A stretch of 64,000 nt of DNA from an uncultured Pseudomonadota bacterium (GTDB lineage Bacteria; Pseudomonadota; Gammaproteobacteria; Burkholderiales; JALYOK01). Both the position numbers and the translations under genes were made by a program. Numbering within the stretch: position 1 is the stretch's first letter; the number at the start of each line of letters is the position of its first letter. Under the pieces are notes generated by a model, which saw only the letters and a list, made by a program, of their open reading frames with translations, was not told where the DNA came from and ran no database searches. Positions 1-64,000 of this stretch are shown here, piece by piece. The stretch covers positions 21,495 to 85,494 of the forward strand of contig CAVQPB010000001.1 in the NCBI GenBank assembly GCA_963714525.1, given 5' to 3'.

Positions 1-700
1 CCAGTGCGGCCTCCGCCAATGTGGGCACGCTGTTGGTCACGAGAGTAGGGGTGATCGGTACCAACTGGCGACGCCCGCGAGCCACTAGTTCCCAGACATA
101 GCGCCCGTTTCTTTCCCACCGTGCCAGGGATAGCGTCTGATGATTGCGCAACTCCTCAAGGCTTTTCGGTACCCCCGCTCGCTCTAGATAACCCGGCGCT
201 GCATAGAGCTTGGGCGTTGCCACTCCGAGTAGGCGGCTGGGAAACGACAGTTGTGCGAACGGCCCTATGCAGATAGCGAGGTCTATTTCGTCGCGAATCA
301 AATCTGGGTGTTCGTTGCTGAGCACCAACGTCACAGTAACTTCAGGATAACGTGTCATAAACTGCGCGAGCAGGTTGCCAAGCGACAGCGCGCCTAGGCT
401 ATGTGGGGCGAGGAGTCGCAGCTTGCCTCTGGGCACGCTGCGTAGCTTGCCCACGGCAGACTCGGCGGCGTCAAGCTCCGTGACGATACGTGCACAGTAC
501 TCGTAATAAGTAGCGCCGACTTCAGTGAGCGCGAGCTGGCGCGTGGATCGCTGCAGCAGACGTACGCCAAGATGTTGCTCCAGTTCCTGCACCGATCTGC
601 TCACCATCGCCTTTGTCAGGCCGAGTGATCGAGCGGCTTGAGTGAAACTTCTCTGTTCGACAACTTTCGCAAACACGAGCGCGGTACCAAGGTGATTCAT
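1..700 (-). CDS. LysR-family transcriptional regulator, partial (C-terminus beyond window start)
   Basis: Reverse-strand translation from ATG at 698-700 gives MNHLGTALVFAKVVEQRSFTQAARSLGLTKAMVSRSVQELEQHLGVRLLQRSTRQ..., a LysR HTH followed by a substrate-binding domain. It is divergent from the tctC-like gene. Confidence 0.8.
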   Translation of the reverse strand, partial: MNHLGTALVFAKVVEQRSFTQAARSLGLTKAMVSRSVQELEQHLGVRLLQRSTRQLALTEVGATYYEYCARIVTELDAAESAVGKLRSVPRGKLRLLAPHSLGALSLGNLLAQFMTRYPEVTVTLVLSNEHPDLIRDEIDLAICIGPFAQLSFPSRLLGVATPKLYAAPGYLERAGVPKSLEELRNHQTLSLARWERNGRYVWELVARGRRQLVPITPTLVTNSVPTLAEAAL

Positions 701-868
701 TTGTTGCACTTATGAAACAACGTGACTCATTTTAGCCGCTTGTTGCGTCGATTCAAAGGCGTTAGCCTAGCAAGACCATTAAGGCATGCTCCTGGAGGGC
801 GAATGACCACGCTACAAGATGGCAATCACACAAGCGCAAGCGCTTTCGTTCGCGCTGCGCTGGTCCGA

Positions 869-1843
869 ATGAAGAGGTCTTTGCATGTCGCCGCGGTGGC
901 GCTTAGCGTTGTGGCGTTGAGCTTGGGCGCGGTCGATGGCTGGGCCTATCCAAGCCGACCGATTCGAATAGTAGTCCCCGGCGCCGCGGGCGGTGTTCTC
1001 GATATCGGAGTGCGAAAGATTGTCGAAAAACTGAGTCGATCGCTGGGGCAGCCAGTTATTGTCGATAACAAACCAGGAGCCCATGGTTTCATCGCTGCGG
1101 AGTCGGTGGCGAGGTCTAAGGCGGATGGGTACACGCTGCTGGTCGCGGGGAGCAGCCACTTGAGTGTCAATCAGAGTCTCTTTCAGAGGATGCCCTATGA
1201 TCCGATTAAGGATTTCGAGCCCATAACACTAGCAGCGTGGGGGCAACCGATGCTCCTCGTGAATTCGTCCCTGCCGATCCGAAGCGTTAAGGATCTGATC
1301 GCATATGCCAAGGCCCACCCAGGGAAGGTGGCATACGGTTCACCGTCGGTGGGTTCTCCAAACCATCTGGCGATGGAGTTGTTCCAGCAGTTGACGAATG
1401 TTGAGATGGTGCATGTCCCCTACAAGCTACAGCCACAGATCATGACCGATCTGATTGGGGGCCAGATACAGGTGACCGTTGAATATCCCTCGTTGGCAGG
1501 CCCGTTTATTACGGCGGGGAAGGTGCGCGCAATCGCGGTCGTTGGAGAACCCAGGAAGCCGGCATTTCCCGACGTACCTACTTCTGCCGAAGTTGGTCTG
1601 CCAGGGTTTGTGATCAGTGGATGGTATGGGTATCTCGCGCCAGCCGGAACGCCGAAAGAGATAATCGCGCGGCTAAACAAGGAGCTGAATGCCGCTCTCC
1701 ATTCGAAAGAGTTTGTAGCGTTTATCGAAAGTGTCGGCAGCGTTGTGAAGGCTGGGACTGCGGAGGAATTCGCGCAATACATTAGATCCGAGCAAGCTCA
1801 TTGGGCCAAGGTGATTAAGCAAACGCGCATTCGTCTAGATTGA
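869..1843 (+). CDS. tctC: Tripartite tricarboxylate transporter substrate-binding protein (TctC/Bug family)
   Basis: Signal peptide MKRSLHVAAVALSVVALSLGAVDGWA followed by YPSRPIRIVVPGAAGG...DNKPGAHGF...GYTLLVAGSS, typical of the Bug/TctC family. The ORF track starts at 722; the internal ATG at 869 precedes the signal peptide. Confidence 0.8.
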   Translation: MKRSLHVAAVALSVVALSLGAVDGWAYPSRPIRIVVPGAAGGVLDIGVRKIVEKLSRSLGQPVIVDNKPGAHGFIAAESVARSKADGYTLLVAGSSHLSVNQSLFQRMPYDPIKDFEPITLAAWGQPMLLVNSSLPIRSVKDLIAYAKAHPGKVAYGSPSVGSPNHLAMELFQQLTNVEMVHVPYKLQPQIMTDLIGGQIQVTVEYPSLAGPFITAGKVRAIAVVGEPRKPAFPDVPTSAEVGLPGFVISGWYGYLAPAGTPKEIIARLNKELNAALHSKEFVAFIESVGSVVKAGTAEEFAQYIRSEQAHWAKVIKQTRIRLD

Positions 1844-1958
1844 TATGAAGAAGAACATGCGGGGTAGGAATGTCGGAACGTGAACCGTGTAGCGGCGACA
1901 GAGGCGCTGTTACCCGATAACTCAAACGTGTCGCTGCGCACCCACCAGGAGGGGACCC

Positions 1959-3194
1959 ATGAGAATCGATGCAAAAGGACTCACGTCACGAAGAGACTTT
2001 ATGAAGCAACTGGTGATCCCGCCGCTGATCACGGCTTTCCCATTGGCGGCGCTTGGCACCGATCCGAGTCGGCCCTACGATCTACCTGGAGCCGGGCGGA
2101 TCATCAAGAACCCCGAGGACGCTATCGATGTATTCGATTTCGAGGTTGCCGCACGCCATACCATTCCGCCAGCCCATTTCGACTACATGGCATGGGGGGC
2201 TGACGCGGGCGCGATCGTTAAGCTCAATCGCGACGCCTTTTCCCGCATCGGCTTGCGCGCCCGGCGGCTGGTCGATGTGACCAAGGTCGACACCAGCATC
2301 GAACTCTTCGGAAGAATCTGGAAGACGCCGATTATCCTCGCGCCAACGGGCAGCGAAAAGGCGTTTCATCCGGACGGGGCCATTGCGGCCGCAAAGGCGG
2401 CCCGATCACGCGATCATCTGCAAATATTGTCCACGGTGTCCACCAGTTCCATCGAAGACGTTACAGAAGCAAGTGGTGGCCGGGTCTGGTACCAACTGTA
2501 TGCGACGCCCCTGTGGGCCAATACGGAGCGATTGCTCAAGCGCGCGGAGGCAGCCGGCTGCGCGGTTGTGGTCGTCACCGTGGACTCCCCGGCTGGTCGC
2601 GTTGTGCGAGACGTGAAAAGGCGCGCGAGGTACACGGATTCGCGAGATTGTCAGACCTGTCACGGTGAGGGCCTGGAAGACTACATCCGGCACAAGCCGA
2701 TGTTCGACGGTCTCAACTTTGCTGGCCTGAAGACGTTCATGGCGCCTCAGCTTACGTGGGACAGCGTGCGTCGGATCAAAGACAACAGTCGCATGAAAGT
2801 GATGCTTAAGGGCATCGTCACGCGCGAAGACGCGCTCCGCTGCGTCGAGCTAGGCGTGGACGGAATCATCGTATCGAATCATGGAGGTCGGTCGGATGGC
2901 GGCGGACGGGCCACAATGGCTTGTCTGCCAGAGGTGATCGCTGCGGTAGACGGGCGCTTTCCCGTGATTGTGGACAGCGGCTTCAGGCGCGGGTCCGACA
3001 TCCTAAAGGCATTGGCCTTGGGTGCGCGAGCGGTCTGCGTGGGACGTCCCTATCTATGGGGCCTGGGCGCGTTCGGACAACCCGGAGTTGAGGCTGTGCT
3101 CGATATCTTGCGCGAGGAGCTTGAACTCGCGATGAGAATGTCTGGCATACCATGGATCAAGGACGTTGGACCCAATTTGGTGCATATCGCGTGA
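1959..3194 (+). CDS. FMN-dependent alpha-hydroxy acid dehydrogenase (LldD/glycolate oxidase family) with N-terminal twin-arginine signal
   Basis: RBS AGGAGG before the ATG. N-terminus ...TSRRDFMKQLVIPPLITAFPLAALG matches the Tat motif S-R-R-x-F-x-K. The body carries the FMN-DH signatures (SNHGGR, GVDGIIVSNHGG, C-terminal TIM barrel). Confidence 0.8.
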   Translation: MRIDAKGLTSRRDFMKQLVIPPLITAFPLAALGTDPSRPYDLPGAGRIIKNPEDAIDVFDFEVAARHTIPPAHFDYMAWGADAGAIVKLNRDAFSRIGLRARRLVDVTKVDTSIELFGRIWKTPIILAPTGSEKAFHPDGAIAAAKAARSRDHLQILSTVSTSSIEDVTEASGGRVWYQLYATPLWANTERLLKRAEAAGCAVVVVTVDSPAGRVVRDVKRRARYTDSRDCQTCHGEGLEDYIRHKPMFDGLNFAGLKTFMAPQLTWDSVRRIKDNSRMKVMLKGIVTREDALRCVELGVDGIIVSNHGGRSDGGGRATMACLPEVIAAVDGRFPVIVDSGFRRGSDILKALALGARAVCVGRPYLWGLGAFGQPGVEAVLDILREELELAMRMSGIPWIKDVGPNLVHIA

Positions 3195-3583
3195 CGAGCG
3201 CATTCTGGCGTCGATTCCTACGTCGGCATGCAGCAGCCCGAGCCGGACATCGGGACCTCGCCGCGAACGGCGGCAATGTTCCGTGGCGCCACGGTTCGTG
3301 GTCGGCTTTAGAGAAGCTTAGTTTGCTTACTTGAATGTAAGCGTCACAAATCGCGTGCCAACTTGGTAGCCCAATTTCAACGTCCGCAACCCGCGGCTAC
3401 CTGACCCGCGATTGTGCGTTGTGTCAGGCAGCACTTGGCCGGTTCTGCCGCAGCCGCCGTGTCACTACTAACGGACAAGACTTCTCGTAGGCTGTTGCTT
3501 CTGTACCCAGCTAGCGTAAAAAACTTTGCTCGCTGAAATGGCGCCAGACGGCCCCAATGATCCGCCCGGAAAGCCACAAACGC

Positions 3584-4033
3584 TCACTGCGCCGGCAAGA
3601 CGGGAGGAACACCCTTATCCTTTACCAGGAACACCAGAAACTTAGCGGGTTTGGTCGCGCTTGCGTTCTTGGAAACGGCATGAATATCTCGAGGGGTTTC
3701 ATAGAATGTTCCACCCGGCCCTAAGGTAACGGGTTGTCCGCCCTCGGCCTGCATCACAATGGAGCCCTCAAGCACGTAAACAAACGTGTGGGCATCGTGG
3801 CGATGTTTAGGACTCGACGCCCCAGGGGCATACTCGACGGTGATCATCAAACCTTCTTTCCCGGCGATATTTGCGAATTCCTTACTCATGAGCGGCGTTA
3901 CGATTGTGTCCTGCGCGCTTTTCGCGCCATCTGGTTTTGATTCATTTTGCGCACAGGCGGACGTGGCCGAAAGCAGCAATAGGCCCACCATTGTCAGCAA
4001 ACGGTTGGGCAAATTTTGTATTTCGAACTTCAT
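3584..4033 (-). CDS. Secreted cupin-domain protein
   Basis: RBS AAGGAG upstream of the ATG. Signal-like MKFEIQNLPNRLLTMVGLLLLSATSACA precedes a cupin core (PKHRHDAHTFVYVLEGS...GGTFYETPRDIHA). Confidence 0.6.
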   Translation of the reverse strand: MKFEIQNLPNRLLTMVGLLLLSATSACAQNESKPDGAKSAQDTIVTPLMSKEFANIAGKEGLMITVEYAPGASSPKHRHDAHTFVYVLEGSIVMQAEGGQPVTLGPGGTFYETPRDIHAVSKNASATKPAKFLVFLVKDKGVPPVLPAQ

Positions 4034-4294
4034 GGCTTTCTCCTTTTTAGGATGTTGAGGGTTGGGAACGTAAATGCGGAGACGAACTCTACGCGGGCGC
4101 GTTATCTGTTTCAGGTCTGGGCCAGGTCCGCAGCCACCAAGATCTCATTACAGCCCGGCGACAAGACGCGGAGATACGTGGGTTACCCCTCCCGATTAAA
4201 TCAAAAGAATAAAGACAACGGGAGTCTAGGCAGCATTGCATGCTTTTTGGGGAGATGCTACCTTAGGTGACAAGAGCAATTTCATTAGTCGCCC

Positions 4295-5161
4295 ATGACT
4301 CAGCCTGAAGATCAAGAACAATTTGAATTAGTAAACAGGATCAAAGAATGGGTTGCCAACGGGTACGCTACAGAAATTTCTATCGCCAAGGAAGTTGGCG
4401 TTTCGCGTAATACGGTCAACCGCTGGGTGAATGGCAAAAGAACAATTAAAAGCGGTCATCGTAAGCTGTTAGCGCAAATGGAGCGGATGATCTGGGTTGT
4501 TAGTCACATAAGTCCTTTATGGGCTAAAGATGCCCTTTCGCTGGCGCTGTTAACGCTATTGAAACACCACGAAGATCAAATAGCCCAAAAAGCCGCGTTG
4601 ACGGTATTAGAGATGTTGCCGAAGAACGACCATAAGCGTCTTGACGTGATCCTTGCTACGTTATTAATATTCGCGCCATTGTCTGTTGTCCCACCCGAGG
4701 CCAATGAGCTAATTAAGGAAGGAGGAAAACTCGCCTTCTCCGATTCGGATAAAGCCAGACTACGGCTTTTTTCTGCGAATTTCAAATTCAAAGCGCTGCG
4801 CTTGGAACGCAAGTCAACTAGAACCGCAAAGAAGCTGGCTGACGAACTCTGCGATGAATACGAGTCGATATTCAAAGTGCTTCCAAATATCCTTCTGCTC
4901 TTTAATGTCCTCGAGGTGGCGAATGAGTTTGCTTTGAATGATCGAGCGGTAAAAATACTTGACCGAATTCATAAAATCCGCGATCGCGGAATTTCAGATG
5001 CTTGCAAGACCGGTGTGTTTGACGTGCACGAATCGGTAAACGATCCTTCGCAATTAAAAGAATCGCACAAAAAGTGGAAAAATTGGATCAGTTATCTCGT
5101 CAAGCTTCCTATATATCGAGATCCTACTGTATTACACAACAATTCGCACCGTCTCATGTAA
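4295..5161 (+). CDS. Hypothetical protein, N-terminal XRE-type HTH plus ~230-aa alpha-helical domain of unknown function; lies in a low-GC islet
   Basis: The HTH motif is TEISIAKEVGVSRNTVNRWVNGKRTIK. The rest has no recognisable family. Local GC (~45%) is well below the neighbours (~62%). Confidence 0.5.
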   Translation: MTQPEDQEQFELVNRIKEWVANGYATEISIAKEVGVSRNTVNRWVNGKRTIKSGHRKLLAQMERMIWVVSHISPLWAKDALSLALLTLLKHHEDQIAQKAALTVLEMLPKNDHKRLDVILATLLIFAPLSVVPPEANELIKEGGKLAFSDSDKARLRLFSANFKFKALRLERKSTRTAKKLADELCDEYESIFKVLPNILLLFNVLEVANEFALNDRAVKILDRIHKIRDRGISDACKTGVFDVHESVNDPSQLKESHKKWKNWISYLVKLPIYRDPTVLHNNSHRLM

Positions 5162-5283
5162 CGCAAATTAAGTTCGTGGGCGATGTGAGGGCCTGAATCC
5201 TCGTAAGTCGATGTCGACAATGAGGCGCTGAACGCGACTGCGGAGCAAAAGCGTAGCGATCGACGTCATCTAAATTTACTTTG

Positions 5284-6783
5284 TCACTCCTGAAACGCCT
5301 CTTCGCGTTTCTTCCGAATGTTTGGCGCGACGATCATCAGTAGCAAGATTCCCGCCACGATCAGCAACGACAGGCTCAACGGCCGATTGAAAAACACCAT
5401 CCAATCGCCGCGCGCGGTGTTGACGGAGCGGCGCAATTCTTCTTCCATCATCGGCCCGAGAACGAATGCCAGCAGTAGCGGCGCGGGCTCGCAATCGAGT
5501 TTGATCAAGATGTAGCCGATCAGGCCGAACATAGCGGCGAGCACCACATCCATTACGCTGTTGTTCAGGCTATACACGCCGACGCAGCAGAACAACAGGA
5601 TCGCGGGGTAGAGCAAACGATACGGAACTTTCAACAGCCGCACCCAAATGCCGATCAGCGGCAGATTCAGCAACACCAGCAAGATATTGCCGACCCACAT
5701 GCTGGCGATCATGCCCCAAAATAATTCCGGGCGCTGCGTCATCACTTGCGGGCCGGGCTGGATGCCTTGGATGATCATGGCGCCGACCATCAACGCCATG
5801 ACCGGATTGGAGGGAATGCCCAAGGTCAGCATCGGGATGAACGAAGTTTGCGCGGCTGCGTTGTTCGCCGCCTCCGGCCCTGCGACGCCTTGGATGGCGC
5901 CCTTGCCGAAGTTCGACGCTGGGCCGGCTAAGCGCTTTTCGACCATGTACGATGCGAATGAGCCGAGGATCGCGGTGCCGCCGGGCAGTATTCCCAAAAC
6001 TGAACCGAGGCCGGTGCCGCGCAGGATCGCTTTCCAAGAGTTGCGTAAGTCCTCGCGTGTAGGCCACAGACCTTTGAGGCTCGAGGTGAAGACTTCGCGC
6101 TTCGCGACATTTTCTAAACTACGAATGATTTCCGCGATGCCGAACATGCCCATGGCGACGATGGCAAAGCCGATGCCATCGGAAAGATTGGGAATGCCGA
6201 AGGTATAACGTTGTGTGCCGGATGTAACGTCGGTGCCGATGATGCCGAGCAACAGGCCGAGACAGATCATCGCCAGCGCTTTTACTAGCGAACCGTGGGC
6301 CAGCACGACGGCTGCGACCAAACCCAACACATAGAGCGAAAAGCGTTCCGGCGGGCCGAACTTGAAGGCGAGGGCGGCGAGCGGCGGTGCGAAGGCGGCG
6401 ATCAGCAACGTGCCGACACACCCGGCGAAGAACGAGCCGATGGCGGCGACCGACAACGCCGCACCGGCGCGGCCTTGACGCGCCATTTGGTAGCCTTCCA
6501 TGGCGGTGACAACCGACGACGCTTCACCGGGCATGTTTACCAAAATCGCCGATGTCGAGCCGCCGTACTGCGCGCCGTAGTAAATACCGGCTAGCATGAT
6601 CAACGCCGATTCCGGGGGCAGATTAAAAGTGATCGGCAGCAACATGGCGATGGTCGCGACAGGCCCGATGCCCGGCAACACGCCGATTAACGTGCCGAGG
6701 GTAACGCCGAGCAGGCAATACAGAAGATTAGAGGTCGTGAATGCAACCGCGAAACCTAGGTTTAGATTGGCGATTAGATCCAT
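5284..6783 (-). CDS. tctA: Tripartite tricarboxylate transporter permease, large subunit TctA
   Basis: 499 aa, polytopic. MDLIANLNLGFAVAF...GVLPGIGPVATIAMLLPITF...GIYYGAQYGGSTSAILVNMPGE are hallmark TctA motifs. Confidence 0.9.
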   Translation of the reverse strand: MDLIANLNLGFAVAFTTSNLLYCLLGVTLGTLIGVLPGIGPVATIAMLLPITFNLPPESALIMLAGIYYGAQYGGSTSAILVNMPGEASSVVTAMEGYQMARQGRAGAALSVAAIGSFFAGCVGTLLIAAFAPPLAALAFKFGPPERFSLYVLGLVAAVVLAHGSLVKALAMICLGLLLGIIGTDVTSGTQRYTFGIPNLSDGIGFAIVAMGMFGIAEIIRSLENVAKREVFTSSLKGLWPTREDLRNSWKAILRGTGLGSVLGILPGGTAILGSFASYMVEKRLAGPASNFGKGAIQGVAGPEAANNAAAQTSFIPMLTLGIPSNPVMALMVGAMIIQGIQPGPQVMTQRPELFWGMIASMWVGNILLVLLNLPLIGIWVRLLKVPYRLLYPAILLFCCVGVYSLNNSVMDVVLAAMFGLIGYILIKLDCEPAPLLLAFVLGPMMEEELRRSVNTARGDWMVFFNRPLSLSLLIVAGILLLMIVAPNIRKKREEAFQE

Positions 6784-6804
6784 ATCAGTTCTTGATCAGC
6801 ATCG

Positions 6805-7257
6805 TTAGGACCACGGCCAGACTTTGATGGGCAGGCCTAGGCTGTAGACAAAAAGCCCTAGGGCGACGACCAGTAGAAATACAATGAGGCTTAACATATC
6901 CCGCAACCGCGATTCGGGACTCGCGAGACAGCCGACCACAACCAGCGCGACCGTAGCAATCACCAAACCGGCCGGCTCGAGCAGCGCAGCGAAGATGAGC
7001 ATCGAAGCCAAAATTAAAATCAATGGACGCCAGTGAATCGTGTCAACGCGGGCGCCGGTGAGCAACAATGAACGCGCCGCGATGATCGCCCCGAGCAATG
7101 TCAGCAAGCCGCCTAACAGAGCGGGAAAATAACCCGGCCCCATGCGCGTGGCGGTGCCGAGGGAATATTCGCGGCCGATGATGAGGGCGATGATGCCGAC
7201 GCCGATGAAAATGAGTCCGGAGAAAAAATCTCTAGGGTGACGAATCTGGATCGCCAA
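6805..7257 (-). CDS. tctB: Tripartite tricarboxylate transporter small subunit TctB
   Basis: 150 aa, 4-TM hydrophobic protein immediately upstream of tctA on the same strand. Confidence 0.7.
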   Translation of the reverse strand: MAIQIRHPRDFFSGLIFIGVGIIALIIGREYSLGTATRMGPGYFPALLGGLLTLLGAIIAARSLLLTGARVDTIHWRPLILILASMLIFAALLEPAGLVIATVALVVVGCLASPESRLRDMLSLIVFLLVVALGLFVYSLGLPIKVWPWS

Positions 7258-7461
7258 ACGCTGCTCCTCTGCGAATTATTCTTGCCTGCATTCTCACGTG
7301 CCCGGCTGGATACGTCAACCGACAATGCCGCTATCATCACCTAGTGCGATGAATGCGAACCTATATTTCATCGAGCCAGAAGGCATATCCAGCTTGCCTC
7401 GTGGCAATGCCTGCCCTGAGAGCCGCATCCCACTTGGCTTCTGGCGATGCTCCTGTTTGAT

Positions 7462-8400
7462 TTAGGGCTTAAAGAAGTCTTCCAGCAATGCCGCAAGCGC
7501 ATGCGGTTGATCGTGATGCATCATGTGACCGCAATCGGGAATGACTTCTTCGCGGAGATGAGTGAAGCAAGCTTTGCGGGCGGCGTAATCTTCAGGGCTC
7601 GACACTTGCGCGCGCATGAATTCGGAGTGGGCGCCGGTGATCCACAGGGTGGGGCAGGCAACTTGCCTCCAGCACGCTTTGGCTTCTTCCAGCCGATACA
7701 GCACCGGGTTGGTCAATTTATGGCGCGGGTCGCTGAGCAGCTCGACTTTGCCGGGCGCCGTTTCTCTGCTCGAATGTTGCGCGATGAATAGCGCGCGCTC
7801 GAAAGTCAGGCGCGAATTATTCTGCTGTAGCCGCTGCGCGAATTCTTCCACGTTAGCGTACGTTTTGAAGCTCGGCGGTTCACGCAGTTGATCCAGCCAC
7901 TTTTTGAAACGTGCCGGTGCGTGGCTGGGTTCAACCGGCTTTAAGCCGAAACCTTCCAGCAGCGCGAGCTTGGCGATGCGCTCGGGGCGGATACCCGCGT
8001 AGAGGCCGGCGATGTTGCCGCCCATGCTGTGGCCCACAAGATTGACCGGTCCATCGGCGCGGACGTGATCGAGAATGCGATCCAGGTCGGCGAAGTAATC
8101 AGGAAAATAATACGCACCGTTACCCCAAGCCGATAGGCCGAAGCCACGAAAATCCGGAGCCACCACATGCCAGTCCCGCTTGAGCTCGTCCACCAAAAAC
8201 TGAAACGAGGCGGCGATGTCCATCCAGCCATGCAGTAACACTAGTGTGGGATGATCGGGCTCACCCCATGAACGCAGGTGATAGCGCAAACCGTTGATGT
8301 CGAGAAATTCAGAGCGGGAGGGTTGCAAGTTCAGTCCAAAAAAAATCCGTTGAGATTGTCGTTCGTTGCGGCGAGTGCTGCGTTCAGCGGAGTGTAGCAC
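7462..8400 (-). CDS. Alpha/beta-fold hydrolase
   Basis: HGWMD...VVAPDFRGFGLS, a nucleophile elbow GHSMGG, and a C-terminal His region. Confidence 0.75.
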   Translation of the reverse strand: MLHSAERSTRRNERQSQRIFFGLNLQPSRSEFLDINGLRYHLRSWGEPDHPTLVLLHGWMDIAASFQFLVDELKRDWHVVAPDFRGFGLSAWGNGAYYFPDYFADLDRILDHVRADGPVNLVGHSMGGNIAGLYAGIRPERIAKLALLEGFGLKPVEPSHAPARFKKWLDQLREPPSFKTYANVEEFAQRLQQNNSRLTFERALFIAQHSSRETAPGKVELLSDPRHKLTNPVLYRLEEAKACWRQVACPTLWITGAHSEFMRAQVSSPEDYAARKACFTHLREEVIPDCGHMMHHDQPHALAALLEDFFKP

Positions 8401-8484
8401 GCAGGTTCCACGTTTTGACTTACCCCAGGTGGCTTGGTAGTATGCCCAGTCGTTGTTAAAAATATAATTTATAAGGAGAGAGTC

Positions 8485-9675
8485 ATGATCTCATCGTCAC
8501 GCGTCAGGTCCTTCTTGGTCGGATTGATCGCCGTTGGCGGCATCGGTTTCGCTCAAGCTCAAGAAATTAAAGTCGGCGGCATTTTCGACCTGACGGGCAT
8601 CACTTCGGATGTCGGCAAGCCTTTCGCTCAGGGGGTCCGCGACTATGTCGAACTGACCAACAGCAAGGGCGGTATCAACGGCAAGAAGATTAAGCTGATC
8701 GATGTCGATTATGGTTACAAAATTCCCGAGGCCGTCGCCGCGTATAAGCGCTTGGTGAGCGACGAAAAAGTAATCATGATCAGCGGCTGGGGCACGGGAG
8801 ACACCGAAGCGCTGAAGAATTTCGTCAACAGCGACAAGATTCCTTATTTCTCCGCGTCGTTCTCCGCCCACCTCACGGATCCGGCCAAGACACCGTATAA
8901 CTTCTTCATTGCGCCTAGCTATTCCGATCAATTGCGCGCCTGGCTTACGTGGGTAAAGGAGGATTGGAAGGACACAAGCCGCAAACCGCGCGTGTCGTTT
9001 ATTTTCGGCGACAATCCCTACGGCCGTTCGCCGCTCACCGCCGGCAAGGCTTATGCGCCGGAACTCGGCATCGAGGTCGCCGGCGAGGAAGTGGTGCCCG
9101 GCAATTTCCAAGATGCCACCAGCCAATTGCTCAACATGCAGAAAAACAAAACCGACTATGCGTATATCAATGTGACGACGACTGGCGCATCGATCATATT
9201 AAAAGATGCGCAGAAATTGGGCTTGAAGATCAAATTCGGTTCCAATCCCTATGGCTTCAGTGAAAAATTGCCGGAAGTAGCCCGGGCAACCGCGGAAGGC
9301 GTGACCGGCGTGATGCCCCATGTTCCCTACGGGACCGACGTGCCGGGCATGAAGGCTATCCTCGATTTCAACAAGGGCAAGACCGCTAGATCGTCTCTGG
9401 ATGCCATCTATGTGCGCGGGTGGGCAACTGCTCTGGTGTGGGTTGAAGCGCTAAAGCGCGCAGATAAGGCAGGCAGCCTGAATGGTGAAGGCATTAAGAA
9501 AGCCATGGAAACCATGAGCGATTTTAGCGTCGGAGGGCTGGCGCCGAATTTGACCTACACCGCCGCCGATCACCGGCCGAGTACCCGTACGCCGATTTAC
9601 ATGGTTCAAAACGGCAAACTGATCAAAGTAAAGGAATACGAACTGCCGCGCAAAAAAGACTGGCTTGGCATGTAA
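8485..9675 (+). CDS. Branched-chain amino acid-type ABC transporter substrate-binding protein (LivK-like)
   Basis: RBS AAGGAGAG precedes the ATG at 8485. Signal peptide MISSSRVRSFLVGLIAVGGIGFAQA, then a type-I periplasmic binding fold (KVGGIFDLTG...). Confidence 0.85.
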   Translation: MISSSRVRSFLVGLIAVGGIGFAQAQEIKVGGIFDLTGITSDVGKPFAQGVRDYVELTNSKGGINGKKIKLIDVDYGYKIPEAVAAYKRLVSDEKVIMISGWGTGDTEALKNFVNSDKIPYFSASFSAHLTDPAKTPYNFFIAPSYSDQLRAWLTWVKEDWKDTSRKPRVSFIFGDNPYGRSPLTAGKAYAPELGIEVAGEEVVPGNFQDATSQLLNMQKNKTDYAYINVTTTGASIILKDAQKLGLKIKFGSNPYGFSEKLPEVARATAEGVTGVMPHVPYGTDVPGMKAILDFNKGKTARSSLDAIYVRGWATALVWVEALKRADKAGSLNGEGIKKAMETMSDFSVGGLAPNLTYTAADHRPSTRTPIYMVQNGKLIKVKEYELPRKKDWLGM

Positions 9676-9687
9676 AGTAGCACTATG

Positions 9688-9728
9688 AAAACTCCCTTAC
9701 GGCAATCCGGAAGGGAGTTTCTTTTTTT
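9688..9728 (+). terminator. Rho-independent terminator
   Basis: Stem ACTCCCTT / AAGGGAGT with an 11-nt loop, followed by a T8 run, directly after the stop at 9675. Confidence 0.7.
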
Positions 9729-9746
9729 CTGCGGCTGGCGCGGGCG

Positions 9747-10541
9747 ATGTTACGAGTCAACAATATAGAAGTCATTTACGACAAGGCCATCCTGGTATTG
9801 AAAGGGATGTCGCTCGCTGTCGATGAAGGCAAGATCGTCGCCTTGCTCGGTTCGAATGGCGCCGGGAAAAGCACTACTTTGAAAGCGATCTCCGGTTTGC
9901 TCAAGTCGGAGGAGGGCGAGGTCACCGACGGTGATATCCAGTTCCTCGGCGAACGGCTGGAGAAATTAGAAGCGGAGCAAATTGTCCGCCGCGGCGTATT
10001 TCAGGTGATGGAAGGCCGGCGCGTGTTCGAAGACTTAAGCGTCGACGAAAACATACAAATGGGTGGTTACATCCGCTCTGACCGTGCCGGACTCAAACGC
10101 GATCACGACCTCGTATTCGATTATTTTCCACGCTTGAAAGAGCGGCGTAACCAGCTCGCCGGTTATTTGTCCGGCGGCGAACAGCAAATGCTCGCCATCA
10201 GCCGGGCATTGATGTCGCGGCCAAAGTTGATCTTGCTCGACGAACCGTCGCTAGGGCTCGCGCCGCTGTTGGTGAAAGAGATATTCGCCATTATCAAGAA
10301 GATCAATCGCGAAGAGAAAACGACAATATTACTGGTTGAGCAAAACGCCAATCTTGCACTATCGATCGCCGATTACGGCTACATCATGGAGAACGGCCGC
10401 ATCGTACTCGACGGCGATGCGGATAAGTTGAGGAACAACGAGGATGTGAAACGGTTTTATCTCGGCGCGGGCGCCGAAGGTGAAAAGAAGACCTATAAAA
10501 ATCTAAAGTTTTATAAGCGGCGCAAGCGGTGGTTATCTTAG
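9747..10541 (+). CDS. ABC transporter ATP-binding protein (LivF-like)
   Basis: Walker A GSNGAGKST, signature [11 protein letters not shown], Walker B LILLDEPSLGLAP. Confidence 0.85.
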   Translation: MLRVNNIEVIYDKAILVLKGMSLAVDEGKIVALLGSNGAGKSTTLKAISGLLKSEEGEVTDGDIQFLGERLEKLEAEQIVRRGVFQVMEGRRVFEDLSVDENIQMGGYIRSDRAGLKRDHDLVFDYFPRLKERRNQLAGYLSGGEQQMLAISRALMSRPKLILLDEPSLGLAPLLVKEIFAIIKKINREEKTTILLVEQNANLALSIADYGYIMENGRIVLDGDADKLRNNEDVKRFYLGAGAEGEKKTYKNLKFYKRRKRWLS

Positions 10542-10563
10542 TTGCTACCTATGTTTGTGTCAT

Positions 10564-10581
10564 TCCCGCGAAGGCGGGAAT
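10564..10581. repeat. Short GC hairpin (ttcccgc-gaag-gcgggaa) in an intergenic region
   Basis: Perfect 7-bp inverted repeat. Confidence 0.3.
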
Positions 10582-10650
10582 CCATTTGGCGTTTGCTGGT
10601 TACCATTGGGTTAATCTGACTTCACGATCCGAACGGCCCTGCAATAACCC

Positions 10651-11922
10651 ATGACAAAATCCCTGCGAACCTCGCGCATTTACGACCTCAAGATGGAAAC
10701 CCAAAACGCTGAAACTCGCGCAGGTTTCCTGAGCGGACGTTTAGCGGAAACAGTGCGCCTCGCCTACGCTCACGCGCCGCGTACGCGCGCACAACTCGAT
10801 TCCGCCGGCGTTAAACCGATGGACATACGCAGCCCGAATGATTTGATGCGGCTACCCATCCTACGCAAAGACGGTCTCGCGGCTGTTCAGGCTGAGAATC
10901 TTCCGTTTGGCGGCTTGAATGCGATCGCGGTCGAAAAACTTGCGCGGGTGTTCATGTCGCCGGGAAACATTTACGATCCGCAAGGCGATACGCCCGATTT
11001 TTGGCGTTTCGCACCGGCCCTCGCTGCCGCGGGTTTTCGCGCCGGCGACTTGGTGCAAAACACCTTTTCCTATCACATGACGCCGGCGGGATTCATGTTC
11101 GACAGCGCCCTGCGGCACTTGGGTTGCGTCGTTGTCCCAGCCGGTGTCGGGCAAACCGAATTACAGGTGCGCATGGCCGCGGATCTAGGCGTAACGGGTT
11201 ACACCGGCACGCCTAGTTTTCTTCATACTTTGCTGACCAAGGCGCGCGAACTCAACACGCCGCTAAAAATTGAAGTCGCATTCGTCACCGGTGAGATGCT
11301 GCCGCCGAGCTTGCGAGCCGAACTGGAAACCGACTTCGGCGTTCGGGTGTTGCAGGGTTATGGCACGGCGGACCTTGGCCTCATCGCTTACGAGTGTGCG
11401 GAAAAAGACGGCTTGCATCTACATCCCGAATGCATAGTGGAGTTGCTCGATATCGAAACGGGCCAACCGGCGGAACCAGGCCAACCGGGTGAAATCGTCG
11501 CGACCCTATTCGATCAGGCCTATCCGCTCATACGCTTCGCTGCGGGTGACATCAGCAGTTGGAAAGAAGCGGCTACGTGTCCCTGCGGTCGCACCGCGCC
11601 GAAGCTGACTGGCTTACTCGGGCGCGTCGGCGACGCGGTAAAAGTAAAAGGTATGTTCATCCGCGGCACGCAGATCGACGGCGTGATGAAAGCGTTTCCG
11701 GAAATCTTGCGCTATCAAGCGGTGGTGACTCGCGAGCAACATCAGGATCAGTTGCGTTATATCGTCGAACTTGCAGACGGCGCGTCGAACGAAGGCTTGG
11801 CGGAACGTTTGGCCGATGCCTTGAAGGATCAAGTCAAGGTGCGCGGTGAGGTGGAGATTGTCGCCGCGAGTACCGTCGCTCAAGGCGCAAAAAAAATCGA
11901 CGACCGCCGGGTGTGGAAGTAG
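10651..11922 (+). CDS. Phenylacetate-CoA ligase-like adenylate-forming enzyme (PaaK/F390-synthetase family)
   Basis: 423 aa with the PaaK-family N-terminus ...LMRLPILRKDGL... and an AMP-binding core (YTGTPSF, GYGTADLG). It sits inside the ABC operon. Confidence 0.7.
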   Translation: MTKSLRTSRIYDLKMETQNAETRAGFLSGRLAETVRLAYAHAPRTRAQLDSAGVKPMDIRSPNDLMRLPILRKDGLAAVQAENLPFGGLNAIAVEKLARVFMSPGNIYDPQGDTPDFWRFAPALAAAGFRAGDLVQNTFSYHMTPAGFMFDSALRHLGCVVVPAGVGQTELQVRMAADLGVTGYTGTPSFLHTLLTKARELNTPLKIEVAFVTGEMLPPSLRAELETDFGVRVLQGYGTADLGLIAYECAEKDGLHLHPECIVELLDIETGQPAEPGQPGEIVATLFDQAYPLIRFAAGDISSWKEAATCPCGRTAPKLTGLLGRVGDAVKVKGMFIRGTQIDGVMKAFPEILRYQAVVTREQHQDQLRYIVELADGASNEGLAERLADALKDQVKVRGEVEIVAASTVAQGAKKIDDRRVWK

Positions 11923-12689
11923 GCATGACGCAACTGGAAGTCAAAGACATCACCCTGCGCTTTGGCGGTGTGACGGCCATCAAGGGCGTGGGCTTTAACG
12001 TCGAGCAGAGTTCCATACACGCCATCATCGGCCCGAACGGCGCCGGCAAGACCAGCATGCTCAACTGTATCAGCGGCGTATATCGTCCTCAGGAAGGCCG
12101 CATTGTGCTCAATGGGCAGGATATCACCGCGCTGTCGCCCTACGCGCGCACCGGCTTGGGCTTGGCGCGAACGTTTCAGAACATCGCGCTGTTCAAAGGC
12201 ATGACGGTGCTCGATAATTTGTTGATCGGCCGTCACACCCATCAGAAAACCGGCTTGCTGGCCGGCGGAATTTACTATGGCAGCGGGCAAAAAGAAGAAG
12301 TCGTTCATCGCGAGTACGTGGAAGACATCATCGATTTCCTGGAAATAGAACACATACGAAAAAAGACCGTCGGAACGTTGGCCTATGGTTTGCAAAAGCG
12401 CGTGGAGCTGGCGCGGGCATTGGCACTGGAACCAAAAATCCTGTTGCTGGACGAACCCATGGCCGGCATGAACGCGGAAGAGAAAGAAGACATGGCGCGC
12501 TTTGTGCTCGATATCAACGAAGATCGCGGCACCACCATCGTCATGATCGAACACGACATGGGCGTGGTGATGGATATTTCCAATCGCGTGGTGGTGTTGA
12601 ACTTCGGCCAAAAAATTGCTGACGGTACGCCGGAACAAGTCCAGAGCGATAGCCATGTGCAAAAAGCGTATCTCGGGCAAGAAGAATGA
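11913..12689 (+). CDS. ABC transporter ATP-binding protein (LivG-like)
   Basis: Walker A GPNGAGKTS, signature motif and Walker B LLLDEPMAGMN. Overlaps the upstream gene by 10 nt. Confidence 0.85.
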   Translation: MEVGMTQLEVKDITLRFGGVTAIKGVGFNVEQSSIHAIIGPNGAGKTSMLNCISGVYRPQEGRIVLNGQDITALSPYARTGLGLARTFQNIALFKGMTVLDNLLIGRHTHQKTGLLAGGIYYGSGQKEEVVHREYVEDIIDFLEIEHIRKKTVGTLAYGLQKRVELARALALEPKILLLDEPMAGMNAEEKEDMARFVLDINEDRGTTIVMIEHDMGVVMDISNRVVVLNFGQKIADGTPEQVQSDSHVQKAYLGQEE

Positions 12690-14584
12690 GCGATAGCCTC
12701 GATACCTTCCCTAAATTGCTGGCGCGTAACGCGCGTGAATTCGGCGCGAAGCCGGCGCTGCGTGAGAAAGAATTCGGCATCTGGCAAGCGCTGAGCTGGC
12801 AGCAGTATCACGATAAGGTACGCGATTTTTCGCTCGGCTTGGTGAGCCTCGGTTTTGCGCGCGGCGATAAAGTTGCCATCATCGGCAACAACCGGCCCGA
12901 GTGGGTGTGCGCGGAACTCGCCGCCCAAGCCGCGGGGGGCGCAAGCGTCGGCATTTATCAGGATTCAAATCTAAATGAAGTGGCGTTTGTGATCGACCAC
13001 TGCGACGCGACATTTGTCGTCGCGGAAGATCAGGAACAGGTCGACAAGATCCTCGACATGATAGACAAGCTGCCCAAGCTCAAAAACGTGATCTTCACCG
13101 AGCCGCGCGGCATGCGCAAGTACGATCATCCATCCCTCATGAGTTTCGCGGCGGTGGAAGAAAAGGGCAGGGCGCTGCATCAAATGGAACCGAGCCGCTG
13201 GGAGAAAATTATCGCCGCCGGAAAAGGCAGCGATCCGGCGATTATTTCCTACACGTCAGGGACGACGGGTTTTCCCAAGGGCGCGGTGCTGACGTTCGAT
13301 AATTTGATCGTAATGGCGAGAAGTGTAAATGCTGTCGATCCTAAGCTGCCGAGCGACGAGTTCGTTTCATTTTTGCCGCTGGCCTGGATCGGCGAGCAAA
13401 TGGTGTCCGTGACGATTAGTCTATTGGTCGGATTCACCATCAATTTCCCGGAAGACCCAAATACCGTGATGGAGGACATCCGCGAGATCGGCCCGCACTC
13501 CATGTTCGCGCCGCCGCGCGTCTGGGAAAACATGACGTCCACGGTGCAAGTCAAGATCATGGACACCACACGCTTTAAGCGCGCTATGTACGAATGGGCG
13601 ATGCCGATCGGTTATAAGATCGCCGATCTTAAATTTCAAAAGAAAGCGGTGCCGTTAGGTTTGTCGATGCTGCACAAATTGTCCTATTGGGCGTTGTTCC
13701 GGCCGCTGAAAGACCGATTGGGGCTGTCGAATTTGCGCACTTGCTCCACCGGCGGCGCGGCGCTGGGGCCCGACGTGTTTCGATTTTTTCATGCGCTCGG
13801 CGTGCCGCTGAAACAACTCTACGGCCAAACGGAAATCAGCGGCATTTCCTGCATCCATCCCAATGGCGACGTGCAATTTCACACCGTCGGCAAACCCATA
13901 CCCGGCACGGAGGTGAAGATTTCGCCGGATGGCGAAATTTTGTCGCGCAGCGCCTCCATCACGCCGGGTTATTACAAAAACGATGACGCGACCAAACAAA
14001 CCATACGCGACGGTTGGCTGCATTCCGGCGATGCGGGTTATCTCACGGAGGACGGTCATCTGGTGGTGATCGATCGCATCAAAGATGTAATGCGATTGGC
14101 GGACGGCACGCAATTTTCGCCGCAATACATCGAAAACCGGCTCAAGTTTTCGCCTTATATCAAAGAGGCGGTGGTGATCGGTAACGACCGGCCGCAGTTG
14201 ACGGCGATGATTTGCATCGACATGAGCATCGTCGGTAAATGGGCGGAAAGTCAAAAAATTTCCTATACGACTTACACCGACTTGGCGGCGAGGGAGCCGG
14301 TATATGGTCTAATGCAAAGCGAGGTCGAGAAGGTCAACGAAACGCTACCACAAGCAGCGAAATTGAAACGCTTCGTGTTGCTTTATAAAGAACTCGATGC
14401 CGATGACGAGGAACTGACGCGCACGCGCAAGGTGCGGCGCGGCTTCGTCGAAGATCGCTACAAAGATGTCATCGACGCGCTCTACAGCGATCGCACTCAA
14501 GTGCCGATCGATACCACCATTAAGTTTCAAGACGGCAAGACCGCGCGCTTTCAAACCACTTTGCTGTTGCGGAATTTGGCTTAG
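12686..14584 (+). CDS. AMP-dependent synthetase/long-chain acyl-CoA ligase-like protein
   Basis: 632 aa. Motifs ISYTSGTTGFPKGAVL, YGQTE, GWLHSGDAGY and an extended C-terminus. Start overlaps the upstream stop (ATGA). Confidence 0.8.
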   Translation: MSDSLDTFPKLLARNAREFGAKPALREKEFGIWQALSWQQYHDKVRDFSLGLVSLGFARGDKVAIIGNNRPEWVCAELAAQAAGGASVGIYQDSNLNEVAFVIDHCDATFVVAEDQEQVDKILDMIDKLPKLKNVIFTEPRGMRKYDHPSLMSFAAVEEKGRALHQMEPSRWEKIIAAGKGSDPAIISYTSGTTGFPKGAVLTFDNLIVMARSVNAVDPKLPSDEFVSFLPLAWIGEQMVSVTISLLVGFTINFPEDPNTVMEDIREIGPHSMFAPPRVWENMTSTVQVKIMDTTRFKRAMYEWAMPIGYKIADLKFQKKAVPLGLSMLHKLSYWALFRPLKDRLGLSNLRTCSTGGAALGPDVFRFFHALGVPLKQLYGQTEISGISCIHPNGDVQFHTVGKPIPGTEVKISPDGEILSRSASITPGYYKNDDATKQTIRDGWLHSGDAGYLTEDGHLVVIDRIKDVMRLADGTQFSPQYIENRLKFSPYIKEAVVIGNDRPQLTAMICIDMSIVGKWAESQKISYTTYTDLAAREPVYGLMQSEVEKVNETLPQAAKLKRFVLLYKELDADDEELTRTRKVRRGFVEDRYKDVIDALYSDRTQVPIDTTIKFQDGKTARFQTTLLLRNLA

Positions 14585-14587
14585 CGT

Positions 14588-15481
14588 ATGGACGTGAATT
14601 TTTTCCTGCAATTGGTGATCAACGGTCTCGTGGTCGGCAGCGTCTATGCGCTTGTCGCGCTTGGGTTTGTCATTATTTTCAAATCGACCAGCGTGGTGAA
14701 TTTTGCCCAAGGCGAATTTTTGCTGCTGGGCGCGTATATCAGCTTGGCGGTGGTGGGGCAATACAACATGCCGTTTTGGGTCGCGGTGATCATCACCTTG
14801 CTTTTTTCCATTGCGCTGGGCATGTTGATCGAGCGGCTGATCCTACGGCCGATGATAGGCGAGCCGGTGATTTCTGTGATCATGGTGACGCTGGGTTTGT
14901 CGAGTGTATTGAAGGCCGTCGTACAGGGGATTTGGGGAACGGACACGCGCCCCTTCCCGGAAATTTTCCCATCGACGCCGGTACAGATAGGTCCGTTGCC
15001 CGTGTCGCAAGGTTATATTTACAGCGTGGTCTGCGTGGCGTTATTGCTTCTGCTGTTTACCTTGTTCTTCAAGTATTCGCGGGAAGGTATCGCCATGCGC
15101 GCCACGGCATTTTCGCAGCAAGTGGCGCAATCGATGGGCATTTCCGTACGGCGCATGTTCGCCCTCGCGTGGGCGATCGCCGCGGTGGTTTCGGCTATCG
15201 GCGGAATCTTGCTCGGCGGCGTGCGCGGCGGGGTGGATGCGGCGCTGGCGTCGATCGGCCTGAAGGTCATTCCGGTGGTGATTTTGGGCGGTCTGGATAG
15301 CATCATCGGCGCCATCGTCGGCGGGCTATTGGTCGGCGTGCTGGAAAATCTCGCCGGTGGTTATCTCGATCCCATTTTCGGCGGCGGCGTGAAAGAGGTC
15401 GCGCCGTTTGTCGTGCTGGTGTTGATTCTGATGATCAAACCCTATGGCTTGTTTGGGAAGGTGCATATCGATCGTGTGTAG
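14588..15481 (+). CDS. Branched-chain amino acid ABC transporter permease (LivH-like)
   Basis: 297 aa, polytopic. VNFAQGEFLLLGAY... is the LivH signature. Confidence 0.85.
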   Translation: MDVNFFLQLVINGLVVGSVYALVALGFVIIFKSTSVVNFAQGEFLLLGAYISLAVVGQYNMPFWVAVIITLLFSIALGMLIERLILRPMIGEPVISVIMVTLGLSSVLKAVVQGIWGTDTRPFPEIFPSTPVQIGPLPVSQGYIYSVVCVALLLLLFTLFFKYSREGIAMRATAFSQQVAQSMGISVRRMFALAWAIAAVVSAIGGILLGGVRGGVDAALASIGLKVIPVVILGGLDSIIGAIVGGLLVGVLENLAGGYLDPIFGGGVKEVAPFVVLVLILMIKPYGLFGKVHIDRV

Positions 15482-15523
15482 CGCCATAAAAGATAAGGAA
15501 CCCGGACTTAGCCTGCAACGAAT

Positions 15524-15729
15524 GGGTAGGGTGGATCAAGCGAAGCGGATCCACCATGGTGATCAACGTCCGCCGTCCTTTGCTAGCGGTTTGGTGGATC
15601 CAGCGCTACGCGCTTTGATCCACCGTCCACGTTTATTAGGACCTCTGCCACGAGCCAAGCACTGGTGCGGCTCCTGGCAAGGCATGCCGCAAGAGGCAAG
15701 CTGGACGTGGCTCCCAGGCATGATGCCTA
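15524..15729. repeat. REP-like compound palindromic element ('gggtagggtggatcaagcg...ggatccacc' family)
   Basis: Two hairpins, ggtggatc...gatccacc, plus a third palindrome ggcatgcc...caggcatg. Related copies sit at 33517 and 35086. Confidence 0.7.
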
Positions 15730-15751
15730 ATAAAGATTAAACTATTTTCCT

Positions 15752-16798
15752 ATGATTAAATGCGGTGACTTTCGCACCAACTACGCAAGCGACATGGCGG
15801 TGTTCAACACCACGTTCGCCCGCTCTTGCCTAATTATTTTTTTAGTGTTGTTGATGCTGTTCCCGATCGTGTCGACCACCTATTGGCTCGACGTGGCTAA
15901 TCGTATCGGCATCGCCATCATCGGCGCCATTGGGCTAAATATCTTAACCGGCTACACCGGTCAGATTTCCATGGGCAACGCGGCCTTCCTTGCCGTGGGC
16001 GCTTATAGCACCGGCTGGTTTGCCAACCATGCGGGGTTACCGCTGTTTGTCATCATTCCTTTGTCGGGCTTGATCACCGCCGCCGTCGGTATGATATTCG
16101 GCATCCCGTCGTTGCGGCTCAAGGGACTCTATCTCGCCATGGCCACTTTGGCGGCGCATTTCATTATCGAGTTCGTCATCGTTCATTGGGAGAGCGCCAC
16201 CGGTGGTGTAAACGGCCTGAGTATTCCCAACGCCGAGTTATTCGGATTCGCTTTCGATCACGATAGATCCTTGTTTTACTTAATTTACGTGTTAGTCATC
16301 GCCTTTGCACTATTCGCCACCAATTTGTTTCGTACTAAAGTGGGGAAGGCGTTCGTCGCTATCCGCGATCAGGACATATCTGCTGAGGTGATGGGTGTCA
16401 ATATTTTCAAATACAAGTTACTAGCCTTCGGCGTGAGTTCGTTTTACGTAGGTGTCGCCGGTTCCTTGATGGCCTACCAGGCCCGCATCATCAGTCCGGA
16501 GAATTTCCCCATCACCGTTGCGATCGACTATTTGGCAATGATCATTATCGGTGGTTTGGGCAGTATCCTAGGCTCTATTCTCGGCGCTATCTTTATTACC
16601 GGGCTGCCGGAGATATTGCGCCTGACTACCACGGCGTTGAGTGGAATTTATCCGGACTTAGTGGGGTTGTTCGCATCCATCAAAATGGGGGTGTTCGGTC
16701 TGATTATCGTGTTGTTTCTGGTATTCGAGCCCGATGGCATGGCCTCTCGCTGGCGCAAGATCAAGACCTATTGGCGTCTCTACCCGTTCTCATACTAA
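15752..16798 (+). CDS. Branched-chain amino acid ABC transporter permease (LivM-like)
   Basis: 348 aa, polytopic, with the LivM-type motif GYTGQISMGNAAFLAVGAY. Confidence 0.85.
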   Translation: MIKCGDFRTNYASDMAVFNTTFARSCLIIFLVLLMLFPIVSTTYWLDVANRIGIAIIGAIGLNILTGYTGQISMGNAAFLAVGAYSTGWFANHAGLPLFVIIPLSGLITAAVGMIFGIPSLRLKGLYLAMATLAAHFIIEFVIVHWESATGGVNGLSIPNAELFGFAFDHDRSLFYLIYVLVIAFALFATNLFRTKVGKAFVAIRDQDISAEVMGVNIFKYKLLAFGVSSFYVGVAGSLMAYQARIISPENFPITVAIDYLAMIIIGGLGSILGSILGAIFITGLPEILRLTTTALSGIYPDLVGLFASIKMGVFGLIIVLFLVFEPDGMASRWRKIKTYWRLYPFSY

Positions 16799-17022
16799 GC
16801 TTGGCTCGAATTTTGTCGCGGCGCACTATGATTTCCCTCTTGAAACGCCAGCGAGGAGGGAATATAGTACGCATGCAATGAACCAAATCCTATATGGTTA
16901 GTCGTAGTTTTGGTCACGTCGCAAAGGCGAAAGCCAAATAACAAATTGTAGTAGGTTAGTACTCCACGCAGTTCGAAGTAATCGTTCAAGGTAGTAAATC
17001 TATAAACATACTGGAGGCAGAT

Positions 17023-18751
17023 ATGAAGAAGTTAAGCAAACTTGCGCTTGGGCTCACGGCCGGCGCTGCGCTTGCTGCTATGCTCGGTCAAGCGAGTGCG
17101 GCAGATGTTACGTGGGATCGTTTACTCAATGCCCACAAAGACCCAAATAACTGGCTGATGTACCACCAAGATTTTCGTGGCTGGCATCACAGCGGTTTAA
17201 CCCAAATCAACACCGGTAACGTGCAAGATCTGCGCGTGCAATGGATGCATTCTCCAGGCGCCGGAAAACGCGGTATCCAGTCGTTCCCGGTCGTTGCGGA
17301 CGGCGTGTTGTATTACACCTCTTCGATGGGCCAAATCTACGCTTTGGACGCCGCAACCGGCGCCACTAAGTGGAAATTCGTCCCGAAAATCGACGAAGAG
17401 CGCGGCATGGGCACGTTCTACAATCCCTACAACCGCGGCGTGGCTATCGGCCACGGCCATGTTTACATGGGCACCATCGACGGTCGTTTGATCGCGGTAG
17501 ATATGAATACCGGCAAACAAGCATGGGACACCATGCTGATGACGGTAGAGAAAGGTAACAAAGGCTTTACCGGCGCACCCCTCATCGTAAAGGACAAAGT
17601 CGTTATCGGGTCCAACGGTGGTGAATTGTCCGGTTGCTGCGGTCCGATCTTCGGCGTTGACGCAAAAACCGGCAAGATGGCATGGCAGTTCGATACCATC
17701 GGCGGTGATGAGAAGTCACGTGCTTCCTGGGGTAACGACTCCTGGAAAATCGGTGGCGGCGGCGGTTGGATGACAGGTAACTACGACGCTGAAACCAACA
17801 CCGTGTTCTGGGGTACTGCTAATCCGGCTCCGGATTACGACTGGGCCGGCGAAAACTGGAAGACCGAAGGTGCTCGCCCCGGTGAAAACCTCTACAGTTC
17901 CTCCGTCATCGCGTTGGATGCCGATTCCGGCAAGCTCAAGTCTTATTTCCAAGAAATGCCCCACGATGCATGGGACTTCGACAGCGCAGTCGGCGAGTTC
18001 ATGATGATCGACAAAGGCGGCAAGAAGCTGGTTGTGCATCCGAACAAAGGCGGTATCGTGTTCGTGTATGACCGCACTGACTTAAGCAAAGTAGAAAACG
18101 CTTGGTTCTTAGGCAAGACCTATAACTTCGTCAAAGGTGTGACGAAGACCGGTACAGTTGGAAGGCCGTCGCGAACTACCGCTCGGCAAACATAAGAACG
18201 TTTGCCCGGCAATCGACGGCGCTATAAGCTGGAACGCAGGCTCCTACAGCCCGAAAACCGGCTTGTTCTATAAAGTTGGTCAAGAGTGGTGCTACGACAT
18301 CGAAGTGGTTAAAGCAGACCGTCCGGCAGATTTCTCCGGCCAGACCTACTTTGCCGCAAGTTGGACGGCCACTCATCCCGAAGGACAAAAGGCCTTTGGC
18401 CATGTGTCCGGTCGTGACCCCATCACGGGCGTTGCGAAGTGGGAAGTTCACTACAAGTATCCGCCGCTCGCCAGCTTGCTGTCGACCGCTGGTAACCTAG
18501 TGTTTGTTCCGGGCGCCGATGGCATGTTCGATGCCCTCGATGCTAACACCGGTGCGAAACTGTGGAGCCACAACAATGGCCTCGGCCATCACGGTGGCGT
18601 GATCTCCTATGCGGTTAACGGCAAGCAATACGTCGCCGTCGTTACCGGTTGGGGTAGCCATGTTTCCGGCAACTACGCGCCGCTGTTTGGCGAGCCCTTC
18701 GCCAGCATGCCGTCGGAAGGTGGAAACTTGATTGTTTTCGCATTGCCGTAA
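17023..18751 (+). CDS. PQQ-dependent dehydrogenase (methanol/ethanol family), interrupted by an apparent +1 frameshift near 18157
   Basis: Signal peptide followed by a beta-propeller (W-motifs) with a vicinal Cys pair (GCCGPIFG). The N-terminal part (17023-18195) and the C-terminal part (18158-18751, frame +1) are contiguous in homology (...FVKGVTKTG | QLEGRRELPLGKHKNVCPAIDG...). Confidence 0.8.
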
Positions 18752-18777
18752 TCCTATACGCTAAGTAACGCGTTAAT

Positions 18778-18808
18778 CGGGCGAGGGAGCAATCTCTCGC
18801 CTTTTTTA
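18778..18808 (+). terminator. Putative intrinsic terminator between the PQQ-DH and cytochrome c genes
   Basis: ggcgaggga-loop-tctctcgcc followed by TTTTTT. Confidence 0.45.
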
Positions 18809-18809
18809 T

Positions 18810-19217
18810 GTGAAAGTTACAAGGATGAAGTCTATGGTCATCAAGCGGATTCAAACCCTGCTAGCCGTAACGCTGCTGACGAGTGGTATCGGCATTGCCA
18901 TGTCAAGCTTTGCCAAAGATCCGCCTGCGCCGCAAAGCCTAACTCCCGACGAAGCTTTTGATGCGGTGAAGGAAGAGTTCGGCATCGACGTGAAAACGCT
19001 ATTCTCCACTCGTTGCTCCTCCTGCCACATGGGCCTGGGCATGCAACGAGGGGACGGTCCCATGCTGGCCGGGACCAGCCTGGACTTTGCGCGGGTTATT
19101 GAACGCATCGTCAAGGGCAAAACACCCATGCCGGGATTCGGCGGCACTCTAAAAGACGAGCAGCTCATGGGCTTGGCTCGCTATATCGTCAGCTTAAAGC
19201 CGCCGCCCGCGCCCTAG
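18810..19217 (+). CDS. Mono-haem c-type cytochrome, likely electron acceptor of the adjacent PQQ dehydrogenase
   Basis: Signal peptide, a single CSSCH haem-binding motif, and a C-terminal Met-rich region. The start may instead be at 18834. Confidence 0.7.
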   Translation: MKVTRMKSMVIKRIQTLLAVTLLTSGIGIAMSSFAKDPPAPQSLTPDEAFDAVKEEFGIDVKTLFSTRCSSCHMGLGMQRGDGPMLAGTSLDFARVIERIVKGKTPMPGFGGTLKDEQLMGLARYIVSLKPPPAP

Positions 19218-19248
19218 TTTTACTCGGAATTTAGCCCTGGCGATGCTG

Positions 19249-19635
19249 TCAGGGCTCGCGCGTGAGCTCAAGCTCCATATGCAACCCATCGTAATGCGCT
19301 TTCCCCTTCAGTTTTTTGTAATCATTAGAGGGTTTGAGATCAAAGCGCATCACGCGGCCGTCCGCGCCTATCGTTTGAAATCCCAATGACTTTTCCGAAC
19401 CCGTAATACCTTTAAGGGGGACCGGTTCATCGCCGAACCAAGATAAAGCGGTAAAGGATAACTGTCCACCGTTCTGCCCAATGGCCAACGAGCCTTTGCC
19501 GCTGCTCATTCCTTCCAGCCAGTTCCCCTTCCAAACACCGATATAACGCGAATCTACGCTGTCCTGACTGGATACAGTTGTAGGGACAACTAGTGCCAAA
19601 ACAAATAAAATACTTTTAAAGTAATTTATAGTCAT
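19249..19635 (-). CDS. Small secreted hypothetical protein (low-GC)
   Basis: 128 aa with an N-terminal signal peptide (MTINYFKSILFVLALVVPTTVSS). No recognisable family. Confidence 0.45.
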   Translation of the reverse strand: MTINYFKSILFVLALVVPTTVSSQDSVDSRYIGVWKGNWLEGMSSGKGSLAIGQNGGQLSFTALSWFGDEPVPLKGITGSEKSLGFQTIGADGRVMRFDLKPSNDYKKLKGKAHYDGLHMELELTREP

Positions 19636-19732
19636 TTGATATTATTAATAATAGAATTTACTTTTAATAATTAACGTTAAATCAATACGGGGATTTACCC
19701 GGCGACAAACATTAAAATCCCTCTTGACATTA

Positions 19733-19753
19733 TAGTGAGAATCATTATCATAT
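19733..19753. promoter_or_regulatory. Putative Fur box in an AT-rich divergent promoter upstream of bfd
   Basis: tgaGAATCATTATCAtatgc resembles the GATAATGATAATCATTATC consensus. It lies ~60 nt upstream of bfd, adjacent to a TTGACA-like hexamer. Confidence 0.5.
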
Positions 19754-19809
19754 GCATTAGGCAAAGTTGTTCGACATGAAGTTAACGTTCTATCCGGAGA
19801 TTAGTTGCA

Positions 19810-20001
19810 ATGTACGTATGCATCTGTAATCAAGTTACCGATCATGAAATTCGAGAAGCTGTTTATGCTGGAGCTTGCCGCCTTCGGGACATTCAGCGGG
19901 AACTAGGTGTCGCGACTCAGTGCGGTAAATGCGGCCAGATGGCAAAGTGCATATTGACTGAGACTCTATCCGAGCTCGACGGTCAATTGCAAGCAGCATA
20001 G
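19810..20001 (+). CDS. bfd: Bacterioferritin-associated ferredoxin (BFD-like [2Fe-2S] domain)
   Basis: MYVCICNQVTDHEIREAV...CGKCG. The four Cys and the 63-aa length are typical of Bfd. Confidence 0.85.
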   Translation: MYVCICNQVTDHEIREAVYAGACRLRDIQRELGVATQCGKCGQMAKCILTETLSELDGQLQAA

Positions 20002-20105
20002 CATTTTACTAATCCTCTATTTCCCTCCTGAAACAGCCTAAATTTCTGTGGTAGCGCTGCGATCGCAGTTATAATTCGCTCTGCATTCCATTCTTTGGAG
20101 TACTT

Positions 20106-20570
20106 ATGCAGGGCGATAAGAAAGTCATTCAGCACCTCAATAAAGTTCTCACCAACGAGCTCACGGCAGTGAATCAATATTTTTTGCACGCCCGTATGTT
20201 CAAAAATTGGGGATTTCACAAGCTTAACGAATACGAATACAAAGAATCCATCGATGAGATGAAGCATGCCGATAAGCTCATCGAACGTATTCTTTTTCTC
20301 GAGGGTCTGCCTAACCTGCAAGAGTTGAACAAGATCCTCATCGGCGAGAATCCACTAGAGATGTTGAAGTGCGATCTTAAGCTCGAGCACCTAGGTCACC
20401 CCGTCCTCAAAGAAGCGATCGCGCATTGCGAAAAATGCGGCGATTACGTCACGCGTGAATTGTTCGAGCATATACTCGAAGGCGAAGAAGAGCATATCGA
20501 TTGGCTGGAAACCCAACTCGGGCTCATAGAAAAGGTTGGATTAGAAAACTATTTGCAGTCGCAAATGTAG
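20106..20570 (+). CDS. bfr: Bacterioferritin
   Basis: 154 aa. ...[26 protein letters not shown]...[15 protein letters not shown] is the canonical Bfr di-iron/haem fold sequence. Confidence 0.9.
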
Positions 20571-20613
20571 GGAAGCTCCGATTAATTCCGATTTCGTCGC
20601 GATACTTCGTTGC

Positions 20614-20669
20614 AAACAAAAAATATCGCCTTACATATCATCCATATGCGGCGTCGATATTTTTTGTTC
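20614..20669. terminator. Long AT-rich hairpin between convergent bfr and the TetR-family gene (putative bidirectional terminator)
   Basis: caaacaaaaaatatcgcc...ggcgtcgatattttttgttcg inverted repeat, itself nested within an 11-bp outer inverted repeat tagggaagctc / gagcttcccta. Confidence 0.4.
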
Positions 20670-20719
20670 GCGCCTTGTCTCGCTTAGAACTCGAAATAAA
20701 TCAGAGCTTCCCTAGGTTG

Positions 20720-21355
20720 TCAGCGAGCTTCCTCAGCAAGTGCAGCCTTGAGTATTGCCTCCATAACCCAGCGAGTAACCGAAGAGACTTCTCTATCGGT
20801 CGCATCCCACATGTCCTTCAGCACTACATACGGCTCAATGCCGTAGACCAACGATAGGGCACGCAACAAGGTTTCATAGGTTCGAGCACTGAGTTGCCGT
20901 TTCAAGGGCGAGGCGGCGCGTTGCAGAATTTTCACCCGGCGCCCGCGGCGAAACGGTTCTTCCCTTAGCGTGCCGGCGCGCTCTAGTGCCCAATGCTCAA
21001 GCGAGAGCTGCAAAGCGGCACGCAATTGCGGCTCGAATTCTTTGAATAACGGAAACGTATGCTCGAACAAGGTGCGTATGCGATCGGAACCGTCGCGCTC
21101 GTCAGAATCGAAGCTGCGTACCGGTCCGAGGCTTTCGTCGACGATCGCATTGATCAAGCGCGCCTGGTTGGGAAAGTAGCGATAAGCGGTAGCGCGCGAA
21201 ACGCCTGCGGCGTGCGCCACTTCTGCTATAGAGCCGAAGCGGCCATGACGCGTCATGCGTATGGCTTCGGCCACTAACGCGTCTCGGGTACGCTCGCGCC
21301 GCTTACGTGGGGCATCTGGTTGAGGTTTGCTGGGGCTAGTCGTGGTGCGCTGCAT
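20720..21355 (-). CDS. TetR/AcrR-family transcriptional regulator
   Basis: HTH ALVAEAIRMTRHGRFGSIAEVAHAAGVSRATAYRYFPNQ. The ORF track extends to 21415 (MRYDT...), but the MQRTT start at 21355 gives the usual ~25-aa lead-in. Confidence 0.75.
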   Translation of the reverse strand: MQRTTTSPSKPQPDAPRKRRERTRDALVAEAIRMTRHGRFGSIAEVAHAAGVSRATAYRYFPNQARLINAIVDESLGPVRSFDSDERDGSDRIRTLFEHTFPLFKEFEPQLRAALQLSLEHWALERAGTLREEPFRRGRRVKILQRAASPLKRQLSARTYETLLRALSLVYGIEPYVVLKDMWDATDREVSSVTRWVMEAILKAALAEEAR

Positions 21356-21633
21356 CAATGAATCCCGGTGAATATTCTTGAGGAAATCAGGGAAATTTAT
21401 GGTATCGTATCTCAAAATGAGATTCGTGTCTCATTTAGCAAAAGTCGATGCCGGCGACCTAATCGTGATCCGTCTGGAGTCGCAAAAGAAAGTGATGTTG
21501 GGCAAACTACGGCAGCCCGATTTCAGCAAAACAATTGGAGGAAACGCGAGACTCAAATGAGGCCTGATGGATACACGTTGATGGTGGCGATCGACGTCGT
21601 TTCGATTGATCGCTTGGGTAAGTAAAACATCCT

Positions 21634-22422
21634 ATGACTACTCGATTTCTCGAACGCGTCGCCATTGAAACTGATGGTGAGGGCGACGCGATACTGATGC
21701 TGCACGGTTTAGGTGGATCGTCCAACACTTGGACACCTCAAATGGGCTCGCTCACACGTGAAAAGGTGATTCGCTTCGATCTGCCCGGTTCCGCGCGCTC
21801 ATCCCGTGCCGAGGGCGAGTTGTCGATCCAGCGATTCGTCGACTGCGCACGGCGCGTAATGGATTTAGCCGGTGTCAGTAGGGCGCACGTCGTTGGTCAC
21901 TCGCTCGGCACCATAGTCGCTCTACATTTGGCCGCCAGCGAGCCGAGCGCCGTGCGCAGTTTATGTTTATTCGGTCCGCTGCTAGCGCCACCCGATACGG
22001 CGCGCGACAACATTCGTGCACGCGGGCAGAAGGCCCGTGACGAAGGCGTACCCGGCATGCAGGCGATCGCCGATGCTGTGCAGCAAGCGACCACGTCATC
22101 GGAAACTAAACAGCGCCGTCTCACTGCAGTTGCTTATGTTCGCGAATCGCTGATGCGACAGGACCCAGAGAGTTACGCACGCACGTGCGACGCGCTCGCC
22201 GCTGCGCAGCCGGCCGACACGACCAAGATAGATTGCCCAACCTTGCTCATCACCGGCGACGAAGACGTCGTTGCACCGCCACAATCGGTGCGTCAGATGG
22301 CAACGAAGATTTCCGGCGCACGGGTTGAAGTACTTCGCGGCTGCGGTCACTGGACGCCCGTGGAAAAACCGGAAGAATGCAGCGAACTGTTGCGACAGTT
22401 TCTTAATCAACGCATGAAATAG
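21634..22422 (+). CDS. Alpha/beta hydrolase (enol-lactonase-like)
   Basis: ILMLHGLGGS...VGHSLGT nucleophile elbow and a C-terminal ...GCGHW... motif. Confidence 0.75.
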   Translation: MTTRFLERVAIETDGEGDAILMLHGLGGSSNTWTPQMGSLTREKVIRFDLPGSARSSRAEGELSIQRFVDCARRVMDLAGVSRAHVVGHSLGTIVALHLAASEPSAVRSLCLFGPLLAPPDTARDNIRARGQKARDEGVPGMQAIADAVQQATTSSETKQRRLTAVAYVRESLMRQDPESYARTCDALAAAQPADTTKIDCPTLLITGDEDVVAPPQSVRQMATKISGARVEVLRGCGHWTPVEKPEECSELLRQFLNQRMK

Positions 22423-22448
22423 CGATCGAACCGATAGGAGGTAACATC

Positions 22449-23738
22449 ATGGCCAATGTTCTCTTCACCAACGTAAGGATCATCGACGGCAGCGGCGCGC
22501 AACCTTTTACCGGCGAGGTGCTGGTGCAAGGCAATCGCATTTCCAAAATTGGACGCAGCGCGCGGACCTTGCCGGTAAACGGCGTCACGGTAATCGACGG
22601 CGCCGGTGCGACCCTGATGCCCGGCATGTGCGAGGCGCATACCCACTTCAGTTGGAACAATTCGCCGACCTTGGAAGGTATTACCCAACTGCCGGTGGAA
22701 GAGCACACGCTATGGTGTGCGAGTGTTGCCAAAACTTATATCGATCACGGTTGGACCTCGTGCGTAGGTGCGGCGACGGCAAAGCCGCGGCTCGATGTGG
22801 TTCTGCGCAATGCGATCAATTCGGGACAAATTCCGGGCCCGCGCTATCTCGCCGCGAGCCAAGAAATTACCGTCGCCGGTTCGCTCGGCGACGAAGCACC
22901 GCCCCATCTGCCGTATCCCGAGCTAGGCATCGGCACGGTGGTGAGCGGCCCGGAAGAAATGCGCAAAACCGTGCGCAGTTATCTGAAGTTCGGTGTCGAT
23001 TCCATCAAGTTGAATCTCTCCGGCGACAACTTCACGCCGCCCGCTACCGCCCACACGAGTTGGATGAGCGAAGAGGAAATTACCATGGCTGTGCGTGAGA
23101 CCAAGCTACGCGGCAAGCGGCTGGCGGCCCATGCGCGTTCGTGCCTGTCGGTAAAGCAGTGCGTGCGTCACGGAATAGAGGTGATCTATCACGCGAGTTT
23201 TAGCGACACGGAATCGCTCGATATGCTTGAAGCCAACAAAGACAAACACTTCGTTGCGCCGGGTATTTCGATTATTGTGCGATTGCTGACCGAAGGCGAC
23301 GCGATCGGCATCAGCCGCGCTCAAGCGGTGGCCATGGGCTACGAAGAAGAAATGGAAGCGGCGTGCAACACGTTGAAAGCCATGCACAAGCGCGGTATAC
23401 GGGTACTTCCCGGCGGCGATTATGGCTTTGCTTGGGCGCCGCATGGCGCCAACGCGATGGACCTGCAGTATTTCGTCAAATACCTCGGCTTCACGCCGAT
23501 GGAAGCGATCATCGCCGCGACCAAATACGGTGGCCAGATCATGATGCAGGGCAATGAATTGGGCGAAATCAAGGAAGGTTATCTTGCTGACATGTTGCTG
23601 GTGGACGGCGACCCGGTGGCAAATATCGCTATCCTCAACGATAAGTCCCGCATCCTTGCCGTGATGAAGGACGGTGAGTTCTTTAGAGAGCCGGAGATTC
23701 GCTCATCGCGTCAACGCTTGGGCTTGTCCGCTGCTTAA
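22449..23738 (+). CDS. Metal-dependent amidohydrolase family protein
   Basis: N-terminal ...IIDGSG... and an HTH metal-binding region (CEAHTHF), 429 aa. RBS GGAGG present. Confidence 0.75.
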   Translation: MANVLFTNVRIIDGSGAQPFTGEVLVQGNRISKIGRSARTLPVNGVTVIDGAGATLMPGMCEAHTHFSWNNSPTLEGITQLPVEEHTLWCASVAKTYIDHGWTSCVGAATAKPRLDVVLRNAINSGQIPGPRYLAASQEITVAGSLGDEAPPHLPYPELGIGTVVSGPEEMRKTVRSYLKFGVDSIKLNLSGDNFTPPATAHTSWMSEEEITMAVRETKLRGKRLAAHARSCLSVKQCVRHGIEVIYHASFSDTESLDMLEANKDKHFVAPGISIIVRLLTEGDAIGISRAQAVAMGYEEEMEAACNTLKAMHKRGIRVLPGGDYGFAWAPHGANAMDLQYFVKYLGFTPMEAIIAATKYGGQIMMQGNELGEIKEGYLADMLLVDGDPVANIAILNDKSRILAVMKDGEFFREPEIRSSRQRLGLSAA

Positions 23739-23879
23739 TACGTGTGTCATTCTGAACCCTTCGCTGTGCTCAAGGATAAACTCCGTGAAGAATCAGCTTA
23801 CGCGGCGAAGCATGCGGCAACTGCTCCGTTTAGAATGAAACTGACGTCGTGACCCCATAGAATAAAAAAGGAACTCAGC

Positions 23880-24827
23880 GTGTTGCGTTTCTGGAAGTGG
23901 TTTTGGATAGCCGTGATCGCCGCACCGGTATTGGTGTTCGTTGTTTGGGCGCTGACCGACAACACCAAGCTATTTTTTTCCACGCTGCTCAATGGCCTCA
24001 CCTTAGCGTCGCTGTATTTTCTCGTTGCCAGCGGTTTCACCTTGGTGTTCGGGCTGATGCGTAACGTCAACCTTGCCCACGGTTCCCTATATTTACTCGG
24101 GGCCTATGTCGGCTGGGAAGTCGGCGACGCCAGCGGCTCCTGGATACTAGCAGTGGTCGCAGGCTTTGTGGTCGCGGCGCTGCTGGGCCTGGTGTTGCAA
24201 TTGGGGGTGTTTCGTTTCATGCAGGGCCAGGATCTACGCCAGACCATGGTCACGATAGGTATTTCCATCGTTTTAGCGGATCTTATGCTGTGGCAATGGG
24301 GCGCACAAATTTACCAATTCGATCCACCCGAAGCAATCTACGGCGTGGCGCGATTGCCCTTGGTAAAAGCTTATCCGACCTATAGGCTGGTCGTGTTATT
24401 CGCATCCATCGCGATCGGCATTATTCTGTGGTGGTTTTTAAACCAGACCCGGGTCGGCATGATGATACGCGCGGGGGTCGATGACCGCGGGATGCTCGCG
24501 GCGTCCGGCGTAAATGTGCAACTGGTATTCGCCATCACTTTCGCCATCGGCGCCGGCCTCGCCGGCTTGGCGGGTGTGGTCGGCGGTACGGCGTTATCTA
24601 TCTCGCCGGGGGAGGATACGCGTTACTTACTGGCATCGTTGGTCGTGGTCATAGTCGGCGGCATGGGTAGCATCGTCGGCGCCGGTCTGGGCGCGATTCT
24701 CATCGGTTTAGCGGAACAATTCGGCCTTGCCTACGCACCGACCTACGGCATTGTCTTTACCTTCGTGATCATGGTGCTGGTGCTCGCGTTTAGGCCCCAG
24801 GGTTTCTTGGGAAGGACAGGACGATGA
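23880..24827 (+). CDS. Branched-chain amino acid-type ABC permease (LivH-like)
   Basis: Polytopic, 315 aa, LivH-family motifs (NLAHGSLYLLGAY). Confidence 0.8.
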   Translation: MLRFWKWFWIAVIAAPVLVFVVWALTDNTKLFFSTLLNGLTLASLYFLVASGFTLVFGLMRNVNLAHGSLYLLGAYVGWEVGDASGSWILAVVAGFVVAALLGLVLQLGVFRFMQGQDLRQTMVTIGISIVLADLMLWQWGAQIYQFDPPEAIYGVARLPLVKAYPTYRLVVLFASIAIGIILWWFLNQTRVGMMIRAGVDDRGMLAASGVNVQLVFAITFAIGAGLAGLAGVVGGTALSISPGEDTRYLLASLVVVIVGGMGSIVGAGLGAILIGLAEQFGLAYAPTYGIVFTFVIMVLVLAFRPQGFLGRTGR

Positions 24828-25942
24828 GCGCTGCGCAATGGCGTCGCGCGATGAATTCGAGCGCGCAAACAGCGCAGCCTGCGGCGGTGCGGACCTTAGG
24901 GTCGGGTTCTACATATCCGGGAATCCAATCGCCTGTTTCCATCCCTAGAGAACCGTGGCGTAACCCCATCGCGCCACGCCACGTAATCGTGCTATTCGCT
25001 TTGCTGGCGTATCCATTTCTGGCGACTCCATTTTTTACTTTTCAGATTGCCGGTCAAGCATTGGCGTTAGGCACGATCGCGCTATCGCTGACCTTTCTGG
25101 CCGGTTCCGGCGGCATGGTATCCCTCGCGCAGATGACCATCGCCGGCCTCGCTGGCTACATGGTGGCGATTCTGGGTACCAGCGCCTCGCCCATCAGCAT
25201 GGGCTGGCCGTGGTGGATCGCCGTGTTGTTGGCGATCGTTATTGCCACAGTTTTCGCCGTATTTGTCGGGTGGCTGGCGGTGCGTACTGAAGGTATTTAC
25301 ACCATCATGATCACGTTAGCCATCGGCGTTGCATTTTTCTATTTGGTTTTACAGAATTACTCGGTCTTCAACGGCTTCCAAGGCTTTCACAAAGTGATCC
25401 CGCCGGTGGTGTTTGGGATCGATTTTGGCCAGCCGACCCCGTACTATTTTCTTGCGTTGTTCTGGGCCGTGGCAAGTTATCTCTTCATCAAGTATTTATT
25501 ACGTGCGCCGTTCGGAATTGCGCTCCAAGGGGTGAGAGATAACGCGCGCCGTATGAACGCGCTCGGGTTCAACAGCACTGCCCATCGCGTGGCCGCGTAC
25601 GCGGTGGCCGGCGTGATTGCTGCCCTCGGCGGCGTGCTGCTGCTTTGGTACAACAAACTCGTTACCCCCGGCGTGGTCGGCACGGGCGCGCTGATCAATA
25701 TTTTGGTCATCGCCGTGCTCGGCGGCATGCGCCATCCCATCGGCCCATTCATCGGCGCGCTGGTGTTTGTTTTGCTTCAGACGTTCGCCATCGATTCGTT
25801 CGTGCGCGAGCGGTTTAATTTAGTCATCGGTATGGTGTTCTTGATTATCGTGTTGTTTTCGTCCGATGGGTTGCTTGGGTGGTGGTCGCGATTGCGTTCT
25901 ATCACCGGCGGCGCCCAGGCGCGACTTAGGGCGCCCAAGTAG
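24824..25942 (+). CDS. Branched-chain amino acid-type ABC permease (LivM-like)
   Basis: Polytopic, 372 aa. Start overlaps the upstream stop (ATGA). Confidence 0.8.
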   Translation: MSAAQWRRAMNSSAQTAQPAAVRTLGSGSTYPGIQSPVSIPREPWRNPIAPRHVIVLFALLAYPFLATPFFTFQIAGQALALGTIALSLTFLAGSGGMVSLAQMTIAGLAGYMVAILGTSASPISMGWPWWIAVLLAIVIATVFAVFVGWLAVRTEGIYTIMITLAIGVAFFYLVLQNYSVFNGFQGFHKVIPPVVFGIDFGQPTPYYFLALFWAVASYLFIKYLLRAPFGIALQGVRDNARRMNALGFNSTAHRVAAYAVAGVIAALGGVLLLWYNKLVTPGVVGTGALINILVIAVLGGMRHPIGPFIGALVFVLLQTFAIDSFVRERFNLVIGMVFLIIVLFSSDGLLGWWSRLRSITGGAQARLRAPK

Positions 25943-26013
25943 CAAGTCAACCGACTTCTGCAGAGGCGATATAAACCGCGGCGTCAGCCGTAACTTGTTA
26001 GGAGGAGTAGATT

Positions 26014-27264
26014 GTGGAAAAAATGAAAAGACACTTGCTGCGCAGCGTGTTAAGCGTCGCCGTGGTGGCTGCATTTGCGGGTACGGTACAAGCACAAGAA
26101 ACGCTTAAGATCGGCCTGTTGGCGACCTTGGAAGGCCCATTCGCCGCGGGTGGCCAAGACGGTATGCGTGGCGCCGAACTGGCTTTGAAACAAAAGAATG
26201 GCATGGCCGGCGGCAAAAAGATCGAGTTCATTAAAGGCTCGTCCGACGCCACGCCGGACAAAGCGGTTAACGCCACGCGTAAATTGGTCGAGCAGGACAA
26301 AGTGCAGATTATGATCGGCCCATTGTCTGGTGATGAAGGCATTGCGGTGAAGAATTACTCCAAATCCCAGCCGAATATCACCTTTATAAATGGCTCGTCC
26401 GGCGCACAAGCCACGACCCTGAGCGACCCATCGACGAACTTCTATCGCTTCAATACGGAAGGCGCGCAATGGATGGTGGGCCTGGGCGAGCACGCGCTCT
26501 CCAAGGGCTACAAGAAAATGGCGTTGATCGCCGAGGACTACGGCTTCCCGTATTCGCAAGTGCAGGGCTTCATGGCGAGCTATTGCGCCAAGGGCGGACG
26601 CATCGTACAAAAATCTTGGGTACCCTTGGGCACCAAAGATTACTCCTCCATCGTCTCCAAGATCCCCGATGACATCGACGCGATCCTGGTCGTACTGGGT
26701 GGCTCTGATTCGGTCAACTTCTTATCGCAATACGAGCAGGCCGGTGGCGACAAGCCCATTGTCGGCGGCTCGATCACGGTCGATCAAACCGTGTTGAACT
26801 ACAAAGGCAAACGTCGTGACGGCGTGCTCGGTACGCCGGCGGCAGGACCGATGGCGGATTCGCTGGATACGGCCGAGTGGAAGAAATTCGTCGCCGATTA
26901 CAAAGCGAACTTCAAAGACGGCTTCCCCAGCCCGTCGCTATTCGCGTACCTCTACTACATCAACACCCGCGCCGCGTTGGAGGGTTTGGATGCCGTGAAG
27001 GGCGACCTGTCCGGCAACCAGAAGAAGTATCGCGACGCCTTGCAAAAAACTAACTTCAAAGGCCCCGCCGGCGACGTGAAGATCGACGAGAACCGCAATG
27101 GTGTCGGTACGACTTACATCACCGAAGTTGCTAAAGGCGCCGATGGCGTGCTGTACAACAAAGTGGTGAAATCCGTGCCGAATATTACCCAGACCTTGGG
27201 TCTACCAAAAGCGGATTTTGACAAGATGGGCCTGGGTTCCCGTGACGTGCCTAATTGTCCTTAG
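26014..27264 (+). CDS. ABC transporter substrate-binding protein (LivK-like)
   Basis: Signal peptide MEKMKRHLLRSVLSVAVVAAFAGTVQA, then a type-I periplasmic binding fold. Confidence 0.85.
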   Translation: MEKMKRHLLRSVLSVAVVAAFAGTVQAQETLKIGLLATLEGPFAAGGQDGMRGAELALKQKNGMAGGKKIEFIKGSSDATPDKAVNATRKLVEQDKVQIMIGPLSGDEGIAVKNYSKSQPNITFINGSSGAQATTLSDPSTNFYRFNTEGAQWMVGLGEHALSKGYKKMALIAEDYGFPYSQVQGFMASYCAKGGRIVQKSWVPLGTKDYSSIVSKIPDDIDAILVVLGGSDSVNFLSQYEQAGGDKPIVGGSITVDQTVLNYKGKRRDGVLGTPAAGPMADSLDTAEWKKFVADYKANFKDGFPSPSLFAYLYYINTRAALEGLDAVKGDLSGNQKKYRDALQKTNFKGPAGDVKIDENRNGVGTTYITEVAKGADGVLYNKVVKSVPNITQTLGLPKADFDKMGLGSRDVPNCP

Positions 27265-27290
27265 GGTTTGAATTGCAGCCGGCCCTCACC

Positions 27291-27365
27291 CCTACCCCTC
27301 TCCTGCAGGGAGAGGGGATTTTAGTCCCTTCTCCCTGCGGGAGAAGGGTGGGGATGAGGGTCGCC
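27291..27365. repeat. REP-like nested palindrome ('cccctctcctgcagggagagggg' family) downstream of the SBP gene
   Basis: Two adjacent hairpins, cccctctcc-tgcag-ggagagggg and cccttctccc-tgcg-ggagaaggg, bracketed by an outer ccctcacccc / ggggatgaggg stem. Confidence 0.65.
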
Positions 27366-27438
27366 AGTTGCAAATATCGAACAGCGCAGCAAATCGTGAA
27401 AACAAAATTATCAGTCATGTTCCACAGCAAGCATTGAA

Positions 27439-28236
27439 ATGGCAACCAGCAAGCCAAGTCTAACTCCCAACACGCCGATCGCCTCCAGCGATGCGCTCAC
27501 TCTCGAGCGCGTCACCCGAACCTTCGGTGCGCTTGCGGCCATCCAAGATGTGTCGTTCTCGGTCGCGGCGGGTGAGCGGCGCGCCGTATTAGGCGCGAAC
27601 GGCGCGGGCAAGACCACCTTGTTCAACGCGGTCACCGGTGATTTTCCGCCCACCTCGGGCCGGGTGTTGTTTTTTGGCGAGGACGTAACCGAACTTCCGC
27701 CCCATGAGCGCATCCGTCGCGGACTGCGCCGAACCTATCAATCTTCACTGCTGTTTCGCGAACTAACGGTGCGCGATAACTTATTTCTTGCCGCCCGCGG
27801 CGCGACGCGCGGGCGCTTCAGTATGTGGCGGCCGCGTGCCCATCACCCCTCGCGCGTGGCCACCAACGATTTACTCGATCGCGTGCGCCTGTCGCACATC
27901 GCGGACGAATTGGTTTCGTCCCTGTCCCACGGCCAGCAGCGTCAATTGGAAATCGGCATGGCATTGGCCGGCGCGCCGCGCATGATTCTGTTCGACGAGC
28001 CGGCCGCTGGACTGTCGCCCGCCGAGCGGCGCGAACTGGTCCAATTGTTGAACGCATTTCCCGAGCACATGGGTTTTGTACTGATCGAGCACGATCTCGA
28101 AATCGCATTGCGGGTCGTCGAACGCGTCACGATTATGCATGACGGGAGAGTGCTCAAGCACGGCACGCCGAGCGAGATCGAGAACGACGCCGACGTGCAA
28201 GCCATTTATCTCGGTTCCCACGCGCGCACCCACTGA
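27439..28236 (+). CDS. ABC transporter ATP-binding protein (LivG-like)
   Basis: Walker [10 protein letters not shown], signature [12 protein letters not shown], Walker [12 protein letters not shown]. Confidence 0.85.
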
Positions 28237-30515
28237 TGGCCACCGCATCCAACGCACCGATATTGGAGATCAATGGCCTAGACGTCTACTACGGCCGTGC
28301 CCACGCGTTGCAAAGCGTCAGCTTGCGTTTGGACAGCGGCGTGCTGGCCGTGGTGGGCCGCAACGGCATGGGCAAGACCACGCTGTGCAATGCCATCACC
28401 GGGTTGGTGCCGGCTACAGGCAGCGTTAAGCTTGCCGGCGAGGAGCTACATAAGCTTTCCCCGGACCGCATCGCCGATAGGGGCATCGGCTACGTTCCGC
28501 AGGGACGGCGGGTGTGGCCATCGCTGACCGTCGATGAGCATTTCCGCTTGGCGTCGAAAAGTGCGCGCAGCGGTGAATGGACCATCAAGCGGGTATACGA
28601 ATTGTTCCCGCGATTAGCGGAGCGACGCCGCAACGGTGGCGCACAACTCTCCGGCGGTGAGCAGCAAATGCTTGCCATCGGTCGTGCCCTGTTACTCAAT
28701 CCAAAACTGCTGGTGATGGATGAGCCGACAGAAGGACTGGCGCCGGTGATCGTCGAGCAAGTCGCAGCCATGCTCGCGCGCCTCGCCCATGAAGGTGCTG
28801 TCTCTGTGCTGCTAGTGGAACAAAACCTAGGTGTTGCGGTAGATGTCGCCGACAGTATCGCCATCATGGTCAATGGCCGCATCGCGCGCACCATGCCCGC
28901 TGCTGAATTGGCCAGGGATACCGCCTTGCAGCAGCGCCTGCTCGGTGTTCGAGCCAGCGCCGACGAGGAGGAAGAGACGGTTAGCGAAACGCCTGCCGAA
29001 TGGCGGGACGAGTCGGTCCGAGTACTCACCATACGCCGTGCCGCCGATAGCGACGTTCCATCGGTCCAAGCGCCCACACCGATTGAAATCGAAAGCGTTG
29101 AACGATCGGCTGCACGTTCGCGCGCAAGGAGCGGTTTTACCCAATGGAACACCGGCAATCCCGTCGCTCAGCCTGGTGCAGTCGCAAATGATAATCCGAT
29201 GTTCCCTGAGGAATCTGTGGTGCTTGCAACAACTGACGAACAAGCGGAACAAGCATCGGCGGTGGTGTTACCCATTGCGACCACCGCCCGCAACGCTGCT
29301 TATGTCGCCGGCACTTTCGATACCAAGGGCCGCGAGTTGCTGTTCATACGTAACTGCCTGGACCGCGCCGGCATACGCACGATCACGGTCGATCTATCCA
29401 CGTCCGGCAAACCGTCGTCTGCAAACGTGAGCCCCGCGGAAGTCGCACGCCATCATCCCAAAGGCGCAAGCGCAGTATTCACCGACGACCGCGGTTCCGC
29501 CGTCGGCGCCATGGCCATCGCCTTCGAACGTTTCATCGCGACGCGGCGCGATGTCGGCGGTTTGATTTCCGCCGGGGGCTCCGGCGGCACGACCCTGGCT
29601 ACCCAAGCGATGCGGCGTTTGCCGATCGGCACACCCAAGGTGATGGTTTCCACCGTTGCGTCCGGCGATGTAAAAGCTTACGTTGGCCCCGCCGACATCT
29701 GCATGATGTACGCCGTGACGGACGTATCGGGCATCAATCGCATTTCCGAGAAAGTGCTATCGAACGCAGCGTACGCACTGGCGGGCATGCTCGCCCATCG
29801 GCGTCGCGACGAGGGTTCGGGATCGACCAAGCCCGCCATCGGCTTGACCATGTTTGGTGTGACAACGCCGTGCGTGCAAGCGGTGGCCAAGCAATTGGAG
29901 GATCGCTACGATTGCCTGACGTTTCATGCCACGGGCACCGGTGGACAATCGATGGAAAAATTAGTCGCGTCGGGCTTGCTCTCGGGCGTGATCGACATCA
30001 CGACCACGGAAGTTGCCGATGAATTCGTCGGCGGAGTTTTTTCTGCCGGTCCGGAACGGTTCGAATCCATCATTCAAGTGAAGATTCCTTATGTGGGCTC
30101 CTGCGGCGCGTTGGACATGGTGAATTTTCACGCCAAGGATACGGTGCCGGAAAAGTTTCGCACGCGCAATCTCTACGTGCACAATCAAAACGTCACGCTG
30201 ATGCGCACCACACCGGAGGAAAACGCTGCCATGGGTGCTTGGATCGCCGCCAAGCTTAACCGCATGGAAGGCCCAGTACGATTTTTGATTCCCGAAGGCG
30301 GTGTGTCGTTGATCGACGCGCCGGGCAAACCTTTTTGGGATCCGGCCGCGGATAGGGCGCTGTTCACGGCAATCGAGGGTAATTTTCGTCCCGGCTCGAA
30401 TCGCCGTTTGATCCGCTCGCCGCATAACATTAACGATCCCGAATTCGCTGCGCTCCTGGTCAAGCAGTTCGTAGAAATCATGCCACAGCCAATGACGGCA
30501 ATTGCCTCGAGATAA
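28236..30515 (+). CDS. Apparent fusion: ABC ATP-binding domain (LivF-like, ~aa 1-240), ~90-aa low-complexity linker, then a UPF0261 (Tm-1-like N-terminal) domain
   Basis: The N-terminal half has Walker [10 protein letters not shown], signature [12 protein letters not shown] and Walker [14 protein letters not shown]. The C-terminal ~420 aa begins ...[25 protein letters not shown], like UPF0261 proteins. The two run in-frame with no stop, and an internal ATG at 29199 could also start a stand-alone UPF0261 gene. Confidence 0.65.
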
Positions 30516-30521
30516 AAACCC

Positions 30522-31353
30522 ATGCCACGTATCGCGCGTAAGCAAATACTCGAAAAATTTCGCGGCATGATCAGCCGAGGCGAACCCATCGTCGGCGGCG
30601 GCGCCGGGACAGGGTTGTCGGCAAAATGCGAGGAAGACGGCGGCATCGATCTCATCGTTATTTACAATTCAGGCCGTTACCGCATGGCCGGGCGCGGATC
30701 GCTGGCGGGCTTGCTGGCCTACGGCAATGCCAACGACATCGTAATCGAAATGGCGCGGGAGGTATTGCCGGTGGTAAAGAATACGCCGGTGCTCGCTGGT
30801 GTGAATGGAACCGACCCGTTCATGATCACCGATCATTTGCTGCGCCAATTAGGTGACCTCGGATTTTCCGGCATACAGAACTTTCCCACCGTCGGGCTGA
30901 TCGATGGCACTTTCCGCAAGAATTTGGAAGAGACCGGCATGGGATACGCGCTTGGAAGTTGAGATGATCCGACGCGCCCATGAATTCGATATGCTCACGA
31001 CCCCCTATGTGTTTTGCGAAGACGATGCGCGTGCCATGACCAGCGCCGGCGCCGACCTGGTCGTCTGCCACATGGGATTGACGACCGGTGGTGCAATCGG
31101 CGCCGAGACCGCGCTGACCTTGAAAGACTGCGTACCCATAATCAATGCATGGGCGCACGCAGCGAAATCGGTGAATCCCGACGTCATCGTCCTGTGCCAC
31201 GGCGGACCGATATCGATGCCGGCCGATGCGACCTATATTCTGAAGAATTGCCCGGCAGTTCACGGTTTTTATGGCGCGTCCAGCATGGAACGCTTGCCGA
31301 CGGAACTCGCGCTTACCGAGCAGACACGAAAATTTAAGCAAATTACTCGATAA
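30522..31353 (+). CDS. Phosphoenolpyruvate-hydrolase-like TIM-barrel protein (usual partner of UPF0261), with an apparent +1 frameshift near 30947
   Basis: [52 protein letters not shown]... continues in frame +1 as [41 protein letters not shown]... These are two ORF-track pieces, 30522-30962 and 30904-31353. Confidence 0.7.
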
Positions 31354-31370
31354 AGGTAATGGAGGACTTA

Positions 31371-33050
31371 TGACTGGCGCGCAATTTGGTTCTTTCCTAG
31401 TCGGACTGATCGCAGTCGCGATCGTCGTGGCTATCCTGGTCTGGCTGTTGCACTGGCTTTATCTACGTTCGTCAAAAGAACGGGCGTTTGTGCGCACCGG
31501 ATTGGGTGGACAAAAAGTCGTTCTCAACGGCGGCGCTTTCGTATTGCCCATCGTGCACGACGTCATTCCGGTCAACATGAATACTCTGCGGCTAGAAGTG
31601 TCTCGTGGCCGCGATAAAGCGTTGATCACCAAGGATCGCATGCGGGTGGATGTGATCGCGGAGTTTTATGTGCGCGTGCAAGAGAGTACCCAAGCCATCG
31701 CCAATGCCGCACAAACTCTGGGTCTGCGCACCATGCAGCCCGAGGCGCTAAAAGAATTGACCGAAGGTAAATTTGTCGATGCCTTGCGTACGGCCGCAGC
31801 GGAAATGACCATGGAGGATTTACACGAAAAGCGTGGCGAGTACATCCGCCGTGTGCGCAATACCGTCGCGGAGGATTTGCTCAAGAATGGCTTGGAATTG
31901 GAATCCGCGTCGCTGACGCAACTCGATCAAACCGCCATGGAGTATTTCAATCCAAGCAATGCCTTCGATGCCGAAGGTTTGACGCGTTTAACGGAAACCA
32001 TCGAGAGCCGTAAGAAGAAGCGCAACGACATCGAGCAGGATACGCTGATTCAGATTCGCAACAAGAATCTGGAAGCTGAGAAAATCAGTTTGAATATCGA
32101 CCGCGAAGCCGAAAGCGCGCGGTTGGAGCAAGAACGCGAATTGGAGATCGCCCGCGCGACGCAGCGTTCACAACTCGCGCGCGAACGGTCGCTGCAACAA
32201 CAAGAGGCGGAACGCGCGGAAATCTCGGCTCGCGAGACGGTCGACCGCTCCCGCATCGTGTCGGAAAAGGCGGTGGAATCGGAGCGCATCGCGCGCGAGC
32301 GCGAACTGCAACGGGCGGAAATCGAACGCCGCACCACGATAGAATTGGCGGAACAAGATCGCGCTATTGCGATCGCCCAGCAATCCAAAGCCCAGTCTGA
32401 AGCGCAAGCCCTGGCGGATCAAGCGCGAGCGAAAGCCGTGACCGAAGAGGAGCGCGTGTTTACCGCGCGCGAAACGGAAATGGCAAATCGCAAGAAACAA
32501 ATCGAACTCATCAGCGCTTCGCAAGACGCCGAGCGCGACGCGCTGCGCATACGCGTCGCTGCGGAAGCCGAGAAGTTGGCCGCCGCCGACCGTGGCATTC
32601 GCGGTGCGTGCCGAAGCGGAAGCATGGGCTGACGGCGATAAAATTCGGTCCCTCGCCGCCAAGATTCGTCATGAAGTCGAAGCCGAAGGTGCGCGTCTCA
32701 TGAACCAGGCGCAGAACGTCCTGACCCCCGAAGCGCGACTGTCCGTTATGCGAATGCGCTTGATCGACAAGCTGGAAGGTATCATCCGCGAGTCCGTCAA
32801 ACCGATGGAAAAAATCGAAGGCATCAAGATTTTGCAAGTCAACGGGCTGGGTGGCGGCGGCCAGATGGGGTCGGACTCGGGTGGGGCAGGTTTAGCCGAC
32901 AGCTTGGTCAATTCCGCGTTGCGCTTCCGTGCGCAGGCGCCGCTGGTGGATCAACTGCTGCGCGAAATCGGCATCGAAGGCGGCGAGATCGGTAAGATTG
33001 CACAGTCGGTTAGCGCGAGCCTGCCAACGGCAACGGCGGAGGAAAACTAA
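31371..33050 (+). CDS. Flotillin-family (SPFH/band-7) membrane protein, with an apparent +1 frameshift near 32592
   Basis: RBS GGAGG before the ATG at 31371. N-terminal TM helix, SPFH domain, then a long coiled-coil rich in EAERAE repeats. The C-terminal flotillin tail (VAFAVRAEAEAWADGDKIRS...) continues in the +1 frame (ORF 32592-33050). Confidence 0.75.
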
Positions 33051-33053
33051 TCC

Positions 33054-33494
33054 GTGGTTCGCGTTTACACCTCCAGCGTGATCGATGCGGCGGCAGAATC
33101 GGTTTGGGATGTCGTGCGTGATTTCAACGCGCTGTCGCGCTGGCATCCGCTGATCGTCGATTCTCGCATCGAAAATAGTCAAGCTTCCGATAAAGTCGGT
33201 TGCATACGCGAGATACGGCTACGCGATGGCGGACGCATACGCGAACAATTGCTGACTCTTTCGGACTTCGATTATCAATGCACCTATTCGATACTTGAAT
33301 CGCCGATGCCGTTGGCAAACTACATCGCAACGCTGAAATTGACACCGATCACTGACGGCAATCGAGCCTTTGCCGAGTGGAGCGCGGAGTTCGATTGCGA
33401 CGAGGCGCAGGAGCGCGAGTTGGCGGAGAACATCGGCCAAAGTGTCTTTCAAGCGGGCTTCAACGCGCTGAAGCAGCGCTTTGCGCGTAAATAA
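33054..33494 (+). CDS. SRPBCC-superfamily (polyketide-cyclase/START-like) protein
   Basis: 146 aa. ...WDVVRDFNALSRWHPLIVDS... pattern. GTG start with a GGAGGA RBS. Confidence 0.65.
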   Translation: MVRVYTSSVIDAAAESVWDVVRDFNALSRWHPLIVDSRIENSQASDKVGCIREIRLRDGGRIREQLLTLSDFDYQCTYSILESPMPLANYIATLKLTPITDGNRAFAEWSAEFDCDEAQERELAENIGQSVFQAGFNALKQRFARK

Positions 33495-33516
33495 ACAAGT
33501 GGTCATTGCGAGCCTT

Positions 33517-33593
33517 GTAGGGTGGATCAAGCGCAGCGGATCCACCAATCGGCGCAAGCTGGATCCGCTGCGCTTGATCCACCCTACCTTTTT
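33517..33593. terminator. REP-like perfect palindrome (same family as 15524 and 35086) followed by a T-run; likely also a transcription terminator
   Basis: gtagggtggatcaagcgcagcggatccacc...ggatccgctgcgcttgatccaccctac is an exact reverse complement pair, followed by TTTTT. Confidence 0.7.
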
Positions 33594-33614
33594 CGCGATG
33601 ACAATGGTTAATTC

Positions 33615-34107
33615 ATGATCCGCGTCACTCGCTCAACCGTTATCAACGCCCCCATCGATCGCGTCTGGTCGGTGCTGCGGGATTTCAATAGCCACACGGT
33701 GTGGCACCCCGTGGTCGCGGAGTCGGCGATCGAAGGTGACGAGCCCTCCGATCGCGTCGGTTGCGTGCGGCGCTTTCGCTTGCAGAGATGGCGCGCGAAT
33801 TCGCGAACAGTTGCTGTCATTATCCGACCGCGATTATCGTCTTACCTATTGCATCCTCGACGCCGATATTCCTCTGGAACGCTACGTCGCCACCGTGCAA
33901 CTCAAACCGGTCACCGATGGCGACGGCACCTTCTGGCATTGGCAATCGACGTTCCGCACGCCCCGTGGCCGCGAGCAAGAACTTGCCGAGATGGTGGGCA
34001 ACGGTGTCTATGAAGCGGGATTTGCCGGTGTCGCAAAAATGTTTGCCGAGCGCAGGACAACAGCCATGCCGCGGATCGCGAATCGTGCGGCGGCGCGCAG
34101 CCGAGCA
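33615..34107 (+). CDS. Second SRPBCC paralog, with an apparent +1 frameshift near 33778; reads in-frame into the downstream quinone oxidoreductase
   Basis: MIRVTRSTVINAPIDRVWSVLRDFNSHTVWHPVVAES...VGCVRRFRL continues in frame +1 as RDGARIREQLLSLSDRDYRLTYCILD... It parallels paralog 1 residue for residue. No stop occurs before the Qor-like domain. Confidence 0.6.
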
Positions 34108-35071
34108 ATGGTGTTCGATCGTGCCGGTGGACCCGAAGTATTAGTCGCTCGCGAGCTGGAGGTAAGGGCGCCGCAAGCAGGTGAAGTGCGGATTCGCCAC
34201 AGCGCAATCGGCATTAATTATCTGGATGTTTACATACGCCGCGGCTTGGTGCCCCTCGCGCAGCCCGGTGAAGCGCTTGGTGTCGAAGCAGCCGGCGTGG
34301 TGGTCGATGCCGGCGATGGTGTAACCCATGTCATGTCCGGCGATCGCGTTGCCTATCTTGGGTTACCCACTGGCAGCTACTGCGATTTGCGCACGGTGTC
34401 GGCGGATCAAGTCGTACCCTTGCCGGCCAATGTCGACGATGAAACGGCGGCGGCCGCATTTCTCAAAGGGCTTACCGCCGAATATTTATTGCACCGCATC
34501 CATATGCTGAAGCCCAGCGAAGTAGTGTTGGTGCACGCTGCCGCGGGAGGACTCGGCGTGATCGTTGCGAGCTGGGCGCGCTCCCTCGGCGCGACGGTTA
34601 TCGGCACCGTATCGTCGGAAGAAAAAGCGCGGCTCGCCCGCGATCACGGTTGCCATCACGTCGTCGTCACGCGCGACTATGTAGTTCGCCGACACCGTCA
34701 TGCAAGCCAGCGGTGGTCACGGTGCGGATTTGATCATCGACGGTTTGGGTCAGCAAGCGATGAGTGAAAACATCGCGGCGCTGGCGATGTTCGGCCACTG
34801 GGTCAGTGTGGGCCAGGCCAGCGGCGGAATTGCCGCCGTCGATCCACACCTATTGCTCGCTAAGAGCGCAACGTTTTCCGCACCCGCCGTGTTGCATTAC
34901 ACCAGCGATCCGATGCGCCTCGCACAAATGGCCGATCGCCTGTGGAATGCGATTCAATCGGGCGCCGCGCGGCCGCACATCGGCGCGCGCTACCCGTTGT
35001 CTGCGGCAAGGGAAGCGCATCGCGACCTCGAATCTCGCGCGACGCGCGGCTCCTTACTCCTGATCCCATAA
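34108..35071 (+). CDS. Zn-independent quinone oxidoreductase/MDR-family NAD(P)H oxidoreductase (Qor-like), with an apparent +1 frameshift near 34680
   Basis: MVFDRAGGPEVLVARELEVRAPQAGEVRIRHSAIGINYLDVY...AAGGLGV is a Rossmann GxGxxG. The C-terminal part continues in ORF 34700-35071. Confidence 0.7.
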
Positions 35072-35085
35072 AATCAAGCAAGCGA

Positions 35086-35240
35086 GGGTAGGGTGCGCAA
35101 TGCGCACGTGCGCTCTTGCGCTGCGCTGAACAAGGGAATCCGCGTGCGCGTTGCGCACCCTACCATGCCTGGGAGCCGCATGGATATTGCCTCTCAGGCA
35201 TGGCATTGCTGGGAGGCAAGCGGGATGTGGCTCCTGGCGC
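35086..35240. repeat. REP-like compound palindrome (gggtagggtgcgcaatgcgcacg...cgtgcgcgttgcgcaccctacc plus a second ggcatg palindrome)
   Basis: Shares the terminal gggtagggtg/caccctacc arms with the copies at 15524 and 33517. Confidence 0.65.
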
Positions 35241-35336
35241 GGTGTCAGCGTTCAATTCCAGCTAATCTCTTCTTGTCGCCATCCAGAACTTAAGGCGATA
35301 ATTCGCGTTTGTGGATTCTTTAATTTTGCGAGTTAC

Positions 35337-35888
35337 ATGAATTTTTCTTCGCCCGTTAAGTACACCGGTATTGCCATCGGACTGCATTGGTTGGTCGCGC
35401 TGATGATCATCGCTAATTTCGGCTTGGGTTTAACCATGGTCGAGATGCAGTTATCGCCGCAGAAGCTGAAGTTTTTTTCCTGGCACAAATGGGTGGGTGT
35501 GACGATATTCCTGGTCGTTTGTTTACGTTTGTTATGGCGGCTCGGGCACGCCGCGCCGCCGCTGCCCGGCAGCATGCCGGCGTGGCAAGCGAAGGCGGCC
35601 CACTTAAGTCACGTCTTGCTCTATGTCTTAATGTTCGTGATTCCGTTCTCCGGCTGGCTGTATAGTTCGGCCGCCGGGAAGTCGGTCGTTTATCTGGGTC
35701 TCATCCCGTTGCCCGATCTCGTTCAAGCGGATAAGGCCTTGTCCGAGACGCTTAAGTTTGTTCATATTTATTTGAATTACACATTGGCCGCATTCGTGTT
35801 GCTGCATATCGCCGCCGCTTGGAAACACCATCTGGTGGACCGCGACGAAGTAATGACGCGCATGCTGCCGTTTTTATCGAAAAAATAG
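35337..35888 (+). CDS. Cytochrome b561 family protein (CybB-like)
   Basis: MNFSSPVKYTGIAIGLHWLVALMII...HKWVG...H, four TM helices with bis-His ligands. Confidence 0.8.
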   Translation: MNFSSPVKYTGIAIGLHWLVALMIIANFGLGLTMVEMQLSPQKLKFFSWHKWVGVTIFLVVCLRLLWRLGHAAPPLPGSMPAWQAKAAHLSHVLLYVLMFVIPFSGWLYSSAAGKSVVYLGLIPLPDLVQADKALSETLKFVHIYLNYTLAAFVLLHIAAAWKHHLVDRDEVMTRMLPFLSKK

Positions 35889-35896
35889 GGATAGAT

Positions 35897-36460
35897 ATGT
35901 TAAAGAAGGTATTGTGTGGTGGCGTGATGGTGTTGCTCGGCGCGGCGCCCGTTTTCGCAGAACAACAACTGGTGCCGGCTAAAAGTGAAATTAAATTTTC
36001 CGGCAAACAGATGGGCGTCGCACAGGATGGCAAGTTCGGTAAGTTCAGCGCGAAGGTAAATCTCGATCCGAAAAAGCCTGAAGCGAGTCGGGCAGAGATC
36101 ACGATCGATCTTGCCAGCATCGATCTCGGCAGCGCGGAGGCGAACACCGAGGTGATTCGTCCGGCGTGGTTCGATACGGCGAAATTCCCACAAGCAAAGT
36201 TCGTCTCCTCTAGCGTAAAGAGCGGCGCGGGCGGTAAGTTCGAAATGCGCGGTAAACTAACCATCAAAGGCACGACGAAAGATGTGGTCGTACCGTTTAG
36301 CATAAAGGAAGCGGGTGGTATGACTACCGCCGACGGTACGATCGAAATCAAGCGCTTGGATTTCAAAGTCGGCGATGGCGTGTGGGACGATTTGGAGACG
36401 GTTGCGAACGAAGTTCAAATACGATTTCTTTTGACCTTGTCGGGCGCCCCGGCGAAGTAA
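35897..36460 (+). CDS. YceI-family periplasmic polyisoprenoid-binding protein
   Basis: Signal peptide plus the YceI pattern (...IKFSGKQMGV...GKFGKFSAKV...MRGKLTIKG...). This is the classic cybB-yceI pairing. Confidence 0.85.
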   Translation: MLKKVLCGGVMVLLGAAPVFAEQQLVPAKSEIKFSGKQMGVAQDGKFGKFSAKVNLDPKKPEASRAEITIDLASIDLGSAEANTEVIRPAWFDTAKFPQAKFVSSSVKSGAGGKFEMRGKLTIKGTTKDVVVPFSIKEAGGMTTADGTIEIKRLDFKVGDGVWDDLETVANEVQIRFLLTLSGAPAK

Positions 36461-36506
36461 ATCACTCGCCGTCCGATTACGATGATAATTTTTTTAATGC
36501 GCAATA

Positions 36507-37334
36507 ATGATAACAATGCAATCTACGCCGGTGCACCGAGCGTTATCCTGGCTGGTATTTTCGTCTCTGAGTTACGTAGCGTTTGCCCACGGCGCTGAAC
36601 CGGATCCGCCCGTTCCAAGTCCGCCGCAGGCAACAGCGAAACCGGATACAGCGCAGGGTCCGACCGTTATACGCCGCCGCGTAACGATATTGGATGAATA
36701 CACCGCCTTGCCGCAAGGCGATAGCCGTAACCGTTTATTGCTTAATGTGACTTATTCTTTTGGCGCCAAACGTGACTATGGGTTGACCGTCGAAGTGCCT
36801 TACGCCGACTATCGTGCTGTACCCCTTGCCAAGTCCGAACATGGGCTGGGTGATATCCGCATGTTTTTGATCCATCCCTTCGCCACCCAGGGGAAACTCA
36901 TTCATTCTTACGCTCTCGAAACCTATTTCAACACCGCCAGCGAGCTGACGTTAGGGCAGGGGAGTACGACGTTGTTGCCGTCCTATGCGCTGACCTATCG
37001 CCATAGCAAAGCGTTCCAGCTCATCGGTCTAGTGCAGTATCAATTTGATGTGCAACGCGACGCGGGTGTGGATCGCACGCGTATGTTGAATCTTCGCCCG
37101 TTCATGATCCTGAATTTTCCCGGCGATTGGTATTCGATCTCCGAGGTTAAAGCGGTACTCGATTTCGAACACGATAACCAGTGGTCCGTGGTCGCGACTA
37201 CATCGCTCGGCCGATTATTTGGCGAACGCAAGCAATGGGCTGTGTTCGGTGTGGTCGGTGGCCCCCTCAATGATTTTGCCCATGACTTTGTGCAGAAATA
37301 TCAGTTCAAAGCCGGATTCAATTATTTTTTCTAG
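36507..37334 (+). CDS. Putative outer-membrane beta-barrel protein (C-terminal ...GFNYFF)
   Basis: Signal peptide, alternating amphipathic beta-strands and a terminal aromatic residue. Possibly the MetA-pathway/transport OMP family. Confidence 0.5.
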   Translation: MITMQSTPVHRALSWLVFSSLSYVAFAHGAEPDPPVPSPPQATAKPDTAQGPTVIRRRVTILDEYTALPQGDSRNRLLLNVTYSFGAKRDYGLTVEVPYADYRAVPLAKSEHGLGDIRMFLIHPFATQGKLIHSYALETYFNTASELTLGQGSTTLLPSYALTYRHSKAFQLIGLVQYQFDVQRDAGVDRTRMLNLRPFMILNFPGDWYSISEVKAVLDFEHDNQWSVVATTSLGRLFGERKQWAVFGVVGGPLNDFAHDFVQKYQFKAGFNYFF

Positions 37335-37361
37335 CGAACGAATTACGACAGGCTCACAACC

Positions 37362-38798
37362 ATGGCCAATCCCCCATCGTTTCACATGACCGCCGAGGAA
37401 TTCCGCCGCCACGGTAAAGAAGTCGTCGACTGGATTGCGGATTATTACGAGCGGGTCGAGTCGCTGCCGGTGTTATCGCAGGTCAAACCCGGCGAAATTC
37501 GCGCGTCGCTCCCGGCGCACGCTCCGCAGCAAGGCGAATCGTTCCGCGCCATGCTATCCGACATCGATCGATTGATCATGCCCGGCATCACCCACTGGCA
37601 GTCGCCGAATTTCTTTGCTTACTTTCCAGCCAATACCTCGGCGCCGTCGATCTTGGGCGAAATGCTGTCGGCAGGGCTGGGCGTGCAAGGGATGTTGTGG
37701 GCGACAAGTCCAGCTTGCACGGAACTGGAAACCCATGTGCTCGATTGGCTCGTGGACATGCTGGAGTTACCGTCCAAGTTCAAATCGAGCGGCAACGGCG
37801 GCGGTGTGATTCAAGATACTGCATCGAGCGCGGCGCTGTGCGCGGTGCTCGCAGCGCGCGAGCGAGCGACGGATTTCGCCGTTAATGAACAAGGCGGTAA
37901 TGGCAAGCTGGTGGCGTACACCTCCAACCAAGCCCATTCCTCCGTCGAAAAAGCGGTCAAGATCGCCGGGCTCGGCCGTAAGAATTTACGGCTGATCGAT
38001 GTCGATGAAAATTTTGCGTTGCGGGCTGATTTACTGCTCGCGCAAATCCGAAAAGACAAAGCAGAAGGGTTAGTCCCATGCTTTGTTTCCGCGACCGTGG
38101 GCACCACGTCATCTAACGGCCTAGATCCGCTGCGGGCTATCGGCGAGATCTGCCACGCAGAAAATATTTGGTTCCACGTCGATGGCGCCATGGCGGGCAC
38201 CGCCGCGCTGTGTCCGGAATTTCGTTATATCCAAGATGGCGTGGAACTCGCCGACAGTTATTGCTTCAATCCGCACAAATGGATGTTTACTAATTTCGAT
38301 TGCGATTGCTTTTATGTCGCCGACCGTGCGGTACTGATCAAGACCCTTAGCATCCTGCCGGAATTTTTACGTAATCAAGCGACCGAATCAGGAGCCGTGA
38401 TCGATTATCGCGATTGGCATGTCCCCCTGGGCCGCCGCTTTCGCGCGTTGAAATTGTGGTTTGTAATTCGCCATTACGGCGTCGAAGGATTGCAACACCA
38501 CATTCGAGAACACGTGAACATCGCCCAACAATTCGCACGCTGGGTGAGCGAGTCGTCAACTTTCGAATTAGCGGCGCCCGCGCCGCTGAATCTAGTGTGC
38601 TTCCGCCACCGCGATGGCGATGAGATCAACCGCCGGATACTCGAGCGACTCAATGAATCCGGCGAAATGTACCTTACTCATACAGCGTTAAATGGAAAAT
38701 TTACCTTGCGCCTTTGCGTGGGTCAGACGCAAACGGAAGCACGCCATGTCGAGCGCGCGTGGAAATTGATCCAGGCTGCAAGCCAAGCACAGAGCTAG
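37362..38798 (+). CDS. Pyridoxal-phosphate-dependent aromatic-L-amino-acid/tyrosine decarboxylase (group II)
   Basis: ...HWQSPNFFAYFPANTS...S-x-x-K (NPHKW) lysine region. 478 aa, a good group-II decarboxylase pattern. Confidence 0.85.
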   Translation: MANPPSFHMTAEEFRRHGKEVVDWIADYYERVESLPVLSQVKPGEIRASLPAHAPQQGESFRAMLSDIDRLIMPGITHWQSPNFFAYFPANTSAPSILGEMLSAGLGVQGMLWATSPACTELETHVLDWLVDMLELPSKFKSSGNGGGVIQDTASSAALCAVLAARERATDFAVNEQGGNGKLVAYTSNQAHSSVEKAVKIAGLGRKNLRLIDVDENFALRADLLLAQIRKDKAEGLVPCFVSATVGTTSSNGLDPLRAIGEICHAENIWFHVDGAMAGTAALCPEFRYIQDGVELADSYCFNPHKWMFTNFDCDCFYVADRAVLIKTLSILPEFLRNQATESGAVIDYRDWHVPLGRRFRALKLWFVIRHYGVEGLQHHIREHVNIAQQFARWVSESSTFELAAPAPLNLVCFRHRDGDEINRRILERLNESGEMYLTHTALNGKFTLRLCVGQTQTEARHVERAWKLIQAASQAQS

Positions 38799-38963
38799 TC
38801 TTCAAGATATCTGGCCTGAGAGGCATACTGGGTGCGGCTGCTGGCGATGCCTCTCAGTACGAATTATCGCGTTCCAAAATGCTACACGACGCGATGTCCG
38901 AAAAGCATTGCGACGTCATCTCAAAATCTCCCAACGTAGCAAAGTTATTTCCAGAAATCAGTC

Positions 38964-39174
38964 AAGCCACATAGTTTGCTCGCTCTACTACTTTTGGCTT
39001 AATCCTTTTGGCATATTGTAGAGCGTTAGAAATACGCGCACATTCGCTACTCGTTGTACAAAGCAGCTCCCAGAGGGGCTGCTATAAAACGATGGCCTGC
39101 GATATGCGTTGCGCATCCAAATGATTACACATTGTTGGGTTCCTCATTCACCCCAATTTACCACTCTAAACTTG
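38964..39174 (+). repeat. Copy A of a ~205-bp direct repeat (putative shared promoter/5' leader), ~60 nt upstream of the protease start
   Basis: ~80% identical to 41494-41698. Conserved blocks include ctactacttttg(g/a)cttaatccttttggcatattgt, ttagaaatacgcgcacattc, ttgtacaaag, a conserved hairpin (cagctccc...ggggctg), ttgcgcatccaaa and cattcacccca. Confidence 0.7.
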
Positions 39175-39235
39175 TGCTGCACGACCAGTGTTTCGCTCGC
39201 GATTGACCACGAAGCTAACTGAATTGGAGAACGAG

Positions 39236-41311
39236 ATGACTACCGAAAAGATTCTTGCGACCATCCTCTTTTTACTAACGGCCAGCTTTCAAGCTTGGGG
39301 CGCGAATTTGAGCCTGCCCATCGGCGGCAAAGTGTCTGTCGAGTTGATTTCATCCGATGCGGCTTTCAGCGATTCGCTCGCGTTAGTGTCGCCCGGCGCC
39401 GCAATCGCGCTCACCGGTTGCAAAGTGGACGCCACAGCGTTTACAGGCTTAAAGCTCATGAGTGAGAAGGCCTCACAGCACGGTTGCCGCGTCGAACTCG
39501 ACGCCGATCCGGGCACGGCTGGAATACAAGCATTCCCGGCTGGCTCACTGCTACAGTTCAACCTATGCGCCCAAACCGATGCAAATCCGGCTACCTGTGA
39601 GCACGTGTGGTCGAGCAACATGGCGTCGAACTCCGATGGCTTTGACCATGTGCGAATCACGCCGATTCGCTCCGCGGAGTTCCCCAACCGGATATTCCAG
39701 TTGTCCTGGGAAGATCTCCCGGGCGGTGGCGACAACGATTTCAACGATCTCATCGCGGTGGTGCGCGTCGAACTAGATAGCGACGGTGACGGCCTGTGGG
39801 ACGATTGGGAACAATTCGGCGTCGACACCGATGGCAACGGCACGATCGATCTCAACCTCCCCGCGCTCGGCGCCAACTCACAGCACAAAGACATCTTCCT
39901 CGAAATCGATTTCATGGACTGCGCACTGGCGGGAGGGGATTGCGCAGCCGGTGATACGCACAGTCATCGACCGAAGGCGGCGGCGATCGCGGCGGCCGTC
40001 CAGGCGTTTGCCGACGCGCCGGTGCCGAATCCCGATGGAGTCAACGGGATCAATCTGCACATCGACATCAGCAATTCGGTAGCGCACCAAAATGCGCTGA
40101 ACATCAATGGGCTGTGCTTCGGCGGCGGTCCCGGCATCGGCAGCTTTGACGCTGTAAAGAATAACGCTGCTAACTTTGGACCAAACAATCCGCGGCGATT
40201 TGCCTATCGTTACTCGCTATTCACACATCAACAGTTGTTGACCACAACTAGTTCCGGCTGCGGGGAGTTACCCGGCAACGATTTTCAGGTGGCCCTTGGC
40301 GGCTGGAATGTTGGGCAGGGTGACCTAGATGGTGATGGACTTGCCGACGCAGACGTCGGAACCGTGCAGCAGCAGGCGGGTACACTTATGCACGAGTTCG
40401 GACATAATCTAAACTTGCGTCATGGCGGAAGTGACAACATTAACTTCAAGCCCAATTACTTGAGCATCATGAGCTATCACTTCCAAATGATCGGGATATC
40501 GCCTTCCAACCGAGTTGATTACTCACGTACGGCATTGCCTAATCTCAACGAAGGAAACTTGAACGAACCAGCCGGTATTGGAGACGGAACGGACAACACC
40601 AGGCATTTTTGTCCCAACAACACTCTGCGAACCGGTGTGGGCAATGCGGCCATCGATTGGAACTGCAACAACAGCACCCTAGATGCTAGCGTCGCCGTAA
40701 ATACCAACGCACAGGGTGGCTTGGAAGCGCTGGCCGGCTTTGACGATTGGACCAACATCAAATACGATTTCCAAAATGCGGGCGATTTTGAGGACGGCGA
40801 GCACGCATTCAGTGAGCGGGTTGCCGAAATCGACTACCCCACCGCCCTGCAGATCGCACCACCGACGGGCCCTAGCTGCCTTGGCGTTGCTGCAACCATT
40901 GTCGGCACCAGCGGCAACGACGCACTCAACGGTACAGCGGGAGACGACGTCATTGTCGGCATGGGCGGCAACGACATCATCAACGGCAGTGCGGGCAACG
41001 ATCTCATCTGCGCGGGCGCCGGCAACGACGCCATCAACGGCGGCGCCGGCAACGACAACATCGATGCGGGAGATGGCAACAATCAAGTAAACGGTGGCAC
41101 CGGCGATGACACCCTGACTAGCGGAAACGGTGACGACACCATAAACGGCGGCGGCGGCAATGATGCTATCTCAAGCGGTGCCGGCAGTGACGTGATCAAC
41201 GCCGGAACTGGTAATGATCGAGTAGACGCTGGACCCGGCGTAGACACGATCCAGGGCGGCGCAGGAATCGACGTCTGCATTAATGGAGAAACGATCAACA
41301 GTTGCCCGTAA
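39236..41311 (+). CDS. Secreted multidomain zinc metalloprotease: DUF4114-like N-terminal domain, metzincin-type catalytic domain, C-terminal RTX (haemolysin-type Ca-binding) beta-roll
   Basis: Signal peptide MTTEKILATILFLLTASFQAWG. The DUF4114 motif is ...EDLPGGGDNDFNDLIAVVRVE. HEFGHNLNLRHGG plus the Met-turn SIMSY fits HExxHxxxxxH. Around a dozen GGxGxDxxx nonapeptide repeats follow (GTSGNDALNGTAGDDVIVGMGGNDIINGSAGND...). The ORF track starts at 39188. Confidence 0.7.
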   Translation: MTTEKILATILFLLTASFQAWGANLSLPIGGKVSVELISSDAAFSDSLALVSPGAAIALTGCKVDATAFTGLKLMSEKASQHGCRVELDADPGTAGIQAFPAGSLLQFNLCAQTDANPATCEHVWSSNMASNSDGFDHVRITPIRSAEFPNRIFQLSWEDLPGGGDNDFNDLIAVVRVELDSDGDGLWDDWEQFGVDTDGNGTIDLNLPALGANSQHKDIFLEIDFMDCALAGGDCAAGDTHSHRPKAAAIAAAVQAFADAPVPNPDGVNGINLHIDISNSVAHQNALNINGLCFGGGPGIGSFDAVKNNAANFGPNNPRRFAYRYSLFTHQQLLTTTSSGCGELPGNDFQVALGGWNVGQGDLDGDGLADADVGTVQQQAGTLMHEFGHNLNLRHGGSDNINFKPNYLSIMSYHFQMIGISPSNRVDYSRTALPNLNEGNLNEPAGIGDGTDNTRHFCPNNTLRTGVGNAAIDWNCNNSTLDASVAVNTNAQGGLEALAGFDDWTNIKYDFQNAGDFEDGEHAFSERVAEIDYPTALQIAPPTGPSCLGVAATIVGTSGNDALNGTAGDDVIVGMGGNDIINGSAGNDLICAGAGNDAINGGAGNDNIDAGDGNNQVNGGTGDDTLTSGNGDDTINGGGGNDAISSGAGSDVINAGTGNDRVDAGPGVDTIQGGAGIDVCINGETINSCP

Positions 41312-41493
41312 GCGAGTGCGACAAAGGTTGGAGGAATGGCCGTGCGCCGTCTCCTCCAGCCGCGTTTACGGCGCGTTCGTCCAATGTTCGCCGAAAGCTG
41401 TGCGGCGCACGCCAGATTTGATTGCAACGGAACGCATAGCGGCGTCACCTCAAAGTTTCTCATCTTGGGCCAAGTCATTGGTTCAGGAATCGG

Positions 41494-41698
41494 TGAAGCC
41501 ACGTAGTTCGCTCGCGCTACTACTTTTGACTTAATCCTTTTGGCATATTGTGGCGGGTTAGAAATACGCGCACATTCTTCGTTCGTTGTACAAAGTAGTC
41601 CCTAGTGGGGCTGCTTTAAGGTGATGGGCTGAGATAAGCGTTGCGCATCCAAACGATTACGCGTGGTTGGGGTTCACTTCATTCACCCCAACCTACCG
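41494..41698 (+). repeat. Copy B of the ~205-bp direct repeat, immediately upstream of the next secreted-protein gene
   Basis: See copy A. Ends ~65 nt before the ATG at 41766. Confidence 0.7.
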
Positions 41699-41765
41699 CG
41701 GCCCATTGTTAGTTATCGGTGTACCAATTTAGTTGGTCGGGTTATTTCATTAAAAGGAGATTGTT

Positions 41766-42047
41766 ATGTTTAAGCTTCGTTTTCTTTTTGTTGCTGCCTG
41801 GTCTTTCTTGTTTTTAAGTATCGGCGACGTTTCGGCGGCCGCGTTGACAGCCGTCCCCGCGCGGGCCGAGGTGGGCGAGTTACGGGATCGCTCCCATGCC
41901 GTGGAGTTGGCTCAAGCTCAGACGGGTCTCTATGGCCCGTACGCCACCATCCGCCGCGCAAACGATGTCGCGAACGACTTTCGAAACCGCGGTTTCAACG
42001 CTCAGGTTTACCCCGAACAGGGCGCCTACTACGTCAAGGTCTGGTAA
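41766..42047 (+). CDS. Small secreted hypothetical protein (possible SPOR-like C-terminus)
   Basis: RBS AAGGAG. Signal peptide MFKLRFLFVAAWSFLFLSIGDVSA. The C-terminal ...YGPYATIRRANDVANDFRNRGFNAQVYPEQGAYYVKVW is loosely SPOR-like. Confidence 0.45.
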   Translation: MFKLRFLFVAAWSFLFLSIGDVSAAALTAVPARAEVGELRDRSHAVELAQAQTGLYGPYATIRRANDVANDFRNRGFNAQVYPEQGAYYVKVW

Positions 42048-42132
42048 TGTCGGCCGACGCTCTTCGCTGTGAGGTTTTTGATCTCGAACACATTATTAGG
42101 CTGGCGTATTCCAAAATGTTCAAGCCAATATA

Positions 42133-42417
42133 TTGAGCGGAGTGAAGCACATGTTCTGTCCTAAGTGCGCTGCGGAAAATCCCGATAAAGCTCGGTTTTG
42201 TCGGCAATGCGGTGTCGAGATGCGAGCAGTACAGGAACCGGCTAACAAGTCGCCCCAAGTACCGACAAAGCGCTTTGGAAGTTTTATCGGTGCTGCGGTC
42301 CTATCGACCTTCGGTCTCATTTTTTTGTTGGCGGGCCTGATGGGAGGTGATCCTAGCGCCTTTGTGCTAGCCGCGCCGTGCCTGATCGGCGCCTATTGGC
42401 TATTTACCAAAAAGTAG
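42133..42417 (+). CDS. Zinc-ribbon membrane protein (N-terminal CxxC-x12-CxxC, two C-terminal TM helices)
   Basis: MFCPKCAAENPDKARFCRQCGVEM..., then FIGAAVLSTFGLIFLLAGLM / FVLAAPCLIGAYWLF. Confidence 0.5.
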   Translation: MSGVKHMFCPKCAAENPDKARFCRQCGVEMRAVQEPANKSPQVPTKRFGSFIGAAVLSTFGLIFLLAGLMGGDPSAFVLAAPCLIGAYWLFTKK

Positions 42418-42504
42418 CGTGCGTCGACGGAGGAAAGCGCCGGACGGTGACTGTTGTTGTCGCCACCTAATTGAAACCCAGCAGCGTCATAGAAGGATGA
42501 CAGG

Positions 42505-43890
42505 ATGGCGATAGATACCGCCGTCGGCGAACAGTTCTTAGGAGATCTGATAAGGGCGGCCACCCGGGATGCCGCAAGTTTTGTGATGCCGGGCAGCGCA
42601 ATCGCAGCGTATTTGCTCGAGCGTGGCGCCCTCGCTTGCGCCAAGGCCGCGTGGGACTGTCTCCAGCAAATGAAGTCACAGCAACAACGGCAGCGGATGA
42701 TCAATGCGATGACACAGATTCGTCCTGATCGATCCAGGGCGATCGCGGAGACGGAGGTCGATCGCTACGCGTTCAGCCAACAGACAAAGGCCGAATTGAT
42801 CAACTATTTCTCCGCGATACCAATGACGTCTCGACATGCCATCAGCCGTCCAAATGACGGCGGCAAACCAATCACGCTGCTATCCCAGCTTCCGCGCACA
42901 CATACTGACTTGCTGCGCTTCATGCCGTTGCGGCCGCCGCGTTTTCAACCCGGCGATCAAGTGCCCGGCTATGACTATCGACTCGAGATCCTGTTGGGAC
43001 AGGGCGGGTTTGCTGAAGTGTGGAAAGCGTATCACGTCATCCAGCGCTCACAACCCGCAGTGGCGCTTAAGTTCTGCCTCGATCAGGCGCTGCTAGCGAG
43101 TCTGAAGACGGAGATAAAAGTCTACGACCAGCTTAAAGACCATCCCGACCCACAACACTTGGTCCGCCTCATTGGCACCGCTTATTCCGCTAGCTCACCG
43201 TTTCTTGTTTATGAGTACGTAGACGGTGGTGATCTGGCCGCGTGGCTCGCTGACTTCGCCGGGAAAACGCCGTCGGTTCGAGATGTCGTGCGCATATTGA
43301 AGATGACCGCTCGCGCTCTAGCCTTTGCCCATAGGCGCGGTATCGTCCATCGTGACTTGAAACCGGCGAATCTCTTGGTCACCCGGGATGGGAATGTCAA
43401 GGTGGCAGATTTTGGTATCGGTGCGATCACGGCCAGTGCTGAAGCCGAGCGTGAGCGAGGTAAGAGCGTCACTGGGGCAACCTTCTTGCAAGGGGCATAT
43501 AGCCCGATGTATTCCGATCCTCGACAACGCGCGGGCGAGGCGCCAGAGCCTAGGTTTGATGTCTATGCTCTCGGGGTCATCGCCTACCAACTGCTTATCG
43601 GCGACGTGACGCGGGAGATCGGCCCGGCCTGGCGTGCCGAGCTTGAGGAAAACAATATCCCGCCCAAAGTGCTCGATATGGTCGCCGCGTGCGTGGATGT
43701 CCCCTCGAAACGATTAGCCGATGCGGGCGCGCTACTGACGGCGCTTGATAAGCTCAATTCTGAGCAACTGAGCCAAGTAACTAGAGGTGAAACGGTCTCC
43801 GAGGTTCTAATCAACTATTGCATCCAATGCGGCGCAAAAATTCAGGCCGATGACAGATTCTGTACGCGGTGCGGAAACAACATCCGATAG
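42505..43890 (+). CDS. Hanks-type Ser/Thr protein kinase with ~150-aa N-terminal extension and C-terminal zinc ribbon
   Basis: GQGGFAEVWKA...VALKF (VAIK-like)...HRDLKPANLL...DFG...APE-like region. C-terminal CIQCGAKIQADDRFCTRCG. Confidence 0.8.
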   Translation: MAIDTAVGEQFLGDLIRAATRDAASFVMPGSAIAAYLLERGALACAKAAWDCLQQMKSQQQRQRMINAMTQIRPDRSRAIAETEVDRYAFSQQTKAELINYFSAIPMTSRHAISRPNDGGKPITLLSQLPRTHTDLLRFMPLRPPRFQPGDQVPGYDYRLEILLGQGGFAEVWKAYHVIQRSQPAVALKFCLDQALLASLKTEIKVYDQLKDHPDPQHLVRLIGTAYSASSPFLVYEYVDGGDLAAWLADFAGKTPSVRDVVRILKMTARALAFAHRRGIVHRDLKPANLLVTRDGNVKVADFGIGAITASAEAERERGKSVTGATFLQGAYSPMYSDPRQRAGEAPEPRFDVYALGVIAYQLLIGDVTREIGPAWRAELEENNIPPKVLDMVAACVDVPSKRLADAGALLTALDKLNSEQLSQVTRGETVSEVLINYCIQCGAKIQADDRFCTRCGNNIR

Positions 43891-44027
43891 CAAAAGACAC
43901 GTTCGGGATGAAAGTGGTGCTCTGTGGATCTGGCGTTATGCGCTTTGATCCTATGTATCAAGCGCATCTAGCCTAGATGGGGATCTCTCTCTGGTAGAAT
44001 TCTGAAAGATCAAATTGGGAGGAGTAC

Positions 44028-45063
44028 GTGATTCTCAGCATGCGACGGTCGCTATTCGGGCTCGCTATCGTATTGTTGTGCGCAGACTCGATAGTGCGCG
44101 CGCAAGAGGTGACACTAAAGCTACACCATTTCGTGCCGCCGACGGCTACTGCCCACGTCAAATTTCTTGCCCCTTGGGCGGACAGGATCGCCAAGGAATC
44201 CAACGGCCGCATCAAAATTCAGATCTATCCGGCGCTGCAGCTCGGCGGCACGTTACCGCAGTTACTCGATCAGGTGAAAGATGGCGTGGTCGACATCGTC
44301 TGGGCGATTCCGGGCGCAAGCGCGGGCCGCTATCCCGCCTTCGAAGCCTTCGAGTTGCCGTTCATGACCAAGACTGCGCAAGGGTCGAGCCGCGCGCTTT
44401 GGGGCTACGTGCATCTTAACAAGCTCGATCAAACGGAACTCAAGGCGTTCAAGTTGTTGGCGACCCACGTCCACGATGCAGGTGTGATTCACACCATCGC
44501 CAAACCGATTCGCACCCTTGCCGATTTCAAGGGCATGAAAATACGCGCGCCCACGCGCTGGACTACTAAGATGCTGGCCTCGTTCGGCGCGACGCCGGTC
44601 GGTATGCCAGTCAATCAAGTGTCGGAAGCGCTTTCCAAAGGCGTGATCGACGGCACAATTTTGCCTTGGGAAATCGTGCCTAGTCTGAAAGTGCATGAAT
44701 TGGTGAAATTTCACACCGAAACCAATCCGAGTTCCCGAGCGCTGTATACGACCTCATTCGTAGTGGCGATGAACCCAGCCAAGTATGCGAGCTTACCGGC
44801 TGATTTGAAGCGAGTGATCGACAATAACAGCGGCGTGGAATTTTCTGCATTGGCGGGAAAAATGTGGGATGATTCCGCTGCGCCCCATCGCAAATTGGCC
44901 CAGGCCCACGGCAATCAATTCATCCCTTATCGCAGGACGAACTCAAACTCTGGGCCACGGCGAGCCAGTCGGTAGCCGAGGATTGGATCCGCGAAGTCGA
45001 CGGCAAAGGATACGATGGCAAGGCGCTGTTGAAGAGCGCAAAAGAACTAATCGAAAAATATGA
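44028..45063 (+). CDS. dctP: TRAP transporter substrate-binding protein DctP-family, with an apparent -1 frameshift at a C-run near 44925
   Basis: Signal peptide, then the DctP fold. The C-terminal tail ...PLSQDELKLWATASQSVAEDWIREVDGKGYDGKALLKSAKELIEKYDSKIK is in a different frame after ...AHGNQFIP. The site is atccctta, where one more c restores the frame. Confidence 0.8.
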
Positions 45064-45078
45064 TTCGAAAATAAAATA

Positions 45079-45591
45079 ATGGCTGAACCCATTCCAGGTG
45101 TCGTTCATCAACTGGCCGAGGGTTGGGGGCGGCCCATCGAATTACTTTGCCGCGGTTTCGCCCTATTCGGCGGGTCTATTCTGGTCGCTGTCGCGTTGAT
45201 GTCCGTGGCCAGTGTGGTGGGCCGCGCGTTATTCGGGCAACCCGTGACGGGCGATTTCGAGTTGGTGCAGATGGGATCGGCCATCGCCGTTGCGGCATTT
45301 TTGCCCTATTGCCAAATTCGACGCAGCCACGTGATCGTGGATTTCTTTACCCATACGGCATCGTTTCGCACCCGTCGCGTGCTCGATATCATCGGCGCTT
45401 TTCTGTTGAGCGCCTGTGTCGCCTTGGTTGCGTGGCGCACGGTAGCGGGCGCGTTGGCGCTAAAAGAAAATCAAGAAACCTCCATGCTGCTCGGCGTGCC
45501 GATCTGGTATTCCTATGCGCTCATCGCGCCGTCGTTGGCCCTATTGGCGATCGCCGGTTTTTACACAGCCGTTAATCAACCGAAAAAATAA
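45079..45591 (+). CDS. dctQ: TRAP transporter small permease DctQ
   Basis: 170 aa, 4 TM helices, directly between dctP and dctM. Confidence 0.8.
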   Translation: MAEPIPGVVHQLAEGWGRPIELLCRGFALFGGSILVAVALMSVASVVGRALFGQPVTGDFELVQMGSAIAVAAFLPYCQIRRSHVIVDFFTHTASFRTRRVLDIIGAFLLSACVALVAWRTVAGALALKENQETSMLLGVPIWYSYALIAPSLALLAIAGFYTAVNQPKK

Positions 45592-45596
45592 TCACA

Positions 45597-46916
45597 ATGA
45601 GCGGTGTGGCGCTAGGGGCTCTGGCCTTCGTCCTGTTGTTGCTGTTGCTTGCGGCGCGATTGCCCATCGGCATCGCCATGTTCATCACCGGCGCGTTAGG
45701 CTATGTTTCGCTCTCCGGTTTCGATGCGCTACTCAATTTCCTCAAGAACGCGGCCTACGCGCGCTATTCTGTTTACGACTTGTCGGTCGTTCCGTTGTTT
45801 TTGTTGATGGGGCAATTTGCATCTCGTGGTGGATTATCCGGCGCATTGTTCGGCGCCGCTAACGCCTTCATCGGCCACCATCGCGGTGGTGTGGCGATGG
45901 CCGCCATCGGCGCCTGCGCCGGATTCGGCGCGATCTGCGGATCATCGCTTGCGACCGCTGCCACCATGGGCCAAGTCGCATTGCCCGAATTGCGGAAATT
46001 CAAATATTCACCGGCGCTGGCGACGGGAACATTGGCGGCGGGCGGGACGTTGGGCATTTTGATTCCGCCTTCCGTGGTGCTGGTGATCTACGCCATTCTG
46101 ACGGAACAAAATATTGCCAAATTATTTTTGGCCGCTTTCGTTCCGGGAATACTGGCGGCGATCGGTTATGTCATCGCCATTGCCGTTTACGTTCGAATCT
46201 ATCCCGGCTCCGGCCCTGCCGGGCCGCATCATTCGGCGCGCGAGCGGTTAAATGCTTTGCTTCAGGTGTGGCCGATTGTTTTGATATTCGTGGTCGTGAT
46301 CGGCGGCATCTATGGCGGTATTTTTACACCGACAGAAGCGGCTGCGATCGGCACTATTTCCACCGGAATTCTGGCGGTGATACAGGGTATGCGCTGGACG
46401 GAGGTGATCGACTGTTTTTACGGTACGGCGGAAGCGACGGGAATGATCTTTCTCATCTTGCTCGGCGCGGACATGCTCAACGTGTTCTTGGCGCTGTCGC
46501 AACTTCCGGCCGAGCTCGCGACCTGGGTCGGCAATAGCGGCTTTTCGCCACTGGTGGTGTTGTTCAGCATCATCGTCATCTATCTTTTGCTAGGCTGCAT
46601 CATGGACAGTTTGTCCATGATCCTGCTCACCATTCCGATTTTTTTTCCGATCATCATGGGCCTCGATTTTTGGGGGCTGGCGCAAACTGACAAAGCGATA
46701 TGGTTCGGCATCCTCGCTTTGATGGTGGTAGAAATCGGACTCATCACGCCACCGGTGGGAATGAACGTCTACATCATCAATAGCCTCGCCAAAGACGTGC
46801 CTATGATAGAAACTTTTCGCGGTGTCGTGCCGTTCTTGATATCGGATGGACTGCGAGTATTTTTGCTGATATTTTTCCCTTCGCTTTCGCTCTGGTTAGT
46901 TCATCTCATCGGGTAG
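45597..46916 (+). CDS. dctM: TRAP transporter large permease DctM
   Basis: 439 aa polytopic protein with DctM-family motifs. Confidence 0.9.
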   Translation: MSGVALGALAFVLLLLLLAARLPIGIAMFITGALGYVSLSGFDALLNFLKNAAYARYSVYDLSVVPLFLLMGQFASRGGLSGALFGAANAFIGHHRGGVAMAAIGACAGFGAICGSSLATAATMGQVALPELRKFKYSPALATGTLAAGGTLGILIPPSVVLVIYAILTEQNIAKLFLAAFVPGILAAIGYVIAIAVYVRIYPGSGPAGPHHSARERLNALLQVWPIVLIFVVVIGGIYGGIFTPTEAAAIGTISTGILAVIQGMRWTEVIDCFYGTAEATGMIFLILLGADMLNVFLALSQLPAELATWVGNSGFSPLVVLFSIIVIYLLLGCIMDSLSMILLTIPIFFPIIMGLDFWGLAQTDKAIWFGILALMVVEIGLITPPVGMNVYIINSLAKDVPMIETFRGVVPFLISDGLRVFLLIFFPSLSLWLVHLIG

Positions 46917-47220
46917 CGTTTTCCTTCCAGATGCGTGGTGACGCAATCAATCCGATCATAATTAAGTCTTGACTACGACAAAAAAAGCTCGTAGATTCCG
47001 TCCTGTCACGCTAATGTAGTATTGCATTAGTATTCTTCACGAAAGCGATAAGCCGGATCGCAGCAACAAAAATAATTCTCCCGGTGTAGCGTTAATTTAA
47101 ACTTTTTATACGTCGGGCTGGTGAGTCATCGCGCTGCTCCGATCGTTAGTATTGTCCATCGGGTTCTGGCTGGGGGCGAATGACTATGAAAAGTCATCAA
47201 CTAATAACAGGAGCCCGGCC

Positions 47221-49428
47221 ATGTACAGATTTGTTGTTCTTTCGGCGATTTTTTTCTTCGCCCTTGCCTCTAGCGCACAAACCATTTCCCTTGAGCCGGT
47301 CGTTGCGGGCTTAAAAAGTCCCATCGGCGTTTACCACGCCGGCGATGGCTCCGGCCGTTTGTTCATCCTCGAACAAGGCGGTTACGTCCGAATCTGGAAC
47401 GGCACTCAACTTCTGACCACACCATTTCTCAACATCGACGTCTTGACTAACGGCGGTGGTGAGCAAGGCCTGTTGGGCATTGCGTTTCATCCGAATCACG
47501 AATCTAACGGTTTCTTTTTTGTCAGCTACACGGACTTGTCCGGAAACACGGTGATCGCTCGTTATAGTGTGTCCACCGCGAATCCCAATGTCGCCAACGC
47601 CAGTTCCGGCACAACGATTTTATCTGTTGCGCAGCCTTTCTCTAATCACAACGGTGGTCAAATTCAATTCGGCCCCGATGGTTATCTTTACATCTCCATG
47701 GGGGACGGCGGCGACGCGGGCGATCCGGGAAATCGCGCGCAAAATCTCACCACAATGCTGGGAAAGATGCTGCGTATCGATGTCGATCGTGGCCTGCCTT
47801 ACACCATTCCCGCGACCAACCCGTTCGTCGGCAATACCAATGCCGCGGTCAAAAAAGAAATCTGGGCTTATGGTTTGCGTAACGCCTGGGGCTTTAGCTT
47901 CGATCGCAGCACCGGCGATCTCATCATGGGCGATGTAGGCCAGAATGCCTGGGAAGAAATCGATTTCCAGCCGCGGTCCAGCGCCGGCGGTGAGAACTAC
48001 GGCTGGCGCAAGATGGAAGGTAATAACTGCTTCAATCCCTCGACCAACTGTAATGATGGCACGCTTACCCTACCGATCATCCAGTACAGTCATGCTGCGG
48101 GCAACTGTTCCGTGGCGGGCGGTTATCGCTACCGCGGCAGCCGCTGGGCGACGCTGACGGGCACTTATTTTTACGGCGATTTATGCAGCGGACGCATATG
48201 GGGCGCCAAGCCAAGCGGCGCGACTTGGGTCACCAACCAACTTCTCGACACGGCGCTCACCATCAGCGCATTCGGCGAGGACGAAGCGGGCGAAGTGTAT
48301 GTAGTCGATCTGGATAGCGCGAACGGCGCGGTCTATCGTATTGCGTCTACCAGTAGTACTACGGAAATCATCGTAGATAATTTACCCGCCGGTGGTCGGG
48401 ATGCGACGCGAACATTTACGGGAACATGGTGTAAGTCCGGCGCTGCCGGGTTTTACGGCGCGGATTCCCTCTACAGTTGCGGCAGCGGTATCGACACCTA
48501 TCGCTGGACCCCCAACATTTCCAGCGACCGCGCCTACGACGTCTATGTGCGTTGGACTGCCAACCCGAATCGTTGGACGGCGGTTCCGGTAACAGTCGTT
48601 CACGCAGGGGGAACCACCACGCAGAATTTCAATCAGCGCATTAACGGCGCCGTGTGGACTCTCCTCGGACGGTTTACATTTAATGCGGGAACCGCCGGTT
48701 ATATCGAAACTAACGATAGCGCCGGCCAAGCTAACGCAGACGCAGTACGCCTAGTTCCCGCGTCGGGACCTGCCACGGCGAAATTGACGGTAAGCAAGGC
48801 GGGGAGCGGCAGCGGACGCGTAAGCTCTAATCCCGCCGGTGTTGATTGTGGCGCCGATTGCACGGAGGACTTTTCGCTTAACAGCGTCGTGCAAGTTACG
48901 GCGACACCCGATGCCGGTTCGACGTTTTTCGAATGGGGCGGACCCTGCGCCGGAAATGGCGCTTGCACGATCACCATGAACGATTCGAAATTCCTGGCGG
49001 CCACCTTCCGCGTGACCGATGTCATTGTCGACAACGCCGGTTTGGGGGTACAAGATACAGCCGGTGGACGAACCTTCACGGGTACATGGTGTAGATCGTC
49101 TGGCCTGCTGCCTTTTGGCGCCGAATCCTTGGCGAGTTGCGGCAGTGGGCTCGATACCTATCGGTGGACGCCGAAAGTTCCGAAAGCGGGGGGCTACGGT
49201 GTTTACGTCTGGTGGACCACCCATCCCAATCGCTCGAGCACTGTACCGATCACGATTCAGCATGCCGGTGGCAACACAACCGTGCACGTAGATCAGAAAG
49301 TCAACGGCGGGAAGTGGGTGTTGCTCGGCACTTACAATTTTTCTGCAGGCTCCGTTGGCTCCGTTCAAGTCAGCGATGCAAATGGCCAAGCCTGCGCCGA
49401 TGGGATCAAACTTGTTCCTGCGTTTTAG
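47221..49428 (+). CDS. Secreted PQQ-dependent soluble sugar dehydrogenase-like beta-propeller + divergent InlB-B-repeat + two copies of a ~125-aa C-terminal module
   Basis: RBS AGGAG. Signal MYRFVVLSAIFFFALASSAQ. GSDH-like N-terminal ~400 aa (GLLGIAFHPN..., NHNGGQIQFGPDGYLYIS). B-repeat region ...LTVSKAGSGSGRVSSNPAGVDCGADC...WGGPC. The modules lie at ~48367-48762 and ~49021-49425 (IIVDN...FTGTWC.S...YSCGSG.DTYRWTP...Y.VYVWW...NR...VP.T..HAGG...Q..NGG.W.LLG...F.AG..G......A.GQA.AD..KLVPA). Confidence 0.7.
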   Translation: MYRFVVLSAIFFFALASSAQTISLEPVVAGLKSPIGVYHAGDGSGRLFILEQGGYVRIWNGTQLLTTPFLNIDVLTNGGGEQGLLGIAFHPNHESNGFFFVSYTDLSGNTVIARYSVSTANPNVANASSGTTILSVAQPFSNHNGGQIQFGPDGYLYISMGDGGDAGDPGNRAQNLTTMLGKMLRIDVDRGLPYTIPATNPFVGNTNAAVKKEIWAYGLRNAWGFSFDRSTGDLIMGDVGQNAWEEIDFQPRSSAGGENYGWRKMEGNNCFNPSTNCNDGTLTLPIIQYSHAAGNCSVAGGYRYRGSRWATLTGTYFYGDLCSGRIWGAKPSGATWVTNQLLDTALTISAFGEDEAGEVYVVDLDSANGAVYRIASTSSTTEIIVDNLPAGGRDATRTFTGTWCKSGAAGFYGADSLYSCGSGIDTYRWTPNISSDRAYDVYVRWTANPNRWTAVPVTVVHAGGTTTQNFNQRINGAVWTLLGRFTFNAGTAGYIETNDSAGQANADAVRLVPASGPATAKLTVSKAGSGSGRVSSNPAGVDCGADCTEDFSLNSVVQVTATPDAGSTFFEWGGPCAGNGACTITMNDSKFLAATFRVTDVIVDNAGLGVQDTAGGRTFTGTWCRSSGLLPFGAESLASCGSGLDTYRWTPKVPKAGGYGVYVWWTTHPNRSSTVPITIQHAGGNTTVHVDQKVNGGKWVLLGTYNFSAGSVGSVQVSDANGQACADGIKLVPAF

Positions 49429-49460
49429 GTGAATTGCTTTAATCAAATGAGGAGATCTAA

Positions 49461-51650
49461 ATGCCTGCACTTGTACAGCGCGCGATCCCTAAAGTAATAT
49501 TCCTTGCGCTCACCATAATGTTTTTTGCACAGCAAGCCACTGCACAAGTTGCATCGCCTTTCCCAGTGGCTAATCCGAGCTTCGAAGGAAGTTATGGCGC
49601 GCTTGCGGACTGCAGCAATATCACCGGCGAAGTGGCCATGGGTTGGAGCGATAATACCTGCTGGGACGAGCGCCGCCCAGTGATACGCTATGCACGGGAT
49701 ACGGTCAACCCGCATAGCGGTACCGCATCGCAAAAAATTACCTTGGTGAGCGGCAGCCGCGTGCAGTTTTCTCAGTTTCTGTCGCTGGCTTTTGAGGCAG
49801 GTAAGCGCTATTCGACTTCCGTTTGGATGCGTGCGCAGGCGCCGATGTTCGCGACCATCGTGTTGCGGCAATCAGGTCCGCCGTACACCGGTTACACCAG
49901 CAAGTTAATCCGGCTCTCGACAGCCTGGACGCGGTTTGATCTCGACGGTTTCACCGATAGCACGGACATTGTGCTGCTTGTTATCGCGGAGTCGCCGGGT
50001 ACTTTTTGGATCGACGACGTTGCGATCCAAAGCGAAGCCTCAAACGCTCTCAGTCCCTCGCCGCCGACAACTGCCGTGCCGCGCGCTTATTTCGCCATGC
50101 ATTTCAATCGTCTCGATACGCCTTGGCCGCGGGTAAATAATGCCATCGGTTCGGTCAGGATTTGGGACGCGGGAGAAAATCGTAACGGATCCGGCACGGG
50201 CGCGCAATGGTCGGAAATAAATGCCGTGGCGGGCAGCTTCGATTGGAGCGGCCTCGACGCACGCGTTGCGGCGGCGCTAGCGAATAACGCCGATATCGTT
50301 TACACGTTGGGTGGCCGCACCCCGCAATGGGCTTCCGCCCGGCCCGATGTATTTAGCCCCTATGGGCCTGGTCAATGTGCCGAACCTAAGAGCGACCAAG
50401 TATGGCAAGACTGGGTGCGAACCATCGCCACGCGCTACAAAGGGAAAATCAAACTTTGGGAGGTGTGGAACGAGCCTGATATTGCCGATTTCTACTGCGG
50501 TTCGCCCGACAAACTCGTGGATCTCGCACGGCAAGTCTACGCTATCGTCAAACAAGTCGATCCCACCAACCGCGTATTGTCTCCGGGCTTTAGCGGTTAT
50601 CAAGGCCCAGGGTATCTAGATTATTATTTAGCGAAGGGTGGGGCGCAGTACGCGGATATCTTGAGCTATCACTTCTACGTCGATACGCCCGAGCAAAACG
50701 CGGGAGGACGCATGGCAAATCTCCGGTCCACGATTCAGCGCTATGGTGCGCAAGCCAAACCGCTGTGGAATACCGAACAGGGCTGGATCGAAATTCCGAC
50801 CCCGACGCCGATTCCACAGGCGACGGCTGCGGCCTATGTCGCTCGCACCTACCTGCTGAATTGGGCCTACGGTATCGGGCGTTACTACTACTACACTTGG
50901 GATAATCAATGGAACCGCTTTCAGTTTGTTCAGGCCGATGGCTTGACCTTGACGCCTGCCGGAGTTGCCTACCGTGAAGTGGCGCAGTGGATGACAGGGA
51001 AGGTCATGGAGTCGCTCAGCAGCGATGTGAACGGCACTTATGTTGCAACGTTGCGCGACACCGGTGGCAAAAAGTTGCGTGTGCTGTGGAACCCGCGGCA
51101 AAGTGTGCAATTCGCGCTCCCCGCAAGTTGGGGCGTTAACCAGCAACGAAACCTTGCTGGCGCCCTGGTGAATTTGACCGGAAAGACGAGTGTCGCAATC
51201 GGTGCGTCACCGGTCTTGCTCGAGCAAGCCGCAGCGTCCGGAACCGAAATCATACTGGATAATCTGTTGGCCGGCGGACGTGATGCCACGCGCAGTTCTA
51301 CCGGCACCTGGTGTCAATCTATCGCAGCCAATAAATACGGCGCAACCTCGCTCTACAGTTGTGGCGCCTCGACTGACACCTACCGCTGGACGCCGAACTT
51401 GCCGAAAGCCGGTAGGTATGAAGTCTACGTCTGGTGGGCAAGCAACCTCAATCGCTCGACCCGCGTTCCGATCAGTGTGGTTTCGGCCACGGGATCGGTC
51501 AGTAAAATCGTCGACCAGAAAACCACAGGGGGTAGTTGGGTTCTACACGGCATCTATAGCTTTACCGCGGGTACGACGGGCTACGTGCAAGTGAGCGATG
51601 TCAATGGCCAGGCGGGTGCCGATGCGGTGAAATTCGTAGCGGTACCATAG
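49461..51650 (+). CDS. Secreted glycoside hydrolase (clan GH-A-like, WEVWNEPD acid/base motif) with N-terminal CBM-like domain and the same ~125-aa C-terminal module
   Basis: Signal peptide. PSFEGS...WIDDVAIQ reads as a CBM4/9-like jelly roll. The catalytic (beta/alpha)8 has ...KLWEVWNEPD.... C-terminal module at ~51247-51647 (EIILDNLLAGGRDATRSSTGTWCQS...YEVYVWW...VQVSDVNGQAGADAVKFVAVP). Confidence 0.7.
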   Translation: MPALVQRAIPKVIFLALTIMFFAQQATAQVASPFPVANPSFEGSYGALADCSNITGEVAMGWSDNTCWDERRPVIRYARDTVNPHSGTASQKITLVSGSRVQFSQFLSLAFEAGKRYSTSVWMRAQAPMFATIVLRQSGPPYTGYTSKLIRLSTAWTRFDLDGFTDSTDIVLLVIAESPGTFWIDDVAIQSEASNALSPSPPTTAVPRAYFAMHFNRLDTPWPRVNNAIGSVRIWDAGENRNGSGTGAQWSEINAVAGSFDWSGLDARVAAALANNADIVYTLGGRTPQWASARPDVFSPYGPGQCAEPKSDQVWQDWVRTIATRYKGKIKLWEVWNEPDIADFYCGSPDKLVDLARQVYAIVKQVDPTNRVLSPGFSGYQGPGYLDYYLAKGGAQYADILSYHFYVDTPEQNAGGRMANLRSTIQRYGAQAKPLWNTEQGWIEIPTPTPIPQATAAAYVARTYLLNWAYGIGRYYYYTWDNQWNRFQFVQADGLTLTPAGVAYREVAQWMTGKVMESLSSDVNGTYVATLRDTGGKKLRVLWNPRQSVQFALPASWGVNQQRNLAGALVNLTGKTSVAIGASPVLLEQAAASGTEIILDNLLAGGRDATRSSTGTWCQSIAANKYGATSLYSCGASTDTYRWTPNLPKAGRYEVYVWWASNLNRSTRVPISVVSATGSVSKIVDQKTTGGSWVLHGIYSFTAGTTGYVQVSDVNGQAGADAVKFVAVP

Positions 51651-51720
51651 CGGATAACTCGCAACGATGCCGTGCCGCACATGGTCGGTGTTGCGTTTAG
51701 ATAGTTTTGGGGAGAAAAGG

Positions 51721-51984
51721 ATGAGACGGGCATTTAAGATTTTGTCGAGTATAAGTGCGCTGCTGTTTTTATCGATTCTAACTTTCGGTCACGCTTCAGC
51801 GGTCGAAATTATTCTCGATAATGCCGCCCTAGGCGTGCAAGATACAGTAGGTGGCAGAACGTTCACAGGCAAGTGGTGTACCTCCATCGCGACCGCTAAG
51901 TTTGGCGCGAATTCCTTTTACTCCTGCGGTAGCGGTCCCGATACTTATCGGTGGACACCGAAAATTATCGTTGCCGGATCCTAC
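51721..51984 (+). pseudogene. Fourth member of the module family (signal peptide + module only), truncated after ~55 module residues by the IRt of the transposon
   Basis: MRRAFKILSSISALLFLSILTFGHASA then VEIILDNAALGVQDTVGGRTFTGKWCTS...DTYRWTPK. The reading frame then runs into the transposon IR (tgtcgttttcagaagacg...). Confidence 0.6.
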
Positions 51985-52127
51985 TGTCGTTTTCAGAAGA
52001 CGATTGCACCAATTATCTGGACGTAACGCCCGGAGTGCAGTCAACTCCTGATAGCCAAGTATCAGAAGTCATCTTCACCAATCTCGACTATGCTCAATAC
52101 TCGTGTGCACCAAAGCGAGGTGAGAGC

Positions 52128-52491
52128 ATGGCGTCAGACACTTCATTGATCGCCGAGCAAGGCGTGGCCACACTGCCCGATGCGGCATGGGCGCAAGCCC
52201 GGCAACGGGCGGAATTCATCGGGCCGCTGGCAGCCCTTGATGTGGTCGGGCATGAAGCTGCCGATGCCGCTGCTCACGCGCTTGGTCTGTCTAGGCGGCA
52301 GGTGTATGTCCTGATCCGCCGTGCCCGGCAAGGTTCGGGGCTTGTGACGGACTTGGCTCGCAGCCGATCTGGCGGAGGCAAAGGCAAGGGACGCTTGCCG
52401 GAATCGGTCGAGCGCATCATCCGTGAGCTGCTGCAAAAGCGCTTCCTGACCAAGCAGAAACGCAGCCTGGCGGCGTTCCACCGCGAAGTAG
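52128..52491 (+). pseudogene. tniA: tniA 5' segment (Mu-like DDE transposase), interrupted by an IS21-family insertion
   Basis: MASDTSLIAEQGVATLPDAAWAQARQRAEFIGPLA...LSRRQVYVLIRRARQGSGLV...LTKQKRSLAAFHREV, then the IS end. Confidence 0.8.
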
Positions 52492-52723
52492 TGCGTATTT
52501 CACGCGAACGTGACCGTTGATTTAGCGGTGTGACCGGTCATTTCAAAAATATCGTGACCGGTGAATTCAGAAATAGCGTGACCGGTTATGGATAGATTTT
52601 TGAAATAAAAGCCACGCTGTAGCGTGGCGAATTTTGTTAAGGGGAAAGTGCGAAGGTAATTGAAGATATTTGGTAGCCTGCGCTCCATTTCGAGGAGCGA
52701 GGATGCCCAGTCGGAGAATTACC

Positions 52724-54248
52724 ATGCGCAAGATCAAAGAAGTATTACGGTTACGCTACGCCTGCGGGCTGTCGCTGGAACAAATCGCCCGCGCCCAGAA
52801 TCTGTCCAAAGGCGTGGTCGCCAAATATTTGAAGCGCGCTGCCGCCGCCGGGATCGATGGCGCGATCGCGCAGACCCTGGCTGAAGCCGATTTAGTCGAG
52901 CGGCTCAAACCGAGTAACGACACCCGCGACAGTCGAGTTTCACCGCCCCCGATTTCGCCCAGATTCACCAAGCCCTGAAGCAATCGAGCGTCACGTTGCA
53001 ATTGCTGTGGGAAGACTACCGTGATCAGTGTCCTGGTCGCCCTTACCGCTACACCAGCTTCTGCGTCCAATATCGAATCTTTGCCAAAGCCCTGAAGCGC
53101 TCCATGCGCCAAGTCCACCGCGCCGGTGAGAAACTATTCGTTGATTACGGTGGCCAGACTCTTTCGGTCATTGACCCGGCCAGCGGCGAAATCCGCCGCG
53201 CCCAAGTGTTCGTCGCGGTGCTCGGCGCCTCGAATTACACCTATGCCGAAGCCACCTGGACCCAAACCGCCGCCGACTGGCTAAGCGCCCATTGCAGCGC
53301 ATTGGCGTATTTCGGCGGGTGTCCCGAGATAGTGGTGCCGGGCAATGCGCGCGCCTTGATTGCTGATCCGGATCGCTACGAACCTTCGCTGGGTCTCGCG
53401 CACCAAGAATGGGCGGCACACTATGGTTGCGCTGTCATTCCGGCGCGCCCGTACCGGCCGCAAGATAAAGCCAAAGTCGAAGTGGGTGTACAAGTGGTGG
53501 AGCGCTGGATTCTGGCGCGACTGCGAGCACGGCAATGTTTTAGCCTGGCCGAACTCAATGCCGCAATTTGGATGTTGTTGACCGACCTGAACCAACGCCC
53601 GTTAAGAAACTGCCGGGCAGTCGCGCCAGCGCCTTCGCTACCCTCGACCAACCGGTGCTCAAACCGTTGCCTGTAACCGTGTTTGAATTAGCGCGCTGGA
53701 AGAAAGCCCGGGTGTCAATTGACTACCACGTTGATATCGAACGTCACTATTACAGCGTGCCGCATCAATTAGTCGGCGAGTTGGTCGAGGTGCGCATCAC
53801 CGCCCGCATGATCGAATGTTTGCATCATGGCAAACGCGTCGCCAGTCATGTCAGAAGTGCCTTGCCCGGTCGCCACACCACCCAGGCGGATCACATGCCC
53901 AAGTCTCACCGCGCGCACTTGGAATGGACGCCGGGACGGTTGCTCAATTGGGCGTTGTCCATCGGTCCGGCTACTCGCGATGTCGCTCAATACCAGCTCG
54001 AATCTAAACCCCATCCGGAAATGGGTTATCGCGCCTGCTTGGGACTGATGCGCTTGGCGCGTCAATACAATCCGGCACGGTTGGAATTGGCGTGTGTACG
54101 GGCGCGGGCTTTACGGGCGATGACGTATCGCTCGGTCGCGGCGATTCTGAAGGCCGGCCTGGAGCAACAACCCTTGCCGCCACCCCGGCAAATTGATCTG
54201 GCGTTACCCGTGCACGCCAATGTGCGCGGCTCGAAGTATTACCACTAA
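52724..54248 (+). CDS. istA: IS21-family transposase IstA (two apparent frameshifts, ~52935 and ~53600)
   Basis: MRKIKEVLRLRYACGLSLEQIARAQNLSKGVV (HTH), then QLLWEDYRDQCPGRPYRYTSFCVQY...DYGG... (DDE), then a C-terminal segment. The three ORF-track pieces are contiguous in homology. The first shift is a missing g in ccggat. Confidence 0.7.
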
Positions 54249-54263
54249 CCTGAAAGGAATCTC

Positions 54264-54998
54264 ATGCTGAATCAACATACCTTGCAGTTATTAACCCAAC
54301 TCAAACTCGATGGTATGGCACGCGCCTTCGAGGAACAATCCAGCCAGACCCATGCCGCCAGTTTATCGTTCGAAGAACGCTTTGGTCTCCTGGTGGATCG
54401 GGAATTCACGCATCGCGATACGAAACGGGTTGACCGATTATTGAAGCAGGCAAAACTAAAAGTCGCGGGGGCGTGTGTAGAAGATATCGATTACCGCGCC
54501 GGCCGCGGCTTGGATAAACGGGCGATGGCCAGCTTATCGACGTGTGATTGGATCCGCCATAGGCACAGCATATTAATTGCCGGGGCGACCGGTTGTGGCA
54601 AGACGTGGCTGGCCTGTGCGTTCGGCCAGCAGGCGTGTCGTCAGGGCTTCTCGGTGCTGTATGTTCGCGTACCGCGGTTGTTCGAGGAGTTGCGTATCGC
54701 CCACGGCGACGGCAGCTTTACCCGTAAGCTCGCCGCCTTGGCGCGCACCGATGTGTTGCTGTTGGACGATTGGGGTGTGAATCCGCTGACGCAGCCGGAG
54801 CGTGCCGATCTATTGGAAATCCTGGATGATCGGGTGGCAACGCGTTCAACGATCATCACCAGTCAACTCCCGGTCGAGCATTGGCATGAGTATTTGGCCG
54901 ATCCGACGTTGGCCGACGCTATCCTGGATCGGATCGTGCATCAAAGTCATAAATTGAAACTCAAAGGCGAGTCGCTTAGAAAGCAAGAATCCGCATGA
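54264..54998 (+). CDS. istB: IS21-family helper ATPase IstB
   Basis: 244 aa. Walker A GATGCGKT and the DnaC-like AAA+ fold. Confidence 0.85.
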
Positions 54999-55136
54999 TT
55001 CCGGAAACGGCAACAACGCGCTTCGCGCACCGGTGCGTGACCGGTTAGTGTAAGTGTATCGCCTTCGCTGTCCCATCAGCACCGGTCACGTTATTTCTGA
55101 AATGATCGGTCACGTTCGCTGAAATACGCAAAGTAG

Positions 55137-56450
55137 CCGGCTTGCAAAACGCAAAAGCTGCGGGTGCCGGCGCGCAACACCATTGCCTTACGGATCGCCA
55201 ACCTCGACCCGCTCAAAACCGCTCGCCACCGGGAAGGGCAAGATGCCGCCCGCTGCCTGCAAGGTGACGGCGGGGAGCCTACTGCCGTGACCGCGCCACT
55301 CGAACAGGTGCAGATCGACCATACGGTCATTGACCTGATCGTGGTCGATGAGCGCGACCGGAAACCGATTGGCCGCCCGTACCTGACCGTCGGCCATCGA
55401 CGTGTTTACAGCGCTGCGTGCTCGGCATGGTGGTCACGCTGGAAGCGCCGTCGGCCGTCTCGGTCGGGCTGTGCCTGCGCGCATACTGCCTGCGACAAGC
55501 GTCCGTGGCTGGAAGGGCTCGGATGTAGAAGTGGAGTGGGCGAAGAGCGGCAAACCTAAGCAGCTCTACTGGACAACGCAGCCGAGTTCAAGAGCGAGGC
55601 ACTGCGCCGGGCTGCGAGCAGCATGGCACGGTTGGACTATCGCCCACCTGGGCAGCCGCACTACGGCGGCATCGTAGAACGGATCATCGGCACGGCGATG
55701 CAGATGATCCACGATGAATTGCCGGGGACGACCTTCTCCAATCCCGACCAGCGCGGGGCTTACGATTCCGAGAAGAAGGCCGCCCTGACGCTGCGTGAGC
55801 TGGAGCGCTGGCTGACATTGGCGGTGGGCACCTATCACGGCTCTGTGCACAACGGCTTGCTCCAGCCACCAGCGGCACGCTGGTCCGAGGCCATGGCGCG
55901 TGTCGGTGTGCCGGCGGTCATCACCCGCGCCACGGCTTTCCTGGTCGATTTCCTGCCGGTCATCCGCCGCACCCTGACCCGCACGGGCTTCGTCATCGAC
56001 CACATCCACTATTACGCCGATGCGCTCAAGCCGTGGATCGCGCGGCGTGACCGCTGGCCGGCCTTCCTGATCCGCCGCGACCCGCGCGACATCAGCCGCA
56101 TCTGGGTACTGGAACCGGAAGGTCGGCACTATCTGGAAATTCCCTACCGTACCTTGTCGCACCCTGCTGCCACCCTGTGGGAACAACGGCAGGCGCTGGC
56201 GAAATTGCGGCAGCAAGGGCGCGAACAGGTAGATGAATCGGCGCTGTTCCGCATGATCGGGCAGATGCGCGAGATCGTGAGCGGCGCACAGAAGGCGACG
56301 CGCAAGGCGCGGCGCGACGCGGATCGGCGCCGGCACCTCAAAGTGTCGGTTCCACCGGCCAAGCCAACTCCGCCGGAAACGGACGTTGCTAACCCGCAGG
56401 TGGACAACCTGCCACCGGCCAAACCGTTCGACCAGATCGAGGAGTGGTAG
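55137..56450 (+). pseudogene. tniA: tniA 3' segment; additionally carries several frame changes between ~55330 and 55620
   Basis: ...AQKLRVPARNTIALRIANLDPLKTA...VQIDHTVIDLIVVDERDRKPIGRPYLT [shift] ...CDKRPWLEGLG [shift] VEVEW...[shift]...LDYRPPGQPHYGGIVERIIGT...PAKPFDQIEEW. These pieces are spread over three frames (ORFs 55164, 55402, 55623). Confidence 0.75.
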
Positions 56451-56452
56451 CC

Positions 56453-57360
56453 GTGGACGAATATCCCATCATCGACCTGTCCCACCTCCTGCCGGCAGCA
56501 CAGGGCCTGGCTCGGCTGCCGGCGGATGAGCGCATCCAGCGTCTTCGCGCCGACCGCTGGATCGGCTATCCGCGTGCGGTCGAGGCATTGAACCGGCTGG
56601 AAACCCTGTATGCGTGGCCGAACAAGCAGCGCATGCCCAACCTGCTGCTGGTCGGCCCGACCAACAACGGCAAGTCGATGATCATCGAGAAATTCCGGCG
56701 CACGCATCCGGCCAGCTCAGATGCCGACCAGGAACACATTCCGGTGCTGGTCGTGCAGATGCCGTCCGAACCTTCGGTGATCCGCTTCTACGTCGCGCTG
56801 CTCGCCGCGATGGGCGCACCATTGCGCCCGCGCCCACGGCTGCCGGAAATGGAGCAACTGGCGCTGGCCTTGTTGCGCAAGGTCGGCGTGCGCATGCTGG
56901 TGATCGACGAGCTGCACAACGTCTTGGCCGGAACAGCGTCAACCGCCGGGAATTCCTCAACCTGCTGCGCTTCCTCGGCAACGAGCTGCGCATCCCGCTG
57001 GTCGGCGTCGGCACGCGCGACGCCTACCTGGCCATCCGCTCGGATGACCAGTTGGAAAACCGCTTCGAACCCATGATGCTGCCGGTGTGGGAGGCCAACG
57101 ACGATTGCTGCTCACTGCTGGCCAGCTTCGCCGCTTCGCTACCACTGCGACGGCCGTCCACGATCGCGACGCAGGACATGGCCCGCTATCTGCTCACCCG
57201 CAGCGAGGGCACTATCGGCGAACTGGCGCACCTGCTGATGGAAGCCGCCATCGCCGCCGTGGAGAGCGGCGAGGAAGCGATCAACCACCGCACGCTCAGC
57301 ATGGCCGATTACACCGGCCCCAGCGAGCGGCGACGCCAGTTCGAGCGGGAACTGATGTGA
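56453..57360 (+). CDS. tniB: TniB AAA+ transposition ATPase, with an apparent -1 frameshift near 56935 (ggaaacagc read as ggaacagc)
   Basis: ...LLVGPTNNGKS (Walker A)...VIDELHNVLAG, then in the next frame NSVNRREFLNLLRFLGNELRIPLVGVGT...RRQFERELM. Confidence 0.8.
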
Positions 57361-58574
57361 AGCCGGCACCGCGCTGGCCACTGCATCCTGCCCCCAGAGA
57401 AGGCGAAGCCCTGTCCTCATGGCTCAATCGTGTCGCCGCCTGCTACCACATGGACTTGCACGACCTACTGGAACACGATCTCGGTCGCGGCCACGTCGAT
57501 GACCTGGATACCGCACCGTCGCTGTCGCTGCTGACGGTTCTCTCGCAGCGCAGCAGCATCGAGCAGGACCGGCTGCGGTGCATGAGCTTTGCCGGCTGGG
57601 TGCCATGGCTGCTGGATAGCCTGAATGATCGGATTCCAGATGCCTTGGAAACCTATGCGTTCCAGTTCTCGGTACTGCTGCCGAAATTCCGCCGTAAGAC
57701 GAGATCGATCACAAGCTGGTGTGCCTGGCTGCCCAGCCGGCCAATCCACCGCGCCTGCCCACTTTGCCTGAACGATCCGACGAATCAAGCCATATTGCTT
57801 GCATGGAAACTGCCGTTGATGCTGAGCTGCCCACAACATGGTTGCTGGCTCGAATTCTATTGGGGCGTACCAGGGCGGCTTCTCGGCTGGGAGAACACCG
57901 ACACTTCGCCGCGCGCGGTCACCGAAGCGATTGCGGCGATGGATCGACGTACCTGGCAAGCGCTGACAACAGGATACGTCGAGTTGCCGCGCAGGCGCAT
58001 CCATGCTGGCCTGTGGTTCCGGCTACTGCGCACATTGCTCGACGAGTTGAACACCCCACTCTCTCTGTGCGGAACGTTCGCGCACAGTATCCGCTATGTC
58101 TGGGAACGTTGCGGACATCCGCTGCGAGCGGGGCAAAGTCTGTGGCGTCCCTACGAAATTTTGCCCCTAGAGGTCCAGTTGCAAATGCTGGAAGCAGCGG
58201 CCACTGCCATCGACCTGATCGAATCGAAGGTGTTGAGTCCCGGCGGAAAACAGGCGGCATTGTTCTTGTCGGAACCGCAGACCGCGTTCACCGACGGCAT
58301 GCCGGTGGTTGAGCGAAAGGAGGAACCAGTCAATTATTGGCAGAAAGCGATCAAAGCAATTGAAGAGGCCATCGTCGAGGCGCGGCACAACCCCGTGACG
58401 GCCCGCTCCCTGTTTGCGCTGACCTCCTATGGTCAGCGCGACCCCGAGTCTTTGGAGCGCTTGCGCATCACGTTTGCCAATGAGGGCATCCCCCCGGAAT
58501 TTCTGTCATATTATGAGCCTGACGGCCCCTTTACATGTCGTAGACTAAATGACGGGTTAAGTGACAGTTTTTGA
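57357..58574 (+). CDS. tniQ: TniQ transposition target-selection protein
   Basis: GTG start overlapping the tniB stop (ATGTGA). VKPAPRWPLHPAPREGEALSSWLNRVAACYHMDL... has high similarity to Tn5053 TniQ as recalled. Confidence 0.8.
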   Translation: MKPAPRWPLHPAPREGEALSSWLNRVAACYHMDLHDLLEHDLGRGHVDDLDTAPSLSLLTVLSQRSSIEQDRLRCMSFAGWVPWLLDSLNDRIPDALETYAFQFSVLLPKFRRKTRSITSWCAWLPSRPIHRACPLCLNDPTNQAILLAWKLPLMLSCPQHGCWLEFYWGVPGRLLGWENTDTSPRAVTEAIAAMDRRTWQALTTGYVELPRRRIHAGLWFRLLRTLLDELNTPLSLCGTFAHSIRYVWERCGHPLRAGQSLWRPYEILPLEVQLQMLEAAATAIDLIESKVLSPGGKQAALFLSEPQTAFTDGMPVVERKEEPVNYWQKAIKAIEEAIVEARHNPVTARSLFALTSYGQRDPESLERLRITFANEGIPPEFLSYYEPDGPFTCRRLNDGLSDSF

Positions 58575-58634
58575 CGACTAGAACTTTCTGGCCCACACTG
58601 TCACATAATCGAACGTATATGTGACAGGTGCGAC
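58575..58634 (+). promoter_or_regulatory. res (resolution) site region upstream of tniR
   Basis: Palindromic tgtcacataatcgaacgtatatgtgaca between tniQ and tniR, in the position of the Tn5053-family res. Confidence 0.55.
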
Positions 58635-59249
58635 ATGCTGATTGGCTACATGCGGGTATCGAAAGCGGACGGCTCCCAGGCGACTGACTTGCAGCGCGAT
58701 GCGCTGGTTGCCGCCGGAGTCGATCCGATACATTTTTATGAAGACCAAGCATCCGGCAAGCGCGAGGACCGGCCAGGCTTGGTGAGCTGCCTGAAGGCGC
58801 TCCGACCAGGCGACACGCTGGTGGTGTGGAAACTGGACCGGCTCGGGCGTGACTTGCGCCACCTCATCAACACAGTGCACGACCTTACCGCACGCGGCAT
58901 TGGCCTCAAGGTATTGACCGGCCACGGCGCGGCCATCGACACCACGACGGCCGCCGGTAAGCTGGTTTTCGGCATCTTTGCGGCGTTGGCAGAGTTCGAG
59001 CGCGAGTTGATCGCCGAGCGCACCATTGCAGGCTTGGCGTCGGCACGGGCGCGCGGTCGAAAAGGCGGCCGGCCGTTCAAAATGACCGCCGCCAAACTGC
59101 GTCTGGCGATGGCGGCGATGGGGCAGCCGGAAACCAAGGTCGGCGATCTATGTCGGGAACTCGGCATCACCCGGCAGACTCTGTACCGGCATATTTCACC
59201 CAAGGGGGACTTGCGCCCCGATGGAGCGAAGTTGCTGTCGCGAACCTAG
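58635..59249 (+). CDS. tniR: Serine recombinase/resolvase TniR
   Basis: MLIGYMRVSKADGSQATDLQRDAL... with the catalytic Ser and a C-terminal HTH. Near-identical to TniR of Tn5053 as recalled. Confidence 0.9.
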   Translation: MLIGYMRVSKADGSQATDLQRDALVAAGVDPIHFYEDQASGKREDRPGLVSCLKALRPGDTLVVWKLDRLGRDLRHLINTVHDLTARGIGLKVLTGHGAAIDTTTAAGKLVFGIFAALAEFERELIAERTIAGLASARARGRKGGRPFKMTAAKLRLAMAAMGQPETKVGDLCRELGITRQTLYRHISPKGDLRPDGAKLLSRT

Positions 59250-59283
59250 CCATCATCATCCACAAGAAATCATAAGGCCGACC

Positions 59284-59532
59284 ATGCCGTCATGTACTTT
59301 TTGCGAACGAGACAACCTTGACCTAATTGCGGAGAATTCGCTTGCATTCGCCGTCAGAGATCGATTTCCCGTGCGAAGGCTCCATTCGCTTGTTCTACCA
59401 AAGCGGCACCTTGGTAATACCTTCGATCTGACGGAAGCAGAACTGGTGGCGATTTTCGATCTCGCAGGCCAAGTGCGAGCGCTGATCCTCATGGAGGATT
59501 CTAGCGTTGGTAATTTCAACTTCGCTAAATGA
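59284..59532 (+). pseudogene. HIT-family protein fragment (N-terminal part only; histidine-triad motif missing)
   Basis: MPSCTFCERDNLDLIAENSLAFAVRDRFPVRRLHSLVLPKRHLGNTFDLTEAEL...; it ends before HxHxHxx. Confidence 0.55.
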
Positions 59533-59621
59533 GCCCATCCCCTCGAAAAGGTAAAACGAGCGGATTTTCCCTCTGAGACAGAGGATTTGAGGCCAAAAAC
59601 GTAAACCCGCTTCAGGCCTTA

Positions 59622-59796
59622 GCGGGTCTTCGGGTTGCGACCTAACCGTGGTGTGCGGTGAATGACGGTAAAACTACCGAATCCCCTGATCTCAATCCGA
59701 TGCCCACGCACCAGCGCGTTATTCATCGTATCCAAGATGGCCAAAACGGCAGCCTCAGTATCCTTCTGCGTCAACTGACTGAACCGTTCGGCTAGG
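59622..59796 (-). pseudogene. ihfB/HU-family (integration host factor beta-like) gene fragment, truncated at both ends
   Basis: Reverse-strand translation gives ...LAERFSQLTQKDTEAAVLAILDTMNNALVRGHRIEIRGFGSFTVIHRTPRLGRNPKT, then an immediate stop. It lacks a start codon, and its 5' end abuts the IS5-family end. Confidence 0.5.
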
Positions 59797-59848
59797 GAAA
59801 CTCTGCAAAACCTGCCAACGGTTTTGAGGTGAGAAACGTTGTATATCG

Positions 59849-60250
59849 ATGAAACAAACCACGCTCGCCACTGCTGGATTCGGACTGGTCACCAAGCGCA
59901 CGCGCAAACGCGTGTTCCTCGACGAGATGAACCTGGTGGTTCCGTGGACCGAATTGGTGGCATTGATTACGCCCCATTCGCCAGTGGCTGGAGCCAAAGG
60001 CGGACGCCCGCCATTTGCAGTTGAAACCATGCTGCGCATTCATTTCTTGCAGCAGTGGTTTGGACTGAGTGATCCGGCTATGGAAGAGGCGCTGCACGAT
60101 GTGTCGCTGTATTGCGAGTTCGCGCACCTTGACCCGGGCGCCAGCCGCTTGCCTGATGAATCGACCATTCTGCGGTTTCGCCACTTGCTCGAACAGTATG
60201 GTCTGAGCATGCAGATCATGGCGGCCAGCTATGGAACTCATAGCGAGTGA
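59849..60250 (+). pseudogene. IS5-family transposase, N-terminal ~130 aa only (truncated where lysR begins)
   Basis: MKQTTLATAGFGLVTKRTRKRVFLDEMNLVVPWTELVALITPHSP...ETMLRIHFLQQWFGLSDPAMEEALHDVSLY...DESTILRFRHLLEQYGLSMQI. Confidence 0.65.
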
Positions 60251-61146
60251 TGGTTGTTCAAGGCGGCACAGGCTTTGCGTACGGTGTCTGCGAGAACGCC
60301 CTGCAGGGGGTGCGGAGCTGCGATGTCCGGAAGAAGCATATTCACCTGGTAACCGATGGCAACGGTAAGCGGCCGCACTACTAGGTCCGGTCCGCTGAGT
60401 TCCAGTGCGGTGAGCGGGTTTACGATGGCAACGCCCAGGCCCTGACGCACCATGGCGCAGACGGCCACTGCGCTCGTGGTTTCAAGCAGGGTTGCGCGAT
60501 GTACTTTAGCGTCCTCGAACATCGCATCAATGGCGGTTCGATACGGGTCGCCAACCGCGAGACTGATGAAGCGCTCGCCTGTAAAGTCGCGTGGTTGCAG
60601 TCGCGCCTTGCGGCACAGGCTGTGATCACGTGGCAAAACGGCCACTTCATTGACTTTCAGCAAGGGCTGCAAGGCAACTCCAGCAGGTGCCTCTTGGGTT
60701 TCACTAAGTCCCAGGTCAAAACGCTGTTCACTCATGGCTTGCTCCAGCCAGGGCGACTCTATGGGATGCACGCTGACTCCTAGTTCAGGATGTGCATGTG
60801 AGAGATATACCAGTGCGCGGGGTACCAAGGCATGGGCCAATGCCGGCAAACACGCAATGCGCAAGCGACCTGTCACTTGCGTGCGCAATTCGCTGGCGCG
60901 CGCTGCGATCTGTTCCAAGCCTATAAACGAGCGTTCTACTTCCTGCATCAGCGCAAGTGCCCGCACGGTAGGGCGTAATCGGCCCCGCACCCGGTCAAAA
61001 AGGTTAAACCCCATTAACTGCTCCAGACGCCCCAGCTCGCGACTCAAAGTGGGCTGGCTTGACGCGCACGCGTCAGCTGCACGCCCCAGGTTGCCGTGCA
61101 GCATGATGGCGCGAAACATCGTCAGCTGGCGATGGGTTAGATTCAT
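60238..61146 (-). CDS. lysR: LysR-family regulator, LysR (lysA activator)-like
   Basis: Divergent from lysA. ...SQPTLSRELGRLEQLMGFNLFDRVRGRLRPT... aligns position for position with E. coli LysR as recalled. Confidence 0.75.
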   Translation of the reverse strand: MNLTHRQLTMFRAIMLHGNLGRAADACASSQPTLSRELGRLEQLMGFNLFDRVRGRLRPTVRALALMQEVERSFIGLEQIAARASELRTQVTGRLRIACLPALAHALVPRALVYLSHAHPELGVSVHPIESPWLEQAMSEQRFDLGLSETQEAPAGVALQPLLKVNEVAVLPRDHSLCRKARLQPRDFTGERFISLAVGDPYRTAIDAMFEDAKVHRATLLETTSAVAVCAMVRQGLGVAIVNPLTALELSGPDLVVRPLTVAIGYQVNMLLPDIAAPHPLQGVLADTVRKACAALNNHHSL

Positions 61147-61215
61147 ATCAATATTGAATAGCTATACAACAAGAATAGCATTGATTGAATTGACTATGAA
61201 GGGGATCATCCACCC

Positions 61216-62466
61216 ATGAACCCTTTTACTCCCGCTACCATCGCTCCTTTGGCCCAGCAGTTCGGTACCCCGCTGTGGATCTATGATGCCGCCACCATTA
61301 CGCGCCAGATTGCCGCTCTGCGGTTGTTTGACGTAGTGCGTTTCGCTCAGAAAGCCAACTCCAATACACACATCCTTCGCCTCATGAAGCGACAGGGCGC
61401 AGTGGTGGACTCGGTGTCTTTGGGTGAAATCGAACGCGCGTTGGCTGGTGGTTTTACGCCGGGCTTGCACAACGGGCACGCAGACATCGTGTTCACGGCC
61501 GATCTGCTGGACCGCGCTACGCTTGCGCGCGTGGTGGAACTCAATATTCCCGTGAACTGCGGCTCCATGGACATGCTGGACCAATTGGGTGCGGTCAACC
61601 CGGGGCACCCGGTGTGGCTACGCATCAACCCAGGTTTCGGGCATGGCCATTCCAAGAAAACAAATACCGGTGGCGAGCATAGCAAGCATGGCATCTGGCA
61701 TGGCGACCTAGTACGCGCCTGCGAAAAGATCAAGTCCAACGGCCTGGCCTTGCAGGGCCTGCACATGCACATCGGCTCAGGCGTGGACTACGCGCACTTG
61801 CAGGAAGTGTGCGGTGCCATGCTGAAGCTGGTAGAGGTAGTGAATGCGCAGGGTTTGGACCTGCACGCCATCTCCGCGGGCGGCGGTCTGTCCGTTCCCT
61901 ACCAGGCCGGTGAACCCACGATTGATACGGCGCACTACTTTTCATTATGGGATGCAGCGCGCCATGCCGTGGAACAACTGCTGGAGCACCCAGTGAAACT
62001 GGAAATAGAACCGGGCCGCTATTTAATGGCCGAGTCCGGCGTGCTGGTCACCGAGGTACGCGCCACGAAGCAACAGGGCGCCAACCATTTTGTGATGGTG
62101 GACGCCGGCTTCAGTGATCTGGCTCGCCCGGCCCTATACGGCGCCTACCACGGCATGGAGTTAATCCGCTCTGATGGCACAGCGGTTAATGGCCTGCAGT
62201 TTGACACGGTGGTTGCCGGACCTCTGTGCGAGTCGGGAGATGTGTTTACGCAGGGAGACGGTGGCGTGGTGTTGCACCGGTCCTTGCCGCAGGCGCAGGT
62301 GGGAGATCTGCTGGTGTTGCACGACACCGGTGCGTATGGCGCCTCCATGTCATCGAACTACAACGCGCGCCCGCTGATTGCCGAAGTGCTGATGGAAAAT
62401 GGTGAGCCCCGGCTTATTCGACGAAGGCAGACGGTGGCTGAGCTGCTCGCGCTGGAGGCGGTGTAA
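61216..62466 (+). CDS. lysA: Diaminopimelate decarboxylase
   Basis: ...FDVVRFAQKANSNTHILRLM...VDSVSLGEIERALA...NTGGEHSKHGIW...HMHIGSGVDYAHL...CESGDVFTQ...HDTGAYGASMSSNYN... This is ~65-70% identical to E. coli LysA by recalled alignment. PLP-fold type III. Confidence 0.9.
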   Translation: MNPFTPATIAPLAQQFGTPLWIYDAATITRQIAALRLFDVVRFAQKANSNTHILRLMKRQGAVVDSVSLGEIERALAGGFTPGLHNGHADIVFTADLLDRATLARVVELNIPVNCGSMDMLDQLGAVNPGHPVWLRINPGFGHGHSKKTNTGGEHSKHGIWHGDLVRACEKIKSNGLALQGLHMHIGSGVDYAHLQEVCGAMLKLVEVVNAQGLDLHAISAGGGLSVPYQAGEPTIDTAHYFSLWDAARHAVEQLLEHPVKLEIEPGRYLMAESGVLVTEVRATKQQGANHFVMVDAGFSDLARPALYGAYHGMELIRSDGTAVNGLQFDTVVAGPLCESGDVFTQGDGGVVLHRSLPQAQVGDLLVLHDTGAYGASMSSNYNARPLIAEVLMENGEPRLIRRRQTVAELLALEAV

Positions 62467-63374
62467 GGCAGCACACAATGGCCTTAGCAACGTAAATCTG
62501 AGGCGGCGGTAGAACGTTTTGACTGATTGCGACATGGTTCTGGCGCCACCAGTGCGAACCACACACAACCTGCTCTACTCCTTGCACACACTGCGCTAGT
62601 CCCGGTGCGGCGCAGGTAGATAAGGCCACCCCTCACGTTGGCGCCGTGGCTTTCATCCACCGGTCCGGCTCCAGCCCGAACGGGCATACGCAATTCAAAT
62701 GTGGGTCGATGGAGTTACGGACAACCGCAAGACTTCCAGCTACCTGCCGTTCGCGACCATCTCATTACGCTGCCTTGCGGGTTTACATTCTTCTCGATAC
62801 CAGACCTTCATTTCGGCTGCTTGAATAGTGGAGTTCAATCAAAAAGGTCCCCCTGCCAGGCTGCGTGGCGTTGCTCCAGAACACCGAGTCGGCATATCTT
62901 GCAGCCAAGGCCCCCAGGTCAATGCTCTGCTCATCGTCGCTGAATTCGAACGACCCAAACATGTTCACGTGCTGCCACGCTACCGGCGAAATCCCTTGAA
63001 TGAATGCAATAGCATCCAGATCCCCGGCCGCCACCTTCTATTCGTATAGCGTTTGGTATTCCTATCCACCAATGGAAGCACCAAAGTGCGGAATTACACT
63101 GAGTTGACCACTGGATTGCATCTGAGCTGACCAGACAAAATCATCAACTTGACCGGTCCAAGTCGAACCGCCGCAGTAGGCCAGTGAACTCAATCGATCG
63201 TATAGATGAAGAGCCTTGGCTCACATGACGATCTGAATAAGTTCAAGTGCGGGGACGAATACAAGCCCGACGACTACGTCGGCAACTGTTTCGTACCCGC
63301 ACCCATCTTCACATGCGGCATTGTTAGTGCAGCCCACTTCTAAACTTACGTGCAGTCGTCTTCTGAAAACGACC

Positions 63375-64000
63375 AGCACGGCACAAAGAAGCTATCGATA
63401 TCGTCTTGGGTTACCGCATCCAACGCAGGAGGATTCCAGCGCGGCTTTTGATCTTTTTCTACGATCAGTGCCCGCACGCCTTCGATGAAATCGCCTTGGT
63501 CAAAGCAGGCGTGCACCATGTTGAGTTCCATCCGGAAGCAATCGGCCAAAGACATTCTGCGGCCGCGATGCAATTGTTCGAGGGTGACGGACATCATCAA
63601 CGGCGATCGTTTTTCGAGACCGGCTAAGGTTTGGGACGCCCAATCGGTCAAGCTGGTCTGCGATTCGTTCTTAAGCGACGCGACGATCTCAGGCAACCTC
63701 GGTTCGCTAAAATGAATATCGATCGCATCCGTGTAGGGCGCCAACACGGCAGGGGTCAAAGGTTCACTGGCCAGCGTGTTAAGCGCCATTTCGATATCCC
63801 GCTCGTGATCGTCGGACCATTCGATATCCTTGAGACGATCGTCGAGGGCGACGACCGAGTAAGTATCCAGATAAATATCGCCAAGCCCGACGGCGAGAAT
63901 ATCCGGCGCTTTGATGTCTTTGCCAGTGATTCCAAGATAAATCCCCATCGCTCCCTCGAGACGCGACAAAAAATAACTAGCGCCGACATCGGGGAATAAT
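63375..64000 (-). CDS. Enoyl-CoA hydratase/isomerase-family protein (3-hydroxyisobutyryl-CoA hydrolase-like), partial: N-terminus beyond window end, last ~10 codons replaced by the transposon IRi
   Basis: ...MGIYLGITGKDIKAPDILAVGLGDIYL... and the C-terminal HIBCH-like region ...ALDAVTQDDIDSFF then run into IR-encoded VPCWSFSEDDCT*. Confidence 0.65.

Follow-up and report, generated by a model that had tools for sequence, protein, structure and literature searches.

A decayed Tn5053/Tn402-family transposon in place of 1,819 bp of chromosomal DNA in an uncultured Burkholderiales-like bacterium

The DNA analysed here (the window, a stretch of 64,000 nucleotides) carries what appears to be a defective, now immobile transposon of the Tn5053/Tn402 family. 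It belongs to the lysR-lysA cargo type that is also present on the plasmid pOXA-198. The element stands in place of exactly 1,819 bp of the native sequence; its left junction is precise, and its right junction lies inside a CGAC shared with the host. We consider it quite probable that a hybrid element inserted at CCTAC, that a microhomology deletion of ~1.82 kb followed or was coupled with the insertion, and that decay came later.

The element is bounded by two terminal inverted repeats, as is characteristic of the family:

51985 to 52009, plus strand: IRt, the complete 25-bp repeat adjoining tniA (25/25 bases), the same as IRt of pOXA-198 and pPUV-6
63350 to 63373, minus strand: IRo (IRi), 24/25 bases with the terminal nucleotide gone; relatives end in …GAAAACGACA, the window in …GAAAACGAC and then host sequence

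A search of the whole window with the 25-mer TGTCGTTTTCAGAAGACGATTGCAC located both ends named in the preliminary description, at 51985-52009 (plus strand, 0 mismatches) and 63350-63374 (minus strand, 2 mismatches). No further copy was found in the window, and the chance expectation is 0. That description had called the repeats intact-looking. This does not hold for the right one, which has lost its terminal base by comparison with relatives and with the native allele. Its outermost position is G in the window and T in every relative, and the window base is that of the host gene. The terminal A of IRo is present in all the relatives examined (L001, which is pOXA-198, L088, L090 and L092), and the IRt ends of L001 and L084 (pPUV-6) likewise retain theirs. 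The 5-bp direct repeat of the family is absent, as had been noticed earlier: the pentamers flanking the element are CCTAC and AGCAC.

Comparison with element-free loci, which had been proposed as a check, recovered the pre-insertion sequence. Transposon-free alleles, 99.4-99.8% identical to the window, come from two sequencing runs (L085 and L086) and from a third (L002). L085 and L086 match the window without gaps on both sides, at 99.4-99.6% over 50004/50379-51984 and at 99.7% over 63370-64000; L002 confirms the native right side. The last host base on the left is 51984, where the native match ends. Between the two matches, L085 and L086 hold 1,819 bp that are missing from the window, and this deletion accounts for the lack of a target duplication. 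With slashes for the breakpoints, the native sequence reads …GGATCCTAC / GATACTT…GGGGCGG / CGACCAGCAC, and the window reads …GGATCCTAC / TGTCGTTTTC…CTGAAAA / CGACCAGCAC. An insertion accompanied by a deletion, one of the two options offered in the preliminary description, is therefore seen directly. The proteins that span the junctions (P0121 and P0125) were found only in the window's own genome record. The following features meet at the breakpoints:

51721 to 51984, plus strand: first 88 codons, the 5' remnant of a secreted gene of 672 aa, the same as the N-terminus of the intact gene in L085 and L086
63370 to 63373, no strand: CGAC, the 4-nt microhomology common to the tip of IRo and the hydratase gene, as aligned with the native allele; right deletion junction
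63374 to 64000, minus strand: enoyl-CoA hydratase gene, ECH_2/HIBCH-like, 3' part through native codon 350; the gene runs off the window

The native 672-aa frame begins with the 88 residues of the window remnant, so that the left gene is a single gene. Its intact product has a signal peptide and, according to Pfam on the empty-site allele, a Golvesin_C module and a Pel9A-like beta-helix. Its truncation had been recognised previously, with a cut placed about 55 residues into the module; the cut lies after residue 88 (…IIVAGSY), 61 residues into the module. The truncated frame continues for 13 codons into the repeat and stops at 52026. On the right, the loss of about 10 C-terminal codons from the hydratase gene was confirmed. 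The native protein has 360 aa and ends in …CWSPPQHPLSVLR, and the window version lacks these last 10 codons, extends into IRo (stop at 63346-63348) and ends in …CWSFSEDDCT, with 357 aa. The earlier view that two convergent genes had both lost their 3' ends also agrees with the empty-site alleles. There, 31 bp separate the 3' end of the 672-aa gene from the stop codon of the hydratase gene. In a distant metagenome-assembled genome (L007), an equivalent single gene of 849 aa also converges on the hydratase gene.

Between the repeats, the tni genes follow the order tniA-tniB-tniQ-res-tniR that had been described. However, the intactness implied there does not apply to tniA and tniB:

52128 to 52491, plus strand: tniA pseudogene, 5' part with the HTH region, preceding the insertion sequence (ORFs, Pfam, alignment)
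52492 to 55130, plus strand: IS21-family insertion sequence of 2,639 bp inside tniA, with TG…CA ends and multiple GTGACCGGT subterminal repeats
55137 to 56450, plus strand: tniA pseudogene, 3' part (DDE core and Mu-transposase C-terminal domain; ORFs, Pfam, three-way alignment)
56444 to 57360, plus strand: tniB pseudogene, one frameshift (-1, at 56932; Pfam TniB over two frames; alignment)
57357 to 58574, plus strand: tniQ, open frame of 405 codons (Pfam TniQ)
58575 to 58634, no strand: tniQ-tniR spacer, putative res region by alignment, with the palindrome TGTCACATAATCGAACGTATATGTGACA at 58599-58626
58635 to 59249, plus strand: tniR, intact serine resolvase ORF of 204 aa (Pfam Resolvase/HTH_7; 99-100% DNA identity to pOXA-198)

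The three-way alignment with the intact pPUV-6 tniA and with pOXA-198 revealed eight window-specific indels in tniA. They lie at 55137 (-2), at 55392, 55410, 55477 and 55520 (+1 each), at 55569 and 55610 (-1 each) and at 55629 (-2). These indels cluster oddly, in sub-groups that sum to +3, 0 and -3, and could conceivably be a local assembly error, though the flanks are gap-free. The insertion sequence is flanked by its own 6-bp target duplication, AAGTAG (52486-52491 and 55131-55136). It has the features of the IS21 family, which are istA (HTH and DDE) followed by istB, terminal inverted repeats, subterminal motifs in several copies and a short duplication of the target. Its istA is broken over three frames (52670-52978 HTH, 52996-53676 rve and 53568-54248 Mu-transpos_C_2), and istB (54264-54998) is intact (Pfam IstB_IS21, 289 bits). 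No exact match to the end of this insertion sequence was found in the metagenome collection.

Because of the IS21-family insertion, the eight tniA indels and the one in tniB, both transposase genes are judged dead. Given also the clipped IRo, this copy is predicted to be immobile by itself. The frames still open in the element are lysR, lysA, tniQ and tniR. The decay (nine frameshifting indels and a degenerate insertion sequence) exceeds what the 0.3-0.6% divergence of the flanks from the empty alleles suggests. For this reason, the element may have been dead on arrival and moved by transposition proteins in trans.

Assignment to the Tn5053/Tn402 family, already made in the preliminary description, agrees with the inverted repeats, the row of tni genes and the DNA identity to family members. 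The genes tniA, tniB and tniQ stand in family order at 86-99% DNA identity to members, TniA carries Mu-transpos_C, and the putative res and the serine resolvase gene tniR lie downstream of tniQ. The proposed comparison of the tni genes with family references by BLASTN (megablast) matched thousands of tni modules, many of Tn402/Tn5053 type at ~86% DNA identity. The best match was pOXA-198, which also bears the lysR-lysA cargo. Transposition in the family is replicative and passes through a cointegrate that TniR resolves.

The similarity to relatives is not uniform along the element. Identity to pPUV-6 is 93-99% up to ~58520 and 68-81% thereafter, whereas identity to pOXA-198 is 79-96% up to ~58520 and 94-100% thereafter. 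The change from one pattern to the other falls at the palindrome (58599-58626); the 60-bp tniQ-tniR spacer with this 28-bp palindrome is conserved and aligns with both plasmids. By this pattern, the element is a hybrid, in which IRt-tniA-tniB-tniQ are pPUV-6-like, and tniR and everything to its right are pOXA-198-like. The join at the res palindrome is where a resolvase-mediated exchange of modules would be expected to leave it, and we infer such an exchange.

The cargo consists of lysR-lysA and gene fragments. Neither a mer operon nor an integron was found among the genes between the repeats (ORFs, Pfam), as had been reported from the first reading:

59285 to 60221, plus strand: debris without counterpart in pOXA-198, with a truncated HIT-domain ORF (to 59532) and an N-terminal fragment of an IS5-family transposase (59849-60221; Pfam DUF772)
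60238 to 61146, minus strand: lysR-family regulator, intact ORF of 302 aa
61216 to 62466, plus strand: lysA (diaminopimelate decarboxylase), intact ORF of 416 aa
62549 to 63302, no strand: debris without counterpart in pOXA-198, including a C-terminal remnant of a Tn3-family transposase (62783-63034, minus strand); shared in part by the metagenome relatives L090 and L092

The target is atypical for the family. The native site lies within the 672-aa chromosomal gene and not at or beside a res site that has its resolvase, and no resolvase gene was found in the 5.5-kb empty-site locus. The relatives L001, L088 and L092 inserted within 1-2 nt of one another at the same Tn3-family-associated target, and by these positions they seem to behave as res hunters. 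Members of the family have 25-bp inverted repeats, produce 5-bp repeats, target res and insert inefficiently at non-res sites (PMC7765201).

The order of events and the mechanism of the deletion are reconstructed as follows. Module exchange at res by the resolvase would have produced the hybrid. This would then have inserted at the pentamer CCTAC, at codon 88 of the Golvesin_C/beta-helix gene, and the IRt junction would be the original precise transposition junction. A deletion would have run from the very tip of IRo to the CGAC in hydratase codons 350-351. Lost with it would have been the terminal base of IRo, the right copy of the duplicated target, all of the secreted gene from codon 89 to codon 672, the 31 bp between the two genes and the last 10 hydratase codons. 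Such a deletion explains the missing duplication and both truncations together. Finally, an IS21-family element would have entered tniA with its own duplication, frameshifts would have arisen in tniA and tniB, and istA would have broken as well. One allele cannot give the order of insertion, deletion and decay. An overlap of at least 4 nt at a random junction has a probability of ~0.016.

The deletion ends exactly 1 nt inside the inverted repeat, where an unrelated, spontaneous deletion would hardly be expected to stop. This position hints that insertion and deletion were mechanistically linked and were not two independent events. Perhaps the deletion is a transposase footprint, a tentative reading to which we give the lesser chance. 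In that case, TniA (in trans or before its decay) would have nicked the 3' end of IRo without completing strand transfer, and one-base resection and sealing 1.8 kb away at the 4-nt microhomology would have followed. An aberrant transposition in a single step is rather unlikely and departs from the preferred account only by coupling both steps. IRt would have undergone normal strand transfer at CCTAC; IRo would have been nicked by TniA, badly joined, trimmed by one base and sealed via the CGAC 1.8 kb away, or else later nicking by transposase at IRo would have triggered the deletion. The family transposes replicatively by nicking of 3' ends (PMC7765201), the deletion ends where the transposase cleaves, 1 nt inside the IRo tip, the left end is perfect, and the right junction has its microhomology. 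However, the dead tniA of the present copy would require a transposase acting in trans or before decay. The deleted segment also contains 13 CGAC sites, and the choice of the one used is left unexplained.

The other explanations fare worse at the right junction or in the flanks. Recombination between two element copies was the other option of the preliminary description. One copy would have lain in the secreted gene and the other in the hydratase gene, and homologous recombination would have removed the DNA between them. A missing duplication and mismatched flanks are the classical signature of this process, but in the empty-site alleles no more than 1,819 bp of a single locus separate the two flanks, and the window holds no other inverted repeat or element segment. 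The scenario also needs two insertions at non-res sites, both of a rare kind, within 1.8 kb of each other. Furthermore, the right end, with its tip base gone and the crossover in a 4-nt host overlap, is no transposition junction; contradicted by the clipped IRo, this extremely improbable option was rejected. It is also very unlikely that the element first inserted at the hydratase end (target AGCAC), later changed A to C at the IRo tip and gained its left junction when the transposase, by intramolecular transposition, deleted adjacent DNA but spared IRt. Replicative transposition within one molecule does delete neighbouring DNA while leaving the ends perfect and making no duplication, and IRt is perfect. 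Yet native bases would have to equal the repeat tip at 4/5 positions by chance (~1 in 256), and a point mutation would have to turn the fifth into exactly the native base. The 4-nt microhomology and the absence of an allele with the element at the hydratase end and duplicated AGCAC also speak against it. There is similarly little chance of an assembly artefact, in which a metagenomic assembler bridged two chromosomal contig ends via a mobile element whose true place is elsewhere, such as a plasmid. In its favour, the DNA seems to come from a metagenome-assembled genome of an uncultured lineage, the junction proteins occur in one record, and the element is common in other organisms. Nevertheless, assemblers join via shared sequence, and host and element overlap by 0 nt on the left and 4 nt on the right. 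The left junction falls exactly at the repeat end, as biology predicts, and both flanks come from one locus, 1.8 kb apart, and are free of indels against independent alleles.

Under the preferred account of insertion and microhomology deletion, the locus is a transposon scar of an ordinary kind, which can be reconstructed with single-base precision and is of little importance beyond annotation. It accounts for the damage to two host genes: the one for the secreted Golvesin_C/beta-helix protein is knocked out, and the product of the hydratase gene has had its C-terminal tail replaced. It is a base-pair-level example of module shuffling at res and then of decay by IS insertion, frameshifts and end-clipping. 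In this analysis, the other copies of the lysR-lysA transposon are on a clinical Pseudomonas plasmid and on metagenome contigs; the window shows that it has also entered a chromosome, that of an uncultured, environmental, Burkholderiales-like lineage. As to mechanism, only one observation is of more general interest: the deletion ends 1 nt inside the tip of the repeat, perhaps as a trace of breakage triggered by the transposase. If so, the locus would be a natural case of abortive Tn5053-family transposition at a non-res site, with an adjacent deletion and a self-immobilised element.

Among known systems, the closest is the pOXA-198 transposon (Pseudomonas aeruginosa, NZ_MG958650.1, L001 2781-9826). 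It shares IRt, IRo, the order tniA-tniB-tniQ-res-tniR-lysR-lysA, a frameshifted tniA and the lack of mer or an integron, and its lysR-lysA is 97.6% identical (tniR and downstream 94-100%). Unlike the element of the window, it has complete repeats, a 5-bp duplication (GGCGC) and a Tn3-family-associated target, and it lacks the IS21 insertion and the segments 59285-60221 and 62549-63302. The Pseudomonas aeruginosa megaplasmid pPUV-6 (NZ_MT732184.1, L084 6001-10633) has the closest intact tniA (559 aa), tniB and tniQ. In contrast, beyond res its tniR and efflux/ABC transporter cargo are unrelated. The window's insertion sequence resembles IS21 elements of the IS408/ISRme9 type in istA and istB, TG…CA ends, multiple subterminal repeats and 6-bp duplication, but it is only ~64-66% identical in DNA to any plasmid-borne copy and has istA in three frames. 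With the Tn5053/Tn402 'res site hunter' family (prototypes Tn5053, Tn402 and Tn502), the present element shares tniABQ-res-tniR and 25-bp repeats. It differs in its cargo of lysR-lysA and mobile-element debris instead of mer or intI1, in a target inside a chromosomal gene without a res site or resolvase nearby, in the absent 5-bp duplication and in an IRo one base short. Class 1 integrons are defective derivatives of the same family. Clinical ones such as In2 with IS1326 have an IS21-family insertion in the tni module and have lost mobility, an apparent parallel to the present element.

The transposon took the place of 1.8 kb of native DNA, made up of codons 89-672 of a gene for a secreted protein, a 31-bp spacer, and the ten 3'-terminal codons of a hydratase gene. 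This is observed in two transposon-free contigs of the same locus, L085 and L086. They come from two other sequencing runs and were found via P0124, a cluster member of the intact hydratase. Both match window 63370-64000 at 99.7%, gap-free. On the left, L085 matches 50379-51984 (99.6%) and L086 matches 50004-51984 (99.4%), again gap-free. The 1,819 bp between the two matches in L085 and L086 are missing in the window. Their native locus consists of:

3-hydroxyisobutyrate-dehydrogenase-like gene
hydratase gene
672-aa gene, convergent, with Golvesin_C and a Pel9A-like beta-helix
the next gene

The first 88 residues of the 672-aa protein are exactly the truncated ORF of the window. The hydratase fragment has a full-length relative, P0001 (360 aa, 100% identical), on the short contig L002, which matches window 63370-64000 at 99.8% and diverges beyond. 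From the empty-site match, both truncated genes are part of one small locus. The preliminary description had proposed that convergent genes were truncated on both sides and, as one of two options, that the insertion came with a deletion. The native 3' ends of both genes in the empty-site alleles bear out the first proposal, and the 1,819 bp lost from the window bear out the second.

More distant relatives gave less. A scan of the genome collection with the hydratase returned no same-species genome (best, 85%); only the MAGs L007 and L004 were informative there, at the protein level only. In L007, the more distant MAG, one gene of 849 aa with this same architecture also converges on the hydratase gene. 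The downstream synteny differs in L083, a metagenome contig with 82% identity. Exact-protein look-ups of the 729-aa left neighbor and of the junction-spanning P0121 and P0125 found nothing on record.

The host locus (window 47152-51650; L007 11084-15933) is a row of secreted genes ending in or containing Golvesin_C modules. They are of three types: GSDH plus Golvesin_C, glycosyl hydrolase plus Golvesin_C, and Golvesin_C plus beta-helix. The 672-aa gene of L085 has one Golvesin_C module and the 849-aa gene of L007 has two. L004 (hydratase 85% identical) presents its own transposon-free deletion at the same place (1905-2176), which leaves a Golvesin_C module fused with the final ~24 codons of the beta-helix gene. 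It seems that this region is deletion-prone, or that L004 is misassembled there. The first 28 nt of L085 (1-28) match window 33517-33544 (minus strand) and 33560-33587 (plus strand) at 100%, and 15523-15553 at 93.5%. They are a short dispersed host repeat, REP-like, forming an inverted pair.

The element in the window contains the following features, with its terminal repeats at the two ends:

51985-52009, plus strand: left repeat, 25-mer TGTCGTTTTCAGAAGACGATTGCAC
pieces of a Mu-type DDE transposase
TniB, TniQ and serine resolvase ORFs (Pfam matches)
59285-60221: 937 bp missing in pOXA-198, with a HIT-domain fragment and an IS5-family (DUF772) transposase fragment
60222-62548: LysR regulator (minus strand) and diaminopimelate decarboxylase (lysA)
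62549-63302: 754 bp missing in pOXA-198, including a C-terminal remnant of a Tn3-family transposase
63350-63374, minus strand: second copy of the 25-mer, with two mismatches

The 64-kb window has no further TGTCGTTTTCAGAAGACGATTGCAC match within three mismatches, and none is expected by chance. The repeats bounding the tni row had been correctly described. The left repeat is entered by an ORF that encodes a signal peptide and the beginning of a Golvesin_C module, the right one by a minus-strand hydratase gene of ECH_2/HIBCH-like type. Outside the repeats, the pentamers CCTAC and AGCAC do not match, so a target duplication is lacking, as had been noted before.

The two junctions are of different kinds. 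On the left, native …GGATCCTAC|GATACTT becomes …GGATCCTAC|TGTCGTTTTC in the window. This is a transposition-type junction, where host sequence ends precisely at the point at which a complete repeat begins. On the right, native …GCTGGGGCGG|CGACCAGCAC becomes …CTTCTGAAAA|CGACCAGCAC. The repeat ends in …GAAAACGACA in the plasmid pOXA-198 (L001) and in the relatives L088, L090 and L092, and the same ending is seen in the repeats on the tniA side of pOXA-198 and of the plasmid pPUV-6. The right repeat of the window therefore misses a terminal A that every relative has, and the two repeats are not both intact, as they had looked. The crossover lies within CGAC, a tetranucleotide present both at the tip of the repeat and in the hydratase gene. 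About 1.6% of random junctions would overlap by 4 nt or more. The junction bears the signature of illegitimate deletion through microhomology rather than of strand transfer. A true insertion at the right end, followed by a point mutation of the repeat tip, is rejected, since it needs a 1-in-256 coincidence and then a mutation to exactly the native base. We also considered that a piece of res target was carried along, given the similarity to pOXA-198 and L088 over 10 bp past the right repeat. It was discarded, because these are native hydratase bases in the empty-site alleles.

Recombination between two element copies, suggested earlier as the other route to the truncations, is contradicted by three observations. 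The flanks are 1.8 kb apart in the native locus, the right junction is non-canonical, and the window has no other copy of the element. An assembly chimera could be suspected, as no record other than that of the window's own genome contains the proteins that span the junctions. Nevertheless, it is unlikely: host and element overlap by 0 nt on the left and 4 nt on the right, the left junction is biologically exact, and both flanks come from one locus.

The tni row is present as described (tniA-tniB-tniQ-res-tniR), but its first two genes are dead. In the alignment with pOXA-198, tniA is broken at 52492-55130 by an element of 2,639 bp with TG…CA ends. Its terminal inverted repeats are 30 bp long, GTGACCGGT motifs recur in it, and a 6-bp duplication, AAGTAG, flanks it. 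Its IstB is intact, and the HTH, integrase-core and Mu-transposase C-terminal domains of IstA are spread over three different frames. IstB, the split IstA, the terminal repeats and the duplication identify it as an IS21-family element with a broken transposase gene. IS408/ISRme9-type plasmid elements share only about 65% identity with it. No second copy is present in the window, and no copies of its end were found in the metagenome collection scan.

Indels were called from a three-way alignment of the window, pOXA-198 and pPUV-6, whose tniA is intact (559 aa). The window's tniA has eight specific indels: -2 at the IS site, then +1, +1, +1, +1, -1, -1 and -2 (55392-55629). In tniB there is one (-1 at 56932), and in tniQ and tniR none. 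The IS insertion and the eight indels inactivate tniA, and the single indel inactivates tniB. Seven of the tniA indels are packed into 240 bp (55392-55629), in sub-groups that sum to +3, 0 and -3; a stop codon nonetheless interrupts the frame. They lie outside homopolymers, and the flanking host DNA is gap-free against independent alleles. The cluster is either a real mutational patch or a local consensus error. The tniA of pOXA-198 (L001 2831-4408) is itself frameshifted near its 3' end, with …EPEGQHYLKSPTVP in place of …EPEGQHYLEIPYRT. This copy of the element, too, may need transposition proteins supplied in trans.

In a megablast against plasmids, Tn402/Tn5053-type tni modules matched in their thousands, with identities of about 86%. 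Far closer were two plasmids of Pseudomonas aeruginosa, with pOXA-198 the best. The left repeat and everything up to and including tniQ are 93-99% identical to pPUV-6 and only 79-96% identical to pOXA-198. Rightwards from about 58520, the identity is 94-100% to pOXA-198 and 68-81% to pPUV-6. The switch falls at a palindrome of 28 bp (58599-58626) shortly before tniR, in the 60 bp that separate tniQ from tniR, where the family has its res site. By these identities, the element is a hybrid of pPUV-6-like and pOXA-198-like parts. Module exchange at res, by the resolvase or by homologous recombination, would be the obvious explanation.

The lysR-lysA cargo is 97.6% identical to pOXA-198. The host has a 416-aa ORF at 26014-27264, unrelated to the cargo lysA. 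A 91% identical lysR-lysA pair is carried by 13.4-kb Acinetobacter baumannii ATCC 17978-type plasmids, where it lies outside any tni context examined, so the pair also travels as a module by itself. The segments of 937 bp and 754 bp were rejected as insertions, because they have no flanking target duplications and only 'cca' in common; they look like ancestral cargo lost by pOXA-198. About 140 bp past the stop of the Tn3-family tnpA remnant, the reverse complement of the sequence at 62590-62640 reads GGGGTGGCCTTATCTACC…, possibly a remnant of a Tn3-family terminal repeat. Positions 62598-62696 match, at 74%, DNA adjoining IS91-family transposase genes on Acidovorax and Pseudomonas plasmids. 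Five more metagenome contigs match the cargo or the IRo-proximal region, each with different internal losses.

We infer the order insertion, deletion, decay. A hybrid lysR-lysA element would have entered the secreted gene at CCTAC, a non-res target; the Tn5053/Tn402 family uses such targets only inefficiently (PMC7765201). A deletion of ~1.82 kb, between the tip of the repeat and the CGAC of the hydratase gene, would then have taken the right-hand CCTAC copy and clipped the repeat. Later, the IS21-family element would have entered tniA and frameshifts built up. The deletion ends exactly at the site nicked by the transposase, so an abortive transposition attempt is a possible trigger; we keep this as a tentative, rather doubtful variant of the same model. 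Nine frameshifting indels and a degenerate IS mark the element, whereas its flanks are indel-free and differ from the empty alleles by just 0.3-0.6%. The decay may thus be in large part older than the arrival in this chromosome. Transposition proteins would then have had to be supplied in trans, which is documented for class 1 integrons (PMC7765201).

Nothing in the locus falls outside known kinds; the observation is real and explained. The element is a new, defective, hybrid member of the known Tn5053/Tn402 family in an uncultured Burkholderiales-like chromosome. It shows the structure that defines the family, with the tniABQ-res-tniR order, 25-bp repeats and high identity to members. However, two hallmarks are absent: the 5-bp duplication, because of the deletion, and the res target. 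A non-res target is a known rare outcome for the family. An IS21-family insertion in the tni module is also found in clinical class 1 integrons, whose decay seems parallel to that of this element. The nearest tni module is that of pPUV-6, and the closest relative is the lysR-lysA transposon of pOXA-198, for which we found no name in the literature. In pOXA-198, a Tn3-family tnpA starts 60 bp away from the IRt end of the element. Three lysR-lysA elements abut the sequence …GGCACGGGAATCAAGGCATT… (L001 9826-9850; L088 ~766-790; L092, minus strand). They are inserted within 1-2 nt of each other in one Tn3-family-associated target, probably a res-type hot spot. These relatives thus behave as res hunters, in contrast to the element of the window, which sits in a non-res target.

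What the first reader, a model, noticed from the sequence alone, without database searches (positions are those of the whole stretch)
59284..62466. Transposon cargo is a junkyard of gene fragments plus an enterobacterial-like lysR-lysA pair
Downstream of tniR the cargo holds, in order: the 5' third of a HIT-family gene; a reverse-strand ihfB/HU fragment lacking both ends; the N-terminal ~130 codons of an IS5-family transposase that stops exactly where lysR ends; then a complete divergent lysR-lysA pair. By recalled alignment LysA here is ~65-70% identical to E. coli LysA (FDVVRFAQKA.SN.HILRLM, VDSVSLGEIERALA, NTGGE.SKHGIW). That is unusually high for a genome whose other genes look beta/delta-proteobacterial. 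This suggests lysA was captured from a gamma-proteobacterium and moved on a Tn402-like vehicle, an uncommon type of cargo for this transposon family.
Basis: partly seen in the sequence, partly recalled or inferred. Interest (0 to 1): 0.55.

Follow-up and report, generated by a model that had tools for sequence, protein, structure and literature searches.

The report
Decayed transposon carrying mobile lysine gene pair
A broken-down Tn5053/Tn402-type transposon in this Burkholderiales chromosome carries an intact lysR-lysA gene pair (the last step of lysine synthesis plus its regulator) that came from Rhodoferax-like betaproteobacteria, not from enterobacteria, and that circulates widely on transposons, small plasmids and genomic islands.

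Summary
Window 51985-63374 is an 11.4-kb Tn5053/Tn402-family transposon with 25-bp inverted repeats and genes in the order tniA-tniB-tniQ-res-tniR. Its cargo holds a HIT fragment, an ihfB fragment and an IS5-family transposase N-terminus, then intact divergent lysR-lysA.

The inferred gammaproteobacterial origin is wrong, however. Every Comamonadaceae chromosomal LysA examined is 65-70% identical to E. coli LysA. The mobile clade (94-99% identical copies) nests inside Comamonadaceae (93/100 bootstraps), closest to Rhodoferax-like sequences (80-82%), and most of those chromosomes carry the same divergent lysR.

A clean 7.05-kb version (IRt-tniABQR-lysR-lysA-IRi) sits in P. aeruginosa plasmid pOXA-198 with a 5-bp target duplication, and also in Extensimonas. 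The 2.24-kb lysR-lysA core also occurs at 89-98% nucleotide identity in Zoogloea, Thiomonas, Azonexus, Thiobacillaceae and Acinetobacter plasmids. Both genes are under purifying selection.

The window copy looks immobile: an IS21-family element and indels disrupt tniA, tniB is frameshifted, and there is no target duplication. This is a new member of a known kind, of moderate interest.

The parts
51985..52009 (+). IRt, the 25-bp terminal inverted repeat next to tniA (TGTCGTTTTCAGAAGACGATTGCAC)
   Evidence: The same repeat bounds the pOXA-198 and Extensimonas copies.
52128..52491 (+). 5' part of tniA, cut by the IS21-family insertion
   Evidence: 83% aa identity to the intact Extensimonas TniA (residues 33-156).
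52492..55130 (+). IS21-family insertion sequence, 2,639 bp. Ends are TGCGTATTTCA...TGAAATACGCA. The 6-bp target duplication AAGTAG lies at 52486-52491 and 55131-55136. istA is split into three ORFs; istB (54264-54998) is intact.
   Evidence: (I1, I2, I9)
55131..56450 (+). 3' part of tniA, with single-base indels between 55392 and 55628 and an in-frame stop at 55557-55559
56444..57360 (+). tniB (AAA+ ATPase) with a 1-nt deletion near 56931 that splits it into two frames
   Evidence: The Extensimonas orthologue matches Pfam TniB PF05621.
57357..58574 (+). tniQ, intact (405 aa)
   Evidence: Pfam TniQ PF06527.
58598..58627 (.). 30-bp palindrome CTGTCACATAATCGAACGTATATGTGACAG just upstream of tniR, a putative res crossover site. 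Identity to the pOXA-198 and Extensimonas copies jumps here from about 80-88% to 99% or more.
   Evidence: Sequence; identity profile and alignment. The res function is inferred.
58635..59249 (+). tniR, a serine resolvase (204 aa), intact and 99.5% identical to the pOXA-198 and Extensimonas TniR
59284..59532 (+). HIT-family gene fragment (N-terminal part, no His-x-His motif). It begins exactly at the breakpoint relative to the clean 7-kb transposon.
59619..59774 (-). Internal fragment of an IHF-beta (ihfB) gene, lacking both ends
59796..60221 (+). Left end and N-terminal third of an IS5-family transposase gene (ORF 59849-60250). Its junction with lysR is shared with copies outside any transposon (L003, L012, and in diverged form L017).
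60238..61146 (-). lysR, a LysR-type activator of lysA (302 aa), intact
   Evidence: dN/dS 0.11-0.30 among mobile copies.
61147..61215 (.). 69-bp AT-rich divergent control region with a Shine-Dalgarno sequence (AAGGGGA) before lysA. It is conserved within the module.
   Evidence: The consensus promoter scan found nothing here, so the regulatory role is inferred.
61216..62466 (+). lysA, an E. coli-type diaminopimelate decarboxylase (416 aa), intact
   Evidence: dN/dS mostly 0.07-0.44.
62598..62696 (+). 33-codon remnant of an IS91-family transposase (residues 160-192 of 527, 73% aa identity)
62861..63049 (-). C-terminal 63 codons of a Tn3-family transposase (residues 964-1026 of 1035, 59% aa identity, with one internal stop)
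63125..63237 (.). Non-coding stretch that directly follows lysA in Acinetobacter copies (79-86% identity). It is part of the ancestral downstream flank.
63350..63374 (-). IRi, the 25-bp terminal inverted repeat at the cargo end. Its outermost base is C rather than A.

Best explanation
Window 51985-63374 is a degenerate copy of an unnamed Tn5053/Tn402-family transposon. Its cargo is a self-contained lysine-biosynthesis module: lysA (diaminopimelate decarboxylase, which converts meso-DAP to L-lysine) and its divergent LysR-type activator.

Origin (shown). The pair was taken together from the chromosome of a Rhodoferax-like member of the Comamonadaceae.

Capture and trimming (inferred). The pair became linked to IS5-, IS91- and Tn3-family elements, whose remnants still flank it, and ended up between tniR and IRi of a Tn5053-family element. 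The window preserves the longest and oldest version of that cargo. The 7.05-kb transposon in pOXA-198 and Extensimonas is a streamlined derivative that lost 59285-60221 (deletion at a CCA microhomology) and 62549-63302.

Spread (partly shown, partly inferred). The element moves by TniABQ-mediated transposition, shown by the 5-bp duplication in pOXA-198. The tniR-cargo-IRi arm also appears to swap between different tniABQ backbones at the res site; the identity jump is shown, the mechanism is inferred. The 2.24-kb core has further moved into plasmids and islands by illegitimate recombination.

State of the window copy. It can no longer transpose on its own. tniA is split by an IS21-family element and carries indels, tniB is frameshifted, and there is no target duplication. 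lysR and lysA are the only cargo genes still intact. This suggests they are kept by selection as a working, DAP/lysine-regulated source of lysine (inferred).
For: Transposon identity:
- 25-bp inverted repeats.
- TniA, TniB, TniQ and resolvase domains in the family order.
- tni genes 86-93% identical to Tn5053/Tn402-type elements in thousands of plasmids.

Same cargo on the same vehicle elsewhere:
- pOXA-198: 7,047 bp with target duplication GGCGC.
- Extensimonas: 7,049 bp with all four tni genes open.

Origin:
- Top non-mobile LysA hits are Rhodoferax-like and other Comamonadaceae at 80-82%.
- The mobile clade is monophyletic in 100/100 bootstraps and nested in Comamonadaceae in 93/100.
- 46 of 56 Comamonadaceae loci have the divergent lysR, up to 80% identical.
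- All Comamonadaceae LysA are 65-70% identical to E. coli LysA.

The window cargo is ancestral:
- The IS5-fragment/lysR junction is shared with L003, L012 and L017.
- The downstream 883 bp reappear elsewhere as nested deletions. L003 even retains the 138 bp next to IRi plus 12 bp of IRi.

Arm swap: identity to pOXA-198 is 78-93% across tniABQ and 99% or more from the palindrome at 58598-58627 onwards.

Function:
- LysA passes the TIGR01048 equivalog cut-off and LysR passes PRK11013.
- The best solved structure is E. coli LysA 1KNW at 603 bits, and the catalytic motifs align.
- dN/dS is 0.07-0.3 for most pairs in both genes.
- The related plasmid gene A1S_3463 is transcribed in A. baumannii ATCC 17978 (PMC3758355).

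Decay of the vehicle.
Against: - No 5-bp target duplication in the window, and the two flanks are different truncated genes. The insertion history is therefore unresolved, and no empty site was found.
- The frameshifts in tniA, tniB and istA could be assembly errors, because several backbone genes are also split.
- The tree is neighbour-joining on 25-37 taxa with a single E. coli root. No Enterobacterales other than E. coli and no other E. coli-type LysA holders were sampled.
- The true donor species is not identified; the gap between 82% and 94% is filled only by anonymous metagenome contigs.
- No enzymatic, regulatory or fitness data exist for this module. One lysA pair (window vs L009) gives dN/dS of 1.0 on very few changes.
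- In the Thiomonas MAG the module joins a different tniR (89% aa) through a different junction, so a single-capture story is too simple.
Confidence: 0.78

Rival explanations
1. One reading: lysA was captured recently from a gammaproteobacterium, probably an enterobacterium, and moved into this betaproteobacterium on the Tn402-like element.
For: - LysA is 65% and LysR 46% identical to the E. coli proteins, with the same divergent gene arrangement.
- Near-identical copies do occur in Pseudomonas and Acinetobacter plasmids.
- E. coli LysA is by far the closest solved structure.
Against: - No gammaproteobacterial chromosomal LysA came closer than the Comamonadaceae ones at 80-82%.
- All Comamonadaceae LysA share the same 65-70% identity to E. 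coli.
- The mobile clade nests within Comamonadaceae in 93/100 bootstraps.
- The gammaproteobacterial copies sit on plasmids or small contigs and are the more diverged members of the mobile clade (89-93% nucleotide identity).
Confidence: 0.04
2. The lysR-lysA pair is a neutral hitchhiker. It is intact only because it arrived recently, and it gives the host nothing.
For: - P. aeruginosa and A. baumannii already have a chromosomal lysA (own knowledge), so the plasmid copies are redundant there.
- No phenotype is known, and no paper discusses it.
Against: - Everything around the pair has decayed (HIT, ihfB, IS5, IS91 and Tn3 fragments, tniA, tniB, istA), yet both genes remain full-length.
- dN/dS is 0.07-0.3 across copies whose synonymous divergence reaches 0.35-0.42.
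- The flanks have been trimmed to within about 3-16 bp of both stop codons in at least 8 independent contexts without ever entering the genes.
- The 90%-identity clusters hold 1,244 LysA and 1,130 LysR sequences.
Confidence: 0.15
3. The pair was first mobilised from the donor chromosome by an IS91-family (ISCR-like) element through rolling-circle, one-ended transposition. The Tn5053-family element is only a later carrier.
For: - A 33-codon IS91-family transposase remnant lies 131 bp downstream of lysA, on the same strand.
- This downstream stretch (62467-62747) is shared with the Thiomonas and SOY_64 copies and so is old.
- Rolling-circle capture would need no second IS copy.
Against: - Only 33 codons survive.
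- No oriIS or terIS sequence was identified.
- IS5- and Tn3-family remnants are equally close, so any of them, or plain illegitimate recombination, could be responsible.
Confidence: 0.25
4. The region is native chromosomal DNA or an assembly chimera, and the inverted repeats do not delimit a real mobile element.
For: - No target duplication.
- The flanks are unrelated truncated genes.
- The assembly shows many frameshifts.
Against: The same IRt...IRi unit with the same tniR-lysR-lysA arm occurs in two independent public records, once with a perfect 5-bp duplication. All window proteins tested come from one 784,776-bp contig.
Confidence: 0.02

Closest known systems
Tn5053 (mer) and Tn402/Tn5090 (class 1 integron), the founding members of the Tn5053 family (Kholodii et al. 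1995, cited from own knowledge)
   Same: - 25-bp terminal repeats of the TGTCGTTTTCAGAAGACG type.
- tniA-tniB-tniQ, then a res-like site, then tniR, read inwards from IRt, with cargo between tniR and IRi.
- tni DNA is 86% identical to such elements in many plasmids.
- The pOXA-198 relative has a 5-bp target duplication.
   Different: - The cargo is an amino-acid biosynthesis gene with its regulator instead of a mer operon or an integron.
- The window copy has tniA and tniB disrupted and no target duplication.
Unnamed 7.05-kb transposon in P. aeruginosa plasmid pOXA-198 (NZ_MG958650) and in Extensimonas perlucida HX2-24 (NZ_VMYE01000033)
   Same: Same IRs, and the same tniR-lysR-lysA-IRi arm (97.6-99.4% nucleotide identity). 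LysA is 98.6% identical.
   Different: - Their tniABQ backbone is only 78-93% identical to the window's.
- They lack the IS21-family insertion, the 937-bp HIT/ihfB/IS5 junk and the 754-bp IS91/Tn3 junk.
- The Extensimonas copy has all four tni genes open.
E. coli K-12 lysR-lysA locus (LysA structures 1KNW and 1KO0)
   Same: - Divergent arrangement.
- LysA 65% and LysR 46% identical.
- Both pass the same NCBIfam equivalog models.
- PLP-lysine and catalytic motifs are conserved.
   Different: - The control region is 69 bp here, against 121 bp in E. coli.
- The window pair is mobile rather than chromosomal.
- Its real ancestry is Comamonadaceae.
lysR-lysA on small Acinetobacter plasmids (pAB1 of A. 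baumannii ATCC 17978, CP000522; also A. kyonggiensis, A. gerneri and A. seifertii plasmids). 'Diaminopimelate decarboxylase' is listed in the Acinetobacter pan-plasmidome (PMC2848654).
   Same: Same module at 90-93% nucleotide identity, with LysA 95-96% identical. A 110-bp stretch of the window's downstream junk follows lysA directly in the A. rudis and A. gerneri copies.
   Different: - No tni genes.
- Carried on Rep3/MobA plasmids.
- The LysR C-terminus is altered (304 aa).
Chromosomal lysR-lysA of Rhodoferax, Curvibacter and other Comamonadaceae
   Same: Closest non-mobile relatives: LysA 78-82% and LysR up to 80% identical. The same divergent pair is present in 46 of 56 loci.
   Different: About 20% protein divergence. 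No flanking sequence is shared with the window. The exact donor is not identified.

Membership tests
Tn5053/Tn402-family transposon | 25-bp terminal inverted repeats of the TGTCGTTTTCAGAAGACG type | tested here: met
   51985-52009 and 63350-63374, 24 of 25 complementary. None of 100 shuffles reached the observed 3 matches of the 17-mer.
Tn5053/Tn402-family transposon | tniA (DDE / Mu-transposase C), tniB (AAA+), tniQ and tniR (serine resolvase), in this order inwards from IRt | tested here: met
   Pfam Resolvase, TniQ, TniB and Mu-transpos_C/rve on the window ORFs or their intact Extensimonas orthologues. 86-93% nucleotide identity to annotated tniABQR sets. In the window, tniA and tniB are disrupted.
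Tn5053/Tn402-family transposon | res site upstream of tniR | tested here: inconclusive
   A 30-bp palindrome at 58598-58627, with further TGTCAC/GTGACA motifs, lies between tniQ and tniR. The similarity break falls there. It was not compared with the experimentally defined Tn5053 res.
Tn5053/Tn402-family transposon | 5-bp target-site duplication | tested here: not met
   Window flanks are cctac and agcac. The feature is met in the pOXA-198 copy (GGCGC on both sides) and not met in Extensimonas. In the window this points to a later rearrangement, not to non-membership.
Tn5053/Tn402-family transposon | Ability to transpose (cointegrate formation and resolution) | not testable with these tools
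   Predicted to be lost in the window copy: IS21-family insertion, indels and a stop codon in tniA, and a frameshift in tniB.
Diaminopimelate decarboxylase LysA (TIGR01048; E. coli type) | Score above the curated equivalog cut-off, with both PLP-decarboxylase domains | tested here: met
   403.6 bits against a cut-off of 297.9. Pfam Orn_Arg_deC_N and Orn_DAP_Arg_deC are both present.
Diaminopimelate decarboxylase LysA (TIGR01048; E. coli type) | Conserved PLP-lysine and catalytic motifs of the solved E. coli enzyme | tested here: met
   FAQKA, HMHIGSG, EIEPGR, GPLCESGD and DTGAYGASMSSNYN align identically with E. coli LysA. 1KNW is the top hit among solved structures at 603 bits.
Diaminopimelate decarboxylase LysA (TIGR01048; E. 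coli type) | meso-DAP decarboxylase activity | not testable with these tools
   Needs complementation of a lysA mutant or an enzyme assay.
LysR, the lysA activator (NCBIfam PRK11013) | Score above the equivalog cut-off, and divergent position next to lysA | tested here: met
   350.7 bits against a cut-off of 288. Divergent with a 69-bp spacer. 46% identical to E. coli LysR.
Gammaproteobacterial (enterobacterial) origin of the cargo | Nearest non-mobile relatives are gammaproteobacterial | tested here: not met
   The nearest are Comamonadaceae at 80-82%, against E. coli at 65-66%. The mobile clade is nested in Comamonadaceae in 93/100 bootstraps.
IS21-family insertion sequence (the element inside tniA) | istA (HTH, rve, Mu-transposase C) followed by istB, terminal repeats starting TG, and a short target duplication | tested here: met
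   Pfam and NCBIfam hits. Terminal repeats TGCGTATTTCA(C)GCGAACGTGACCG and a 6-bp duplication AAGTAG. istA is split into three ORFs.
ISCR/IS91-type rolling-circle capture of the cargo | IS91-family transposase with oriIS next to the captured DNA | tested here: inconclusive
   Only a 33-codon remnant is present. No oriIS or terIS was identified.

The most novel reading that the evidence does not exclude
A housekeeping biosynthetic pair behaves like a resistance gene. A 2.24-kb lysR-lysA module from Comamonadaceae has recently swept through wastewater-type and clinical Proteobacteria from several orders, on Tn5053-family transposons, small plasmids and islands.

The likely reason is that lysA is the single lysine-specific step in any bacterium that already makes meso-DAP for its cell wall. 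One small module can therefore create or boost lysine prototrophy. Another, still unknown, benefit of draining DAP into lysine is also possible.

The very tight, repeatedly re-cut boundaries could alternatively reflect a mobilisation mechanism that has not been recognised.
Probability: 0.25. Interest if true: 0.6.

Novelty: new member of a known kind. Interest (0 to 1): 0.4.

Why it matters
- It corrects a tempting inference. High identity to an E. coli protein does not show an enterobacterial source, because the E. coli type of LysA/LysR is the normal chromosomal type in Comamonadaceae.
- It documents a Tn5053-family transposon whose cargo is an anabolic gene with its own regulator, not mercury or antibiotic resistance.
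- It shows the same 2.24-kb module scattered across environmental betaproteobacteria and clinical Pseudomonas and Acinetobacter plasmids, under purifying selection. This gives a tractable case for asking why a 'core' biosynthetic gene is selected as mobile DNA.
- The window preserves the least-trimmed version of the cargo, so it serves as a fossil record of how the compact 7-kb transposon was assembled.
- The sharp similarity break at the putative res site is a clear example of module exchange between transposon backbones.

Tried and rejected
- Codon usage and GC3 of lysA against 24 backbone genes do not discriminate.
- A second lysA is absent from the 64-kb window. The rest of the host genome could not be reached. 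Exact-match look-ups of window proteins found no indexed contig, although the protein sequences are in the collection on a 784,776-bp contig.
- Empty-site reconstruction failed. A metagenome scan with the right-flank enoyl-CoA hydratase fragment found only distant relatives and one 35-aa edge match.
- Host taxonomy could be narrowed only to an uncultured Burkholderiales / 'Pseudomonadota bacterium' MAG lineage.
- Literature searches returned nothing on this transposon: Tn5053+lysA, pOXA-198, diaminopimelate decarboxylase+tniQ, Tn402+diaminopimelate, and plasmid lysA+Zoogloea. Only passing mentions of plasmid-borne lysA in Acinetobacter turned up.
- No tRNA, riboswitch or other Rfam RNA is present in the cargo. 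The consensus promoter scan found nothing in the lysR-lysA spacer.
- A phage vehicle is rejected. The one IMG/VR hit is a Mu-like phage end inserted into a copy of lysA, not a phage carrying it.
- No homologues of the HIT and ihfB fragments were found next to lysRA in any other locus, so their source remains unknown.
- An integron-cassette or IS-like structure for the 2.24-kb core is rejected by eye. It has no terminal repeats, and its breakpoints are nested rather than identical.
- The first bootstrap attempt timed out and was redone with a faster distance calculation.

Full report
**What is there**

The region belongs to an 11,390-bp element bounded by 25-bp inverted repeats at 51985-52009 and 63350-63374 (TGTCGTTTTCAGAAGACGATTGCAC, 24 of 25 complementary). 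The 17-nt core matches nowhere else in the window, and none of 100 shuffles reached the observed number of matches.

Reading inwards from the left repeat, the genes are tniA, tniB, tniQ and tniR. Their domains are DDE / Mu-transposase C, Pfam TniB, Pfam TniQ and serine resolvase. The DNA is 86-93% identical to annotated tniABQR sets in thousands of plasmids. This is the Tn5053/Tn402 family.

A 30-bp palindrome, CTGTCACATAATCGAACGTATATGTGACAG (58598-58627), lies between tniQ and tniR, where the family's res site is expected (the expected position is from my own knowledge of Kholodii et al. 1995).

**The cargo, piece by piece**

- HIT-family N-terminal fragment, 59284-59532. It matches Pfam HIT positions 7-58 of 98 and has no histidine triad.
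- Internal IHF-beta fragment on the reverse strand, 59619-59774, matching model positions 18-66 of 95.
- Left end and first third of an IS5-family transposase gene, 59796-60221, matching model positions 1-100 of 285.
- Complete lysR, 60238-61146, reverse strand.
- A 69-bp AT-rich spacer.
- Complete lysA, 61216-62466.

They include 33 codons of an IS91-family transposase (62598-62696) and the last 63 codons of a Tn3-family transposase on the reverse strand (62861-63049). No tRNA or Rfam RNA is present.

**State of the vehicle**

- tniA is split by a 2,639-bp IS21-family element (52492-55130). The element has terminal repeats, a 6-bp target duplication AAGTAG, an intact istB and an istA broken into three ORFs.
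- Compared with the pOXA-198 and Extensimonas copies, tniA also has eight inserted or deleted bases between 55392 and 55628, and an in-frame stop.
- tniB has a 1-nt deletion near 56931.
- There is no 5-bp target duplication (cctac on the left, agcac on the right).
- The two flanks are different truncated genes: a secreted-protein paralogue on the left and the C-terminal part of an ECH_2 hydrolase on the right. I infer a later rearrangement.

One caveat applies. Several backbone genes are also split by frameshifts, so some of these lesions could be assembly errors.

**The E. coli resemblance**

BLASTP gives 65% identity over 405 residues to E. coli LysA, with all catalytic motifs conserved, and 46% identity to E. 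coli LysR. LysA passes the TIGR01048 equivalog cut-off (403.6 against 297.9 bits) and LysR passes PRK11013 (350.7 against 288). E. coli LysA (1KNW) is the best solved structure at 603 bits. The next diaminopimelate decarboxylases, including that of Vibrio cholerae, score below 190 bits.

**Where the pair really comes from**

A search of 5.8 billion proteins found a tight cluster at 90-98% identity. After that came hundreds of hits at about 78-82%, and every named one is Rhodoferax or another Comamonadaceae.

A scan of one genome per species gave the same picture. The 94-99% copies are in Zoogloea (six genomes), Thiomonas, Extensimonas, Azonexus, a Thiobacillaceae MAG, three Acinetobacter species and several unclassified MAGs. 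Comamonadaceae chromosomes follow at 70-82%.

In an alignment of 37 sequences, every Comamonadaceae LysA is 65-70% identical to E. coli LysA, the same as the window protein. Rooted on E. coli, the mobile clade is monophyletic in 100 of 100 bootstraps. It groups with Rhodoferax, Curvibacter, Polaromonas and Aalborgicola, to the exclusion of Hydrogenophaga and Limnohabitans, in 93 of 100. In 46 of 56 Comamonadaceae loci with enough upstream DNA, a LysR orthologue (57-80% identical) sits divergently upstream.

The pair was therefore captured as a unit from a Rhodoferax-like betaproteobacterium. The similarity to E. coli is an old property of this LysA/LysR subfamily. The gammaproteobacterial-origin inference is not supported.

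**The same transposon elsewhere**

P. aeruginosa plasmid pOXA-198 carries a 7,047-bp element IRt-tniABQR-lysR-lysA-IRi flanked by a perfect 5-bp duplication (GGCGC). This shows that the unit transposes. Extensimonas perlucida has a 7,049-bp copy with all four tni genes open.

Relative to these, the window has three extra blocks:

- the IS21-family element;
- 59285-60221, the HIT, ihfB and IS5 fragments;
- 62549-63302, which includes the IS91 and Tn3 fragments.

The extra cargo blocks are ancestral, not inserted. The IS5-fragment/lysR junction recurs in three copies outside any transposon (L003, L012, and in diverged form A. rudis L017). The downstream 883 bp reappear elsewhere as a series of nested deletions. 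L003 retains the last 138 bp before IRi plus 12 bp of IRi itself. The left deletion in the compact form occurred at a CCA microhomology. I conclude that the window holds the least-trimmed version of the cargo and that the 7-kb transposon is a streamlined derivative (inference).

**Module exchange at res**

Identity between the window and the pOXA-198 and Extensimonas copies is 72-94% across IRt-tniA-tniB-tniQ. It rises to 99% or more starting at the 58598-58627 palindrome and stays at 97.6-100% through tniR and the cargo. TniR is 99.5% identical in protein, against 78-81% for TniQ.

The discontinuity is shown. That it arose by TniR-mediated recombination at res, swapping the tniR-cargo-IRi arm between different backbones, is my inference. 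In the Thiomonas MAG the module sits behind a different TniR (89%) with a different junction, so the module has probably joined Tn5053-family elements more than once.

**The 2.24-kb core as a travelling unit**

All-against-all comparison shows that window 60227-62469 is shared at 89-98% nucleotide identity by about 30 loci, while the flanks differ almost everywhere. Contexts found:

- between guaA and the bluB-cob genes of an abundant unnamed organism;
- next to IS256-, IS110- and IS21-family genes;
- next to ResIII, Mrr, WYL, AbiEii-like or HicB genes, or a phage integrase;
- beside gyrB;
- on Rep3/MobA plasmids of Acinetobacter.

The breakpoints are nested within about 6-16 bp of the lysR stop and 3-10 bp of the lysA stop. 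This looks like repeated trimming down to the selected unit rather than a site-specific mechanism, but I could not explain it fully.

dN/dS between copies is 0.07-0.3 for most pairs in both genes, at synonymous divergence up to 0.35-0.42. The 90%-identity clusters contain 1,244 LysA and 1,130 LysR sequences. The plasmid gene A1S_3463 is transcribed in A. baumannii ATCC 17978 (PMC3758355). Plasmid-borne diaminopimelate decarboxylase is listed in the Acinetobacter pan-plasmidome (PMC2848654).

**How it most likely works**

Shown: the two genes are intact, pass the family tests, are under purifying selection, and travel with their own 69-bp control region.

Inferred from E. coli biology: LysR activates lysA when diaminopimelate accumulates and lysine is low, and LysA decarboxylates meso-DAP to L-lysine. 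Any Gram-negative host already makes meso-DAP for peptidoglycan. lysA is therefore the only lysine-specific step, and a single small module can confer or reinforce lysine prototrophy.

In the window, lysR and lysA are the only undamaged cargo genes in an otherwise decayed, immobile element. This argues that the host lineage keeps them for their function. Whether the host has another lysA could not be tested.

**Host**

All tested window proteins lie on one 784,776-bp contig held by NCBI and ENA. The closest relatives of the backbone proteins are unnamed MAGs labelled Burkholderiales or Pseudomonadota. GC3 of lysA (0.71) lies within the backbone range (0.67 +/- 0.04), so composition does not flag the transfer.

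**Verdict**

The element is a new, unnamed member of a known transposon family. Cleaner copies already sit in public records, though no paper describing it was found. Interest is moderate. The main value lies in the corrected origin, the fossil-like record of cargo assembly, the res-associated arm exchange, and the open question of why a core biosynthetic gene pair spreads so widely.

Noticed in passing
window 17023-18751; also 31271-32632, 33736-34767, 44028-44975: Backbone genes appear frameshifted as assembled. A PQQ-dependent dehydrogenase is split into two overlapping ORFs, and three other genes have garbled C-termini. Either the genome carries many pseudogenes, or a long-read assembly has indel errors. 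The same caveat applies to the tniA, tniB and istA lesions.
   Followed up: no
window 47152-51984: Three tandem secreted proteins share a roughly 90-aa C-terminal module (TEIILDN...GTWC...YRWTP). The first protein has two copies of it. The third gene (51721-51984) is cut inside this module by the transposon's IRt.
   Followed up: partly
L096 (IMGVR_UViG_3300035454_001530) 1-4668: The only 'viral' hit is a Mu-like phage end (portal, Mu F-like and terminase genes) inserted into a copy of this lysA, at the position equivalent to window 61972. The phage disrupts the gene rather than carrying it.
   Followed up: partly
L004 (Thiomonas intermedia MAG) 56-2200: A 2.1-kb miniature Tn5053-like element, with family-type IRs and its own resolvase gene, is inserted into tniA of that genome's lysRA transposon.
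   Followed up: no
L006, L009, L011, L013, L015, L019 flanks (about 70 bp left and 50-170 bp right of the module): One sub-lineage of the module carries extra flanking sequence with hairpin-forming repeats (AAAGCTGCCATC...GATGGCAGCTTT on the left, CTGCCGTTCA...TGAACGGCAG on the right). These travel with the module into different contexts, and their nature is unknown.
   Followed up: no
window 63375-63384 vs L001 9828-9837: The 10 bp just outside IRi are similar in the window (agcacggcac) and in pOXA-198 (ggcgcggcac), although the surrounding genes are unrelated. This could be target preference or chance.
   Followed up: no
L097 (P. aeruginosa megaplasmid pPUV-6) 7001-18618: The closest tniABQR relatives (93% identity) carry a quite different non-classical cargo: a CerR/TetR regulator with an ABC-type efflux system. 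They lie next to a Tn7-like tnsA-tnsB-tniB set.
   Followed up: no
L001 (pOXA-198) 2813-4405: The tniA reading frame of the pOXA-198 copy ends early, and the plasmid gene table lists no tniA CDS. That clinical copy may therefore also be defective, despite its intact target duplication.
   Followed up: partly
window 59524-59577: A 40-54-bp stretch between the HIT and ihfB fragments matches unannotated DNA on Polaromonas sp. JS666 and Limnohabitans plasmids at 93-95% identity. It may be a short repeat typical of Comamonadaceae.
   Followed up: no
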